Translations under genes and position numbers: made by a program
The notes under the pieces: generated by a model
Database searches by the model: none
What the model saw: only the letters and a program-made list of their open reading frames with translations
Told to the model about the DNA's origin: nothing
Shown here: one piece after another, positions 1 through 53,269 of the stretch
How the letters are laid out: every line of letters starts with the position of its first letter
Numbering within the stretch: the first letter of the stretch is position 1
Origin: Candidatus Aminicenantes bacterium
Lineage (GTDB): Bacteria; Acidobacteriota; Aminicenantia; Aminicenantales; UBA4085
Assembly (NCBI GenBank): GCA_026393865.1
Contig: JAPKZI010000031.1
Coordinates: 1-53,269, forward strand
DNA: 53,269 nucleotides
Direction: 5' to 3'

Positions 1-363
1 CTGCCCGAACGGCGGAGCGCCGGGTTGACCGAGAGTGTCTCTGAAGTTTCGGCCGGGGCCCTCGAACACCTCAAGGTCGCCCGCGTCCCCAATCTCGCTC
101 AAACTATGGACGGGCTCAAAAAGCGGGGCATCTGGCTCGTCGGCGCGGAAAGCGGCGGCGAAGGGGAATACTACGAATTCGATTACGCTCAACCCGTGGG
201 GCTCGTCTTCGGCTCTGAAGGCAAGGGGCTCCGCCCTCTCGTCCGGAAGAAATGCGACAAGATCCTGTCCATTCCCCTCCGCGGCAAGGTCAATTCGCTC
301 AACGTCGCCTCCGCCGCCTCGGTCTTTTTGTTTGAGGTGGTTCGTCAGAGACGCGAAACGTAG
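1..363 (+). CDS. rlmB: 23S rRNA (guanosine-2'-O)-methyltransferase RlmB-like, SpoU/TrmH family; C-terminal fragment, 5' end outside window
   Basis: Frame 1 is open from nt 1 to the stop at 361-363. SpoU/TrmH C-terminal knot motifs are present: GLVFGSEGKGLRPL and IPLRGKVNSLNVASAASVFLFEVVRQR, closely resembling the RlmB C-terminus. Confidence 0.75.
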   Translation: MPERRSAGLTESVSEVSAGALEHLKVARVPNLAQTMDGLKKRGIWLVGAESGGEGEYYEFDYAQPVGLVFGSEGKGLRPLVRKKCDKILSIPLRGKVNSLNVASAASVFLFEVVRQRRET

Positions 364-381
364 ACCACTCCCTCTAAAAAC

Positions 382-408
382 CCGGATCGGGAGCGAGGCC
401 GATTCCGG
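382..408 (-). terminator. Hairpin between convergent genes; on the minus strand it is followed by a U-run (candidate intrinsic terminator of the large repeat protein gene)
   Basis: CCGGATCGG (382-390) pairs with CCGATTCCGG (399-408), one bulged T and an 8-nt loop. The minus-strand transcript continues with GGUUUUUAG (complement of 371-381). Confidence 0.35.
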
Positions 409-418
409 ATCTTCTCCC

Positions 419-3400
419 TCAGAATTTCGGATCGATGTGGATCCGAAGTCTCCGTTGCTGCTCGATCCGTCCACCCTCTCCCTGGAGAAAGACGAAATCA
501 TAATCCCCGATAAACCCCGGTCCGGGAAGCCAGGAAAAGAGGCCGGTTCGCGCGTTCAGGGTCGAGCCTATCGGAATCGGCCTCAGCTCCCGGCCGACCA
601 ATAGATACCCGGAATACCGGCTCGTCTTTTTTCCTTCGGATAGGCTTATAGCTTGAACGGCCGGATTCAGATGAATCTCGAGGCGCTCGAGTTCATGGAT
701 GTCGATCTTGATCCCGCCGGGCGAGTCGGGGTATTGGGCTTCCAGCCGGGCTTTCGGATCGAAGCCCTTCCGGAAATGAATGGGACTCGAAAAATTATTC
801 GGAACCGCGGCCAATTCTGATAACTTGGCGAACCGCGTAACGGATTGAATGATATTGTCCAAAAGGAGGAGAGAAAAATAACGGCTGCCGATACCGTCCG
901 CGTTTCCCCCGGTGTCCGACGCGGTCCAATAGATCGTGTGCACCCCGTTCGCATAGCCCGTGGTATTAAAATCGAAATAGCCGACGGCCCCATTGCTGTT
1001 GGCGTAACCCGGGAAAAAAGCAGCGACGTCGGGGCGATAAAGGTTGTAAACCGGGTGGCCGAGCTTGACCCCGTCCACATACGTGTCGATCGTCGAACCG
1101 TCCGTGGGGATGGAGTTGGGCTGCGGCGTGAGCACCCAGCCCCAATTTCTAAAAGGCGATCCTGAAGCCGTTCCCCCCTGGGTGGGCGTCTCGATGGCCC
1201 CGAAAGGCTTGACGGCATGGGCATTGTCGCAAGTGATGGTCTTGGAACCCAGGCTCACCTCGGTGCCCTCGACGTCCTTGGCCAGGGCGTAGAGGGTGTA
1301 CTTTCCGTTACCGCCGCCCGGCAGGAAGTTCGTCAGCATCATATAGCCCCATCCGGCCTTGTAATTATTAGGATATTGGGGGTAGGCTTGTTCGACGTCC
1401 GGCCTCGCTCCTTCGACAAAAACGGTGTCGCCGATATAGAATAATGTATCGCTGTCGCCCTGCTTGCCCCAAATTTTGACGTACTCCACGCCGACATCGT
1501 CCAATACCCAGCCCGTCACGGGGATCGACGACATCACCGTCGATTGGTCCGCGGGAGCGGCGAAATCGCCGAAGGGCGTGCTGTTCAATCCGCTGCCGTA
1601 CACATTCAGTCCGACAAGTAACGATTGGGGGGAGTTGCTCGCGTTAGGGTCTGAAACCTGGATCGTGCCGGAATACGTTCCCGCTGCCAATCTTGACGGA
1701 TTCACGGAGATGCCTACCGTCCTCGCTCCCGTTCCGGACTTCGGGGATACGTCGATCCAGCTCTGGTTGGGGTCGGCGTTCCAATTCAAGACACCTCCTC
1801 CCGAATTTTGAATCAAGAACGTCTGTCCGGGCGGGGACGAACCTCCCCCCTGCGCCCCGAAATAGAGCTTGTTTCGATTCAGTTGTATGGCCGGCGGAGC
1901 CGTTGTTGTTATATTGAATAATGAGTCGCTCACGCAATACACGTCCGTCGGAGCGGCGGCATCGGCATCGCTGATCTGGACGAGGCAGGACGTCGACGGC
2001 GTTGATGGGACGGTCCAGGGGTACGACCCGGTATTCGGCGTCGAGGCGACGATCGTCGTCCATGTGTCGCCCCCGTCCGTGGAATACTCGGCCTTCACGT
2101 TGCCGACCGTCCCGGTCGATGTCCATTGGATCGTCCGGGAACTCCCGACCTGCCAGGTTTCTCCGCCGTTCGGGGAGGCCACCCCTAGGCCGTCGGTCGT
2201 GGAGCTCCAGATTTCCCTTCGGGTTGCGGTGTCCGTGGCGGCAAAATACAGCACCCCGTTGATATTCGTGAGATTGAGCGGATTCGAACCTCTCTCTCCG
2301 GCATAGATATCGGCCACGCGTTCGGGCGCGCCGTAAGGCGCCGGGGCATTGCCGGAGGGAGGGGTCCAGGGGTATGTCTGGGGGATAAAATACAGCTCGC
2401 TTCCATACATCGGATCTTTGGAATTGAAGTAGATCCCTTGGCCGGGGACGAACAAGACGGCGTTGGGGTCCCCGGAGGCCGCACCGGGATTGATGTCGAA
2501 AACCTGGAGATTCTGGACGGGAGCGGGAGAATTCGGATCGAGGATCGCCAGCTCTCTGCCGGTGGCAGTTCCCGCCGTGCCGGCGAAAATGATCCGGCCC
2601 GACGAATCGATTTGGATGTTGGTCGGATTGGACGAGGCGGTCCCGGGATTGATGTCGTAGACATTGAGATCGCTGACGAAGGTCGGAGAGTTCGGATCTC
2701 CCATCAGAAGCTCCTGGCCTTGGGCCGCGCTTTTTGTGCCGCCGAAGACGATCTGACCGGAGGAGTTGAAAGCGATGGATGTCGGATTAGAGGAGGCCGT
2801 TCCGGGATTGATGTCGAAGAAGTCGAAGGAGTCGTTCCCCGGCCGGAATATTCCGAGCTCACCGCCTATATCGGCCTTCCAGGCCGAATAATAGAGATTT
2901 CCTCCGGGACCGACGCTTAAACCTGCGGGCTGAGAGCAAATCGGATTCGAATTCAGGTCATAATATTTCCATTGTCCGGTCGGAAGATCAAGGCGATACA
3001 ATTCGTATCCGGAAGTCGGGGTATACCCTCCGAAAAAAAGGTTCGAGCCGGACAAGGTCAGCTCGTAAGGATAGGATCCTCCCGTCCCGGGAATGATATC
3101 GTGGAACTGAATCCCTCCTGTTAGAGGGGCGATATACAGCTCCTGACCGGTCGTCTGCCGGGTGGCGTTAAAATAGACAGCATTGGGATCCGTGATGATG
3201 GAACTGATATTGGCCGAACCGTCGGAATTGACGATGATCTGCTGGGTCGTACCCGATGCCGGATTATAATTGTACAATTGCTGGCTGTTGACACCGTTAT
3301 CGGCGGCGAACCAGAGGTTGCTGTTCGGATCGACGTTGAGGGCGACCGGGTCGGCCAGGCCGTTGTTGCGGAGGGCGGTCTCCCTTCTTGCCCGCCGTCT

Positions 3401-3562
3401 TTTCTTTTTGCGTTGTCGCGGCCCCGACGAATTTTGCTCGGCCGGTTTGATCACGGTCCCCTTCGTCAGGGGCAAGGCGTCTTTTAGGGCCGACATGCCC
3501 ATGGCGAGAGCGAACAACGCTACGATCGTCAGGATGATTTTTGTGACGGAAATGCGTCTCAT
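419..3562 (-). CDS. Large exported or membrane-anchored repeat protein: N-terminal signal/anchor, polybasic stretch, about 8 ELWxxDGT-type propeller-like repeats, BACON/Ig-like domains
   Basis: 1047-aa ORF. N-terminal hydrophobic segment IILTIVALFALAMGMSAL is followed by RQRKKKRRRARRE. Repeat units such as DINPGTASSNPT...G(Q/R)EL end in ...NGVLYFAATDTATRREIWSSTTDG. A BACON-like segment reads LYFGAQGGG...TFLIQNSGGGVLNW. Two related C-terminal Ig-like modules begin PFGDFAAP... and PFGAIETP... Confidence 0.8.
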   Translation of the reverse strand: MRRISVTKIILTIVALFALAMGMSALKDALPLTKGTVIKPAEQNSSGPRQRKKKRRRARRETALRNNGLADPVALNVDPNSNLWFAADNGVNSQQLYNYNPASGTTQQIIVNSDGSANISSIITDPNAVYFNATRQTTGQELYIAPLTGGIQFHDIIPGTGGSYPYELTLSGSNLFFGGYTPTSGYELYRLDLPTGQWKYYDLNSNPICSQPAGLSVGPGGNLYYSAWKADIGGELGIFRPGNDSFDFFDINPGTASSNPTSIAFNSSGQIVFGGTKSAAQGQELLMGDPNSPTFVSDLNVYDINPGTASSNPTNIQIDSSGRIIFAGTAGTATGRELAILDPNSPAPVQNLQVFDINPGAASGDPNAVLFVPGQGIYFNSKDPMYGSELYFIPQTYPWTPPSGNAPAPYGAPERVADIYAGERGSNPLNLTNINGVLYFAATDTATRREIWSSTTDGLGVASPNGGETWQVGSSRTIQWTSTGTVGNVKAEYSTDGGDTWTTIVASTPNTGSYPWTVPSTPSTSCLVQISDADAAAPTDVYCVSDSLFNITTTAPPAIQLNRNKLYFGAQGGGSSPPGQTFLIQNSGGGVLNWNADPNQSWIDVSPKSGTGARTVGISVNPSRLAAGTYSGTIQVSDPNASNSPQSLLVGLNVYGSGLNSTPFGDFAAPADQSTVMSSIPVTGWVLDDVGVEYVKIWGKQGDSDTLFYIGDTVFVEGARPDVEQAYPQYPNNYKAGWGYMMLTNFLPGGGNGKYTLYALAKDVEGTEVSLGSKTITCDNAHAVKPFGAIETPTQGGTASGSPFRNWGWVLTPQPNSIPTDGSTIDTYVDGVKLGHPVYNLYRPDVAAFFPGYANSNGAVGYFDFNTTGYANGVHTIYWTASDTGGNADGIGSRYFSLLLLDNIIQSVTRFAKLSELAAVPNNFSSPIHFRKGFDPKARLEAQYPDSPGGIKIDIHELERLEIHLNPAVQAISLSEGKKTSRYSGYLLVGRELRPIPIGSTLNARTGLFSWLPGPGFIGDYDFVFLQGEGGRIEQQRRLRIHIDPKF
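2363..2821 (-). repeat. Three tandem in-frame coding repeats of about 50 aa inside the large repeat protein
   Basis: CCGGGATTGATGTCG recurs on the plus strand near 2486, 2642 and 2803 (period about 156-160 nt). It corresponds to the FDINPG(T/A)ASS(N/D)P units of the protein. Confidence 0.7.
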
Positions 3563-3657
3563 GGTTCCCCCTTCCCAAACCTGGAATCGGAGGAGAGGAA
3601 TTCCCTTATTTCCCCTCAGATATTTCTCAAATCAAATATATGTGAAAGAATTTTATT

Positions 3658-3686
3658 TTTCAAGAGGCAACAAATATTTATATAAT
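3658..3686 (+). promoter_or_regulatory. Sigma70-like promoter candidate in the AT-rich divergent intergenic region
   Basis: TTTCAA (3658-3663), 17-nt spacer, TATAAT (3681-3686), about 15 nt upstream of the ATG at 3701, implying a very short leader. The region 3600-3700 is conspicuously AT-rich against a GC-rich background. Confidence 0.4.
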
Positions 3687-3700
3687 ACGATCAACAGTCG

Positions 3701-5464
3701 ATGGAACGAGAACCTGGGAAACTTCAGCGGTCCTGCCTTTGGCTCGCCCTGATCAGCCTCGCCGTTTACGTCGGGGCCATGACCCTTTTCAAGATCTCCA
3801 CGAACGACATCTGGATCCATCTCAAAACCGGGGAATACGTCCTCCGCCACGGCTGGGTCCCTCTAACGGACCCGTACTCCTTTGTCGCGGCCGGCCGCCC
3901 TTACATCGCCCACGAGTGGCTGGCCGGGGTGCTGTTCTATGTCGTCTATGCGGCCGGCGGCGTGACGGGGTTGATTTTCTTCAAGGCGGCCGTTCTCTGG
4001 GCCGCCTGCGCCCTGCTTGTCCAGACCGCCAGGCGGCTCCGGGCCCGGATGAGTGTCGTCCTTCCCGCCTTCGCTGCCGCGCTTTACGTCGCCAGCGCCC
4101 GTTTCCTCGAACGGCCCCATATCTTTTCCTTCCTCATGACCGCCCTTTACCTCTGGCTGTTTTTCCGCTATCGGACGGGCGGCCGCGACCGGCGGTGGTT
4201 GTGGGCCATTTTGCCGGCCCATGTCCTGTGGACGAATCTCCACGGAGGCCACATTCAGGGGATCGCCCTGGTGGCCGTTTTAGCGGCCGGCGAGGCTTTC
4301 CATTTCATCCGGGCCCGTTTCTTCGGGCGGGGAAAGGAAAAGGCCCTGCCGGCCCGCGATATCGTTTTTCTCGCCCTCCTCGTTCCAGGCTGCGTCCTGG
4401 CGGCCCTCATCAATCCCTACGGGTATCGGCTGCTCGTGTTTCCCTTCCAGCTGGCCGGGTCCGAGGTGTTCATGCGGACGGTCTTCGAGTGGCAGCCGCC
4501 GTATACGCCCGGGTTCAGCGGCACGACGATGTTTCCGGCCTTTCTCGCCCTCGTCGTCGCTTTCCTGGCCGCGTTCTTCGGCGCCCAGCGCGACCGGACC
4601 CGGTCGGGCGCAGGCAGGGAGTCTCTCGGCGAATTGAACGCCGTGTTCATCGCCGGGCTGGCCTTGACCGCGATCGCTTTAACCGTCATCCGCGTCCAGG
4701 GGCCGTCCGGTCTCTGGAGGCCCGACATCCTCGCTTTTTTTCTTTTGTTTTTATTCGGGCTGTTCGGGCTCTTCGCCATCGCCAACGTCCGTTCTGTGGA
4801 TTTCATCCAGGCCGGTCTCTTCGCTCTCTTTTTCATCCTGAGCCTCAAACACAATCGGGCCGTCGCCGATGCCGCCCTGGTCATCTTCGTCTTCCTTGCG
4901 GCGAACGCTTCGGCTTGGCTCGATCGTCGGACGGCGGCGGTTGCCGGCGCGCCGCCTTGGAGGGACCGCTCGGGCCGGTCGAACGTCGTTCTCGGATCGG
5001 CCTTCCTTATCGCCGCCGCGGTTTGTACCGCTGTCTTCGGCTATCCGTTCGATTTCTCGGGTTCGATCCGGGAGAAAGGCTTCGGGATTGCCTCGAACAT
5101 GCCGGTCCGCGCCGTGGATTTCATCGCCCGGAACCGGCTCAAGGGAAACGCCTTCGTTTCGTACACATTCGCCGGCTTGTTGATCCACCGGATGACCCCG
5201 GACGTCATGGTCAACATGGACTCGCGGAACGATGTTTACGGCGAGGAGCTTTATCTGGAGTACAGCGAAGCCCTGCGGGACCCCGCGGCGATGCGCCGCT
5301 ACCTCCAGCGCTATCCGGTCGACTTTTTTCTCCTCTCCCGGGACGGATTGGCGTCCGCCGTCTACGATGATTTGATTTCGACGGGCGCGTGGATGCCGGC
5401 CTATTCCGATGACCAGGCTCTCGTCCTGGTGAAGCGGAGAACCGGGCCGGACGGCCCGCCCTGA
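3701..5464 (+). CDS. Polytopic integral membrane protein with C-terminal soluble domain; possibly a GT-C-type (PMT/ArnT-like) glycosyltransferase
   Basis: 587-aa ORF with many hydrophobic helices. The first loop motif STNDIWIHLKTGE resembles acidic first-loop motifs of GT-C enzymes. The competing frame (3739..5370) is Arg/Pro-rich junk. The coding call is firm; the function is a low-confidence guess. Confidence 0.6.
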   Translation: MEREPGKLQRSCLWLALISLAVYVGAMTLFKISTNDIWIHLKTGEYVLRHGWVPLTDPYSFVAAGRPYIAHEWLAGVLFYVVYAAGGVTGLIFFKAAVLWAACALLVQTARRLRARMSVVLPAFAAALYVASARFLERPHIFSFLMTALYLWLFFRYRTGGRDRRWLWAILPAHVLWTNLHGGHIQGIALVAVLAAGEAFHFIRARFFGRGKEKALPARDIVFLALLVPGCVLAALINPYGYRLLVFPFQLAGSEVFMRTVFEWQPPYTPGFSGTTMFPAFLALVVAFLAAFFGAQRDRTRSGAGRESLGELNAVFIAGLALTAIALTVIRVQGPSGLWRPDILAFFLLFLFGLFGLFAIANVRSVDFIQAGLFALFFILSLKHNRAVADAALVIFVFLAANASAWLDRRTAAVAGAPPWRDRSGRSNVVLGSAFLIAAAVCTAVFGYPFDFSGSIREKGFGIASNMPVRAVDFIARNRLKGNAFVSYTFAGLLIHRMTPDVMVNMDSRNDVYGEELYLEYSEALRDPAAMRRYLQRYPVDFFLLSRDGLASAVYDDLISTGAWMPAYSDDQALVLVKRRTGPDGPP

Positions 5465-5483
5465 GGAGTCGGCCTCGTCCCGG

Positions 5484-5513
5484 TTGACAGGGGGGCGCTC
5501 GAGTCTATAGAAT
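5484..5513 (+). promoter_or_regulatory. Sigma70-like promoter candidate upstream of accA
   Basis: Perfect TTGACA (5484-5489), then a 16-18 nt spacer to TATAGA/TAGAAT (5506-5513), about 30 nt upstream of the accA ATG. Confidence 0.45.
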
Positions 5514-5544
5514 AATCGCGAATAGAACCGTATTTGGAAGGCCC

Positions 5545-6501
5545 ATGGACATCACCGAAAACTATTATCAATTGGAGAAGCCCATCCTCCAGCTCAAGGA
5601 GCGGATCGACGCTCTCGGCCTGAGCGACGATCCCGGCAAAACTGAGAAGATCGCCGCCCTCAGGCTCGAGATCGAGCAGGAATGGGCCAAGATCTCGCCT
5701 CACCTCAATCCGACCCATATCGTCCATCTCGCCCGGCATCCGAAACGGCCGTACTCTCTCGACTACATCAACGCCCTTATGGAAGATTTCATGGAGATGC
5801 ATGGCGACCGGCGTTTCGCCGACGATCCGGCGATCGTCACCGGCCTGGCTTTTTACAAAGGCGAGACCGTGGCCGTCCTCGGCCAGCAGAAGGGCCGGAC
5901 GACGCGCGAACGGATCGATCGCAATTTCGGCCAGATGAACCCCGAAGGCTACCGGAAGGCCCTGCGGGTAGTGAAACTGGCGGAGAAGTTCGGGTTCCCT
6001 GTCGTCTCCCTGATCGACACGCCCGGCGCTTATCCCGGCATCGGCGCGGAAGAGCGCGGCCAGGCCGAGGCCATCGCCTACAACCTGAAGGTCTTTTCGG
6101 GCCTCCGCGTCCCGATCGTCGTCGTCATTGTCGGCGAAGGCGGGAGCGGCGGCGCGCTGGGCATCGGCATCGGCGATTCGGTGGCCATGCTCGAGAATTC
6201 GTTCTACTCCGTCATCAGCCCCGAAGGCTGCGCGGCCATCCTCTGGAAGGACCAGAACGCAGTGAAGCAGGCGGCGGCGGCCATGAAGATCCGCTCTCAG
6301 GACCTCTGCGGCCTGGGCATCGTCGACAAGATCCTCCCCGAACCGTGCGGCGGGGCCCACATCGATCCCGACCAAACCTACAAGACCGTGGATGAGCATC
6401 TCAGCCGGACCCTGAAAAAGCTCCAACAGAAGTCCACGGACGAGCTCCTTGAGGACCGCTACCAGAAATTCCGGAAGATGGGGATCTACCTCGAAAAGTG
6501 A
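5545..6501 (+). CDS. accA: Acetyl-CoA carboxylase carboxyltransferase alpha subunit
   Basis: 318 aa with AccA hallmarks: HPKRPYSLDYI, GDRRFADDPAIVTGLA, GQQKGRTT.ERI.RNFGQMNPEGYRKALR, IDTPGAYPGIGAEERGQAEAIA. Confidence 0.95.
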   Translation: MDITENYYQLEKPILQLKERIDALGLSDDPGKTEKIAALRLEIEQEWAKISPHLNPTHIVHLARHPKRPYSLDYINALMEDFMEMHGDRRFADDPAIVTGLAFYKGETVAVLGQQKGRTTRERIDRNFGQMNPEGYRKALRVVKLAEKFGFPVVSLIDTPGAYPGIGAEERGQAEAIAYNLKVFSGLRVPIVVVIVGEGGSGGALGIGIGDSVAMLENSFYSVISPEGCAAILWKDQNAVKQAAAAMKIRSQDLCGLGIVDKILPEPCGGAHIDPDQTYKTVDEHLSRTLKKLQQKSTDELLEDRYQKFRKMGIYLEK

Positions 6502-7769
6502 GCGCCGAAACTCCCGCCAAAAAAGAGCTCGCCGCGATCAAGGGAACGAAGGACATCCTGCCCGGCGAGGTCGAGGTCTGGCAGGCGGTCGAGGCCGAGA
6601 CCCGGCGCTTGGTCGAACTCTACGGTTATCGGGAACTGCGGACGCCGATCATCGAGCCGACCGAGCTGTTCGAGAAGGGGACCGGCGAGACCTCAGACAT
6701 CGTCACCAAGGAGATGTACACATTCACCGACAAGGGCGGCCGCTCGATCACCCTCCGCCCGGAGTACACGCCGTCCATGGCCAGGGCCATCCTCGAGCAC
6801 CGGCTCGACCTCCTGCCGGAGCCGATGCGGTACTACTATATCGGACCGATGTTCCGCTACGACAAGCCCCAGAAAGGCCGCTACCGCCAGTTCCACCAGC
6901 TCGACATCGAGGTCTTCAACGAAAAGGACCCGGCCATCGACGCCGAGATCATCGAAATGGCCGACGCCCTGCTCCGGACGCTGGGCGTCGAGGGGACCGA
7001 GACGCTGGTGAATTCCGTCGGCTGCCGGGCCTGCCGGCCGGCCTACTCGCGGGACTTGCGGTCCCACGCGGAAAAGGTCCGGGACCGCCTCTGCCCGGAC
7101 TGCCGGCGCAAGATCGCGACCAACCCGCTCCGGATCTTCGACTGCAAGGTCGAGGGCTGCCGCGAGCAGGCCGCCCTCTTTCCCAAGATCACGGCCACCC
7201 TCTGCCAGGAATGCCGCGAGCATTTCGCCCGGGTCTGTTCCTATCTTGACCTTTACAAGGTCGCCTATCGGGTCGAGCCGAATCTGGTCCGCGGCCTCGA
7301 TTATTATACGAAGACGACGTTCGAGATCATCAGCGGCGGTCTGGGCGCCCAGAACGCCCTCCTCGGCGGCGGCCGCTACGACGACATGATGAAGGATTTC
7401 GGCGGTCCGGACATCTGCGGGATCGGCTTCGCCATGGGCGTCGAGCGCCTGATCTCCGTCCTCCAGATCCGGCCGGAGCGGAAGACGGTCCTGTATATCG
7501 CCCACATGGGCGATGCCGGCAAGCGGAAGGGTCTCGAGCTCGCCCGTTTTTTCCGGAGGAACGGCGTCGAAAGCCTCGTGGAGTTCGGGAGCAAAGGATT
7601 CAAAGCCCAGTTCGGCCGGGCCAACAAGCTGGGCGCGGCCTGGGTCCTCGTCATCGGCGAGGACGAGATCCGCAAGGGACTGTATCAGCTCAAGGACATG
7701 GCCGCCGGGACCCAGACCGAGGGTACACCCGAGGATCTACTGAAGATCATTCAGGATAAGAAAATTTAG
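6498..7769 (+). CDS. hisS: Histidine--tRNA ligase
   Basis: 423 aa. GTG start overlaps the accA stop (GTGA). Class II HisRS motifs: IKGTKDILPGE, ELRTPIIE, MYTFTDKGGRSITLRPE.T, FRYDKPQKGRYRQFHQ, GGGRYD. Confidence 0.93.
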   Translation: MSAETPAKKELAAIKGTKDILPGEVEVWQAVEAETRRLVELYGYRELRTPIIEPTELFEKGTGETSDIVTKEMYTFTDKGGRSITLRPEYTPSMARAILEHRLDLLPEPMRYYYIGPMFRYDKPQKGRYRQFHQLDIEVFNEKDPAIDAEIIEMADALLRTLGVEGTETLVNSVGCRACRPAYSRDLRSHAEKVRDRLCPDCRRKIATNPLRIFDCKVEGCREQAALFPKITATLCQECREHFARVCSYLDLYKVAYRVEPNLVRGLDYYTKTTFEIISGGLGAQNALLGGGRYDDMMKDFGGPDICGIGFAMGVERLISVLQIRPERKTVLYIAHMGDAGKRKGLELARFFRRNGVESLVEFGSKGFKAQFGRANKLGAAWVLVIGEDEIRKGLYQLKDMAAGTQTEGTPEDLLKIIQDKKI

Positions 7770-7773
7770 GCTG

Positions 7774-7861
7774 GTCATTGCGAGGTCGACGAAGTCGGCC
7801 GTGGCAATCGCGCTAGACAACGCGACCCAATGAGATTGCCACGCCAAGGGCTCGCAATGAC
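7774..7861. repeat. Nested palindromic (REP/MITE-like) intergenic element
   Basis: Outer arms GTCATTGCGAG (7774-7784) and CTCGCAATGAC (7851-7861) are perfect reverse complements. So are inner arms GTGGCAATC (7801-7809) and GATTGCCAC (7834-7842). It spuriously translates as RLPRQGLAMT at the head of the long aspS ORF. Confidence 0.7.
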
Positions 7862-7883
7862 AGGATGGCAAAGAAAGAAAAAA

Positions 7884-9647
7884 ATGGAAAAAGAAATCCG
7901 AGTCAATCCCTCATCCTGGAAGCGGACCCATTACTGCGGCGAGCTGCGCCCGGCGCACGACGGCCAGGACGTCGTCCTCATGGGCTGGGTCCACAAGAGC
8001 CGCGACATGGGACATCTCGTCTTTATCGACCTGCGCGACCGCGAAGGCCTGATCCAAATCGTTTTCAGGTCGGACGAGGCCGCGCTCATCGAGGAAGCGA
8101 AAAAGCTTCGGACGGAATACGTCATCGGCATCAAGGGCACGGTCCGGCCGCGCGAAGCGAAGAACAAGGACCTGGCGACAGGCGAGGTCGAGGTCGAGGC
8201 GAAGGAGATGAAGTTGTTCGCCGTGTCGAAGGTCCCCCCGTTCGCCGTCGTCGACCCGGCCCAAGCGTCCGAGGAGCTCCGTTTCAAGCACCGCTATCTC
8301 GATTTGCGCCGGCCGCACATGCAGCGGAACATCCGGCTCCGTCACGAGGCCGCGCTCCGGGTCCGGAATTTCATGAGCCGGCACGGGTTCTTCGAGATCG
8401 AGACGCCCTTCCTGATCAACTCCACGCCGGAAGGCGCGCGCGATTACCTCGTCCCCAGCCGGATCTCCAAGGGCCGTTTTTACGCTCTGCCCCAGTCGCC
8501 CCAGATCTTCAAACAGACCCTGATGATCTCGGGGTTCGACCGCTATTTCCAGATCGTCCGCTGCTTCCGCGACGAAGACCTGCGGGCCGACCGCCAGCCC
8601 GAGTTCACCCAGATCGACGTCGAGATGAGCTTCATCGACCGGGAGGAGCTGTTCGGATTGATCGAAGGGCTGATGGCCACCATGTTCGAGCTCATCGGTG
8701 AGAAACCGTCGCTGCCTTTCCCGCGCCTGAGCTATGCCGAGGCGATGGAAAGATTCGGGAGCGACAAGCCCGACCTCCGCATCCCATTGGAAATGAAGGA
8801 TTTGACGGCCGTCGCCGCGGGTCTGGGAGCGGATATCATCAAAACCGTTTTGGCAGCGGGCGGCGAACTGAAAGGGTTGCTTGTCCCGAAGGCGGCCGGG
8901 TTGTCGCGCGCCCAGCTCGACAAACTCGGCGAGAAGGCCAAATCGCTCGGGGCGAAAGGCCTGTTCTGGATCAAGAAGCAGGACGGCTTTAAATCCGCCC
9001 TGAAGCTGGCGGCCGGAGAGTTCGAGGCGATCTGGAGCGCTCTTGGCGGCGGCGAAAGCGATCTGGCCCTGATGATCGCCGATAAAAAGAAGATCGCCCT
9101 CAAAGTGCTCGGCGAGATCCGCCGGACCTGGCCCCAAGAACAGAGCGGGAAGAGACTTTTCAAGTTCGCCTGGGTGACCGACTTCCCGCTGATGGAATGG
9201 AGCGACGAGGACAATCGGTTGGTGTCCATGCACCATCCCTTCACCTCGCCCCTGGACGAGGACGTGGACTATCTCGAAAAAGAGACGGCCCGGGTCCGGG
9301 CCAAAGCGTACGACCTGATTCTCAACGGGGTCGAGATCGGCGGCGGTTCGATCCGGATCCATGATATGGAGCTGCAGCGGAGGATCTTCAACGTCCTGGG
9401 TTTGACCCCTAAAGAAATCGAAGATAAATTCGGGTATTTCATTGACGCGCTCGGCTACGGCGCGCCGCCGCACGGCGGGATCGCCCTGGGCTTCGACCGC
9501 CTGGTCATGCTCCTGGCCGGCGAGGAGTCCATCCGCGAGGTCATCGCCTTTCCAAAGACGACCAGCGCCCTGTGTCTGATGACGAACTCCCCCTCCGTGG
9601 TCAGCGAGCGCCAGCTTACCGAATTGGGGCTGAAGCTCAAGAATTGA
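7884..9647 (+). CDS. aspS: Aspartate--tRNA ligase (start set at the ATG downstream of the palindromic element)
   Basis: AspRS motifs: RTHYCGELR, GWVHKSRDMGHLVFIDLRDREG, FRDEDLRADRQPEFTQID.EMSF, GGGSIRIH, PPHGGIALGFDRL. The ORF-track start at 7830 lies inside the repeat; MEKEIRV at 7884 is more plausible. Confidence 0.9.
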   Translation: MEKEIRVNPSSWKRTHYCGELRPAHDGQDVVLMGWVHKSRDMGHLVFIDLRDREGLIQIVFRSDEAALIEEAKKLRTEYVIGIKGTVRPREAKNKDLATGEVEVEAKEMKLFAVSKVPPFAVVDPAQASEELRFKHRYLDLRRPHMQRNIRLRHEAALRVRNFMSRHGFFEIETPFLINSTPEGARDYLVPSRISKGRFYALPQSPQIFKQTLMISGFDRYFQIVRCFRDEDLRADRQPEFTQIDVEMSFIDREELFGLIEGLMATMFELIGEKPSLPFPRLSYAEAMERFGSDKPDLRIPLEMKDLTAVAAGLGADIIKTVLAAGGELKGLLVPKAAGLSRAQLDKLGEKAKSLGAKGLFWIKKQDGFKSALKLAAGEFEAIWSALGGGESDLALMIADKKKIALKVLGEIRRTWPQEQSGKRLFKFAWVTDFPLMEWSDEDNRLVSMHHPFTSPLDEDVDYLEKETARVRAKAYDLILNGVEIGGGSIRIHDMELQRRIFNVLGLTPKEIEDKFGYFIDALGYGAPPHGGIALGFDRLVMLLAGEESIREVIAFPKTTSALCLMTNSPSVVSERQLTELGLKLKN

Positions 9648-12231
9648 CTTTTCGGGTTTCGGCGATGAGGGCGCCGGCGGTGGCCAGGAGCCCGAAGAGA
9701 AGGGCGTATTGAACCGGCAGCTTGAAATAGGTCAAGACGGGGGTCGCGCCCAGCCCGGCCCCGGCGGGATCTAGGAATGGGAAAAAGCGGGGCCCTAGGA
9801 TGATGAGGAGGCCGTAAAGCAGTCCGGCGGCCCCGCCGGCGAGCGTACCTTGAAAGATCCTCTTCCCGGCGCGCATGCCGCCCGCCCATAAGCAGGTGAA
9901 GACGCCGGCCAGGAACGGAACCCAGATCGCCAGCCACCAAACGCTTCCGAACCCCGCCATCCGTCCTCCGATATTGAAATAAGCGAAGTGTAAAAGGGCC
10001 AGCAGGCCCACTCCGCCCAGGGCCAGGAGAGGCGCCGGCCAGGATCTCGGTTTCAAATGCGCCCGGAGGTCGGCCCGTCGTTTGATCCGCCTCCGGATTG
10101 TCAGGGGATAGTTGTAAAAAGCGTCGAAGACGAAGTGTTCGAGCCAGGCGCCGCGCTCGCCGAAGACGGGGACGAAGTGAACGGCTTCGGTCGCCCAGTG
10201 GCCGGCCATGAACCGGGCCAGGTCGGGATAGCGATACGCCATTTGGATGGGGAAAGCCAGGTAGCCGATCATTTTCAGGAAGCTCAGCCCGAAGGCGATG
10301 TTGTAGTCCCTGAAGTTGCGCTCTTTGATCATCAAGCCGACCACGTAGACCCCCCGCACGAGCGAACCGGGAGAGACGGGGAGGAGATTGAGGGCCCCGA
10401 CGATGACTCCGGCGTGAAGAGTCGCCTGCTGCCAGGTCAGGTCGGGATGAGTGAGGATATAGACGAGCGCGACAGTGACGTAGACCGTCTCCGAGACGAA
10501 CAGCGTGGCCACATGAACGGCCAGGCTTTTAAGATACTTTTGAATATACGGCTCTTTGATCTGAGCCCGGATCCGGTCGGCCTCGACGGGCAGGAGCATG
10601 CGGTTCCGCTCGCCCTGGGCGATCATATCGAGCAGCCATTTTTCCCGCTCTTCCGCGTTGAAAAAGAGCCGCACGGGCCGGACGAACATGATCTGAAGCC
10701 GTTCTTTGAAATAAGCCTTGTCGGTCAAAAAGCGGTGGAATCCGATCGGAAGCACGGACAAGGGCAGATGGAGGTAGTATCGCCAGGGCTGGCCGGCGAT
10801 CTTGAGAGCCCGCTCTGCGGTGACCCGGCCCGCCCGGTGCCAGCGGATGAGCGCTTCGGCGATGCGGGCCCGGCCGGCGCGCAGGAAATAGGCCGGGCTC
10901 ATTGCCATTTTGGCGTAATGGCGGCGCAGGTCCGCCCGGCCCCACAGCCGCCGGAGGAACGGGGCCAAGAAAAAGGGGACAAGCCACAGAGGATATTTCC
11001 ACCAGACGGGGCCGGGCCAGGCAAAAATAAGCAAGGCCGGAGTCGCTAGGATTAAGAAAGGCCAGAGGAGAAAAATCAGGGACAGGAGGCCGCTCTTGTC
11101 CAGCCGCGCGGCGGTCCTCTCGTCGGTCATATTTCGTATGCGCCAGCTTTCGCGGAAGCCGGCCATGATCGAATGGCGGAGCCTGCCGCCGAACAGGCGA
11201 ACATGATGGTAGGTGAGATCGATCAGCGAATCGCGGTAGGCCCGGTCCTCGCGCTTGAGCTCAGCCAGGGCGGCCTCCATTCCGGCGAAAGCTTCGGAAT
11301 GCTCGGATACGAATTTTTCGAGCGTCCCGAAATCACCCTTATCGAACTGGACGAGCCGGCCGCGCGCGAGACCTTGAAAAACAAGCTTGATGTCGGCGGG
11401 GCACTGAGGGGTCACCGGCGTGAGGGCCATCCCGGCCCGGAAGTCCACGGCCACGAGGCCGGCGTTGGGATCGGGATCGCTCGCGGTCCGCTTCAGGGCG
11501 TTGGGCTGGCTTTTGAGCGACCACCATTCATACTGGCGGGCGAGCTCGACGGCGCCCATCTGGCGCATCATCTTCACCAGGCGGTCCATGAAGGCGCGCT
11601 TCGTCCGGTATTCGGTCGAGCCCAGGCCTTCCTCGGGGCGGCCGGGTTTCCAGGCCCGCCGGGCGTCGAGGTCGTCGTCCACTTCGAACCGCCACAAGCG
11701 GCCGTCGACCCATTCGCTGATCTCGCCGCAGCCGCCGAGGTCGTGGTCGACGAGGGTGGCGATGATGTCGACGACGCCGTCCGGCGAGCCGAATTCCATC
11801 GCCGCCGCCCGCCGGATGAACTTCTGCCAAAGCGCCTGGGAGCGGCCCGCGGCCGGCGTGACCTGAAGGGAAAAAGGCCCTTGGAAGCCGAGGGCGTAAA
11901 ATAGGTTTCGGATGCGGCGGCTCATTCCCGAAGCCGGGATGAGAATCTTCAGGGCGTAGGCCTGTCCTTTTTGGAAACCACGGACCTCGCCTTCGGTGTT
12001 CTCGATCTCGAGGAGTCTGGTCTTGTAGACCTGCCCGGCATATCCTCCGCCGACGAACCTTTCGATCTCGAGCGTGACCCGCCCCCGGCCGTCGGGAAGC
12101 ACGCCGCGGATGTCATAGTGGAGGACGGCTCCCGGTTCGTAGCGCCGTCGGCGGAACGGCCGGAACAGGCCCTGTTCGCGGAACTTCCGCTCCAGAGCGC
12201 GGATCGTTTCGACCGAGTAGGGGACGGCCAT
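9637..12231 (-). CDS. Fusion protein: N-terminal ABC1/UbiB-like atypical kinase-like domain plus large C-terminal polytopic membrane domain
   Basis: 864 aa. Gly-rich loop FVGGGYAGQVYK, lysine motif AYALKI, hinge-like EISEWVDG, a degenerate catalytic-loop position (LKSQPNALK) and VAVDFRAG (DFG-like). About 500 aa with many hydrophobic helices follow. The 3' end overlaps aspS convergently by 11 nt. Confidence 0.6.
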   Translation of the reverse strand: MAVPYSVETIRALERKFREQGLFRPFRRRRYEPGAVLHYDIRGVLPDGRGRVTLEIERFVGGGYAGQVYKTRLLEIENTEGEVRGFQKGQAYALKILIPASGMSRRIRNLFYALGFQGPFSLQVTPAAGRSQALWQKFIRRAAAMEFGSPDGVVDIIATLVDHDLGGCGEISEWVDGRLWRFEVDDDLDARRAWKPGRPEEGLGSTEYRTKRAFMDRLVKMMRQMGAVELARQYEWWSLKSQPNALKRTASDPDPNAGLVAVDFRAGMALTPVTPQCPADIKLVFQGLARGRLVQFDKGDFGTLEKFVSEHSEAFAGMEAALAELKREDRAYRDSLIDLTYHHVRLFGGRLRHSIMAGFRESWRIRNMTDERTAARLDKSGLLSLIFLLWPFLILATPALLIFAWPGPVWWKYPLWLVPFFLAPFLRRLWGRADLRRHYAKMAMSPAYFLRAGRARIAEALIRWHRAGRVTAERALKIAGQPWRYYLHLPLSVLPIGFHRFLTDKAYFKERLQIMFVRPVRLFFNAEEREKWLLDMIAQGERNRMLLPVEADRIRAQIKEPYIQKYLKSLAVHVATLFVSETVYVTVALVYILTHPDLTWQQATLHAGVIVGALNLLPVSPGSLVRGVYVVGLMIKERNFRDYNIAFGLSFLKMIGYLAFPIQMAYRYPDLARFMAGHWATEAVHFVPVFGERGAWLEHFVFDAFYNYPLTIRRRIKRRADLRAHLKPRSWPAPLLALGGVGLLALLHFAYFNIGGRMAGFGSVWWLAIWVPFLAGVFTCLWAGGMRAGKRIFQGTLAGGAAGLLYGLLIILGPRFFPFLDPAGAGLGATPVLTYFKLPVQYALLFGLLATAGALIAETRKVNS

Positions 12232-12234
12232 TGA

Positions 12235-12378
12235 TTATTTATTCACCTCGGCGTAGACGGCGGCCAAGACTTCCTTATACTCGGGGGGCTGTTGGGTTTG
12301 GGCAACGGCCGGGCCCGCGACGATCAGGCCGAGGATAATGATCAGTGCGTATATTGCGCCGCGTGTCGTTCTTTTCAT
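12235..12378 (-). CDS. Small exported peptide (47-aa precursor, predicted 21-aa mature part)
   Basis: The ATG at 12378 is preceded by GGAG with about 8 nt spacing. MKRTTRGAIYALIIILGLIVAGPAVA|QTQQPPEYKEVLAAVYAEVNK is a classical Sec signal with an AxA site. Its stop lies 3 nt from the start of the downstream gene. Confidence 0.5.
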   Translation of the reverse strand: MKRTTRGAIYALIIILGLIVAGPAVAQTQQPPEYKEVLAAVYAEVNK

Positions 12379-12440
12379 AAGTTTTTCTCCAAACGACAGG
12401 AGGCTGGGGGATGCTTGTCCCTTCCGTCCCTCCTCCTCCT

Positions 12441-13901
12441 TTACTTGCCGATTTCGCCCGTCAGCGGATCGGTCAAGCCGATCCTGTGGATCTTGCCAAG
12501 CTTGTCCAACGGTCCGGGCCACTTATCTCCGCCCTTGTTGCAGGGATCCCAGTCGCCGACGATCATGATCGCGGCCTTGTCCGGATGGACATACTTGGTG
12601 GCGACTTCCTGGACCTTGGCCTTGGTCACGGCCTTGATCTTATCCCGATAGGTCTTGTAGTAGTCCATGGGCCGGCCGGTCATTTCGAGATTGGCGAACG
12701 CGGATTGGGTCGCCTGGGCGGACTCGAAGGAACTGGGGAAGCTCTCCAGGTAGTAGTTGATCGCGGTCTCCAGTTCCGCGTCAGAAACGGGTTCCTTGCG
12801 GATGCGGTCGAACTCGTTCATGATGAGCGAGATCGCGTATCCGACCGTGGACGACTTGGTTTGGACATAACCCGAGAACTGGCCCGGGAATCCCCAGCGG
12901 TATGTGAACCGGCTGCCCTGGTTGTAGGACAAGCCTTCGGTCGAGCGAACCTTCGAGGTGATGCGCGAGGAGAAGCTGCCGCCGCCGAGGATGAAGTTCA
13001 TGACCTGGACGGCGAAGTAGTCGGGGTTCGTATCCTCGAGGCCGAGGTGTCCGATGTTGATGTAGCCCTGATTGATGGGCTTCTGGATGAAATAGACGCC
13101 GGGTTCAGGTTGGGGGAACGTCTTGATAAACGAGGGGAGTTTAAGGTCCTTGTTCTTCCAAGCCGCGACATACTTGTCGATCTTTGCCTTGAGGTCGGCC
13201 TTGGCAAAGTCGCCGGCCGCGGACAGGATGATGTTCTTTGGGAAGAAGTATTGGGCATGGACGGCCTTGAGGTCCGCTGAGGTGAGGCCGTCATACGTTT
13301 TCTTGGTCGGCTGCCACGTCAATGGGTGGTCGCCGTAGAGTAGCTTTTCGTATTCCCGGCTGAGGACGGTGCTCGGCTGGTCGTTCCCCTGCCGGAGCTG
13401 TTCGAGCAGGCGGGCCTTGGCCAGGTTCAGGGGTCCTTCCCGGAATTCCGGGTTCATCAGCACGTCGAAGAAGAGACCCAAGCCTTCGTCGAGGTCCTTG
13501 CCGAGAACGGACAGCGTCAGCGTCGCGGTCCGTTCGGCCACGTTGAAGCCGAGCGAGCCGCCGAGGAAATCGAGCCGTTCCTCGATCGCCGTCCCTTCCC
13601 TGGTCTTCGTCCCGCCTCGGATCATCGTCCCGCTCATGAGGGCGTCGAGGCCCTGCTTGTCCTTGGGGGTGTAGAGGCCGCCGAAATTGATGTGAGCCGA
13701 GATGTTGAAGAGCGGGAGGGTATGGTCCTCCTGGATATACCCGCGCAGGCCGTTGGCGAACATCGTCCGGAACGCCGCAGGATCCGGGGGAATATAGGTC
13801 AGAGGGGGAAATTTCAGGTCGGAGGGTTTCTGGGCTTGGCCCAGGACGATCCCGGAGAGGAGAAATCCGAAAGCCAGCGCTAATATCAGGGTCTTTTTCA
13901 T
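12441..13901 (-). CDS. M16 (pitrilysin/insulinase) family peptidase, non-catalytic-type subunit, exported
   Basis: 486 aa with signal peptide MKKTLILALAFGFLLSGIVLGQA. M16 fold-like sequence without an HxxEH motif. It sits 15 nt downstream of the catalytic M16 paralog and has a GGAAGGAG RBS. Confidence 0.8.
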   Translation of the reverse strand: MKKTLILALAFGFLLSGIVLGQAQKPSDLKFPPLTYIPPDPAAFRTMFANGLRGYIQEDHTLPLFNISAHINFGGLYTPKDKQGLDALMSGTMIRGGTKTREGTAIEERLDFLGGSLGFNVAERTATLTLSVLGKDLDEGLGLFFDVLMNPEFREGPLNLAKARLLEQLRQGNDQPSTVLSREYEKLLYGDHPLTWQPTKKTYDGLTSADLKAVHAQYFFPKNIILSAAGDFAKADLKAKIDKYVAAWKNKDLKLPSFIKTFPQPEPGVYFIQKPINQGYINIGHLGLEDTNPDYFAVQVMNFILGGGSFSSRITSKVRSTEGLSYNQGSRFTYRWGFPGQFSGYVQTKSSTVGYAISLIMNEFDRIRKEPVSDAELETAINYYLESFPSSFESAQATQSAFANLEMTGRPMDYYKTYRDKIKAVTKAKVQEVATKYVHPDKAAIMIVGDWDPCNKGGDKWPGPLDKLGKIHRIGLTDPLTGEIGK

Positions 13902-13916
13902 GAGGATTCTCCTTCC

Positions 13917-15473
13917 TTACCGCCCCGCGCTCCGCCTGTTGATGGCCGTGAGACTGTTGTCCTTGACGAAATATTTGGCGATCACGCGCTTGATATCGTC
14001 GTTCGTGACCTTCTTCAGATCGTCGAGGTCGGTCATGATCGACCTCCAGCCCCGGTTGAGCTCGGCCCGGGCGACGCTGCCGGCGAGGCCTGCCGAGCTG
14101 GCCAGGCCGCGGATGAACTGGGCTTCGGAGCGGTTCTTAGCCTTCTGGATCTCGTCGGCGGTCACTCCCTCTTTTTTAATCTTTTCGATCTCCAGCCAGA
14201 TCTCCTTTTCCAGGTCCTCGGGCTGGATGTTCTTGTCCGAGCGGGGCGAAGCGCTGATCTGGAAGGCGCCGACATACCACTGCGCCCGGCTGGACGCGGA
14301 GGCGCTGACGGCCAGCTGTTTCTCCTGGACTAGGATCTTGTTGAGCCGTCCGGTCCCCCCGCCTCCGCCGAAGCCGCCGCCTCTTTGGCCGATTTCGCCG
14401 TCCGGTCCGAACCCGCCCCGCATGCCGCCGCCCCCGCCGCCGAGGATGCTGGCCAGGACCTGGAGGGGTGCTGCGTCGGGCTGGCCGGCCTGCGGCGCGT
14501 GGAACATCATCTGGAGGCTGGTGGGCGCGTTGCTTTCCGAGGTGAGGCGTTTTTCGCAATACTGGGGAGGTTCATACGTCCGGATCGGTTCGATGTCCGG
14601 CCCCTTCGGGACTCGGCCGAAATATTTCTCGGCCATGGCCAGGATGGCCTGCGGATCGAAATCGCCGACGTAAATGGCGACCGCGTTGTTCGGGACGTAA
14701 TGCGTGTTGTGGAACTCGATGAGATCGGCCTTGGTGACCTTCTGCAGGTCGTCCATCCAGCCGATCGTGTCCCAGTGGTACGGGGTCGCCGCGTAAAAGG
14801 CGGCGTTGACCTGCTCGCTGAAGAAGTAGCCGGGCCGGTTCTCGCTCAGGCGGCGCTCCTCCATGATGACGTCCTTCTCGGAATAGAACTCGCGGAAATA
14901 GGCGTTCATGAGCCGGTCGGACTCGATCAGCATCTGGAGCTCGACTTTGTTCGACGGCATCGTGACGTAGTAACCGGTGTTTTCGGCGCCGGTCGAGGCG
15001 TTGACGCCCGTGCCGCCGTTCTTGGCGTAGAGATTGTCGAGCTCGTCCTTGACGATGGTGGCCTTTTCCGCCTTGACCAGATCGTCGAACTCCTTCTGCC
15101 ATTGGGCCAGCTTGGCCTTGTCGCCGCCGTCGGTCCGCCAGTATTTCTCCCGGTAGATCTTGTCCATGACGGCGTCGATCTGCCGGTCGATCGCCGCATC
15201 CTTGGCGAAGTCGGAGACGCCGATCGTCTTGGTCCCCTTGAACATCATGTGCTCATGGATGTGGGCCAGGCCGGTGATGCCCGGTTTCTCGTTGATCGAG
15301 CCGACCTTGAAGTAGAGGTGGCAGACGACGCGCGGCACGCCGGCTTTCGGGATGAGCAGGAGCTTCATCCCGTTCGACAGGACGTGTTCCTGCACGTTGA
15401 GCTTCAAGTCCGCGGCCGCGACCAGCGCGGTGAACGCGAGAAGGGCGGAAAAAAGAGTCAGAATGCGTTTCAT
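13917..15473 (-). CDS. M16 family zinc peptidase, catalytic-type subunit, exported, with a Gly-rich insertion
   Basis: 518 aa with a signal peptide. Inverted zinc motif HIHEHMMFKGT (HxxEH). Strong GAGGAGGA RBS. Low-complexity insert GGGGGGMRGGFGPDGEIGQRGGGFGGGGGTG. Confidence 0.88.
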   Translation of the reverse strand: MKRILTLFSALLAFTALVAAADLKLNVQEHVLSNGMKLLLIPKAGVPRVVCHLYFKVGSINEKPGITGLAHIHEHMMFKGTKTIGVSDFAKDAAIDRQIDAVMDKIYREKYWRTDGGDKAKLAQWQKEFDDLVKAEKATIVKDELDNLYAKNGGTGVNASTGAENTGYYVTMPSNKVELQMLIESDRLMNAYFREFYSEKDVIMEERRLSENRPGYFFSEQVNAAFYAATPYHWDTIGWMDDLQKVTKADLIEFHNTHYVPNNAVAIYVGDFDPQAILAMAEKYFGRVPKGPDIEPIRTYEPPQYCEKRLTSESNAPTSLQMMFHAPQAGQPDAAPLQVLASILGGGGGGMRGGFGPDGEIGQRGGGFGGGGGTGRLNKILVQEKQLAVSASASSRAQWYVGAFQISASPRSDKNIQPEDLEKEIWLEIEKIKKEGVTADEIQKAKNRSEAQFIRGLASSAGLAGSVARAELNRGWRSIMTDLDDLKKVTNDDIKRVIAKYFVKDNSLTAINRRSAGR

Positions 15474-15566
15474 GCGGTTTTATCCTCCTCTGGACGATAA
15501 AAAAGAAATCATTTCTCAATTCGGCGGGAAAGTCAATATTCATCGGCGAGCGGGCCGCAGGGAGGC

Positions 15567-16322
15567 TTATCCGAATCTTCCGGTGATGTAGTCTTCCGTG
15601 CGCTTGTCCTGGGGGCGGGTGAAGATGTCCGGCGTCCGCCCGAACTCGATCAGCTCTCCGAGAAGCATGAACCCCGTTTCCTCCGAGACGCGGGCGGCCT
15701 GTTGCATATTGTGGGTGACGATGACGATGGTGTAGTCGTCCTTGAGATGCCGCATCAGTTCCTCGATCTTCAGCGTGGCCATGGGATCGAGGGCTGAACA
15801 CGGCTCGTCCATCAGCAGGACTTCGGATTTGACGGCGACGAGCCGGGCGATGCACAGCCGCTGCTTCTGTTCAAGCGATAAACGCAGGGCGCTCTCGTCG
15901 AGCCTGTCCTTGAGTTCGTCCCAGAGGTGGACGGCCTTCAGGCTGTCCTCGACGATGTGGTCCATCTCGTCGGCCTTGGCCAGGTGGTGGACCTTGGGGC
16001 CGAATGCGATGTTCTCGTAAACGCTTAACGGGAACGGATTCGGCCGCTGAAAGACCATGCCCACTTTTTTCCGGAGGGCGGTCAGCGCGCTCGTCCCCGC
16101 ATAGATGTCCTGGCCGTCGAGCCGGACCGAGCCTTCGATCCGGACGTCATCAATGAGGTCGTTCATGCGGTTGAGGCAGCGGAGGAGGGTGGACTTCCCG
16201 CAGCCCGAGGGGCCGATCAGGGAGGTGATCGCCTTCTCCCGGACGGACAGGCCGACATCGATGAGGGCGTGGAAGGCGCCGTACCACAGATTGAGACGTT
16301 CGACCTCGATCTTTGCGCTCAT
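15567..16322 (-). CDS. pstB: Phosphate ABC transporter ATP-binding protein, distal paralog with degenerate signature motif
   Basis: 251 aa. Walker [11 protein letters not shown]-loop [10 protein letters not shown], Walker [13 protein letters not shown]-loop VTHNMQQA, PstB C-terminus EDYITGRFG. The ABC signature reads LSLEQKQ instead of LSGGQQQ (15867-15881). Confidence 0.92.
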
Positions 16323-17086
16323 CCGAACCGCCCCACAATGTAGTCGTTCGTCCGCGGATCTCTCGGCGCGGTGAAAATCTTCTCCGTGGCGTCGATCTCG
16401 ACCAGCTCGCCCATCAGGAAGAAGGCCGTCCGCGTCCCGACGCGCGCCGCCTGCTTGGTGTTGTTGGTGACCAGGACGATGGTCTGGCTCTTCCGGAGTT
16501 CCAGCATCGATTCTTCGACTTTGGCGGTCGAAATCGGGTCGAGGCCCGAACAGGGCTCATCAAACAAGATGACCTCGGGGCGCAGGGCCAGCGTCCGGGC
16601 GATGCAGAGGCGCTGCTGCTGGCCGCCCGACAATTTTTGGGCGGAGCTTCGCAGGCGGTCTTTGACCTCGTCCCAGAGATAGGCGGCCTTCAAGCTCTCT
16701 TCGACGATCCGGTCGAGCGTCGTCTTGTCGCGGAGGCCGGCCAGCCGGGGTCCATAGGTGATGTTGTCGTAAATCGAGCGAGGCAGGGGAATAGGGAGGG
16801 CGAAGATCATGCCGACCCTTTTCCTCAGGTCTTCCGCCTCGATGTCGTTGCGGATGTCCAAGCCGTCGAGCTTGATCGATCCGTTGATCCGGAGGCGGGG
16901 CTCGAAATCATTCAGCCGGTTGAGGGAACGCAGGAACGAGGTCTTCCCGGAATTGGCCGGTCCGATGATGCTCAGAATCTCGTTCGGCTGAATGTCCAGG
17001 GACACGTCATGGATGGCCTGGACCTTGCCGAAATGGATCGTCAGGTTCTTGACCTCGATTTTTGCCTTGCCGATCCGGCTGTTCAT
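16319..17086 (-). CDS. pstB: Phosphate ABC transporter ATP-binding protein, proximal paralog with altered Q-loop and H-loop
   Basis: 255 aa. Walker [10 protein letters not shown], canonical signature [13 protein letters not shown], Walker [13 protein letters not shown]-terminus NDYIVGRFG. The Q-loop is MIFALP (Q to A) and the H-loop is VTNNTKQA (H to N). There is a 4-nt overlap with the downstream pstB. Confidence 0.92.
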
Positions 17087-17100
17087 GAGCGGCCTGCGTA

Positions 17101-17152
17101 AAAAAAGGGGACGCGCACCGGATTCAAGAGAATTCGGAACATGTCCCCTTTT
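17101..17152 (-). terminator. Intra-operon hairpin plus U-tract between pstA and the first pstB (attenuator, partial terminator or mRNA-stabiliser candidate)
   Basis: On the minus-strand RNA, AAAAGGGGAC, a 30-nt loop that can itself pair (CCGAAUUC/GAAUCCGG) and GUCCCCUUUU are followed by UUUACGC. The start of the first pstB is about 15 nt further on. Confidence 0.4.
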
Positions 17153-17159
17153 GATTTAT

Positions 17160-18002
17160 TCATCTTTTCCTGCGGAAGCGTGAGCGGATGCGGGCGGCGG
17201 CGATGTTCATGACGAGGACGAGGCCGATCAGGACCAGGGCCGTCCCGTAGCGGTAGTTCTCGGGGACGCCGGGGATCTGGGTCGTCGCGATGTACAGATG
17301 ATAGGGCAGGGCCATGACCTGATCCCCGAGCGCGTGAGGGAGCTTCGGCAGATAGAACGCGGCCACGGTGAACAGGATCGGCGCCGTTTCGCCGGCCACG
17401 CGGCCGATGCTCAGGATGGCCCCGGTCAGGATGCCCGGCGTGGCGAAGGGCAGGACGGAATGCCGGATGGTTTGCCAGCGGGAGGCCCCCAGCGAAAAAC
17501 TGACTTCGCGGTACGATTTCGGAACGGCCCGCAGCGCCTCCCGGGTCGTGGTGATGATCACGGGCAGGGTCATGATCCCGAGCGTCAGCGCCCCCGAGAT
17601 GATCGACACGCCGAAGCGGAGGAAAACGACGAAGAGGCTCAGCCCGAAGAGCCCGAAGACGACCGAGGACACGCCGGCCAGGTTGATGATGGCCAGGTTG
17701 ATGATCCGGGTCAGAACGTTGTCCTTGGCGTATTCGCTGAGGTAGACGGCCGCCATCACCCCGATCGGCAGGGCGAAGGCGATGGACGTGAGAACGAGGA
17801 CGAACGTTCCGAGGATGGCCGGGAAGATGCCTCCGGCCCGCATTCCATCGCGCGGCATCGTGAAGAGGAACTCGAGCGACAGCGCGCTCCAACCCTTGGT
17901 TACGATCAGGACGATGATGGCCAGGACCGGGAGGACGACGAGCAGGGTCGCCGCGAGAAGGAGGCCGAAGCCGATCCGCTGCCGCGCGCCTTCGTTCGTC
18001 AT
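17160..18002 (-). CDS. pstA: Phosphate ABC transporter permease PstA
   Basis: Start set at MTNEGARQRIGFGLLL (ATG 18002-18000), overlapping the pstC stop as ATGA. The His/Arg-rich extension to 18314 in the ORF track is out-of-frame pstC sequence. Permease EAA-like region REALRAVPKSYREVSFSLGASRWQTI. Confidence 0.9.
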   Translation of the reverse strand: MTNEGARQRIGFGLLLAATLLVVLPVLAIIVLIVTKGWSALSLEFLFTMPRDGMRAGGIFPAILGTFVLVLTSIAFALPIGVMAAVYLSEYAKDNVLTRIINLAIINLAGVSSVVFGLFGLSLFVVFLRFGVSIISGALTLGIMTLPVIITTTREALRAVPKSYREVSFSLGASRWQTIRHSVLPFATPGILTGAILSIGRVAGETAPILFTVAAFYLPKLPHALGDQVMALPYHLYIATTQIPGVPENYRYGTALVLIGLVLVMNIAAARIRSRFRRKR

Positions 18003-18877
18003 CGTTTCTTGCCCCGGTTCAGGAAGAGATCGGCGGTCAGGTTGATCAGGAAGGAAATCAGGAAGAGGACGAGGCCGACGGCGAACAAGGCGAAATAATG
18101 GGGGCTGCCCTTGGCCGCCTCGCCCATCTCGGCGGCAATGGTGGCGGTGAGCGTCCGGACGGGCTGGAGCAGGCTCGTCGGGATGACGGCGGCGTTGCCG
18201 GTGACCATCATCACGGCCATGGTTTCTCCGATGACCCGCCCGATGCCGAGCATGGACGCGGCGATGATGCCGGGCATCGCTCCGTGGATGATGACCCGGG
18301 TGAGCGTCTGCCAATGCGTCGCGCCCAAAGCCAAAGCCCCTTCCTTGTACTCCCGGGGCACGGCGTTGATGGCGTCCTCGGAGATGCTGATGATCGTCGG
18401 GAGGGCCATGAAGGCGAGCATGATCGACCCGGCCAGGGCGGTCAGGCCGGTGGGAAGGCCGAGCGTGTGCTTGAGAAAGGGGACGAGGAGAGTGATGCCG
18501 AGAAAGCCGAGAACGACGGAGGGGATCGCGGCGAGCACTTCGACACAGGATTTCAAGAGATGGCGGATCTTCACCGGGGCCACGTCGGCGATGTAGAAAG
18601 CGGCCCCGATCCCCAGAGGGACGGCCAGGACGATCGCCCCGGCCGTCACCAGGAGCGAGCCGAGGATCAAGGGGAGGATCCCCAGTTTCGGCGGGTCGGA
18701 GATCGGGTACCAGAAGCGGCCGCCGAGGAAGTCGCCGATCGACGTCGTTTTGAAGACGGAGACTCCCTCGCGCAGGAGGAAGATGAAGATCAAGGCCACA
18801 AAAATAATCGAAGCGATGCCGCTGGCGAAGATCAGCTTCTCGATGACGAACTCTTTGACCTTCCTGAACCGGGCCAT
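17999..18877 (-). CDS. pstC: Phosphate ABC transporter permease PstC
   Basis: 292 aa, six hydrophobic helices, motif EDAINAVPREYKEGALALGATHWQT typical of PstC. It starts immediately after the pstS stop. Confidence 0.9.
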   Translation of the reverse strand: MARFRKVKEFVIEKLIFASGIASIIFVALIFIFLLREGVSVFKTTSIGDFLGGRFWYPISDPPKLGILPLILGSLLVTAGAIVLAVPLGIGAAFYIADVAPVKIRHLLKSCVEVLAAIPSVVLGFLGITLLVPFLKHTLGLPTGLTALAGSIMLAFMALPTIISISEDAINAVPREYKEGALALGATHWQTLTRVIIHGAMPGIIAASMLGIGRVIGETMAVMMVTGNAAVIPTSLLQPVRTLTATIAAEMGEAAKGSPHYFALFAVGLVLFLISFLINLTADLFLNRGKKR

Positions 18878-19750
18878 TTACTTGATCGGGACAAAGTCCG
18901 TGCGCTTGACGATGTCCTGTCCCTCCTTGGAATAAACGAAATCGACGAATTCCTTCACCAGGCCCGATGGCCGGCCGTTGGTGGTGAGGTAGAGCGGGCG
19001 CGAGATCGGATAGGCGTTGATCCGAACGCTTTCAATGGTGGGCTCAATGAAAGGAGCCCGATCGTCCTTGGCCACGGCGATGACCTTTTGCCGCGGGCTG
19101 ATGTAGCCCAGGCCGTAATACCCGACCGCGTTTTCGTTGTTGGCGACCTCTTCGGCGATGGCGAACGACGACGGCATCATCAGGGCGCCCGGAGAGAACT
19201 CCTCCACGGCTTTCTTCTTGCCGCGCCGCAAGACATGCTCTTTAAAGAAGATATGCGTGCCCGAATTGACCTCCCGCGACAGCAGAACGATGGGAATGTC
19301 GGGCCCCCCGATGGTCTTCCATCGCTTGATGTTGCCCATGAAGATCTCGCGGAGTTGGTCCATGGTCAGGTTTTTCACGGGATTCGAAGGATGGACGACG
19401 ACCACGATGCCGTCCAGAGCGACGATCTCCTGGTTGAATATGACGCCGTTTCCCTCGGCCTGCTTGATCTCCTTCTCTTCGACGGCCCGGGAGGACTCGG
19501 CGATGTCGCAGGTGCCGTTGATGAGGGCGGCGATGCCGGTTCCCGAGCCGCCGCCCGTGACGGCGACATTCACTTCGGGGTGGAGCTTATTGAAAGCTTC
19601 GGCCCAGGCCTGGCCGAGGTTGACCATCGTGTCCGAGCCTTTGATCTGGAGGGAAGCGCTTGCCCGGCTGTCGCCGGGACGGCGGGATGTGCAACCGCTC
19701 AAAAAAAGCGCGCCCAGGAGAACGACGGCCGGAACAGTCCGCTTTTTCAT
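18878..19750 (-). CDS. pstS: Phosphate-binding lipoprotein PstS
   Basis: Start set at MKKRTVPAVVLLGALFLSGC (lipobox LSGC; ATG at 19750-19748). PstS-family motifs: GSDTMVNL, TGGGSGTGIAALINGTCDIA.SSR, SREVNSGT. Confidence 0.88.
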   Translation of the reverse strand: MKKRTVPAVVLLGALFLSGCTSRRPGDSRASASLQIKGSDTMVNLGQAWAEAFNKLHPEVNVAVTGGGSGTGIAALINGTCDIAESSRAVEEKEIKQAEGNGVIFNQEIVALDGIVVVVHPSNPVKNLTMDQLREIFMGNIKRWKTIGGPDIPIVLLSREVNSGTHIFFKEHVLRRGKKKAVEEFSPGALMMPSSFAIAEEVANNENAVGYYGLGYISPRQKVIAVAKDDRAPFIEPTIESVRINAYPISRPLYLTTNGRPSGLVKEFVDFVYSKEGQDIVKRTDFVPIK

Positions 19751-19914
19751 ATATTTGTTCTCATCGGATCTGTGTTGCCAAAGATTTTTGGGGATCGGGA
19801 AACAGGTCATGCAATTATAAAAATTAGGCGGTTCGAAGTCAAGCCGCCGGGCGACTCGCGGGGATTTGGACATCGAGGGGGAAACATGGTAAATATAAAG
19901 AACGGGAGGCCGAC

Positions 19915-20589
19915 ATGGAAAGGCTGTTTGACGAGGAGCTCAATAAGCTCAAGGAAAAACTGCTCCGGATGGCTGGGATCGTCGAGGAGTCCGTCGCCCT
20001 GTCGATCGAAGGGCTGAAGGATCAGAAGGAGGAACTGGCCCGAGAGGTCATCCATCGGGAGGAAAGCGTCAACCTCCTCGATGTCGAGATCGACGAGACC
20101 TGCCTGCGTCTGCTCGCCCTCCGCCAGCCCATGGCCGGGGATCTGCGTCTCATCACCTCGGCCATGAAAATCGGGGTGGATCTCGAACGGATGGGCGACC
20201 TGGCCGTCAACATCGCTCAGCGGACTCTCGAACTGCTCAAGGCGCCGCTCTTGAAACCGCTGATCGATATCCCCCGGATGGCCAAGCTGGCCCAAGCCAT
20301 GCTCAAGGACGCCATCCAGGCCTTCATCGATCGAAACGACGCGCTGGCCTCTGAGATCTGCAAACGCGATGACGCCGTCGACGCCCTCGAGAATCAAATC
20401 TTCCGGGAGCTCTTGACCTACATGATCGAGGATCCCGCTTCGATCTGGAGAGCCGTGGGCCTGCTTCTCGTCAGCCGTTACCTGGAGCGGATCGCCGACC
20501 ACGCCACGAATATCGCCGAGAACGTGATCTACATGGTCAAGGGCCGGATGATCAAGCACAACATCGACAAGATCCGCTCCGCCGGCTGA
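19915..20589 (+). CDS. phoU: Phosphate transport system regulator PhoU
   Basis: 224 aa with the duplicated PhoU helical repeat: DLERMGDLAVNIA and YLERIADHATNIAE. It is transcribed divergently from pstS. Confidence 0.9.
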   Translation: MERLFDEELNKLKEKLLRMAGIVEESVALSIEGLKDQKEELAREVIHREESVNLLDVEIDETCLRLLALRQPMAGDLRLITSAMKIGVDLERMGDLAVNIAQRTLELLKAPLLKPLIDIPRMAKLAQAMLKDAIQAFIDRNDALASEICKRDDAVDALENQIFRELLTYMIEDPASIWRAVGLLLVSRYLERIADHATNIAENVIYMVKGRMIKHNIDKIRSAG

Positions 20590-20607
20590 CCAAATCAAAA
20601 AAATCTC

Positions 20608-20635
20608 TTGATTTCCGGATTTGTTTTGCTATACT
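20608..20635 (+). promoter_or_regulatory. Sigma70-like promoter with extended -10
   Basis: TTGATT (20608-20613), 16-nt spacer ending in TGC, then TATACT (20630-20635), in an AT-rich intergenic region downstream of phoU. Confidence 0.45.
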
Positions 20636-20641
20636 GGAGAA

Positions 20642-20735
20642 AAGTTTTCTCGTGCCGGCTGGAGAAAACGACACCTACCTTATAAATCATCATTTTCCCT
20701 TTTCTGCTGTTAATAACAGCCGGCACCTCTTTTGA
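20642..20735 (+). ncRNA. Candidate small structured RNA or 5' leader of the GT9 gene (unclassified)
   Basis: Immediately downstream of the promoter. A perfect 10-nt closing stem, GTGCCGGCTG (20652-20661) with CAGCCGGCAC (20717-20726), is followed by CUCUUUUG. GGAGAAAA occurs twice (20636, 20661) with three complementary UUUUCYC-type tracts (20645, 20694, 20700), which allows alternative pairings. Confidence 0.3.
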
Positions 20736-20751
20736 AAATTATTTGACGCGG

Positions 20752-21846
20752 ATGAAATCGATTCTGCTCTTCAGGCTCGGCGGGCTGGGCGACCTCCTCG
20801 TCGCGCTTCCTTCTTTCAATCTCCTGCGCCGCGCCTTTCCCGGTGCTCGGCTCGACCTGGTCGGCCGAAAAGATTACGGTGAGCTCCTCCGGGACGCGGG
20901 CGTCATCGACGCGGTATTCTCCGCTGATAACGCGGAGTGGGCCCCTCTATTCGATGTAGCGCAGGCGGTACCGGAATCCCTCCGCGCCCGGCTCGCCGAT
21001 TATGATCTCGTCCTGGGTTGGTTCCTCCAGAAGACGGGGACACATCACTTTCTTCGGAGAAAAAGTGACGTGTCCCCCTCGTCCATGGGAAAAATGGAAC
21101 CGTCCCCTCTTTCGTCAGGGCCCTCGTCTCGCGCATTCATTTATGATCCCGACTCCCGCCTCACCGTCGGCCGCTTTTTTTTCGACCGGACGGCGGAGTT
21201 CATCTCCGGGCTCGAGGCTTCCTCCGCTCCGTTTGAGGAGTGTTGGCCGCTGTCTCTCTCGGCGAATCGGCCCGCCGAGGGGCGTTCGTCGCAAGACGTC
21301 CTTCCCTCCGCGGCGGCCGGGGCCCCGGGCATTGCCCGGGGGTCCACTTCCGCCGTACTCGCCCGTGGATACAAACCACGGGCGAGTGGCGAGCCGAAGG
21401 CTCGTCCCTTGACGGTCGTCATCCATCCCGGCAGCGGAAGCCCGAAAAAATGCTGGCCGATCGAACGGTTCCTGGCGGTGATGAACGCCCTCCAGAACGA
21501 CGGCCGGAGCGGCGTCCTGGTGACGGGAGAAGCCGAAGAGCGAATGGAGGCGGGTCTGCGGGGGATCACTTTCCCCGCAGGCTGGCGGTGGCTCCGTCGT
21601 CCGGGCCTTTTCGAATTGGCCGGGCTGCTCCGATCCGGCGCTCTTTATCTCGGCAACGATTCGGGAGTGACGCATCTGGCGGCGGCCTGCGGAGCGGAGG
21701 TCGTCGCGCTCTTTAGAAAAGATCTCGAGGCGGCTTGGTCGCCATTCGGGCGGGCCGTCGTCCTGAGCGCCGGCGAGGCGGCGGGGATATCCGTGGCGGA
21801 CGTCTTGGCGGCCCTGTCCCGACATCTGTCTCGGTCCCTTCGGTGA
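20752..21846 (+). CDS. Glycosyltransferase family 9 (LPS heptosyltransferase-like)
   Basis: N-terminal ILLFRLGGLGDLLVALPSF and C-terminal YLGNDSGVTHLAAACGAEVVALF are GT9 hallmarks. A Ser/Pro/Gly-rich low-complexity linker sits in the middle. The ATG at 20752 is preferred over the TTG at 20743. Confidence 0.8.
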   Translation: MKSILLFRLGGLGDLLVALPSFNLLRRAFPGARLDLVGRKDYGELLRDAGVIDAVFSADNAEWAPLFDVAQAVPESLRARLADYDLVLGWFLQKTGTHHFLRRKSDVSPSSMGKMEPSPLSSGPSSRAFIYDPDSRLTVGRFFFDRTAEFISGLEASSAPFEECWPLSLSANRPAEGRSSQDVLPSAAAGAPGIARGSTSAVLARGYKPRASGEPKARPLTVVIHPGSGSPKKCWPIERFLAVMNALQNDGRSGVLVTGEAEERMEAGLRGITFPAGWRWLRRPGLFELAGLLRSGALYLGNDSGVTHLAAACGAEVVALFRKDLEAAWSPFGRAVVLSAGEAAGISVADVLAALSRHLSRSLR

Positions 21847-21932
21847 TCGGCCCGTCCGGGTTTGTGGAGCCAGGCTTCATTTAGCCGATTTCTTATGGTA
21901 ATATTATAGGCCCAAAAAGAGGCCTAGCGATC

Positions 21933-22397
21933 ATGGACAAGGCGGAGTGGAAAGAGGACCTGCAAGGCTGTTTTCTCGACGCCAAGGTCCTCGAAAAATG
22001 CCGGGAAGAGGCCGTCGAGCATTTCGACCAGTTCTGTGAGTACGTCGCGGAGTCGGCGTTCGAAGCCCTAACCGAAGAATTCCTGGGATATCAGGTCAAG
22101 ACCAGATCCTGGAAGGTCCAAGGGAAATCCATCCATCTCGAGATCCGCTTTCCCCGCTCGCGCGTCGACCAGTTCCACTACATCCTGTGGATGCCCAAGC
22201 ATTCCGTGGAGCTCAAGCTGAAACTGACCGTCAAGTGGCGGAGGACGCCGCTCGGGACCCTCGAGGAGAAGACCGTCCCCTTCCTGGAAAAGGCCTCTCC
22301 CACCGAGATCCTGAAGATCGACAAGGATTCGCTGGCCCAGGACGTGATCGCCCGCTACCGGAAATATCTCTACGAGACGGCCGTCGTGCCCGAGTGA
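21933..22397 (+). CDS. Hypothetical cytoplasmic protein (no recognisable motifs)
   Basis: 154-aa ORF with balanced composition, no hydrophobic segment and no better competing frame. Confidence 0.55.
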   Translation: MDKAEWKEDLQGCFLDAKVLEKCREEAVEHFDQFCEYVAESAFEALTEEFLGYQVKTRSWKVQGKSIHLEIRFPRSRVDQFHYILWMPKHSVELKLKLTVKWRRTPLGTLEEKTVPFLEKASPTEILKIDKDSLAQDVIARYRKYLYETAVVPE

Positions 22398-22416
22398 CGG
22401 GCGAGCGGCGCTCTCT

Positions 22417-23139
22417 TTATTTGTTCAGTTGGTCCAGCGTTTTAAATAGGATCGCGTATTCGGGCCGGTCCGTGGTGCTCTGACCGACGTATTTGAACTG
22501 GCAGATCCCCCTCTTGTCCACGATGAAGACGCTGGTGATGCACTGGTCGACCTTGCTCCCGCCCCATTCCGCGGTGAAGAGGCCGAGGCCTTTGGAAACC
22601 TTCCGGTCGCCGTCGATGAGCAGCGGGAAGGGTGTCGGGACCCGGCCTTTCTCCAGGCCCAGGTCTTTGGGGAACATCTCCCGCCGGCGGAGCATCTGGG
22701 CCTTGCCCTGCTCGTCCAGCTTGTCCGGATCGGGCGGGTTCTTCCAGCCTTTGATCTTGTCGAGCTGATCGGGATTGCTTTCGACCCATTGCTTGACGAC
22801 GTCCGCGGCGTAGGGGAAGACGAAAACGACTTCGACATCGTACTTCTTCCGGATCTCGGCGGATTTCTCGAGATCGACGAGCTCGGCGTATTTGTAGTTG
22901 TCGATCGTGCACCAGCGGGCCTCGGCGGCGAATCCGCGGGGGAAGATCAGCATCACGTTCCTGCCTTTGAGGCCGGACAGGGTGAGCGTTCCTCCCTGAT
23001 ATGAGGGCAGGGTGAAGTCCGGCATCGGCTGGCCGATGGTCACGGGCTTGATCTCTCCGCTCTGAGCGTGCAGGAACGCTCCCGTCAGGACGAAGGTCAG
23101 GGCGATAAGGCCGGCGGCGGCCACGGCGGCTTTTTTCAT
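22417..23139 (-). CDS. Exported thioredoxin-fold redoxin (AhpC/TSA-like)
   Basis: Start set at MKKAAVAAAGLIALTFVL.. (ATG 23139-23137, AGGAG RBS). Redoxin pattern FTLPSYQGGTLTLSGLKGRNVMLIFPRGF...WCT with a single candidate active Cys. Confidence 0.65.
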   Translation of the reverse strand: MKKAAVAAAGLIALTFVLTGAFLHAQSGEIKPVTIGQPMPDFTLPSYQGGTLTLSGLKGRNVMLIFPRGFAAEARWCTIDNYKYAELVDLEKSAEIRKKYDVEVVFVFPYAADVVKQWVESNPDQLDKIKGWKNPPDPDKLDEQGKAQMLRRREMFPKDLGLEKGRVPTPFPLLIDGDRKVSKGLGLFTAEWGGSKVDQCITSVFIVDKRGICQFKYVGQSTTDRPEYAILFKTLDQLNK

Positions 23140-23326
23140 GAACGACTCCTTTCCGGGGATGCCGTCCCTCGTTCCTTTCGGCAAGAGACGACGGGGATCA
23201 TTTTAAGGCTTTTCCCAGTGTTTTGCAAAACGGGATCGCCGGCGGGAAGTGCGGCGGCCGGGGCGTCTTTTATCTTGTGGAATAATCGGCTTTGATTTGT
23301 TACAATTCGGACGGAGGCGATGAGCG

Positions 23327-23728
23327 GTGAATCATCTCAGCATCGCGGCCGATCTGTCCGAGGTCGATGGGGTCCGGCAATTTCTCAAGGACAGCCTCGC
23401 GGATATCGACATCTCCGAGGAGGACGGCTTCAAGATCGAGCTGGCTCTCGTCGAAATGGTCGTGAACGTGATCCGCTACGCTTACCCGGACGGAGGCGGC
23501 GTGCTGGCCATCGAGATCCGGAAGGACCGCCACCGCGTGATCATCGAGATCCGGGATTCCGGCCTCCCTTTCGATCCCTGCCGGGCCCCCAAACCCGACA
23601 TCGACGAGGTCGTCGCCGCCGGCCGCAAAGGCGGGCTCGGGATCTATCTTACGCGCGAGCTCATGGACGAATGCCTCTACCGCCGGGACGGCGGTCAGAA
23701 CATCCTGACGCTCGTCAAGAAGCTCTAA
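23327..23728 (+). CDS. RsbW/SpoIIAB-like anti-sigma regulatory factor (HATPase_c serine kinase)
   Basis: 133 aa, GTG start with GGAGG 9 nt upstream. N-box ELALVEMVVNVIRYAY, G1 IEIRDSGLPFDP, G2 KGGLGIYLTRELMDE. Confidence 0.8.
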   Translation: MNHLSIAADLSEVDGVRQFLKDSLADIDISEEDGFKIELALVEMVVNVIRYAYPDGGGVLAIEIRKDRHRVIIEIRDSGLPFDPCRAPKPDIDEVVAAGRKGGLGIYLTRELMDECLYRRDGGQNILTLVKKL

Positions 23729-23738
23729 GGGCGCTTCC

Positions 23739-24578
23739 CTATTTCTCGTAGAGAACGTTCTCGGCGCCGTTTTTCGCGACGAGCTTGTCGATCTCCTTGA
23801 TGATGAGGTCCTTGCGGATCAGAACGGCCTTGATCTCGTCGTCCGACAAATATTCGCCGACCGCCCCCTTGATCTGTTCGAAGGTCAGCCCCTTGATCTT
23901 TTCGTAGAAAGCCTTGGGCAGCTCCTTCATGATCATCGGACCTTCCGGGTGTTTCTCGGTGTAGGTCAGTTGTTTGATGAATTTTCCCGACGAACGGAAG
24001 CTGCGGGAGTGGTCGATGAGGATCATCCGCCAGTCTTTCGTGACGATCAGGTAGTTGTCCAGATGCCGGTCCTCGTTGCCGATCAGGTTGTCGAAGGCCC
24101 GCTGCAGAAAGAGATTGCGGTTGTTATAAAAAATCTTGTAGGACGGAGGTTTGATCTTCTCCTCGTTCAGCTTCCCGAGAGTTTTGGTGTCGTCGACCCA
24201 TATCTGCAGGGACCCGCGTCGTTCCTGAAAGCGGCGCTCGACGGTCGGCGGGACCATGTTGAGCCCCAGCAGCTTGTCGAGCTCGTAGCCGGCGACCTCG
24301 TACATCCAACTGTCGATATATCCCTGGGGCCGTCCGGAGATGTCTTTCCAGAGCCCCTTTTTCGTGATGTCGCCCTGTTTGAGCGTCAGGACATAGGGCT
24401 TCGTTACGGCGCCCAAGGTCTTCTGCTCATTCGCGATAATCTCCGCCGTCTTCAGGAATTCCTCCCATTTGGCCCGCTCGGCGAGCTCTTCGGGCAGGAA
24501 CTGGGCGAAGGCCGCGGCGCCGAGAGCCAGAATGCCGAACATCAGCCCCAGGACAATGATCGATCTTCTTTTCATCAT
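23739..24578 (-). CDS. Exported PI3K/PI4K/HipA-like atypical kinase-fold protein, paralog 1 (canonical catalytic motifs)
   Basis: Signal peptide MMKRRSIIVLGLMFGILALGAAAFA|Q with strong AAGGAGAAAGGGG RBS. Motifs: GLWKD (Lys), EVAGYELDKLLGLNMVPPTVER...GSLQIWV, catalytic loop LIGNEDRHLDNYLI, ILIDHS (DFG position). C-terminus ..GAENVLYEK. Confidence 0.7.
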   Translation of the reverse strand: MMKRRSIIVLGLMFGILALGAAAFAQFLPEELAERAKWEEFLKTAEIIANEQKTLGAVTKPYVLTLKQGDITKKGLWKDISGRPQGYIDSWMYEVAGYELDKLLGLNMVPPTVERRFQERRGSLQIWVDDTKTLGKLNEEKIKPPSYKIFYNNRNLFLQRAFDNLIGNEDRHLDNYLIVTKDWRMILIDHSRSFRSSGKFIKQLTYTEKHPEGPMIMKELPKAFYEKIKGLTFEQIKGAVGEYLSDDEIKAVLIRKDLIIKEIDKLVAKNGAENVLYEK

Positions 24579-24611
24579 TTTTCCCCTTTCTCCTTTCGTC
24601 CGATTTATCGA

Positions 24612-25448
24612 TCAATAAAGAACGTTGTTCTCCCCGTTCTGTTTGATCATATCCTCGATCTCTTTCATGATGAGCGGAACGCGGGAAACGACCCCTTCGA
24701 TCTCCTTGTCGGTCAGATAAGGCCCCACGGCCTGTCGGATAACGGCGGCCGTCAATCCCTTGATCTTTTCGACCATCGCCCGGGGCACCCGCCTGAACAG
24801 CATCGGCCGGCCATCGTCCAGCTTGAAGATCCCGTTCGTACCGAACACCAGCTGCCGAACGAACTTCCGGTCCGATTGAAAAGCGCGGGAGTGGTCGAAG
24901 ATGATCGTCCGCCAGTCCTCGGTCAACAGGATGTTCTCCTGGGTCCGGTCGGCGTTGGCGATCAGGCAATCCCACATCCGGCAGATGTATTTCATCCGGT
25001 CGGTCCTCTCGATCGCCTCCGGCGGGATGCTGGTCCCGCTCTCCATCAATTTAAGGTAATTCGTTTTGCTCTCCGCCCAGAGTGAAAGGCAGCCCGCTTT
25101 CCCCTTGAGCTCTCTTTCGACCACGGGCGGGACGGAGTTCAGGCCGAGGAGCTTGTCCAGCCGATAGGCGGCGATTTCGAACTTCCAGTTGTCGTACACT
25201 CCGTCGGGCTTGCCGCTCGGATTTTTCCAGGCCGCTTTCCTCTCGACGTCGCCCTTCTTGAGATAGAGTTTCTGGGGCTTCGTGACGCCCTCCCCGATCG
25301 GCTCGGACTTGACGATCTCGGCCGTCAGGAGAAAATCCTCCCATTGTTCGCGCTGGGCGATCTCCTCGGGCTTGAACTGGGCCAAGGCCAGGATCCCGGC
25401 CGTCAGCAGACAGATGAAGACCGCGGCGGGCCAAGCTTTGTTTTTCAT
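24612..25448 (-). CDS. Exported PI3K/PI4K/HipA-like kinase-fold protein, paralog 2 (catalytic His replaced)
   Basis: Start set at MKNKAWPAAVFICLLTAGILALA|Q. Motifs: AAWKN, EIAAYRLDKLLGLNSVPPVVERE, LIANADRTQENILL (DRHxxN becomes DRTQEN), IIFDHS. C-terminus GENNVLY. Confidence 0.7.
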   Translation of the reverse strand: MKNKAWPAAVFICLLTAGILALAQFKPEEIAQREQWEDFLLTAEIVKSEPIGEGVTKPQKLYLKKGDVERKAAWKNPSGKPDGVYDNWKFEIAAYRLDKLLGLNSVPPVVERELKGKAGCLSLWAESKTNYLKLMESGTSIPPEAIERTDRMKYICRMWDCLIANADRTQENILLTEDWRTIIFDHSRAFQSDRKFVRQLVFGTNGIFKLDDGRPMLFRRVPRAMVEKIKGLTAAVIRQAVGPYLTDKEIEGVVSRVPLIMKEIEDMIKQNGENNVLY

Positions 25449-25524
25449 GACTGAACCTCGCTCCGTCCAATTCCCCTTCCGGGCCATGTCCCTAGTCTAA
25501 TGCCGATTCGCTCAAAAAATCAAA

Positions 25525-26919
25525 TCATGCCGCGCCCTGCCGCCGCGCCGACAGCTTTTTGTGCTCCCGGACGATCAACAAAGCCAGAAAAACCCAAATG
25601 GCGGCGCATATGACGTTCAGTTGAGCGTAATTCTCCATCTTGAAAGCAAGATAGCTACTTCCCAGGAATACGGTCGCGGCCGACAAAACGTCTCCGACGC
25701 GGACGAAAACAGTGTCGATGGCGGCTTTGGCCTTGTATTTCTCTTCCCTGGTGGTGATGAGGTAAAGGGCCCCGCGGATCGTGTTCATCAGGGAATAATC
25801 CGTTCCGTTCTCAAGCGTTTTGACCCACTGCACGATGAGGAGGGTCGCCCCGAACGACGCCAGGGCATACCCGCCGAGCGAAATGAGGGGAAAGAGGAAG
25901 ATCGCTCCACGCACGCCGAGCCATTTGAAGATTCTGGACACCATGAAGAGTTGAATGAGGAGGACGACCCAGTTGACGTTTCTGAAGAAATTCGCGTAGA
26001 GCATGGTCAGATAATTGCCTTCGTCCACCCCTCCGGTGGTTCCGGCTTTGATAGCCTCAGCGGCCGCTCCCTTGAAGACGTTGTCCAGCATCCATTGCCC
26101 GTTGGTGTTGACCCAATTCAGGAAGATGATCAGCACCGCGATGTAAAGTAGGTAGCGGCTCTTGAACACCAGCTGAAATCCGCCGCCCGTCTTCAGAGGT
26201 TGCTCCGTGATGTGTTTGGCGGTCTCTCCGGGAGGCCCGGCGCCGCTCGGCTTTCGTTCGAGCCGCCGGATCTCCCGTTTATGCACGATCCAGATCAATC
26301 CGATGCTGATGCCGAGGTTCACGGCTCCCACCAGCATCATGTTGAATCGGCCCAAGACGGGGATGAGCCAGCCGGTGATCGTGCTCCCCCAGACGGATCC
26401 GAACGCGGCGCCGAAGGCGATAAAGGGGAAAACCCGTTTCCCTACGTCCTCGGTGTAAATATCGTTGGCGAAGCCCCACAGTTGCGCCGGCAATAACAGG
26501 CTGGCGATGCCCGCCCAGATGAAAAAGAAAACGGCCAGCAGGGGCACATTCAAGAGATTGAGGACATAAAAGACGGCCAGGCTGACGATGAAAAACAGCG
26601 TCACTTCAGTGATCAGGATTTGCCGGGGGACCTTGGAAGCCAGGCGGCTGAAGGCTTTCACGACAAAAATCAGGACGATGGCAATCGCGGCGCCTAGAAG
26701 GCTTTTGATGTAGGGGCCTTTTTTGGAAAAGGAAACGATCCAGGCGTCGCGGATGGATTTGACGATGTAATAGTTGGTCATGATCAGGAAAATATTGAGG
26801 GCCAGCAGCAAGACCGTCAGGCCCTCGCCCGGACGGATATCGCCGAATATTTTCAGGGCCCGATAGAAAAGATTCGACGGACTCGCGGCTTTTCCTGCGT
26901 TTGGCGTTGTCGTTTCCAC
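25525..26919 (-). CDS. TLC-family (ATP/ADP translocase-like, MFS-type) nucleotide transporter, stand-alone form
   Basis: 464 aa with about 11-12 helices. N-terminal IRPGEG...NYYIVKSIRDAWIV and AQLWGFANDIYTEDVGKRVFPFIAFGAAFGS match the TLC patterns (LRxxKDxL; FWxFANxI...AKRFY). GTG start 25 nt after the paralog-3 stop. Confidence 0.7.
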   Translation of the reverse strand: METTTPNAGKAASPSNLFYRALKIFGDIRPGEGLTVLLLALNIFLIMTNYYIVKSIRDAWIVSFSKKGPYIKSLLGAAIAIVLIFVVKAFSRLASKVPRQILITEVTLFFIVSLAVFYVLNLLNVPLLAVFFFIWAGIASLLLPAQLWGFANDIYTEDVGKRVFPFIAFGAAFGSVWGSTITGWLIPVLGRFNMMLVGAVNLGISIGLIWIVHKREIRRLERKPSGAGPPGETAKHITEQPLKTGGGFQLVFKSRYLLYIAVLIIFLNWVNTNGQWMLDNVFKGAAAEAIKAGTTGGVDEGNYLTMLYANFFRNVNWVVLLIQLFMVSRIFKWLGVRGAIFLFPLISLGGYALASFGATLLIVQWVKTLENGTDYSLMNTIRGALYLITTREEKYKAKAAIDTVFVRVGDVLSAATVFLGSSYLAFKMENYAQLNVICAAIWVFLALLIVREHKKLSARRQGAA

Positions 26920-26944
26920 ATCCCCCTTTCGTTCTTTCCGTGGC

Positions 26945-27739
26945 TTAATAGAGGACGTTCCTTTCGCCTTCCGTTTTCATCAGCCCTTCGAGCCGGGCGA
27001 TGATCCTTTTTTTGCGATCGAATATGGTCCCGATCTCGTCCTCGCTGAGATACGGTCGGAGCTTGCTCTCGATGATCTGGCGGGCGGTATTCTGAAGATG
27101 TTCGAAGAGGCGCCGCGGGCAGCGGTTGATGGGACAGTCGGCGGCCAGTCCCGGAGTGGGAGCGAACGCTTCCGCGAAATCCACGCGGTAGACTTTCCAG
27201 CCGGGCTGCTGAATGAGGATGTCGGCCTTGTCCAGGCACGTGTCGTTGACGAGAGCTTCGAAGACCTTGATCTCGTCCAGCCTGCCCAAGAACGCTTTCA
27301 GGTCGGGAGGCTGGAGGAGGAGCCGTTCCCGGTCGGTCTCGCTGATGCAGCCCGGCACGAAGTACTGCAAGGAGCCCTTGTTTCCCTCGATCTCCCGATC
27401 CACGGTCGGCGGAATGAACTCCAAGCCGAGGAGTTGGCTCAGCTCGTAGGCGGCGAGCTCGTATTTATACGAATCGACCGCGGGATCCGGCCGCGGGGCG
27501 TGAACGCGCTTGAACATGCCTTGCAATTTTGTTTTGCCGTCGTCCAGGGTGATCTTCCAGGGCATGGTCCGGCCGGTCGTCGCGTCTTTTTTGACGGAGA
27601 CGATGGGCCCGGTCTTGAGAAAGGCTTTGATCTCCTTGGGACTGAGATCGGCCGGCCCCGCCGCCTCAGAACGGAGGATGTCCCTCCCAAAACACGTGAT
27701 GGTCAACAAAAACGTCATCCCCAGAACGATCTTTTTCAT
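26945..27739 (-). CDS. Exported PI3K/PI4K/HipA-like kinase-fold protein, paralog 3 (degenerate catalytic loop, pseudokinase candidate)
   Basis: N-terminal MKKIVLGMTFLLTITCFG. Motifs: GMFKR, ELAAYELSQLLGLEFIPPTVDREI.GNKGSLQYFV. The catalytic loop aligns as LVNDTCLDKADILI, so Asp, Arg, His and Asn are all replaced; VDFA is retained. C-terminus GERNVLY. Confidence 0.68.
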   Translation of the reverse strand: MKKIVLGMTFLLTITCFGRDILRSEAAGPADLSPKEIKAFLKTGPIVSVKKDATTGRTMPWKITLDDGKTKLQGMFKRVHAPRPDPAVDSYKYELAAYELSQLLGLEFIPPTVDREIEGNKGSLQYFVPGCISETDRERLLLQPPDLKAFLGRLDEIKVFEALVNDTCLDKADILIQQPGWKVYRVDFAEAFAPTPGLAADCPINRCPRRLFEHLQNTARQIIESKLRPYLSEDEIGTIFDRKKRIIARLEGLMKTEGERNVLY

Positions 27740-28997
27740 GATTCACCTTCCGTCCAGCCGAAGGATGAGCGTCCCTCGCGTCACGCCCGGAATGCGCCGC
27801 CCGATCTTCAGGCGGCCAGACGCGGAACTCTCCCTTCTCGATGATCAAGGCGCTGGGATGGCTCTCCATGCCCATGAAACTCGAAATGCTCGTATCGATC
27901 ATGAAGAGGCGCTTCCCGAACCTGTTCATATATTCCATGGAAACCGCGCTCTGGGTGGGTGTATGGGCGACGACCATGGACTTGGCCCCGAGGTTGGCCA
28001 GGATCCGGCTGAACTCTTCCTCCATGAGGGCTTCGTCCTTCGAGACGAGGTCGCGGTGCCAAAGGGGCCCCTGCGGCTGGTAGACGATCCGGGTGCCCCG
28101 AAGGGACGGTTGGCGGCCATATTCGACATCATTCATGATTTTCTTAAGTTCCCTGGTCAGAACGGAGTTGATCGTTTCCAGTTTCCAGGTGGAGAACGAC
28201 TCGCTGAAGCCGGCGTGGAGAAAGACGGTGTCGTTGATCTTGATCACCGCGTTGTGCTCGGAGATCCACGTCCCATAGTCCGCGTTGAAGGTCCGGGTAT
28301 AGAGGCTCTGGGCATCCGAATCGTTCCGCAGATCCCCCCATAGTTTAGTGAGATCGCCCCCGTTTTCCGCCTTTGCCTTGAACTTCGCTTCTTTGGCCGC
28401 GACGTAGTCGGCGGGAAGGAAGGATCGGAACTGCTCAGGCGTGACGTAGCCGTAGCGAAAGGAGAGCCCGAGGATGTTCATCTCCTCATGATTGCCGACC
28501 AGGAAATGGACCATGCCGCCCGCGGCGCTGGCTTCTTTTTCGAGACGACGAATCAAATCGAAGATGTCCTTGGCGAAGTCGCCCCGATCCATGATGTCGC
28601 CGGTCTGGACGAGGTGGGTTTTGCCGCCCACCCACTGATCCTTCTCGTCGATGAGCCCCGTTCCCTTAGGGCCAAGGATCAATCGAAAACTGGCGTAGTC
28701 GCCATGGAGGTCGCCGACGGCGACGATCTTGTCGATGCCCGTCCAGAGGCACGGCTGGCCGGCGGCGGGAGGCGGCGATGGAGATAATTTCGGCTCGCGA
28801 AGCGCCGATGAGGCGGGGATGGAACGGGCGTCCGCGCAACAAATGGCGATGAGGATGAGGACCAGGCCGAGGAAAATGGGATTCCTCGACCAGTGGAAGG
28901 GCGTTGCCGGGATTCCGGCCCGCCGGAGCTTTTGCGTTCGATGGATCGTAGCGTTCTCCTTTTTCAAAACCAGCCTGCCACCGCCATAATAAATCAA
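27666..28997 (-). CDS. Signal-anchored or exported PPP-family metallophosphoesterase (Shelph-like Ser/Thr phosphatase)
   Basis: Motifs VAVGDLHGDY, QTGDIMDRGD and LVGNHEEMN. N-terminal hydrophobic segment NPIFLGLVLILIAICCADA. The start is uncertain (TTG at 28997, no in-frame ATG nearby). The 3' tail overlaps paralog 3 by 74 nt. Confidence 0.75.
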   Translation of the reverse strand: MIYYGGGRLVLKKENATIHRTQKLRRAGIPATPFHWSRNPIFLGLVLILIAICCADARSIPASSALREPKLSPSPPPAAGQPCLWTGIDKIVAVGDLHGDYASFRLILGPKGTGLIDEKDQWVGGKTHLVQTGDIMDRGDFAKDIFDLIRRLEKEASAAGGMVHFLVGNHEEMNILGLSFRYGYVTPEQFRSFLPADYVAAKEAKFKAKAENGGDLTKLWGDLRNDSDAQSLYTRTFNADYGTWISEHNAVIKINDTVFLHAGFSESFSTWKLETINSVLTRELKKIMNDVEYGRQPSLRGTRIVYQPQGPLWHRDLVSKDEALMEEEFSRILANLGAKSMVVAHTPTQSAVSMEYMNRFGKRLFMIDTSISSFMGMESHPSALIIEKGEFRVWPPEDRAAHSGRDARDAHPSAGRKVNHEKDRSGDDVFVDHHVFWEGHPPF

Positions 28998-29052
28998 TGC
29001 GCGGATTAGTCAAGGGGGAAACGGGCCGCGGGCCGGTCATTTCGACGGGCGT

Positions 29053-29081
29053 TTGACTATTTTTCGGCTTCGTATTATCTT
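29053..29081 (+). promoter_or_regulatory. Sigma70-like promoter candidate for the plus-strand ABM/thioesterase/STAS/TLC-HEAT operon
   Basis: TTGACT (29053-29058), 17-nt spacer, TATCTT (29076-29081), about 30 nt upstream of the ATG at 29114, in the divergent intergenic region. Confidence 0.3.
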
Positions 29082-29113
29082 AGTAAGCACACCGACCGAA
29101 CAGGAGGGAGCCG

Positions 29114-29458
29114 ATGTTTGCCCGAAAGATAACCTTCCTCTTCAAGCCGGAGAACATCGACGACGCCGTCAAGCTCTTCCGGACGAGCGTCATCCCCGGC
29201 GCCCGAAAAGAGAAAGGCTTCCGGGGGGCTTGCCTTATGACCGACCGCCCGACCGGAAAGAGCATCGCCGTCACGTTCTGGCGGAACGAGGCGGACGCCC
29301 GGGCCAACGAGGAGAACCTTTTTTTCCAGGGACAGCTGGTCAAGTTCCTTCCATATTTTGCCGGACCGCCGATCCGCGAAGGTTTCGAGGTCAGCGTCCA
29401 CTGCATGGAAACCCAGCTCAAGCGGAAATCCTCGAAAAAGTCAAAAAAGAAAAAATAG
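29114..29458 (+). CDS. ABM (ferredoxin-like alpha+beta barrel) domain protein with Lys-rich C-terminal tail, paralog 1
   Basis: 114 aa with AGGAGGGAG RBS. ABM-like pattern MFARKITFLFKPENIDD...GFRGACLMTD...IAVTFWRNEADARANE. Tail KRKSSKKSKKKK. Confidence 0.7.
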   Translation: MFARKITFLFKPENIDDAVKLFRTSVIPGARKEKGFRGACLMTDRPTGKSIAVTFWRNEADARANEENLFFQGQLVKFLPYFAGPPIREGFEVSVHCMETQLKRKSSKKSKKKK

Positions 29459-29536
29459 TCTGAACCCCCTTATGGGAGGAATGAGCGAAGGCCATCTTTG
29501 GCCGCCGGGCGAGCGGCCGGAAAGGAGGGAAAATCC

Positions 29537-29902
29537 ATGTTTGCCCGCATGACCATCCTCCAGGTCAAGCCGGAACGGATCGACGACGGCATCAAGATCT
29601 ATCGGACGAGCGTCGTCCCCGAAGCCAAGAAACAGAAAGGCTTCCGGGGGGCGTGTCTTTTGGCCGACCGCGCCTCGGGGAAATCCATCTCCGTCACGTT
29701 CTGGAGAAACGAGAAGGACGCCGTCGCCAATGAGGAAAGCCTCTATTACCAGGAACAGCTCGTGAAATTTCTCAGCTTGCTCGCCGGCCCGATGATCCGC
29801 GAAGGATATGAAGTCAGCGTCCATCGCCTGGATACGCCGGCCGGATCGAAACCACGACCCAATCCCAAGAAGAAACCGGCCGCCAAAAAAACCGGTCTTT
29901 GA
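29537..29902 (+). CDS. ABM domain protein with Lys/Pro-rich C-terminal tail, paralog 2
   Basis: Start set at MFARMTILQVKPERIDD (ATG 29537, AGGAGGG RBS). Collinear with paralog 1 over about 100 aa. Tail SKPRPNPKKKPAAKKTGL. Confidence 0.7.
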   Translation: MFARMTILQVKPERIDDGIKIYRTSVVPEAKKQKGFRGACLLADRASGKSISVTFWRNEKDAVANEESLYYQEQLVKFLSLLAGPMIREGYEVSVHRLDTPAGSKPRPNPKKKPAAKKTGL

Positions 29903-29936
29903 TTTTCTTCGTCCATCGTGATACGGTTGCCCTTTC

Positions 29937-30683
29937 ATGGACAAGATCTTCACGAAGACATTCCATGTCTACACGTACGAGGTGGACCACCGGGGCAAGA
30001 CGCTCCCTCTCTCGCTTCTGAATTATCTTCAGGACACGGCGGGAGACCATGCCGCAGTCCTCGGTTTTTCGATTCACGATCTCTTGAAAAAGGGCCTGAC
30101 CTGGATCCTGTCCCGGTACCATATCCGGATCGTCCGGTACCCCGCTCTGGCGGCCGATATCGCCGTGTCCACCTGGCCTTCCGGAAAACAGGGGCTGTTC
30201 GCCCTCCGCGATTTCGAGATCACGGATGCCGGGGGCGGGCTCCTGGCCGCGGCGACGAGCTCCTGGATCCTTTGGAACCTCCGCACGAAACAGCCGGCCC
30301 GGCTGGATGAGAATCTGCCCGACGACGTGACGGTCGACAGAAGGGCCCTGCCCGACGATTTCGAGGCCCTCCCCTCGATCGGAACGGCGGACCGCGAGCT
30401 TTCCTTCCGGGTCGAGATGCAGGACATCGATTTCAACAACCACGTCAACCACGCCGTCTATATCCAGTGGGCCCTCGAAACGCCGCCGGCGAGCGTCCTC
30501 CGGACCGCCCGGCCCGCGGACATCGAAGTCGCTTATAAGGGCGAAGCGTTCTACGGCGACGAGGTCGCTTCCAAGGCCCAGACGATCGGGAGCGGTCCCG
30601 CCCCGGAGTTCCTCCATGGGATCTTTCACAAGGACAAGGGGACCGAGCTGACCCGCCTCCGGACGGCCTGGGCTTGTGATTGA
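29937..30683 (+). CDS. Acyl-ACP thioesterase family protein
   Basis: 248 aa. The double hot-dog pattern typical of acyl-ACP thioesterases: HVYTYEVDHRGKTLPLSLLNYLQDTAGDHA, GLTWILSRYHIRIVRYP, VSTWPSGK..LFALRDFEI, NNHVNHAVYIQW. Confidence 0.75.
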   Translation: MDKIFTKTFHVYTYEVDHRGKTLPLSLLNYLQDTAGDHAAVLGFSIHDLLKKGLTWILSRYHIRIVRYPALAADIAVSTWPSGKQGLFALRDFEITDAGGGLLAAATSSWILWNLRTKQPARLDENLPDDVTVDRRALPDDFEALPSIGTADRELSFRVEMQDIDFNNHVNHAVYIQWALETPPASVLRTARPADIEVAYKGEAFYGDEVASKAQTIGSGPAPEFLHGIFHKDKGTELTRLRTAWACD

Positions 30684-30730
30684 CATTCGATCGTCCTTTT
30701 GATAAAAAGCTCCTAGGGAAGCTATCGTCC

Positions 30731-31078
30731 ATGATGATCAACAAGCGCGAAAAGAACAGCATCGTGATCTTCGACATCGAAGGAGAGATCCGGCGGTCGG
30801 ACATTAGCGACGTCACCCTCCACCAGCTGGTCAAGGAACAGCTCGAGGTCGGGAGAAAGCAGATCCTCCTGAACTTCGACAAGGTCGACTTCATCGACAG
30901 CTTCGGCGTGGGCGAGATCCTGGCCAGCTACATTTCCACGCACAACCTGGGAGGGAAGCTCAAGCTCGCCCGGATCTCGAAAAAGCTCTTTCTCATCTTC
31001 CAGATCACCATGCTGACGAAGGTCCTGGACATCCACGACGAGGAAGCCTCGGCCCTCCAGAGCTTCTTCAAGGATTAA
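30731..31078 (+). CDS. STAS-domain anti-sigma-factor antagonist (RsbV/SpoIIAA-like)
   Basis: IVIFDIEGEI..., LNFDKVDFIDSFGVGEIL (the DS(S/F)G phospho-Ser motif), LKLARISKKLFLIFQITMLTKVLDIHD. The ATG at 30731 is preferred over the TTG at 30680. Confidence 0.8.
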   Translation: MMINKREKNSIVIFDIEGEIRRSDISDVTLHQLVKEQLEVGRKQILLNFDKVDFIDSFGVGEILASYISTHNLGGKLKLARISKKLFLIFQITMLTKVLDIHDEEASALQSFFKD

Positions 31079-31109
31079 GAGCCGCTCCCGTCGTCTTTTG
31101 AGCCAGCCC

Positions 31110-33542
31110 ATGGCGGAACGTCGCCTGCACAAGATTCTCTCGGCCGTGGTCAAGATCAAGCCCGGCGAAGAGGTCCTGGCGGTCCTCGTCTTCTTCTATT
31201 TTTTTCTCATCACGGCGCCCTTCGGGATCGTCAAATCCCTTCGGGACGCCAACTTCCTGGACGATCTCAAAGTTGAGAACCTTCCCTATGCCTACCTATC
31301 GGCCATCCTGATCGCCGTAGCCGTTTCGTTCCACGCCAAGCTCCAATCCAGGATCTCCCGCCGGCGCCTCCTTCAATCCACGCTGGTCTTCTTCATTCTG
31401 ACCGGCCTCTTGTTCTGGGCGCTTTTCTCCACGCCGGATCATTGGAAGGGGCTGGCTCTCATTTACTGGATGTGGGCCAACCTGTTCGTCGTGACCCTGA
31501 CTACGCAATTCTGGTTCCTGGTCAACGATGTCTTCAATCCCCGGGAGGCCAAGCGGCTGATCGGCTTCTTCGGAAGCGGAGGGATTTTAGGCGGCGTCGC
31601 GGGCAACCTCCTGCCCGGATTTTTAGCCAAACCGGAGACGGCGAATAGGCTTCTGCTGGCGGCGGCGGCGTTCCTCTGCGCCTGCCTGGTCGTCGTCAGT
31701 CTCATTTTCTCCTGGCTTGAAAAGAACGAGGATCGCACCGCGTCAGTCCCCGGCCGCGAGCCGAAGCCGAATCGGAAAGAGCTCCGGCACGTCGGTCTTT
31801 GGGACAGTTTCCGGAGCGTCAGCTCCGACGCCTATCTCCGCTTGATGGCCTGGGTCGTCCTGGCCACCGGCATCGTCTCCACCTTCATCGACTGGCAGTC
31901 TAAGAGCGTCATCGCCTCCAGCCCGGAAGCCAACGTCAATTACGTCCGCTTTTTCGGCCGCTTCAACGCCGGCATCCTGGTTTTCGCTTTTCTCTTTCAA
32001 CTCGTCCTGACCAGCCGCTTCATCAACCGCTTCGGCATCCGGACCGGGCTGCTGATCTATCCTTTGATCATCCTCTTGTGCTCCGTCGGCCTTGGGATCT
32101 TCCCCGCCTCTTTGGCTTTGGCCATCGCCATTAAGGGCGGCGACAAGGCCTTGTCCTATTCCATCAACCAATCTTCGCGAGAGCTCCTTTATATCCCCGT
32201 TCTCCCGGAGATGAAATATCGAGCCAAGGTCTTCATCGACATGTTCCTAAACCGTTTTTCCAAAGCGGTGGGCGGGGTGATCCTGCTGGGCCTCATTTAC
32301 CTTGTCAAGCGCCCTCCGTTCGCCGCGATCGGCTTCGAGCCGCTCGTCTGGGTGAGCTTCGCGTCCGGCGTGTTCGTCATCGTCTGGATCGTTCTTAACG
32401 CCAGGATCAGCCGGGCGTACGTCCGGGAGGTCAAGGGCCAACTGGCGAAAAAATGGGAGCGGGCCGACGAAGTCGTGGCCGACAGGATGGACGTGGACAC
32501 GGCCAAGCTCGTCGTGGACGCGATCGAGAGCCGGACGCAGAGTTCGACCCTGTTCGCCCTCCATCTTTATGACTTGGCCCGCCAGAACAGGCTGTCGCCT
32601 GAGATCCGGAACCTCCTGGCGCTCAAGCCGATCGAACATTCTTCGTCCGACACCCGGCCGCTTTTCGAATACGACGCCTCGCCCTGGATCGCCGATTTCG
32701 AGGAACCCGGCTCGCCTGTCGAGATGGACAAGGAGATCCGGGAGATTCTGGCCCTCGAGGAATACCAAAAGGTCATAGGGGAGTATGCCGGAAAAGTGCT
32801 CGAGGATAAGGACGTCAGGTCGGAAACGGCGAGGATGGAGCTGGCCAAGGCCATCGGTCTGATGGACGGCCGATCGGCGCTCACGGACAAGCTCGACGAT
32901 CTCCTCGGCGACGATTCGGCCAAGGTCTTTCAATACAGCGCGGAATCCGCGGGAAAGCTCAAGAAAAAGGTCCATGTTCCGCTTCTGGCCAGAAAGCTGG
33001 CCGATCCGAAAACCTGCGAGGACGCCCGGTCGGCCCTGGAAAAGTACCGGGGGGGGATCGCCGGCGCTCTCTCGGATTACCTGAACGACGTCGAGGAGAA
33101 GCCTGAGATACGGAAGCAGGCCGCCTCGCTCCTCGCCCGAATCGGCAACCAGGAGGCGGCGGACGCTCTGCTCGAGGCGCTTGGACACGGTCCGGATGTT
33201 CTGAAGGCCGGTCTTATCGACGCCTTGGACCGACTCCGGTCGGAAGTGTCGGAGGTCCAGTTCAAAGACGGGGTCGTCCGGGTCCAGTTCGCCGCGGAGA
33301 TCGAAACCCTCGGGCCGGCCAAAAATCCCTCCGATCTGCTCCCTCTGTTCAAGCTCCTCGGGCTCGTCTATGACCACGAGGATATTTTCCGGGCCTATCA
33401 AAACTTGCTGAAAGGGACCAAGGATTCAATCGCCTACGCCGTCGAGCTTCTCGACCATACGGTCAGCCAGGATATCAAGGAGCGGCTGTTCCCGCTTTTA
33501 GAGAGCTTTTCCGGCCGCAGGAACGCGGGTTCCTCGTCATGA
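31110..33542 (+). CDS. TLC-family nucleotide transporter fused to a C-terminal HEAT/armadillo-like repeat domain, copy 1
   Basis: N-terminal IKPGEE...GIVKSLRDANFL and TQFWFLVNDVFNPREAKRLIGFFGSGGILGG (TLC pattern), with about 12 helices over the first 430 aa or so. A helical repeat region of about 380 aa follows, for example LLARIGNQEAADALLEAL. Confidence 0.75.
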   Translation: MAERRLHKILSAVVKIKPGEEVLAVLVFFYFFLITAPFGIVKSLRDANFLDDLKVENLPYAYLSAILIAVAVSFHAKLQSRISRRRLLQSTLVFFILTGLLFWALFSTPDHWKGLALIYWMWANLFVVTLTTQFWFLVNDVFNPREAKRLIGFFGSGGILGGVAGNLLPGFLAKPETANRLLLAAAAFLCACLVVVSLIFSWLEKNEDRTASVPGREPKPNRKELRHVGLWDSFRSVSSDAYLRLMAWVVLATGIVSTFIDWQSKSVIASSPEANVNYVRFFGRFNAGILVFAFLFQLVLTSRFINRFGIRTGLLIYPLIILLCSVGLGIFPASLALAIAIKGGDKALSYSINQSSRELLYIPVLPEMKYRAKVFIDMFLNRFSKAVGGVILLGLIYLVKRPPFAAIGFEPLVWVSFASGVFVIVWIVLNARISRAYVREVKGQLAKKWERADEVVADRMDVDTAKLVVDAIESRTQSSTLFALHLYDLARQNRLSPEIRNLLALKPIEHSSSDTRPLFEYDASPWIADFEEPGSPVEMDKEIREILALEEYQKVIGEYAGKVLEDKDVRSETARMELAKAIGLMDGRSALTDKLDDLLGDDSAKVFQYSAESAGKLKKKVHVPLLARKLADPKTCEDARSALEKYRGGIAGALSDYLNDVEEKPEIRKQAASLLARIGNQEAADALLEALGHGPDVLKAGLIDALDRLRSEVSEVQFKDGVVRVQFAAEIETLGPAKNPSDLLPLFKLLGLVYDHEDIFRAYQNLLKGTKDSIAYAVELLDHTVSQDIKERLFPLLESFSGRRNAGSSS

Positions 33543-36055
33543 ACGAAAAGCGCATGCATCGCCTCCTCAAACGGGTGGTGGATATCCAGCCGGAGGAGGC
33601 GCGGACCACGCTGCTGTTCTTTATGTATTTTTTCCTGATGATGGCGGCGGCCTACGTCATCCTTCCCTTGAAAACGTCCCTCTTCCTGAAAAAGCTCAAG
33701 CCGGAGATGCTGCCGGTGGCCTATCTCGTCACGGCCCTCCTGATGAGCTTCGTCGCGTCCTTTAATTCCCGCCTGCTCCAGAGGCTGAACCGGAAACGGT
33801 ATGTCGCTTCGAGCCTGACGTTTTTCATCGCCGGCCTCCCGGTCTTCTGGCTGTTGTTCCGGACGGGCCGGCTCTGGGTCTCGATGGTCTTCTGGTTCTG
33901 GGCCGAGGTGTTCCTGGCCATCTCGGTCATCCAATTCTGGATCCTCGTCAACGATGTCTATGCGCCGCGGCAGGCGAAACGCTTCATCGGATTCTTCGTC
34001 AGCGGCGGCCTTCTGGGAGGCGTCGCGGGATCCCTGGCCGCCTCCTTTCTGTCCCGGACCAAGGTCCTCGGCACGGAGAACCTCTTGCTGGTCTGTCCCT
34101 TCCTGCTCCTTGCCGCGCTGGGCATCCTCTTCGCCCTCCCGAAGAGCCTGGCCGAGATGCGGCCGGAGCAGGAGGTCCGGAAGAAGGGCGCCCCGAAGTC
34201 CCGGGTCGGATATCTTCAAAGCCTCCGCGTTCTGTTGAAGAGCCGCTATCTTGTCATTCTGAGCGGCGTGATGCTCTCGGGATTCGCCGTAACGAAATTC
34301 ATCGATTTCCAATTCACCCGGGCCCTCAAGGTCCGCTTCAACGACGACGAGCGGACGGCTTTCCTCGGCGTGTTCTTCACCCTGCTCTTGGTCGCCTCGT
34401 ACCTCCTCCACGTCTTCCTGACCAATCGCGTCCTGAAAGTGTTCGGCCTGCGCATCGCCCTGTTCATCGCGCCCGTCGTTCTGGCGGTCGGGGCGGTCTT
34501 CGGGTTTTTCCTGCCGGCCGGATCGGCTCCCACGATCATGGTCTGGACGTCGCTCATGCGCGGAACGGACAAGAGCCTGTCCCATTCGTTGAACCAGTCG
34601 ACGCGGGAGATCCTCTATATCCCCGTTCCGGCCGAGACCAAGGTCAAGGCCAAGGTCTTCATCGACCTGTTCGTCAACAAGTTCGCCGACGCCCTGGCCG
34701 CCCTCTTTCTGTTCCTGGCCTTCAACCTGCTTCATTTTTCCATCCCGGCCTTGAGCGGGTTGACGCTGGCCTTCATCGCGATCTGGATCCTTCTCAATCA
34801 GCGCCTCTTCCGGGAATACGTCGGGGTCGTCAAGAAGAACCTGACCCTCAAGTGGCCGGACGCGGACAAGTTCGTCTTCGACCAAGTCGATGTCGACGCG
34901 ACGAAACTTGTCTTTGATACCCTCGAGAGCAAACAGCGCAGCTCCGTGCTTTACGCGATGAACCTGATGGACCTGATCAAGAAGGACAAGCTGAGCCCGG
35001 AGCTCAAAAAGATCATCTCGATGAAGTCCTCCGAGGTCCGCGCGGGTTCGCTCAACGCTCTGATGGATGTCGGCGGAGAGGCGCTCGTTTCGGAATGGGA
35101 AGATGCCATCGAGGATAAGGACATGGACAAGGAGATCCGGGAGGTCCTCTCGCTCGACGTTTACCAGCAATTGATGCGGGACCGGGTGGAGAAGATCGCC
35201 GAAGATCAGAGCGAAGGCGCCGTCGTGTCGCAGATGGAAATCGCCAAGGCCCTGGGCATGATGGCCGCCGATGCGCCGCTCGTCCAGAACCTGTGCCGGC
35301 TGCTGAAGCATGACTCCCCTGAGGTCGTCCGCTACGCTCTGGAGAGCGCCGGCCGGCAGAAAAAACGCGAGTTCGTCCCTTTGATCCTGGCCCCTCTGGC
35401 CAGGCCGGGAACGCGGCAAGCCGCGGCCGCGGCCCTTCTCGAATACGGCGATAGGATCGCCGGAACGATCAAGGATTTCCTGGCCGACCCGAGCGAGGAC
35501 CTCAAGCTGAGACGATCGCTCCCGGAAATCCTGGCCCAGATGAAGACGCAGCGGGCCGCGGACATGCTGGTCCGGGTCTTGAAGAGGCGGGACGCGGACG
35601 TCCAGGCGGACGTCATCGAAGCCCTCATCCGGATCCGATCCTGGAATCCGAGTCTTTCCTTTTTCGGGGAGGAGATCGGCGTCGAGGTCACCTCGGCCGT
35701 CCGGAAAGCCTGCATCCTCGTGCTTGAGCTGTTCGCCGCGCGCAAGGACAGCCAGAAGGCCGCCTTGGCCGCGGAGCACGAGAACGCCCTCGGCCGGACC
35801 ATGAAACAAATCTTCGGGTTGCTCAGCCTCCTCTATCCGCCCGAGGACATGATGAGGGCCTATCAGAACTACCGGGAGGGCACGAAGAGGTCGATGGATT
35901 ACGCCCTCGAACTGCTGGAGAACATGCTCCGAAGGGACGTCAAAGACATGCTCATGCCGCTCCTCGAAGAACGGCCCCTCGACGAGAAAGCTCTGGTCTG
36001 CCGCAAGATCCTCAAGGCCCTCGAGAAGCATCCGGGCGTGGGACTTCCGACGTGA
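33539..36055 (+). CDS. TLC-family nucleotide transporter fused to a C-terminal HEAT/armadillo-like repeat domain, copy 2
   Basis: ATGA overlap with copy 1. IQPEEA...ILPLKTSLFL and IQFWILVNDVYAPRQAKRFIGFFVSGGLLGG. Collinear with copy 1 through the HEAT-like region (ILAQMKTQRAADMLVRVL). The antisense 865-aa ORF is low-complexity. Confidence 0.75.
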   Translation: MNEKRMHRLLKRVVDIQPEEARTTLLFFMYFFLMMAAAYVILPLKTSLFLKKLKPEMLPVAYLVTALLMSFVASFNSRLLQRLNRKRYVASSLTFFIAGLPVFWLLFRTGRLWVSMVFWFWAEVFLAISVIQFWILVNDVYAPRQAKRFIGFFVSGGLLGGVAGSLAASFLSRTKVLGTENLLLVCPFLLLAALGILFALPKSLAEMRPEQEVRKKGAPKSRVGYLQSLRVLLKSRYLVILSGVMLSGFAVTKFIDFQFTRALKVRFNDDERTAFLGVFFTLLLVASYLLHVFLTNRVLKVFGLRIALFIAPVVLAVGAVFGFFLPAGSAPTIMVWTSLMRGTDKSLSHSLNQSTREILYIPVPAETKVKAKVFIDLFVNKFADALAALFLFLAFNLLHFSIPALSGLTLAFIAIWILLNQRLFREYVGVVKKNLTLKWPDADKFVFDQVDVDATKLVFDTLESKQRSSVLYAMNLMDLIKKDKLSPELKKIISMKSSEVRAGSLNALMDVGGEALVSEWEDAIEDKDMDKEIREVLSLDVYQQLMRDRVEKIAEDQSEGAVVSQMEIAKALGMMAADAPLVQNLCRLLKHDSPEVVRYALESAGRQKKREFVPLILAPLARPGTRQAAAAALLEYGDRIAGTIKDFLADPSEDLKLRRSLPEILAQMKTQRAADMLVRVLKRRDADVQADVIEALIRIRSWNPSLSFFGEEIGVEVTSAVRKACILVLELFAARKDSQKAALAAEHENALGRTMKQIFGLLSLLYPPEDMMRAYQNYREGTKRSMDYALELLENMLRRDVKDMLMPLLEERPLDEKALVCRKILKALEKHPGVGLPT

Positions 36056-36115
36056 TCCGGATTCCGGTCTGTCGGCTTGAACTCGATTGTGTTATAATTC
36101 CGGCCTGAGTTGAAG

Positions 36116-37792
36116 ATGGCCACTTTATTCGTTTATCCCAAGCAAGGCGACGGCTTCTCCTTCCCCTTGAAGGACAAGCAGGTGTCCCTGGGCCGCTCGG
36201 CCGACAACGACATCCCCATCCCGGACCCGTTCAGCTCAGGCCGCCACGCGCTCATCGTTCCGTCCGAATCCGGGTTCGCGGTGCGCGACAACGGCAGCAA
36301 GAACGGCACCTTCGTCAACGGCAAAAAGGTCACGGCGTTGACTGAGCTCAAGGAGGGCGACGAGATCCTTATCGGCTCGGTCCGCATTCTGTTCGACAAG
36401 GCGCTCCAGACCAACATCGAGGTCACCGACATCCCGGCGCCCACGACCAACATCAACACCATGATCCCGTTCAAAGACATCCTGGCCAGCCCGACCTCCC
36501 GGACGACGGTCCAGGCCGCCATTCCCATCTCGGAGGTGGACCAGGTCAGGGCGGAGAACAGGATATATTCCGTCCTGAGCGAGGTCAGCAAGGCGCTCGT
36601 CCTTCACAAGCCGCTGAGCGAGCTCCTCGATCACATCATGGACCTCATCTCGGAGCACCTGTCTATGGACCGGGGGGTCCTGATGCTCAAGGAAGGGAAT
36701 CCCATCCAATTGATCCCTAAGGTCATCCGGGTCAACAACAAGCACCTCCAAAACCAGAAATTCCTGGTCAGCAAGAGCATCATCAACATGGCCTTCGAGC
36801 AGTCGCTGGCCGTCCTGACGTCGGACGCCGCGCTCGACCCGCGCTTCAAAGGCCGGGAGAGCATCATCAACTCGGGCATCCATTCGGCGATCTGCGTCCC
36901 GCTCTATAACAACAAGGAGGTCATCGGCATCATCTACGCCGACCGGATCTCCCTCCTTCAGGAGTTCCGGGAGGATGACCTGAGGCTGTTGACCCTGCTC
37001 TCCACCCTGGCCGCGATCAAGATCGAGAACGCCATGCTCATCGAGCAATCCATCGAAAAGGAGAAGATGGAACGGGAGATGCAGCTGGCGGCCCAGATCC
37101 AGAAGGATTTCCTGCCCAAGACCGCGCCGTCCTGCGATCATTTCGACATCGCCGGGAGGAACATCCCCTGTCATCAGGTCGGAGGGGACTACTATGATTT
37201 CATCCCCATCGATCCCTGCCGGATCGGCATCGCCGTGGCCGACGTCTCCGGAAAGGGCGTCAGCGCCTCGCTCCTCATGTCCTCGCTCCGGGCGGCCCTC
37301 CATTCCGAGGTCCATCCGCGCTACGAAATGGAGGTCATGGCGGAGAAGCTCAACAACTTCGTTCACCGGAGCTCGGCCATCAGCGCTTTCATCACCTTTT
37401 TCTATTGCGAGCTGAACAAGGAATCGGGCGACCTCATCTACGTCAACGCCGGTCATAATCCTCCTCTGGTCCTCAACCGGTCCGGAGATGTCCGGGAGCT
37501 GGAAAGTTCGGGGCTCTGCCTGGGGATGCTCCCCGAGATGACCTACGAGATACGAAAGGAGGCCCTCACGCCAGGCGATGTTTTCGTCCTTTACACCGAC
37601 GGGATCACCGAAAGCCGCAATAAGGCCAACGAAGAATACGGCGTTGAGCGCCTGGCTGAGGTCTGCCGCAAACACGCCGGCGACTTGGCTTCCGAGCTGA
37701 TGGACTCCGTTTTCCGCGACCTGGACGCTTTCACCGAGAAGGCGCCGGCGGCCGACGACCGGACCTTGGTCGTTCTCAAAAGAACCTCCTGA
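36116..37792 (+). CDS. FHA-GAF-PP2C (SpoIIE/RsbU-type) serine phosphatase
   Basis: FHA: VSLGRSADNDIPIPDPFSSGRHALIV...NGSKNGTFVNGKKV. Central GAF-like region. PP2C: AAQIQKDFLP, HQVGGDYYDF, IAVADVSGKGVSASLLM, NAGHNPP, VLYTDGITE. Confidence 0.85.
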   Translation: MATLFVYPKQGDGFSFPLKDKQVSLGRSADNDIPIPDPFSSGRHALIVPSESGFAVRDNGSKNGTFVNGKKVTALTELKEGDEILIGSVRILFDKALQTNIEVTDIPAPTTNINTMIPFKDILASPTSRTTVQAAIPISEVDQVRAENRIYSVLSEVSKALVLHKPLSELLDHIMDLISEHLSMDRGVLMLKEGNPIQLIPKVIRVNNKHLQNQKFLVSKSIINMAFEQSLAVLTSDAALDPRFKGRESIINSGIHSAICVPLYNNKEVIGIIYADRISLLQEFREDDLRLLTLLSTLAAIKIENAMLIEQSIEKEKMEREMQLAAQIQKDFLPKTAPSCDHFDIAGRNIPCHQVGGDYYDFIPIDPCRIGIAVADVSGKGVSASLLMSSLRAALHSEVHPRYEMEVMAEKLNNFVHRSSAISAFITFFYCELNKESGDLIYVNAGHNPPLVLNRSGDVRELESSGLCLGMLPEMTYEIRKEALTPGDVFVLYTDGITESRNKANEEYGVERLAEVCRKHAGDLASELMDSVFRDLDAFTEKAPAADDRTLVVLKRTS

Positions 37793-37889
37793 TCAGGCCC
37801 GCGGAAGCGCCCGCCCCATCCCCCAATTTATCTGGCATTTTAACCGGAAATTATTTATGATAAAGGGCCTAAATAAGAAAGTGATCGCC

Positions 37890-39050
37890 ATGAGAAAAAC
37901 GGTTTTCATCAAGTTCGTCCTCGGCTTCATGATCGGCCTGGCCTTGGGCCTCCCCGCGGCCGCTCAGATTCCCGTTCTTCCTTCGCCGCAGACGCTCCCC
38001 GTCGACGCGGCCTTCGACGAGATCGCCAAGTTCATCAGCGGGATCCCCTGCGACTCACAAGATCTGAAAACTCTCCAGGAGACGCCCGAGTGGAAGAATT
38101 TCGCGGCCGGGCTCGAGAAGAGCTGGGGAGAGCTGGAGTTGAAACGGCTGGGAGCGATGCGAACTTGGGCCCAAAGCGAGCTGGCCGGGGCGAACGCCGC
38201 GACGAAAACCCTCTTTTATCCCTTCGGCGGCCCGGACTTCCTGACGGCCTTCGATCTTTTTCCCGAGGCGGACAGCTACATCCTTATGGGTCTTGAGTTC
38301 ATCGGCAAGTTGCCGGAATTCACGCCCGGCGCCCCGAACGAAGCCAAACACGTCGAAGCCTATCTTGGGAACCTGACCGCGGCCCTCGCCGATTTCTTCA
38401 ACAAGAGCTATTTCATCACCAAGAACATGAATACGACACTGGCCCGGGACAAGGTCGACGGCGTCCTGCCCGTCATCTGCTTCTTCCTCAAGCGGACGAA
38501 CAACTCGATCTCCTCCGTCAAGCGCATCGAGGTCATGGAGAACGGCCAGCTCCTGGAATACGACTTCGCCCTTCCCCGCCAGCGCTACGTCCGGCCGTAC
38601 GGCATCAAGATCGAGTTCTTCACCAACGGAACGAACCGGCTCCGCTCGCTGACCTATTTCTCCTGCGACCTGTTTGATGTGCCTTTCGCCAAGGACAAGC
38701 CGTTCTACATCTATACGGACAGCCTGAATTTCGAGACGACCTTCGTCAAATCGGCCTCTTACCTCCTGCACTACGGGACTTTTAACAACATCCGGAACAT
38801 CATCCTCCGCAAGAGCCGCTTCATCCTGGAGGACGACACGGGGATCCCTCTTAGATATTTCAAACCCGCCGAATGGGACGCCCAGCTCTACGGCGAGTAC
38901 ATCAAGCCGGTCAGCGACTTCAAGGGCGTCGATCAGCTCGATCTCGAGGAGGCTTACAAGGACCCGGTCAGGGTCAAGAAACTGCCCTTCCATCTCGGCT
39001 ATCACTGGGGCACCAACAAGGATTCGATCCTGTATTTCAAAAGAAAATGA
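37890..39050 (+). CDS. Exported hypothetical protein (no family recognised)
   Basis: MRKTVFIKFVLGFMIGLALGLPAAA|Q signal peptide and a 386-aa body (LFYPFGGPDFLTAFDLFPEADSYILMGLE...). Its stop overlaps the start of the permease gene (ATGA at 39047-39050). An alternative start lies at 37857. Confidence 0.6.
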   Translation: MRKTVFIKFVLGFMIGLALGLPAAAQIPVLPSPQTLPVDAAFDEIAKFISGIPCDSQDLKTLQETPEWKNFAAGLEKSWGELELKRLGAMRTWAQSELAGANAATKTLFYPFGGPDFLTAFDLFPEADSYILMGLEFIGKLPEFTPGAPNEAKHVEAYLGNLTAALADFFNKSYFITKNMNTTLARDKVDGVLPVICFFLKRTNNSISSVKRIEVMENGQLLEYDFALPRQRYVRPYGIKIEFFTNGTNRLRSLTYFSCDLFDVPFAKDKPFYIYTDSLNFETTFVKSASYLLHYGTFNNIRNIILRKSRFILEDDTGIPLRYFKPAEWDAQLYGEYIKPVSDFKGVDQLDLEEAYKDPVRVKKLPFHLGYHWGTNKDSILYFKRK

Positions 39051-40426
39051 ACGCCCGGACGAAGTTCAGCCTGACCACGGCCACGGCCCTTGTCATCGCC
39101 AACATGGTCGGCACCGGCGTGTTCACCAGCTTGGGTTTCCAAATCGGTCTGGACGCCTCGGGAAACCCGGTGATCTCCTCCGGGCTGGCCCTGATCTTCC
39201 TCTGGATTCTGGGCGGAGCCATAGCTCTCTTCGGCGCGCTGACCTATTCCGAGGCCGGCGTCCTCTATCCGCGCTGCGGCGGCGAGTACCATTACCTGAC
39301 CAAGATGTACCATCCGGTTGTCGGTTTCCTCGCCGGGTGGATCTCCTTCCTCGTCGGGTTCGCCGCGCCCGTCGCGGCGGCGTCCATCGCTCTCGGCAAC
39401 TATCTCCGCAGCGCCCTGAGCCTGCCGGAGCATCTCGCCGGAGCCCTCTCCTTCCTCAAGACCTCGTCGCTCTTCGCCATCGCGGTCATTTTCGTCCTGA
39501 CCGCGATCCATGCCACGGACAAGATGCTGGGCGCCCGGTTCCAGAACGTCATCACCTTGTTCAAGATCCTCTGCATCCTGGCCATGGTCGGCCTCGGCTT
39601 GGTCGTCGGTAAATCGACGCACTTGTCGTTCGCCCTGTCGAGGGGGGCCGTCCATGACATTCTGAGCCCGGCCTTCGCCATCTCCATGTTCTTTGTCTCG
39701 TTCGCCTACTCCGGCTGGAACGCGGCCGCCTACATCGCCGGGGAGATGGAAAAACCGTCGAAGAACCTGCCGATCAGCCTGATCACAGGGACGATCTTCG
39801 TCATCGTCCTGTACGTTCTGCTCAACTTCGCCTTTCTCTATACCGTGCCGCTGCCGGAGCTGGCCGGCAAGCTCGAGGTGGGTTTCATCTTCGCGACCAA
39901 GGTCTTCGGGACGCAGGGCGGCCGGATCATGGCCGGGATCATTGCCTTCCTGCTCCTGTCCAGCATCAGCGCCATGATCATCGCCGGGCCCCGGGTCACC
40001 CGGGTCATCGGCGAGGATTATCATCTGTTCCGCTGGATGAGCCGGACGACGCGCAAGGACATCCCCGCCATCGCCATCCTCACCCAGGGTTTGCTCTCGA
40101 TCGTATATATCCTCACTTCGACATTCGACCAGGTCATCGTTTTCATCGGGTTCACCCTCAATCTGTTCACGTTCATGACCGTTTTGGGGGTGATGATCGT
40201 GCGAAAGAAGCACCCGGAGCTGCCGCGGCCGTACAAGACCCTCGGCTACCCCGTCGTGCCGATTCTGTTCCTGCTGATCAACATCTGGATCCTGGCCTAC
40301 GGCCTGCTTTATCGGACGAAGGAATCCCTGGCCGGGTTCGGGATCACGGCCGCCGGACTCCTGGTCTATGGGATCAATAAGAAGCTCAGGCCGAATGACG
40401 TCCGGCCCTGCGAATATAAATCGTAG
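39047..40426 (+). CDS. APC-superfamily amino acid permease
   Basis: Start set at MNARTKFSLTTATALVIANMVGTGVFTSLGF (typical APC N-terminal motif). About 12 helices. Motifs YSEAGVLYPRCGGEYHY and FVSFAYSGWNAAAYIAGE. Confidence 0.85.
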   Translation: MNARTKFSLTTATALVIANMVGTGVFTSLGFQIGLDASGNPVISSGLALIFLWILGGAIALFGALTYSEAGVLYPRCGGEYHYLTKMYHPVVGFLAGWISFLVGFAAPVAAASIALGNYLRSALSLPEHLAGALSFLKTSSLFAIAVIFVLTAIHATDKMLGARFQNVITLFKILCILAMVGLGLVVGKSTHLSFALSRGAVHDILSPAFAISMFFVSFAYSGWNAAAYIAGEMEKPSKNLPISLITGTIFVIVLYVLLNFAFLYTVPLPELAGKLEVGFIFATKVFGTQGGRIMAGIIAFLLLSSISAMIIAGPRVTRVIGEDYHLFRWMSRTTRKDIPAIAILTQGLLSIVYILTSTFDQVIVFIGFTLNLFTFMTVLGVMIVRKKHPELPRPYKTLGYPVVPILFLLINIWILAYGLLYRTKESLAGFGITAAGLLVYGINKKLRPNDVRPCEYKS

Positions 40427-40523
40427 CTGCTCAGGCAGACAGTATTCAGGAGTCAGAATTCAGAATGGCCTGTTTTCAGAAAAAGTGATGCGTCCCCGTT
40501 TTGGTTAAGGGCTTTTCTCCCGC

Positions 40524-41762
40524 TTAGGCAAAAAGATCAGCCGGCAGCCGTTGCAGCCGGGCGATGTCCGTCGCCCGTTCCTTCACGTCGAATCCATAGG
40601 CGCAGCGGACGGCGCACCGCTCGCAGCTCCCGCATGGGTCTTCCCCGACCTTGAGCGACGCGACGAGGTCATGGGCCTCGCCGAGGTTCCTGTAGCCGTA
40701 GGCGTACATGTAACTCCGCATCAGGGAGGGGATGGGCAGATCTCGGGGGCATTGTTCGAGGCATTGGTTGCAGCCCTGGCAGTAAAGCCCGCCTTCCTGG
40801 GGAACGAGTCTCAAGTCCCGTCTCTCGTCGTCGGTGAGCTTGACGTCCTTGACGACGTTCAGATTGAGTTCGAGCTGGTCGAAGGACGTCATCCCGGGGA
40901 TGGCCGTGGTGATGCCGGGATTGCTGAGGGCCCATTTCAAGGCCGCTTTGACATTGATCGGTTCCTTCCGGGCCCGGTCGAAATATCCGCCGGCGAGCGT
41001 CTTCATGGCGATGATGCCGAGCCCCGCCGCATTGGCTTCGGCGATGGCCTTATCGAGTTCAGCCAGGTTGTCCTTGCGGAAGTTATACCCGGTCAGGACG
41101 ACGTCGTAGAGCTTGCTCTCGATCGCCGCCCGGATGACTTCGGGCTCGTTCGAATGGGTCGAAACGCCGACGAAACGGGCCTTGCCGCTTTTCTTCACGG
41201 ACTCGAGCGCCTTCATCAAAGGCTCGAAGAGGACGGCGTCCCGGTAGATCACGTTGTGGATGTAGAGGGCGTCCACATAGTCCAGCCCGAGCCGCTTGAG
41301 GCTGAGGTCGAATTTCTCAAGGAAGGGCTCGGCCTTGGTCTCGGCGGTGAACAGCCGCGTCCGGTTGTCGGCGACGGGCTCACCCGGGACCTTGGTCGCG
41401 ATGACGTAGGAGTCACGCGGCCGGTCCTTGAGAACCTTGCCGATCTGCTCTTCGTTGCGGCCCCGCATATAGCCGTGGGCCGTGTCGAGGTGGATGAGGC
41501 CGGCGTCGAGCGCGGCCCGAATGAGGTTCTCATTGTCCGAGTTCATGACGCCCATCGAGACGATGGGCAGGGTGACGCCGGTCTTGCCCAGCTTCCGGTA
41601 GATGAAGCCGTCCTTCTTGATGTCCCCTGTGGGCGCGGTGAAGGATTTCTGCCGGCCTTTGAGGGCCGACGGAAGCGCCGAGAGGGCGCCGATCCCGGCC
41701 ACGCCCATCAGGCCGTTCTTGAGAAAAGACCTCCGGTCGATGCCGGACCGATCGTGATGCAT
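40524..41762 (-). CDS. Tat-signal aldo/keto reductase with C-terminal 4Fe-4S ferredoxin-type cysteine motifs
   Basis: Twin-arginine motif IDRRSFLKNG...GIGALSALP. AKR core: LGKTGVTLPIVSMG, IHLDTAHGYMRGRNEE, YVDALYIHN. C-terminal CQGCNQCLEQCP and CGSCERCAVRC. Confidence 0.8.
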   Translation of the reverse strand: MHHDRSGIDRRSFLKNGLMGVAGIGALSALPSALKGRQKSFTAPTGDIKKDGFIYRKLGKTGVTLPIVSMGVMNSDNENLIRAALDAGLIHLDTAHGYMRGRNEEQIGKVLKDRPRDSYVIATKVPGEPVADNRTRLFTAETKAEPFLEKFDLSLKRLGLDYVDALYIHNVIYRDAVLFEPLMKALESVKKSGKARFVGVSTHSNEPEVIRAAIESKLYDVVLTGYNFRKDNLAELDKAIAEANAAGLGIIAMKTLAGGYFDRARKEPINVKAALKWALSNPGITTAIPGMTSFDQLELNLNVVKDVKLTDDERRDLRLVPQEGGLYCQGCNQCLEQCPRDLPIPSLMRSYMYAYGYRNLGEAHDLVASLKVGEDPCGSCERCAVRCAYGFDVKERATDIARLQRLPADLFA

Positions 41763-41946
41763 GCGTTCCTCCTTGGGGGCATTCCTGCGGCCGGAACACC
41801 CGGCCGAGCCGCCCTAATTCCTATTTAATAGATAGACTTAATAGCATATGTCCGCCCGCCCTGTCAAATGGACGACAAAAATATTCGAACGCGGCGCATG
41901 ATTTTAGTCTATAATAACGGGCGGAATTCCTCTCAAGGAAAAGACG

Positions 41947-42891
41947 ATGAGTGACGCCGTCCCAACCCCCTCGACGCTTAAGAAATGGCTCCTTGCCACC
42001 CGGCCTTGGGCCCTTCCGGCCTCGACCATGCCGGTCATCTTCGGGACCTCCCTGGCCGTCGTCGTCGGCCGGGCGCGGTTGGATCCGCTCCGTTTTCTGC
42101 TCGCCCTCCTGGCCATGATGGTCCTTCATTCGGCGGCCAATATGATGAGCGACGTTTTTGATTTTCGGCGCGGGCTCGACACCTTCGTCACGCCGGTGAG
42201 CGGGGCCATCGTCCGCGGCTGGCTGACGGCCAAACAGGTCGCGGCCGGCTCGGTCGTCCTCTTCGTCGTCGGGATCGGTCTCGGCCTCGGACTGGTGGTT
42301 TTGACCGGCACGGTCCTGCTGATCATCGGATCCGTCGGCGTTCTGATCGGGGCGGGCTATACCCTTCTCAAATATCACGCTCTCGGCGACTTGGCCGTCT
42401 TTCTCAATTTCGGCATTCTCGGGGGGCTCGGGGCCTGGGTCGTCCAGACCGGGCAATTCTCCTGGATCCCCGTCCTCTGGACGGCGCCGATGGCCATGCT
42501 CGTCATCGCCATCCTCCATGCCAACAACTGGCGGGACACGATTTCCGATTCGGAGCGCCGGGTCAAGACGTTCGCTTCGATCCTGGGCGACAAAGGCTCG
42601 CTGGCCTATTATGCCTTCCTCCTCTTCGGCTCGATGGCGATCATTTTCGGTCTCATCCTCCTGCCGCGCCTCCTTTCGCCCAAGCTCGTCCCCATGCCCT
42701 GGACATTCATCGTCGTGCTGCTCGCCCTGCCGCGCGCGCTGCAATTATGGGGCCGGGCGACGCGCCGCCGCGCTCCGCGCCGGCCCATGGATTTCATCAT
42801 CCTCGACGGGGCGACGGCGAACTATAATCTCATCTTCGGATTGCTCTGCACCGCCGCCCTGTGGCTGGAGCAGGTCTTGAAGCTGAATTGA
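41947..42891 (+). CDS. UbiA-superfamily prenyltransferase, MenA-like
   Basis: LKKWLLATRPWALPASTMPVIFG resembles the MenA N-terminus. Asp-rich motif AANMMSDVFDFRRGLD. 8-9 helices. Confidence 0.7.
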   Translation: MSDAVPTPSTLKKWLLATRPWALPASTMPVIFGTSLAVVVGRARLDPLRFLLALLAMMVLHSAANMMSDVFDFRRGLDTFVTPVSGAIVRGWLTAKQVAAGSVVLFVVGIGLGLGLVVLTGTVLLIIGSVGVLIGAGYTLLKYHALGDLAVFLNFGILGGLGAWVVQTGQFSWIPVLWTAPMAMLVIAILHANNWRDTISDSERRVKTFASILGDKGSLAYYAFLLFGSMAIIFGLILLPRLLSPKLVPMPWTFIVVLLALPRALQLWGRATRRRAPRRPMDFIILDGATANYNLIFGLLCTAALWLEQVLKLN

Positions 42892-43529
42892 AGACGAATC
42901 CCCGCCGCACTTTCTTAGCGGCCTTCTTGGCCGTCGTCCTCTTCGTTCCCCTGTTCATCTACCGCGCCGTCGGCCCCCTGGATTTTTGGTGGTGGATGAG
43001 CGCGAACATCGCTTTATTGCTGGCGCTATGCGTCCTGTTCGATAGGAATTTTATTCCGTTCCTCCTCGCCGACCTCAGGTCCCGAGCGGCCTGGAAGATC
43101 GGGCTGGGCCTCCTGGCGGCGGGCCTGCTCTACGGGATCTTCTTCGCCGGCAATTGGTTGTCGCGCCAGGTCCTGCCCTTCGCCGGAGCGGGCATCTCAG
43201 AGGTCTATCATTTCAAGGCGGGGGCCGCGCCGCTGCGCGTCATCGGGCTCCTGACCGTTCTCATCGGACCGGGAGAAGAGCTTTTCTGGCGGGGATTCCT
43301 GCAGCGCCGTTTTCAGGTCCACTTCGGCGGCCTCATCGGCTGGCTGCTGGCGACGGCCCTCTATGCGGTCGTCCATGCCGGCAGCGCCAACCCGATGCTG
43401 GTCCTCGCCGCCGCGGTCTGCGGCCTGTTCTGGGGTTTTCTTTTCCTTCAGACCAGATCCCTGCTTCTCGTCGCTGTCAGCCATACCGTTTGGGACCTGG
43501 CCGTCTTCATAGTTTTCCCTTTTTCTTAG
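42861..43529 (+). CDS. CPBP family intramembrane glutamic endopeptidase (CAAX protease/Abi)
   Basis: GPGEELFWRGFLQ (EExxxR), AVVHAG and SHTVWDL motifs, with multiple helices. Start is GTG at 42861 (31-nt overlap with the prenyltransferase) or TTG at 42888 (TTGA overlap). Confidence 0.8.
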   Translation: MAGAGLEAELKTNPRRTFLAAFLAVVLFVPLFIYRAVGPLDFWWWMSANIALLLALCVLFDRNFIPFLLADLRSRAAWKIGLGLLAAGLLYGIFFAGNWLSRQVLPFAGAGISEVYHFKAGAAPLRVIGLLTVLIGPGEELFWRGFLQRRFQVHFGGLIGWLLATALYAVVHAGSANPMLVLAAAVCGLFWGFLFLQTRSLLLVAVSHTVWDLAVFIVFPFS

Positions 43530-43557
43530 GTCAACGGCCGGCCCCGCTCCCGCCGCC

Positions 43558-43587
43558 TTGTCGGCGGGTTGAGTCCTCTGGTATAAT
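43558..43587 (+). promoter_or_regulatory. Sigma70-like promoter with extended -10 upstream of dsbD
   Basis: TTGTCG (43558-43563), 18-nt spacer ending in TGG, then TATAAT (43582-43587), about 55 nt upstream of the ATG at 43644, which has an AAGGAG RBS. Confidence 0.4.
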
Positions 43588-43643
43588 GTCGAAATCTAAC
43601 AACAATGAAGAGAACGACATACGCCGATGATTAAGGAGCCGTT

Positions 43644-45590
43644 ATGAAGCGCTTGTGGTCGATCCTCCTATGGCTGCCGGTCCTCGGCCTTTTCGCCTCC
43701 GGTCAGGTCCAACAGAACCAGGAAATCGTCGTGGTCGAGATCGTCCCCGCCGCGGAGACCTTCAAGGCCGGCCAGACCTATCCTCTCACCCTCGAGGTTA
43801 ATATCCGGGCGCCCTATCACATCAACTCCGACCAGCCGCTCGAGTCGTTCCTGATCGGAACGACGGTTGATTTCAAGACCCAACCGGGCGTGAGCTATAA
43901 AAAAGTGACGTTTCCCGCGGCCGAAGTGAAAAAGCTCGAGCTCTCGGAAAACCCTCTGTCCATCTACGAGGGCACGGTGAGGATCACGGCCGAGGTCGTC
44001 CTGGCCCCGGATTTCAAAGGCAAGGAGCTGAAGATCGAAGGCTCGCTCGGCTATCAGGCCTGCGACGATCGGTCCTGCCTGCCTCCGGCCGAGGTGACCT
44101 TCAGCCGGACGGTAGCGGTCATGAGAGGCGCGGAAGAGGCGGCGGCCGATCAGAAGGAGCCCGTCCCGCCGCCTCCGGCAGGCGAAACCCGTAAAAGCGC
44201 GGCCGGGGAACAAAAACCGCAGGATAAGACCCCGGTCGATCTCACCGACATTCAGAAACAGAAGGCCGCCGACATCGCCGCGGGTGCGGCCGCGCCGGGA
44301 AAAGAGGCCGGCTCCTTCGAGAACAAGGGCCTCTTTCTGACCTTCATCCTGGTCTTCCTCGGCGGGCTGGCTCTCAACCTGACGCCCTGCATCTATCCCC
44401 TCATCCCGATCACGATCAGCTATTTCGGCGGGCAGGGCCAAGGCAAAAAGGGAAGCATTGTCCTCCACTCGATCTTATATGTCGTTGGCATGGCTACGAC
44501 CTATTCCATCCTGGGCGTCGTGGCGGCCATCACCGGCAGCCTGTTCGGCGTCGCCCTGCAGTATCCGCCGGTGCTCGTCGGCATCGCTCTCATTATGTTC
44601 CTCCTGGCCCTGAGCATGTTCAACGTCTATGAGCTGCGGGTGCCGGCGTTCCTCAACAAGTTCGCCGGCGGCTCGCAGAAGGGATTCTTCGGCACCTTTT
44701 TCATGGGGCTGACCTGCGGCATTATCGCCGCGCCGTGCATCGGGCCCTTCGTCCTGGGGCTCCTGACTTACGTCGGCAACCGGGGGAACGTCGTTCTCGG
44801 GTTCTCGCTGTTCTTCGTCCTGGCCCTGGGGCTCGGCATCCCATTCCTGCTCCTCGGCGTCTTTTCGGGGAGCCTCAACCGCATCCCGCGCTCGGGGGCT
44901 TGGATGGTCTGGGTCCGGACGATCTTCGGCTTCATCCTCATCGCCATGGCCATCTATTTTCTGGAGACCCTCTTCCCGAACGCGCTCTTCTACAATCTCG
45001 CCCAGGCGCTGACCATGCTCGTCGCAGGCATCTACATGGCTTGGATCGAGCCGACGAACACTCAGGGCAAGGCTTTTCCTTACGTCCGCAACGTCTTCGG
45101 GGTGATCTTCTTCGCCCTCGCCCTCAATTTCGCGGTCACGGGCATCCAGGACTATTTGGACGAAGGGATCGCCGCCAGGCTGCAGGCCGTCTCGGCCGAG
45201 AAAGGCGGGGCCGTGACCGGCCTCGGCATCCAGTGGCAGCCCTATTCCGAGGAGAAACTCCTCGCGGCCGCCCGCGACGGCAACCCCGTCTTCATCGATT
45301 TCTTTACCGACTGGTGCATCGCCTGCAAGGAGATGGACAAGCTGACGTTCACCGATCCCGCCGTCATCGCCGCGTCGCGGGATTTCGTCATGCTCCGGTC
45401 CAACCTGACGACGGACACCGACCCTGTGATCAAGGACCTTTACAAACGCTATATGGTCAGGGGTGTCCCCACGTACGTCTTCCTGGGCACGGATGGCAAG
45501 GAGATTGCCGACGTCCGGCTCGTGGGGTTCGAGAAGAAGCGGGATTTCGTGCCAAGGCTGAAGCGGGCCCTCGAGCTGGGCAAGAAGTGA
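43644..45590 (+). CDS. dsbD: Thiol:disulfide interchange protein DsbD
   Basis: Signal peptide. N-terminal domain with GYQACDDRSCLPP. Central membrane domain (LNLTPCIYPLIP, IIAAPCIGPF). C-terminal thioredoxin WCIACK. Confidence 0.88.
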   Translation: MKRLWSILLWLPVLGLFASGQVQQNQEIVVVEIVPAAETFKAGQTYPLTLEVNIRAPYHINSDQPLESFLIGTTVDFKTQPGVSYKKVTFPAAEVKKLELSENPLSIYEGTVRITAEVVLAPDFKGKELKIEGSLGYQACDDRSCLPPAEVTFSRTVAVMRGAEEAAADQKEPVPPPPAGETRKSAAGEQKPQDKTPVDLTDIQKQKAADIAAGAAAPGKEAGSFENKGLFLTFILVFLGGLALNLTPCIYPLIPITISYFGGQGQGKKGSIVLHSILYVVGMATTYSILGVVAAITGSLFGVALQYPPVLVGIALIMFLLALSMFNVYELRVPAFLNKFAGGSQKGFFGTFFMGLTCGIIAAPCIGPFVLGLLTYVGNRGNVVLGFSLFFVLALGLGIPFLLLGVFSGSLNRIPRSGAWMVWVRTIFGFILIAMAIYFLETLFPNALFYNLAQALTMLVAGIYMAWIEPTNTQGKAFPYVRNVFGVIFFALALNFAVTGIQDYLDEGIAARLQAVSAEKGGAVTGLGIQWQPYSEEKLLAAARDGNPVFIDFFTDWCIACKEMDKLTFTDPAVIAASRDFVMLRSNLTTDTDPVIKDLYKRYMVRGVPTYVFLGTDGKEIADVRLVGFEKKRDFVPRLKRALELGKK

Positions 45591-45641
45591 ACACGGAAGA
45601 CGGGCCGGCGCCCGCCTCCGGATTTACAATGGGGAGACGCT

Positions 45642-45974
45642 ATGAAGATTCCGGCCATTCCCTTCACCGTCACGGATCTGATCACACTGCCTAAAACCGT
45701 CCATCCCGGCGAGACCGGCACGGCGTTCTGGCGGACCTGGGAAGCGGAAGGGCTCCGCGTCCGGCTGGTGGAGTTCCCGGCGGGATATAAAGCCGATCAC
45801 TGGTGCGGCCGGGGCCACGTCCTTTACGTTCTCGAAGGCGAGCTGTTCGTCCGGCTCAAGGACGGGCGGGAGAGAAAAATGACCGCCGGGATGAGCTTCC
45901 AGGTCGGCGATGACGAAGCCAATCCCCACCTCGTTCATTCGGATTCGGGAGCCAAGGTTTTCATCGCCGACTGA
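45642..45974 (+). CDS. Small cupin-fold protein (DHCW-motif-type)
   Basis: 110 aa. Motif YKADHWCGRGHVLYVLEGEL...G.SFQVGDD. Confidence 0.65.
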   Translation: MKIPAIPFTVTDLITLPKTVHPGETGTAFWRTWEAEGLRVRLVEFPAGYKADHWCGRGHVLYVLEGELFVRLKDGRERKMTAGMSFQVGDDEANPHLVHSDSGAKVFIAD

Positions 45975-46085
45975 GCCGGCTTCACCCCGGAAAATCCGCC
46001 GACGGAAAGAAAATTTACGAGTCGCCGTCCGCCCCCGCCTGAACACGCCCCTTTTTCCCTGGCATAATAATTGCAACGGAAGAGG

Positions 46086-47495
46086 ATGATGCTTATCCCT
46101 CCTCTTTTCCGGTTCGGGCGTATTCCCCGCGGCGGTAAGGGACCTGTCCGGCTGCCGTTCATCGTCTTCCTTGTTTCCCTCGTATCCGCTCTTTGGCCCG
46201 GCTCCGGCGTTCCGGCCGATGTCCGGACCGACGTCTTCGCTTTAATGGCGGAGGTCAGGCGCCTGGAATCGGCCCCCCTCTGGCCCGGGTTTAAGCCGGC
46301 CGCGATCCCGGTCGCCCTTTACGATTATCGGAACACGTATCTCTTCAATTTTCCCAATCCGCCGAAGAATTTCCATCCCGTGCCCAATTGGGACGATGTC
46401 TGTGTTTTTGACGGGCAACACCCGGCCGTGTTCGGAAACCGGCGGACGCGGTTCGATGACACCTGGGTAGCGACCTTCCTCCTGAAGCTGGACTCCCCGG
46501 TCACGGGAAAGCCCTATTCCCTGGCCGAAATGGCCGGGATCGTCATCCACGAGAAATTTCACGTGTTTCAAGCCCTGTCCCATCCGGACTGGCGCCCTAA
46601 CGACGCCGTGCTTCTGGATTATCCGCTCGATACGGCGGTTTCTGTGACCCTCCGGACGATGGAGATCGAAGCGCTGCGCAGGGCCATTGCCGCCGAACGC
46701 GACGAGGCGGCGGCCGGCTGGGCCCGGGCGGCGATGAACATCCGGCGTCAGAGGCTGGGCGTCCTGACGCGCCGGCACTCCGTCTACGAAAAGGAACTGC
46801 TTCGATTCGAGGGGATCGCCGAATATATCGAGTATCTCGCCTGCGGCCGGCCTGCTTTCGACGGCGTCCCGGCCGTCGGATTCGCGCCCAAAGCCGTCCG
46901 GGAATCCGGATACTTCGAAGGCCGTTGGGCGGCCGATCTATTGGACCGTTTGGACGCCGGTTGGAAGGGGGCCATGGAGGCGAACGAGTTCGGTTATATG
47001 GAAGACCGGCTTGAAGCGGTCCTAGGCGAAGGACCGCCTCCGTCCGAATTTTCCTCCGTGGAGATGCGGACCTTCCGGGAGCGGGCCGCGTCCGCCGTAT
47101 GGAAAAACGAGGGCGAACGCAAAGAGAAGCTGAAGACGTTCGACGCCCGCCTGGGGACCTGCGTCGAGTTCGTTTCCGGCCGCATTCCCCTGCGCTTGGA
47201 AATGCTGGATCCTTCGTCCATGGAGGCCGTGGGCGCCGGAAAGATCATTCACGGGCGTTGGATCGTCCTGAAGAACGAGGACGGTGTCGTCGAAGTTTTC
47301 GACCGGCCCTGCCTGACCGAATTGAACGATGAGGGCCGCATCGGCCGCCTCGTCTGTCCCGGGATATCGAGGAGAAACCCGGTCCGTCTCGGGACCGGTC
47401 CGGTCAGCTTCCAGCTCGACGGCGTGGTCGCTTATTTCAAAAGCGGCTGGGTCACCAAGAAAGGCGACTTCCGCTTTATTATCTCCCTGCGCTGA
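46086..47495 (+). CDS. Hypothetical exported protein with HExxH motif (putative zinc metallopeptidase, unassigned family)
   Basis: N-terminal hydrophobic segment LPFIVFLVSLVSALWPGSG. Single HExxH in GIVIHEKFHVFQ. No other family signature recognised. ATGs at 46086/46089; TTG at 46071. Confidence 0.55.
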   Translation: MMLIPPLFRFGRIPRGGKGPVRLPFIVFLVSLVSALWPGSGVPADVRTDVFALMAEVRRLESAPLWPGFKPAAIPVALYDYRNTYLFNFPNPPKNFHPVPNWDDVCVFDGQHPAVFGNRRTRFDDTWVATFLLKLDSPVTGKPYSLAEMAGIVIHEKFHVFQALSHPDWRPNDAVLLDYPLDTAVSVTLRTMEIEALRRAIAAERDEAAAGWARAAMNIRRQRLGVLTRRHSVYEKELLRFEGIAEYIEYLACGRPAFDGVPAVGFAPKAVRESGYFEGRWAADLLDRLDAGWKGAMEANEFGYMEDRLEAVLGEGPPPSEFSSVEMRTFRERAASAVWKNEGERKEKLKTFDARLGTCVEFVSGRIPLRLEMLDPSSMEAVGAGKIIHGRWIVLKNEDGVVEVFDRPCLTELNDEGRIGRLVCPGISRRNPVRLGTGPVSFQLDGVVAYFKSGWVTKKGDFRFIISLR

Positions 47496-47585
47496 GAGAC
47501 CGCGGCTGAACGAGACCTTGGAATCCTATTTTCCCGAGACGATCTCCTCGATCGATTCCTGAAGGAGCCGTTGAACGTCGCCGGG

Positions 47586-49712
47586 TTATTTCAAGAACCC
47601 CCGTTTCTTCAGCAGCGGCTCGACCTTGGGCTCGCGGCCGCGGAATCGTTTGTAGAGGGCCATCGGCTCGTCGGTGTCGCCCCGCGACAGGATGTTTTGG
47701 CGGAAGCTCTGGGCTGTCTTAGCGTCGAAGAGGCTCGTTTCCTTGAAGGCTTGGAAGGCGTCGGAGTCGAGGACCTCCGACCAGAGGTAGCTGTAATAGC
47801 CCGACGAGTAGCCGCCGGAAAAAATGTGTTGGAAGTAGGGGCTCCGGTAGCGGACAACGATCTCGGGGATGAGCCCGATCTTCGCCATCGAAGCGTTTTC
47901 GAACTTGAGGGCGTCCTGTTCAACAGCCTCCTTGAGGGTGTGCCAGTCCAGGTCCAGGTAGCAGGCGGACGTATATTCGACCGTGGTGAAACCCTGGTTG
48001 AACAGGCTCGCGTTCTGAATCTTGTCGATAAGCGCCTGCGGGATGGGCTCGCCCGTCTGATAGTGCTTGGCGTAGGTCTTGATGACCTTGGGGTCGCCGG
48101 CCCAGTTTTCCATGAGCTGCGAGGGCAGCTCGACGAAGTCGCGCGGCACGTTCGTCCCCCCCAGCGCTTCGTAGGTGCAGTCGGAGAGCAGGTCGTGGAG
48201 GGCGTGGCCGAACTCGTGGAAGAGGGTCTCGGCCTCCTCGAAGGTCAGGAGCGAGGGCGTGTCCCCGATGGGCATGGAGAAATTGCCGTTGTTGGAGACC
48301 ACGGGGGTGACCTTATGGCCGCCGCGCGCGGATTGGCTGCGGAAGGTGTTGGACCAGGCGCCGCCGCGCTTGCTCGGCCGGGGAAAGTAGTCCGTGTAGA
48401 GAATGCCGATGTGTGTCCCGTCGGCTTCTTTGACCTCGTAGACTTTCACGTCCGGATGATACTTCGGGATGTCCGTCCTCTCGGCGAACTGCAATCCCCA
48501 GAGCTTGTTGGCCACGGCGAATGCGCCTTCGCGGACGTTCTCGAGCTTGAAATAGGGCTTAAGGACCTGATCGTCCAGGTCGTATTTCGCCTTCTTGAGC
48601 TTTTCGGCGTAATACCACCAGTCCCAGGGCTCGAGCCGGCCAGCGATGCCTTCCTTGTTCATCATGGCTTGGAGCTCCGCGGCCTCCTTCTTGGCCGTGG
48701 CGAGCGCCGGCGTCCAGACCTGGGTCAGTAGCTTATACACGCTGTCGGCGTTCTTGGCCATGTTCTCTTCGAGGACGAAATCGGCATGCGTTTTGTACCC
48801 GAGGAGGTTGGCCCGTCTCACGCGGAGCGCCGCGATCTTGGCCGCGTTGGCCTTGTTGTCGAACTGGTCGGCGTTGTTGCCGCGATTGATGAAAGCCTTG
48901 AACAGTTTTTCCCGGAGGTCCCGCTTCGCCGAATACTGGAAGAAGGGGATGCAGCTCGGCTTATGGAGGGTGAAGATCCATTTTCCCTCCTGAACGCGCC
49001 GCCTGGCCGCTTCGGCGGCTCCCTGGATGACCGGTTCAGGAAGCCCGGCCAGGTCCTCTTTCTTATCGATGACCAGGGCGAAAGCGTTGTCCTCCTTGAG
49101 GACGTTCTGGCCGAACTTCTGGGTCAGGACGGATAGTTCCTCGTTGATCTTGCGGAACTCGGCTTTCTTGGTTTCGTCGAGGTTGGCCCCGCCCCGGACG
49201 AAGTTCTTGTAGGACTTGTCGAGGAGACGGGCCTGCTCTGGATTGAGGCCGAGCTTGTCCTTTTGACTGTTGACGGCCTTCACCCGCTCGAACAGCTTGG
49301 CGTTCAAGTTGATGTCGTCCTGGTGCTTGGCCAGGAGCGGGGCGACCGTACTCTCTATCTTCTGCATCTCGTCGTTCGTGTTGGCCGAGGTCAGGTTATA
49401 GAAGACGTTGCCGACCTTCGTCAGCAGCTCGCCGCTTTTTTCCAAGGCCTCGATGGTGTTGGCGAAGGTCGGGGCGGCCGGGTCGCCGGCGATGGCTTCG
49501 ATCTCCTTTTTCTGCTGGTCCATCCCGGCCTGGAAGGCGGGCAGGTAGTGGGCTTCCTTGATTTTGTCGAACGGCGGGGTCTCGAACGGTGTCGTCCAGG
49601 CGGTGAAGAAGGGATTGACCTCCTGCGCCGGGGGCGGCGGCGGAGGCTCCTTTTTAGCGCAGGCGCTGGTCATAACGGCTAAGATCGACAATAAAATGAG
49701 GGCCTTTTTCAT
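47586..49712 (-). CDS. dcp: M3 family peptidyl-dipeptidase (Dcp / oligopeptidase A-like), lipoprotein
   Basis: 708 aa. Signal/lipobox LAVMTSAC. Zinc motif TLFHEFGHALH plus the downstream ELPSQLMEN typical of M3A peptidases. Confidence 0.88.
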   Translation of the reverse strand: MKKALILLSILAVMTSACAKKEPPPPPPAQEVNPFFTAWTTPFETPPFDKIKEAHYLPAFQAGMDQQKKEIEAIAGDPAAPTFANTIEALEKSGELLTKVGNVFYNLTSANTNDEMQKIESTVAPLLAKHQDDINLNAKLFERVKAVNSQKDKLGLNPEQARLLDKSYKNFVRGGANLDETKKAEFRKINEELSVLTQKFGQNVLKEDNAFALVIDKKEDLAGLPEPVIQGAAEAARRRVQEGKWIFTLHKPSCIPFFQYSAKRDLREKLFKAFINRGNNADQFDNKANAAKIAALRVRRANLLGYKTHADFVLEENMAKNADSVYKLLTQVWTPALATAKKEAAELQAMMNKEGIAGRLEPWDWWYYAEKLKKAKYDLDDQVLKPYFKLENVREGAFAVANKLWGLQFAERTDIPKYHPDVKVYEVKEADGTHIGILYTDYFPRPSKRGGAWSNTFRSQSARGGHKVTPVVSNNGNFSMPIGDTPSLLTFEEAETLFHEFGHALHDLLSDCTYEALGGTNVPRDFVELPSQLMENWAGDPKVIKTYAKHYQTGEPIPQALIDKIQNASLFNQGFTTVEYTSACYLDLDWHTLKEAVEQDALKFENASMAKIGLIPEIVVRYRSPYFQHIFSGGYSSGYYSYLWSEVLDSDAFQAFKETSLFDAKTAQSFRQNILSRGDTDEPMALYKRFRGREPKVEPLLKKRGFLK

Positions 49713-49912
49713 GTCGGATAACTCCTTTGGGACGCATATAATTTCGAGCCTTTCATTTTAGCTTATTTCGGCGGGGGGAAAAAGGAGCGAATTGACGAAA
49801 GGAAAGGAAATTTCCGTTCGCCGGCCGGCCTTCGGTTCCGTTGCTTTTGCTTCTGCCTTGAGCTATTCTGACGAGAGCGAAGATTTATTCCATAAGAGAG
49901 AAGGATGTCATC

Positions 49913-50398
49913 ATGGACGGGCCCGAGATAAAGAAGCGACAGATTGTCGGATACGCGAGCGGCGTGTTCGATCTTTTTCATGTCGGGCATCTCCGGATCC
50001 TCCAGCGGGCCAAGGCCCTCTGCGACCGGCTGATCGTCGGCGTGACCGTCGACGAACTCGTCGGCTACAAGAATCAGAAGGTCTTCGTTCCCTTCGACCA
50101 AAGGCTGGAGATCATCAGCGGCCTCAAGGCCGTCGACCTGGCCATTCCCCAGGACGACCTCGACAAGTTCGTCATGTGGAAAAAACTGAAGTTCGACGTC
50201 ATGTTCATCGGCGACGATTGGTTTGAAACCGGCCGTTTCAAGGACTATGAACGGAAACTGAAATCGGTCGGAGTGAAGATCGTTTATTTGCCCTATACGA
50301 CGGGCATTTCGACGTCTGGATTGAAATCGAAGCTGGGAACGGCCGCGCCGCGCTCGTCCCCTCACCCCCGAGCGGGCCGGAAGAAACGGAAGGCTTGA
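49913..50398 (+). CDS. Cytidylyltransferase family protein (TagD / glycerol-3-phosphate or alcohol-phosphate cytidylyltransferase-like)
   Basis: GYASGVFDLFHVGHLRILQRAK (HxGH) and YTTGISTS (RTxGISTT-like). The 3' end overlaps the convergent gene by 37 nt. Confidence 0.8.
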   Translation: MDGPEIKKRQIVGYASGVFDLFHVGHLRILQRAKALCDRLIVGVTVDELVGYKNQKVFVPFDQRLEIISGLKAVDLAIPQDDLDKFVMWKKLKFDVMFIGDDWFETGRFKDYERKLKSVGVKIVYLPYTTGISTSGLKSKLGTAAPRSSPHPRAGRKKRKA

Positions 50399-51036
50399 TA
50401 GAAGATCGAAATCAGGGCTTCCCCGAATAGAGCATAGAAAAAGTAGTGCGGTCTATTAAGGACCGAGAAAAGCATAAGCAAAAAAATAGCAAAACCCCTC
50501 ACCTCGGCCTGCCGGCCCATCCTCTGGTCCTTTCGATAGATGAGGAGGAGGTAATAGAGCGTAGCCTGCAGGAAATTCAGGGCGGTGGCTATGAGAGCCG
50601 TGATGACCACGGCGAGGCTGCCGAGGCATCTATACGTTCCCACTGTGAGGGCGCCAAGAACAATGAAGTCGATGATCCGGTCGAGCATGAGGTCCAGGAA
50701 GGCGCCGCGTTCCGTGGACTGATCGCGGGCGCGCGCCAACATGCCGTCGGCGCAGTCCAGGATCGACCCGAGCTGAACCAAGATTCCACCGACGATGAAA
50801 TAGGTGTATGACCCGTCCAAAAACGCGGCGGCGCCGGCCAGGCCCATGACGAAAGCCGCCCAGGTCAGATGATCGGGCATGACCCGGGAACGGAAGACGG
50901 CGCGCACAACGAGCGAGGCCAGCGGCCGGGTCCAGAAGCGCTCGATCCGAAGAGGCTTGAGGACGGGATACCGGTGGGCGTCTTTTAAAGATCTCCGGAA
51001 TTCAAATTTTTGGGGCGGGGAATCCGAGTCGTTCAT
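50362..51036 (-). CDS. CDP-alcohol phosphatidyltransferase family protein
   Basis: Signature DCADGMLARARDQSTERGAFLDLMLDRIID (DGx2ARx8Gx3Dx3D) with multiple helices. Start set at MNDSDSPP (ATG 51036-51034); the ORF is open up to 51138. Confidence 0.82.
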   Translation of the reverse strand: MNDSDSPPQKFEFRRSLKDAHRYPVLKPLRIERFWTRPLASLVVRAVFRSRVMPDHLTWAAFVMGLAGAAAFLDGSYTYFIVGGILVQLGSILDCADGMLARARDQSTERGAFLDLMLDRIIDFIVLGALTVGTYRCLGSLAVVITALIATALNFLQATLYYLLLIYRKDQRMGRQAEVRGFAIFLLMLFSVLNRPHYFFYALFGEALISIFYQAFRFFRPARG

Positions 51037-51112
51037 GGGCCTTCGAGGGATTTTATTATACGGGGATCCATCGCCTCCGGCAAGGCGGGGATGATTCGAC
51101 CCAACATTTCGG

Positions 51113-52903
51113 CTAAAACCTGAAAAGGATCCCGGCAAAGAAACGGGATTCGGTCTCCTTCTTCAAGACGTCCTTGAGCGAACCTCTCCGGCCGATGTTT
51201 TCGTAGGCCAGGACGAGGACGAGGGGGGACGTCCCGAATCGGTAGCCGGCGCTGAGACGAAGGGACGTCCGCGAATCCGCAAGGTGAAAATCATCGCGGA
51301 CTTCCTTCTGGAAATGGTCCCGCCCTTCGATCGATCCCCAGGCGTGCCCGCGGAAGAGCCCGCGAAATTCGAGCGGTCCAAAATCGAGGTCAAGCCGGAG
51401 GGAAAGGCTCCCTCCGATCCCGTAATAATAGCCGTAATAGACCAACGTGGTTTTCGCTCCGGTGATATCGCGGGTGGCGGAGTAATCGTTCAGGGCCAGG
51501 GCGTTGACCAGCGAGAAATCGAGATAGGCGTCGGCCATCACCCGGGCCCGGAACCTGCCGCGGCGGACGGTCAGATCGAACACGGGACCGAGGACATGAG
51601 CCGTGGCGAACTTATCCCGAAAATTCCGCGGCTCTTCCAGCTTTAAGAGCTGGATGTCCTTGACAACAATACGGCCGGAATCATAGAACGCGACGCTCCG
51701 CTGCTTGAAGTAGCTGAAGGCCGAACCCAAACCCACATAAAAGCGATATCCGTTGAGGTCCGGACCGATGTTCTTCCGGAAGGACCCCACGTAAACGGAC
51801 CGGAAAAAGAAGCCGATCTCGTCCACGCGCCCCCCCGCGGTGATCATGTCGAACGACATCTCGCTGAACAGTGTTGAGCCGACCTTCTGCCGGAGGTCTC
51901 CCGGCTTTTCCGCGTCGGGAATACTGAGGAGCTGGGCGTCGACTCCCGTGAACAAGTTCAAGCCGGACCGCTCTCGACCCCGGGCCGGATTTGTCCAGCC
52001 TCCCAGCGAGAGCCGGAAATCATGCCAACCGGGATCCGGCTCCCGCGATAAGGCCGGGACCGCCTTCCGATCGAGCCAGCGGTTGAACTTCAAGACCGGG
52101 TTGAGAAAGCTGAGGAGGCCGTTGATGATCCCGGGTTTGGAAAGGAAATACTTGCCCAAAACATACCAGGTTTCCCCGATGGGGACTCCGCCCAGCACGG
52201 TAAAGATATTGTCGTTGATGGAGATGACGTTCCGCCATTCCGTGATATATTCCCAATAAAAGGATCCGCCGAGGGTGAATAAGAGCGATTCGAATCGGTT
52301 CAGATGATTGCTCCGGGCGATATTGTAGTAAAGCGCTCCTGTCGGACCATGCATCCAGTTTAAAAAAAAGTAGTTGGAATCGAACTTCCAGGCCCGGAAG
52401 GTGAAGAACCGTTCGGATTGGTCCTCCCAGGTCAGACGGTAATGCCACGGCTTGGTCACTCCCCGGTACTTGGCCCAATAGAGCGCCTGCGGAACGGCGA
52501 TAACGGCAAAATATTCCAGGACGGCCCGGCCGAGCTTTTTGGGGGGGCGGACCTCGGAATCAGAATCCGTGGGCGCGCCTCCCTGACGATCGACCAACCG
52601 AAATCGGTTGGCGCCGGCGGCTGGGCGATGGGCCGAGGAGAGGGAGAATAATCCGGGCGGACGAAATCGTCCCGAGGAGGGATCGCCAGCCCTCAGATCA
52701 ACGCCTATGAATAAAGAGAGACCGATGATCGCCGTCAGGCCAAGAAACCGCTGATAAACGGAGTGGCCCATTTTCCCCGGGAGACGACGCGCGGGAACGG
52801 ACGGATGTGTGATCATGCGGGTGTCTTTCCGAAAGAGCGAATAGCCGAAATCGATGAATTTCCGGGTCAGGGAAGGATCGAACCGGAACGAGGTTAGGGG
52901 CAT
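51113..52903 (-). CDS. Outer-membrane protein candidate: DUF3943-like domain plus C-terminal beta-barrel ending in Phe
   Basis: NWMHGPTGALYYNIARSN...GGSFYWEYITEW...SINDNIFTVLGGVPIGE resembles the DUF3943 pattern. The C-terminal half has alternating beta-strand-like segments and ends ...FFAGILFRF. Start options are 52903, 52816 and 52771. Confidence 0.6.
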   Translation of the reverse strand: MPLTSFRFDPSLTRKFIDFGYSLFRKDTRMITHPSVPARRLPGKMGHSVYQRFLGLTAIIGLSLFIGVDLRAGDPSSGRFRPPGLFSLSSAHRPAAGANRFRLVDRQGGAPTDSDSEVRPPKKLGRAVLEYFAVIAVPQALYWAKYRGVTKPWHYRLTWEDQSERFFTFRAWKFDSNYFFLNWMHGPTGALYYNIARSNHLNRFESLLFTLGGSFYWEYITEWRNVISINDNIFTVLGGVPIGETWYVLGKYFLSKPGIINGLLSFLNPVLKFNRWLDRKAVPALSREPDPGWHDFRLSLGGWTNPARGRERSGLNLFTGVDAQLLSIPDAEKPGDLRQKVGSTLFSEMSFDMITAGGRVDEIGFFFRSVYVGSFRKNIGPDLNGYRFYVGLGSAFSYFKQRSVAFYDSGRIVVKDIQLLKLEEPRNFRDKFATAHVLGPVFDLTVRRGRFRARVMADAYLDFSLVNALALNDYSATRDITGAKTTLVYYGYYYGIGGSLSLRLDLDFGPLEFRGLFRGHAWGSIEGRDHFQKEVRDDFHLADSRTSLRLSAGYRFGTSPLVLVLAYENIGRRGSLKDVLKKETESRFFAGILFRF

Positions 52904-52906
52904 GGT

Positions 52907-53269
52907 TCAGAATTCCAACTCGACGCCGAACACGGGAATGAGTCGAATCTGGTTAACGGCCGATACGGTCTTGTCCGTCCGGTTCCAATAATAGCGGGCG
53001 ATATTCTCGTGGTTGTAGGCGTTGATCAAGCTCAAGTATACGGACAGGACCGCCTTCTTGAAGACGAAGCGACGATCGACCCTGACGAAAAGAGAATGAT
53101 AGTCCGGATAGCGCTCGGAAAAGTACTTCGACCTGTCGAGGATTCCGATATCCGAGGCCATCGACTTCTCGATATCGAACGGCGTGTACGGGATCCCCCC
53201 GGCAAAATTCCAGCGAATGTTGACATCCCAGCGCTCATCCGGCCGGTAGCGGCCGATCAGGGTCAGCAG
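52907..53269 (-). CDS. Outer-membrane beta-barrel / TonB-dependent receptor-like protein, C-terminal fragment (5' end outside window)
   Basis: The minus-strand frame is open from the window edge (LLTLIGRYRPDERWDVNIRWNFAGGIPYTP...) to the stop at 52907. The terminal strand is ..IPVFGVELEF with C-terminal Phe. Confidence 0.6.
   Translation of the reverse strand: MLTLIGRYRPDERWDVNIRWNFAGGIPYTPFDIEKSMASDIGILDRSKYFSERYPDYHSLFVRVDRRFVFKKAVLSVYLSLINAYNHENIARYYWNRTDKTVSAVNQIRLIPVFGVELEF

Follow-up and report, generated by a model that had tools for sequence, protein, structure and literature searches.

A partner-switching-type gene set linked to NTT-HEAT transporters in Aminicenantes: a candidate for transporter control by a phosphorylatable STAS protein

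In a 53,269-nucleotide contig of a Candidatus Aminicenantes bacterium (the window), a STAS protein, two transporters, and a sensory phosphatase are encoded in a row at positions 30731 to 37792, which raises the question of what a partner-switching-type set of genes controls when its closest neighbors are transporter genes. According to our analysis, a partner switch with a membrane transporter as its output is a well-supported candidate at this locus.

All four genes lie on the forward strand. The first (30731 to 31078, counted from an ATG, the maximal ORF beginning with a TTG at 30680) encodes a STAS-domain-only protein of 115 amino acids with a phosphorylatable Ser57 in FIDSFGVGEILASY. It is followed after 31 nucleotides by NTT-HEAT transporter 1 (TLC1; 31110 to 33542), which shares an ATGA overlap with its 37% identical paralog, NTT-HEAT transporter 2 (TLC2; 33539 to 36055, assigned by Pfam), and, 60 nucleotides further on, by an FHA-GAF-PP2C phosphatase of the SpoIIE/RsbU type (36116 to 37792, assigned by Pfam), the presumed phosphatase of phosphorylated STAS. 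Judging from the ATGA overlap, TLC2 is translationally coupled to TLC1, and such close spacing, with a start codon overlapping a stop codon, points to co-translation of the set. ORFs and spacing match the four co-directional, tightly packed genes described in an earlier note, made from the sequence alone. The extent of the operon given there stands for these four genes but overlooked a co-directional trio immediately upstream (29114 to 30683), two ABM-like genes and an acyl-ACP thioesterase gene, which may extend the transcription unit beyond four genes; the trio is retained in the closest relatives only. Scanning positions 22300 to 40600 for promoters and terminators returned 10 promoter-like sites where 4.6 would be expected, and no clear signal at the operon borders. 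An Rfam search of the window found no riboswitch or other RNA family, and a hint at the ligand from this side is therefore absent. Genes were called by a GC3-based procedure in the window and from stop-to-stop ORFs with phmmer in low-GC loci.

The STAS protein matches Pfam PF01740 (E 1e-10) and, with 54.3 bits, passes the cutoff (53.45) of the NCBIfam model of anti-sigma factor antagonists, TIGR00377; its closest solved relatives are SpoIIAA and RsbV. Ser57 is the Ser of a DSFG motif and aligns with the phospho-Ser of SpoIIAA, in agreement with the antagonist-type reading of the earlier note. This residue is unchanged in 72 of 72 STAS orthologs, and the surrounding FIDSFGVGEILASY motif is invariant, including in secondary STAS and NTT-HEAT pairs (see below). 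The STAS gene is the most conserved of the cluster, with a mean pairwise identity of 78% versus about 50% for the transporters, a constraint in keeping with multiple binding partners.

The phosphatase carries FHA (E 2e-19), GAF (E 1e-16), and SpoIIE/PP2C (PF07228; E 1e-50) domains, so that the sensory phosphatase noted earlier beside the transporter fusions is borne out in both domains and order. Its catalytic motifs are conserved across 50 orthologs, which keep DVSGKG, TDGITE, and DDxT as well as the FHA motifs GR/SxxH/NG, while the GAF domain is the best conserved of the protein (67%). The presumed STAS kinase is an RsbW-type GHKL serine kinase or anti-sigma-like protein of 133 amino acids encoded about 7 kb from the STAS gene (23327 to 23728, forward strand). 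This protein, which the earlier note had already pointed out as RsbW-like, matches HATPase_c_2 in Pfam (E 3e-27), has RsbW (6m36) among its best PDB matches, and on reading of its sequence contains an N-box (E..N) and G1 and G2 motifs, with DSGxxFD and GGLGIYL; NCBIfam RsbW matches are weak, with all RsbW equivalog models below cutoff. The gene was found in 28 of the 47 Aminicenantes loci whose upstream flank extends over 9 kb or more, and in one rearranged locus (L085) it is placed directly 3' of the phosphatase gene in the same operon.

The locus accordingly encodes a STAS antagonist with a phosphorylatable Ser/Thr in a DS(x)G loop, an RsbW/SpoIIAB-type GHKL serine kinase, and a SpoIIE/RsbU-family PP2C phosphatase. 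This resembles the RsbV-RsbW-RsbU and SpoIIAA-SpoIIAB-SpoIIE systems of Bacillus, with their phospho-Ser STAS protein, small GHKL kinase, and sensor-bearing SpoIIE-family phosphatase. Unlike in Bacillus, no sigma gene is associated with the set, the STAS gene is translationally linked to transporter genes, the phosphatase sensors are FHA and GAF domains, and the kinase gene sits beside genes for exported kinase-like proteins. Consistent with what had been reported from the first inspection, Pfam searches of the called genes detected no sigma factor gene in the 53-kb window, and the same holds for two other Pfam-annotated loci of the STAS type (L085 and L087).

The transporters belong to the NTT-HEAT family, which is very large and ranges over many phyla (cyanobacteria, Chlamydia, and oomycetes among them) and whose function has been a question since 2017 (PMC5381601). 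TLC1 matches Pfam TLC (PF03219; E 7e-22), MFS_1, and HEAT_2, and TLC2 matches TLC (E 3e-17) and HEAT_2; the TLC scores of 78 and 63 bits compare with a gathering score of 21, while scores with the NTP/NDP exchanger model TIGR00769 (68 and 60 bits) lie far below its cutoff of 387. In TLC1, an MFS/NTT membrane domain (residues ~1 to 450) is followed by a disordered linker (506 to 533) and a HEAT-like solenoid (536 to 800), which is deemed cytoplasmic because it is located downstream of an even-numbered membrane domain. The HEAT/armadillo-like nature of the C-terminal domains, on which the earlier note had staked its proposal beforehand, held up: the AF2 model of TLC1 has a pLDDT of ~90 across residues 536 to 800, and a profile search against solved structures retrieved a HEAT-like alphaRep (E 1e-23), together with NTT1 (E 1.5e-27). 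In Foldseek, TLC1 adopts an NTT-like fold, with NTT1 of C. pneumoniae (9j3n) and AtNTT1 (9j3l) on top and the best four matches all NTT1 (9j3n, 9j3l, 9j3m, and 9j3j; target-normalized TM-scores ~0.55 to 0.74). The fusion of an N-terminal NTT domain to a C-terminal HEAT domain is that of the NTT-HEAT clade, and full-length alignments to two distant members, P0376 and P0360, gave 38% and 26% identity. A conserved S/T-P-E motif preceding the HEAT linker was considered as a phosphorylation site and dropped, being equally a standard helix N-cap.

With NTT1 of Chlamydia and Protochlamydia and AtNTT1 of plastids, the transporters share the fold and, in the HMM alignment, the conserved signature blocks EAKR, S.RE..YIP, and K.K..ID. 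They differ from characterized NTTs in their identity of 18 to 21%, in falling below the curated cutoff, in the extra 350-amino-acid HEAT domain, and in their hosts, which are free-living, nonparasitic bacteria. Going by this distant NTT homology, the substrate is most likely an adenine nucleotide or another nucleotide, a tentative assignment in a clade that is itself uncharacterized (PMC5381601). PamNTT1 strongly prefers ATP import (PMC1951785).

The arrangement proved to be conserved. When we inspected 80 species-level Aminicenantes loci, whose transporters are 37 to 86% identical to TLC1, the STAS gene was directly upstream of NTT-HEAT in about 70 of 72 evaluable loci and the PP2C gene directly downstream in 60 of 64, so that the linkage by which the proposal was to stand or fall is present in related genomes. 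Of 64 evaluable loci, 54 have the transporters as a tandem pair and 10 have a single copy; the linkage is retained where one transporter is left, as in L053, L063, L070, L071, L079, and L085. Gene order persists down to 37 to 40% transporter identity, while close relatives alone keep the flanking genes (ABM, thioesterase, U397, and permease). Locus L085, with a transporter 38% identical, is rearranged with respect to the window, yet STAS, NTT-HEAT, FHA-GAF-PP2C, and RsbW genes are still together in one operon. Furthermore, two metagenome-assembled genomes (L057 and L064) harbor a second, co-duplicated STAS and NTT-HEAT pair devoid of a PP2C gene of its own, and one of the two genomes also shows the primary locus (L009). 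The loci linked to STAS come from Aminicenantes only, plus two related-looking loci of unknown taxonomy, so that part of the synteny reflects common descent.

A different regulator was found when 79 distant NTT-HEAT loci from other lineages were compared. [quoted passage not shown] The two patterns are complementary, and two different cytoplasmic sensors therefore appear to serve one transporter family. Fusion proteins of the NTT-HEAT-cNBD type have been reported by Major, Embley & Williams (2017, PMC5381601), with whose family our proteins share the two-domain architecture, the common tandem or paired copies, and an adjacent small cytoplasmic sensor; unlike there, the sensor is in none of the 80 Aminicenantes loci a cNBD, its place being taken by STAS, PP2C, and RsbW. 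A fused cNBD, as read from the sequences, indicates a regulator acting physically on the transporter, and the mutual exclusion of STAS/PP2C and cNMP-binding regulators lends independent support to regulation of the transporter. The metagenome scan used a query of 10 sequences; the distant alignment of 38 sequences contained no conserved stretch.

On balance we favor, with moderate confidence, a partner-switching-type phospho-module of STAS, RsbW-type kinase, and FHA-GAF-PP2C that is dedicated to the NTT-HEAT transporters and not to a neighboring sigma factor. In the mechanism that we propose, the kinase would transfer an ATP-derived phosphate to Ser57 of STAS, and the phosphatase would remove it once its GAF domain (by a small ligand) and/or its FHA domain (by a phospho-Thr protein) is engaged. 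Depending on its phosphorylation, STAS would then dock onto the HEAT solenoid on the cytoplasmic side of one transporter or both, or else would strip the RsbW-like protein off that solenoid, and docking would switch transport open or closed. In other phyla the cNBD would regulate NTT-HEAT, and Aminicenantes would have swapped in the STAS module. The logic suggested for the family is that of a cytoplasmic HEAT platform served by interchangeable sensors, either a cNBD or a phospho-STAS switch.

The same genes could instead form a classical switch with its output at a distance, in which the RsbW-like protein serves as anti-sigma factor to a sigma factor whose gene lies in another part of the genome and the NTT-HEAT proteins are either co-expressed cargo of a stress or energy response or a sensory "transceptor" acting through HEAT. 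We hold this to be possible but unlikely. It draws on the kinship of STAS with SpoIIAA and RsbV and its passing of the antagonist model, on the RsbW-like kinase, and on a genome coverage of 53 kb, and in Rsb systems the genes of the switch often lie apart from one another and from that of the sigma factor. Against it, Pfam detected no sigma factor gene in the window, L085, or L087, STAS stays with NTT-HEAT through rearrangements and was co-duplicated with it in the company of neither kinase nor phosphatase, and the fusion of cNBDs in other lineages fits a signal directed into the transporter better than one directed outward (PMC5381601).

Some distant loci speak for another arrangement, in which NTT-HEAT or another protein of the cluster would be the direct phospho-substrate and STAS a constitutive subunit, as in MlaB/MlaF or SulP/SLC26. 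An FHA-GAF-PP2C 30% identical to that of the window adjoins a 26% identical NTT-HEAT in L091, HATPase_c and REC-PP2C genes flank NTT-HEAT with overlapping start and stop codons in L090, and a HAMP-PP2C gene flanks it in L099, all three loci being devoid of STAS; the target of the phosphatase might accordingly be the transporter or some other protein. The secondary STAS and NTT-HEAT pairs, which have no PP2C gene of their own, point the same way. We nevertheless regard direct phosphorylation as improbable, since an invariant Ser in an invariant FIDSFGVGEILASY motif is unexpected in a purely structural subunit and since STAS or STAS-like proteins are known substrates of RsbW-type kinases and SpoIIE-type phosphatases. 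Mere inheritance of gene order within one bacterial class, with the genes working independently, might be invoked because the 80 genome loci that show the arrangement are without exception from Aminicenantes. This is very improbable in view of the persistence of the order to such low transporter identity among differing flanking genes, of the cluster that was rearranged yet kept together in L085, of the short gaps and overlapping codons implying co-translation, and of the complementary STAS and cNBD patterns.

Small cytoplasmic proteins that bind a transporter and tune its activity are known from MlaB (in MlaFEDB), GlnK-AmtB, and SbtB-SbtA. For neither the STAS domain of SulP/SLC26 nor MlaB is cycling between an RsbW-type kinase and a PP2C known, and to our knowledge SulP/SLC26, MlaFEDB, AmtB, and SbtA, which are other classes of transporters, include none with a HEAT-solenoid docking platform. 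The interaction of STAS and transporter proposed here would be similar to these cases and to SulP/SLC26 STAS, and it is deduced from linkage and co-duplication. The C-terminal STAS of SLC26 is a domain serving a transporter, and the review of STAS-only proteins that covers it contains no example of a stand-alone STAS controlling one (PMC8256260). Partner switches with outputs other than a dedicated sigma factor include SypE-SypA of Vibrio fischeri, HsbR-HsbA of Pseudomonas, SiaABC, and BtrUVW of Bordetella (PMC10120452, PMC6482189, PMC7647112, PMC8256260), in which, as here, a STAS or STAS-like protein is cycled by kinase and PP2C; their outputs are biofilm, diguanylate cyclase, secretion, and RpoS pathways, and none is an NTT/MFS-type transporter. 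The novelty is in the wiring only. The claim of an undescribed output for a partner switch accordingly stands for the wiring to transporters and has to be narrowed in general, non-sigma outputs being already known elsewhere.

The membership of the unit as first described stands for the four-gene core, but the conserved cluster is larger, including besides the RsbW-like gene a block on the reverse strand that had been overlooked. This block encodes a third NTT as well as FAM20-like kinases predicted to be exported and a phosphoesterase of the PPP type. K279 (23739 to 24578) is a predicted exported protein of FAM20/PI4K-like kinase fold, with an intact NEDRHxxN catalytic loop, an IDHS motif, and a signal peptide terminating in AFAQF. 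Its Pfam matches are weak (PI3_PI4_kinase, HipA_2, and FAM198), but its family profile retrieved FAM20B, FAM20A, and FAM20C structures from the PDB (E 6e-6 to 0.03, with FAM20B at 6e-6), and its AF2 model (pLDDT 86.6) gave Fam20C and Fam20 as best Foldseek matches (TMq 0.64), followed by PI4KII. Its paralog U291 (24612 to 25487) has a signal peptide and an NADRTxxN loop, so that the two share N(E/A)DR(H/T)xxN and IDHS, the catalytic loop and the metal-binding Asp of this kinase fold. A further paralog, U264 (26945 to 27739), is linked to both by phmmer cross-matches and may be a pseudokinase because the DRH catalytic loop is missing. In all 33 aligned members of the FAM20-like family, as well as in the homologs of L083, L085, and L087, an N-terminal hydrophobic segment ends in A-x-A-Q-F, which we read from the alignment as putative signal peptides for export.

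Between these genes, the third NTT/TLC transporter (25525 to 26919; 464 amino acids) is HEAT-less, with a Pfam TLC E value of 3e-11 and 48 bits with TIGR00769, under the cutoff; it is kept upstream on the minus strand in 30 of 47 loci and also occurs in L085 and L087. The PPP-type metallophosphoesterase (27666 to 28997; start codon uncertain) is predicted to be exported, having an N-terminal hydrophobic anchor, and matches Pfam Metallophos (E 1e-10) and weakly ApaH; its sequence reads GDLHG, GDIMDRG, and GNHE. In 24 of 30 loci the FAM20-like block borders directly on the gene for the RsbW-like protein, and metallophosphoesterase homologs adjoin NTT-HEAT in 50 of 80 Aminicenantes and 21 of 79 distant loci. 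In both lineage groups, then, NTT-HEAT keeps company with a HEAT-less NTT, FAM20/PI4K-like kinases that bear signal peptides, and a PPP-type metallophosphoesterase predicted to be exported, with all of which the transporters would operate jointly. The NTT-HEAT family hereby gains conserved partners in the kinase-like proteins, the phosphoesterase, and the second type of NTT; linkage of the kinase-like proteins or the phosphoesterase, like that of STAS or PP2C, is not reported in PMC5381601, and our literature search found no paper connecting STAS, PP2C, or FAM20-like proteins to NTT-HEAT. PADLOC assigned no gene to a defense system, the kinase-like proteins giving very weak matches to candidate families.

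In this context the transporters might be the ATP source of a phosphorylation system outside the cytoplasm. Tentatively, and with considerable doubt, we envisage NTT exchangers that run outward, carrying cytoplasmic ATP into the periplasm to fuel the FAM20-like kinases, two of them apparently active and one pseudokinase-like by their motifs, with the exported PPP-type phosphatase in opposition. ATP export is costly, which is why the cytoplasmic HEAT tail would act as a gate. Most phyla would read this gate through a cNMP-binding protein, Aminicenantes through the STAS switch, with the RsbW-type kinase and GAF/FHA-PP2C reporting energy or ligand status. The FAM20 kinases of the secretory pathway offer a parallel in their signal peptide, FAM20/PI4K-like fold, and pseudokinase-like paralog (compare FAM20A and FAM20C), here in accessory proteins genetically linked to an ATP/ADP-exchanger-like transporter; unlike them, the proteins of the cluster are bacterial, of about 280 amino acids and 15 to 18% identical, and their kinase activity is putative. 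Lumenal ATP for FAM20 kinases is supplied by an ER/Golgi ATP importer, to which the parallel is one of analogy. If ATP export were true, it would explain how phosphorylation is powered outside the cytoplasm, in a compartment usually deemed ATP-free, and would represent a prokaryotic counterpart of ER/Golgi ATP import for FAM20C. In L085, a domain homologous to U264 is fused to the metallophosphoesterase. The broader NTT/NTT-HEAT family, by profile search, comprises 28,322 representative clusters at an E value of at most 1e-3.

The four-gene core lies at 30731-37792 on the plus strand of the window, whose G+C content is about 60% and in which a strong GC3 signal marks real genes. STAS (30731-31078 from an ATG; the maximal open reading frame starts at a TTG at 30680) is followed after a 31-nt gap by TLC1 (31110-33542), which shares an ATGA overlap with TLC2 (33539-36055), and, after a further gap of 60 nt, by the PP2C phosphatase gene (36116-37792), as the tight co-directional spacing described in the earlier note had it. 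Every domain named there was also recovered with Pfam, namely, STAS in the first protein, TLC, MFS_1, and HEAT_2 in both transporters, and FHA, GAF, and SpoIIE in the phosphatase, while the match of the protein encoded at 23327-23728 (+) to HATPase_c_2 agrees with its designation as RsbW-like. The STAS protein scores just over the NCBIfam cutoff for the anti-sigma-factor-antagonist superfamily; among solved structures it is closest to SpoIIAA and RsbV, and Ser57 of its FIDSFGVG motif aligns with the Ser that is phosphorylated in SpoIIAA. Upstream of STAS and on the same strand are two small ABM-like paralogs with Lys-rich C-terminal tails (29114-29458 and 29498-29902), followed directly before STAS by an acyl-ACP thioesterase gene (29937-30683). 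Directly downstream of PP2C is a gene for a 397-amino-acid signal-peptide protein (37857-39050), which is kept in nine related loci and has no match in Pfam or NCBIfam. The next gene encodes an amino-acid permease, whose start probably lies later than that of its maximal open reading frame (38873-40426), since the latter overlaps the preceding gene by 178 nt.

The linkage proposed in the earlier note holds across Aminicenantes genomes. By its closest relatives, the source organism itself is a Candidatus Aminicenantes bacterium (Acidobacteriota). When one genome was scanned for each GTDB species, 80 loci were obtained, all from Aminicenantes and with transporters 37 to 86% identical to TLC1; their open reading frames were searched with the window proteins. 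Among evaluable loci, STAS is directly upstream of the transporter in about 70 of 72, and PP2C is directly downstream in 60 of 64. Tandem NTT-HEAT pairs occur in 54 loci and a single NTT-HEAT gene in 10, where the order STAS-transporter-PP2C is retained. STAS is clearly missing from only one evaluable Aminicenantes locus (L073); its apparent absence from L003 and L005 is a filter artefact, and the sequence of L077 starts within the transporter gene. On either side of the core, the ABM-like and thioesterase genes (upstream) and those for the 397-amino-acid protein and the permease (downstream) are kept in the nearest relatives only, so that conservation is confined to the four core genes. No core member is as constrained as STAS, whose mean pairwise identity across 50 genomes is 78% (minimum 65%), compared with 48 to 52% for the transporter domains, 59% for FHA, 67% for GAF, and 59% for the PP2C domain. 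Ser57 is unchanged in 72 of 72 STAS orthologs, and both the metal-binding motifs of PP2C (DVSGKG, TDGITE, and DDxT) and the phospho-Thr-binding motifs of FHA are kept in the phosphatase orthologs. Two metagenome-assembled genomes (L057 and L064) contain a second STAS and NTT-HEAT pair without a PP2C of its own. These secondary pairs form their own subclade, being 83% (STAS) and 71% (transporter) identical to each other, compared with 73% and 53%, respectively, to the primary locus of the same genome; STAS and transporter were therefore duplicated and retained together.

The RsbW-like gene was found in 28 of the 47 Aminicenantes loci with upstream flanks of 9 kb or more, and in 24 of 30 RsbW-bearing loci it adjoins the conserved minus-strand block convergently (median gap, 7 nt). 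In the homologous locus L085, where a lone NTT-HEAT is 38% identical to TLC2, the operon comprises STAS, NTT-HEAT, FHA-GAF-PP2C, and HATPase_c_2, with the same minus-strand block after it; the arrangement of a further locus, L087, is that of the window. Thus, all three partner-switch components, STAS, RsbW-like kinase, and PP2C, travel with NTT-HEAT. The window also carries a complete phosphate-uptake set (15567-20589; two PstB, a permease, a PstS-like PBP_like_2, and PhoU) some 3 kb upstream of the gene for the RsbW-like protein, and PBP_like_2 genes are present in L081 and L090 too.

That the C-terminal domains of the transporters are HEAT-like, as the earlier note supposed, is borne out by an AlphaFold2 model of TLC1 (60-sequence alignment; mean pLDDT, 82.7) together with profile comparison. 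In the model, the N-terminal part up to about residue 450 is an all-helical membrane domain, residues 506-533 form a disordered linker, and residues 536-800 are stacked paired helices of 12 to 15 residues with pLDDT of about 90. At the top of the Foldseek ranking are structures of the NTT1 ATP/ADP translocators from Chlamydia pneumoniae and Arabidopsis, followed by other MFS transporters; the family profile matches NTT1 via the membrane domain (E 1.5e-27) and designed HEAT-like alphaRep proteins via the C-terminal domain (E 1e-23). Judging from MFS topology, from the even-numbered MFS/NTT helix bundle that precedes them, and from a central loop rich in K/R, the HEAT-like domains should be cytoplasmic. 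The substrate may be nucleotides, to which homology and the shared signature blocks point; both TLC1 and TLC2 score far below the NCBIfam cutoff for NTP/NDP exchangers. An exhaustive profile search returned 28,322 representative clusters at E <= 1e-3, of which about 30 are Aminicenantes-type (800 to 860 amino acids), followed by proteins of about 920 and about 1050 to 1100 amino acids, sizes that correspond in Pfam-annotated matches to NTT-HEAT and NTT-HEAT-cNBD, the latter bearing a cyclic-nucleotide-binding domain. NTT-HEAT fusions were described as monophyletic and widespread, with one Aminicenantes sequence among them, by Major, Embley and Williams (PMC5381601), who make no mention of STAS or PP2C linkage; none was found in a wider literature search either.

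A different regulator accompanies NTT-HEAT in distant lineages. Counted by seed searches in 79 distant loci from a metagenome scan and in the 80 Aminicenantes-type loci, an adjacent or fused cNBD is present in 59 and none, respectively, STAS in none (narrow STAS seeds) and 71, and SpoIIE-type PP2C in 1 and 63. Because these counts are complementary and Pfam detected no STAS and 14 cNMP_binding domains among 150 small open reading frames flanking distant transporters, the STAS and cNBD regulator types are mutually exclusive beside NTT-HEAT. The cNMP-binding protein is encoded by a small gene immediately downstream of NTT-HEAT in L081, L083, L088, L089, and L091 and is fused to the transporter in L090 and L092. 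Such repeated fusion argues that the neighboring cNBD regulator acts physically on NTT-HEAT and, by analogy, the STAS module may do likewise. Paired NTT-HEAT genes are common in distant lineages, in tandem (L083, L093, L099, and L118) or head-to-head (L127 to L168), and often only one partner bears a fused cNBD, a hint that the transporter may have two subunits.

A functional tie between the STAS/RsbW/PP2C module and the NTT-HEAT system, in whichever direction, is likely, and we lean toward the view that the module has the transporter as its direct output. On the reading that the evidence favors most, the module would serve the NTT-HEAT system specifically and would regulate the transporters at the post-translational level via the HEAT domain. 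The RsbW-like kinase would phosphorylate Ser57 of STAS, and PP2C, controlled by GAF and FHA, would reverse this; STAS might then dock on the HEAT solenoid in a phospho-dependent manner, or the kinase might be competitively released from it, with transport altered as a result. As the earlier note stated, the window has no sigma factor gene; Pfam scans of its called genes detected none, and no Hanks-type kinase either. We regard as unlikely both a distal sigma factor as the output and a transporter serving as the sensor. It seems quite improbable that the transporter is phospho-regulated directly and that STAS is a constitutive subunit of it. The phosphatase may act on the transporter as well, since PP2C genes are present in three loci with no STAS gene: L091 (6985-15484), a cNBD-type cluster with DUF2252 in which the FHA-GAF-PP2C shares 30% identity with that of the window along its entire length and the transporter is 26% identical to TLC2; L090 (9147-14361), where HATPase_c and REC-PP2C genes overlap the NTT-HEAT-cNBD gene by their start and stop codons; and L099 (14569-16836), a distant cNBD-type NTT-HEAT cluster with a HAMP-PP2C. 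A gene order merely inherited, with no functional coupling, is hardly credible.

STAS domains attached to transporters are already known. The earlier note took the gating of nucleotide transport to be an undescribed output of a partner switch; the wiring to NTT-HEAT is new, but non-sigma outputs as such are not, being known from SypE/SypA, HsbR/HsbA, and SiaABC, and cNBD regulators of NTT-HEAT fusions had likewise been described (PMC5381601). New are the specific and strongly conserved connection between NTT-HEAT and a phospho-STAS module, the mutual exclusion of that module and cNBD, and the linkage of the whole NTT-HEAT family to a PPP-type phosphoesterase and to FAM20-like kinases predicted to be exported. 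The finding has solid comparative evidence behind it and bears on the question of the role of NTT-HEAT proteins.

The kinase-like and phosphatase-like genes form the minus-strand block (23739-28997), comprising the paralogs K279 (23739-24578), U291 (24612-25487), and U264 (26945-27739), the HEAT-less NTT/TLC gene TLC3 (25525-26919), which Aminicenantes loci retain in their accessory block, and a metallophosphoesterase gene (27666-28997). The three paralogs have a FAM20/PI4K-like kinase fold and, like all 33 aligned family members, predicted N-terminal signal peptides ending in A-x-A-Q-F; the catalytic-loop motif N(E/A)DR(H/T)xxN and the IDHS motif are kept in K279 and U291, and the loop is absent from U264. 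Pfam returned only weak PI3_PI4_kinase, HipA_2, and FAM198 matches, while the family profile matched FAM20B, FAM20A, and FAM20C in the PDB (E 6e-6 to 0.03), and an AlphaFold2 model of K279 (pLDDT, 86.6) was most similar to Fam20C and Fam20 (TMq 0.64), then to PI4KII. All homologs of the family, which number more than 4,000, are annotated as hypothetical. The metallophosphoesterase carries three PPP-family motifs (GDLHG, GDIMDRG, and GNHE), a weak ApaH match, and a hydrophobic N-terminal anchor; its start codon is uncertain because its open reading frame and the upstream gene share 74 nt. Within counts bounded by contig ends, kinase-like homologs adjoin NTT-HEAT in 51 of 80 Aminicenantes and 22 of 79 distant loci and phosphoesterase homologs in 50 of 80 and 21 of 79, and since both families do so in both sets, NTT-HEAT is part of a gene set, conserved across phyla, that includes predicted exported kinase-like and phosphatase-like enzymes. 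In L085 and L091, the metallophosphoesterase is fused to a FAM20-like domain.

The whole system can be read in two ways, one of which is regulated nucleotide import, with the predicted exported phosphoesterase serving in scavenging. The other and more novel one, regulated ATP export feeding the predicted exported FAM20-like kinases, is rather doubtful, with the caveat that the characterized Protochlamydia NTT1 strongly prefers ATP import, reverse exchange being negligible (PMC1951785). Elsewhere in the window, three large open reading frames with gene-like GC3 (3701-5464, 9637-12231, and 46071-47495; 587, 864, and 474 amino acids) have no Pfam match. Many public records of metagenome-assembled genomes with an Aminicenantes-type locus (L007, L009, L010, L012 to L014, and many others) are titled "uncultured Eubacteriales" or "Clostridiales"; these titles are probably taxonomic mislabels.
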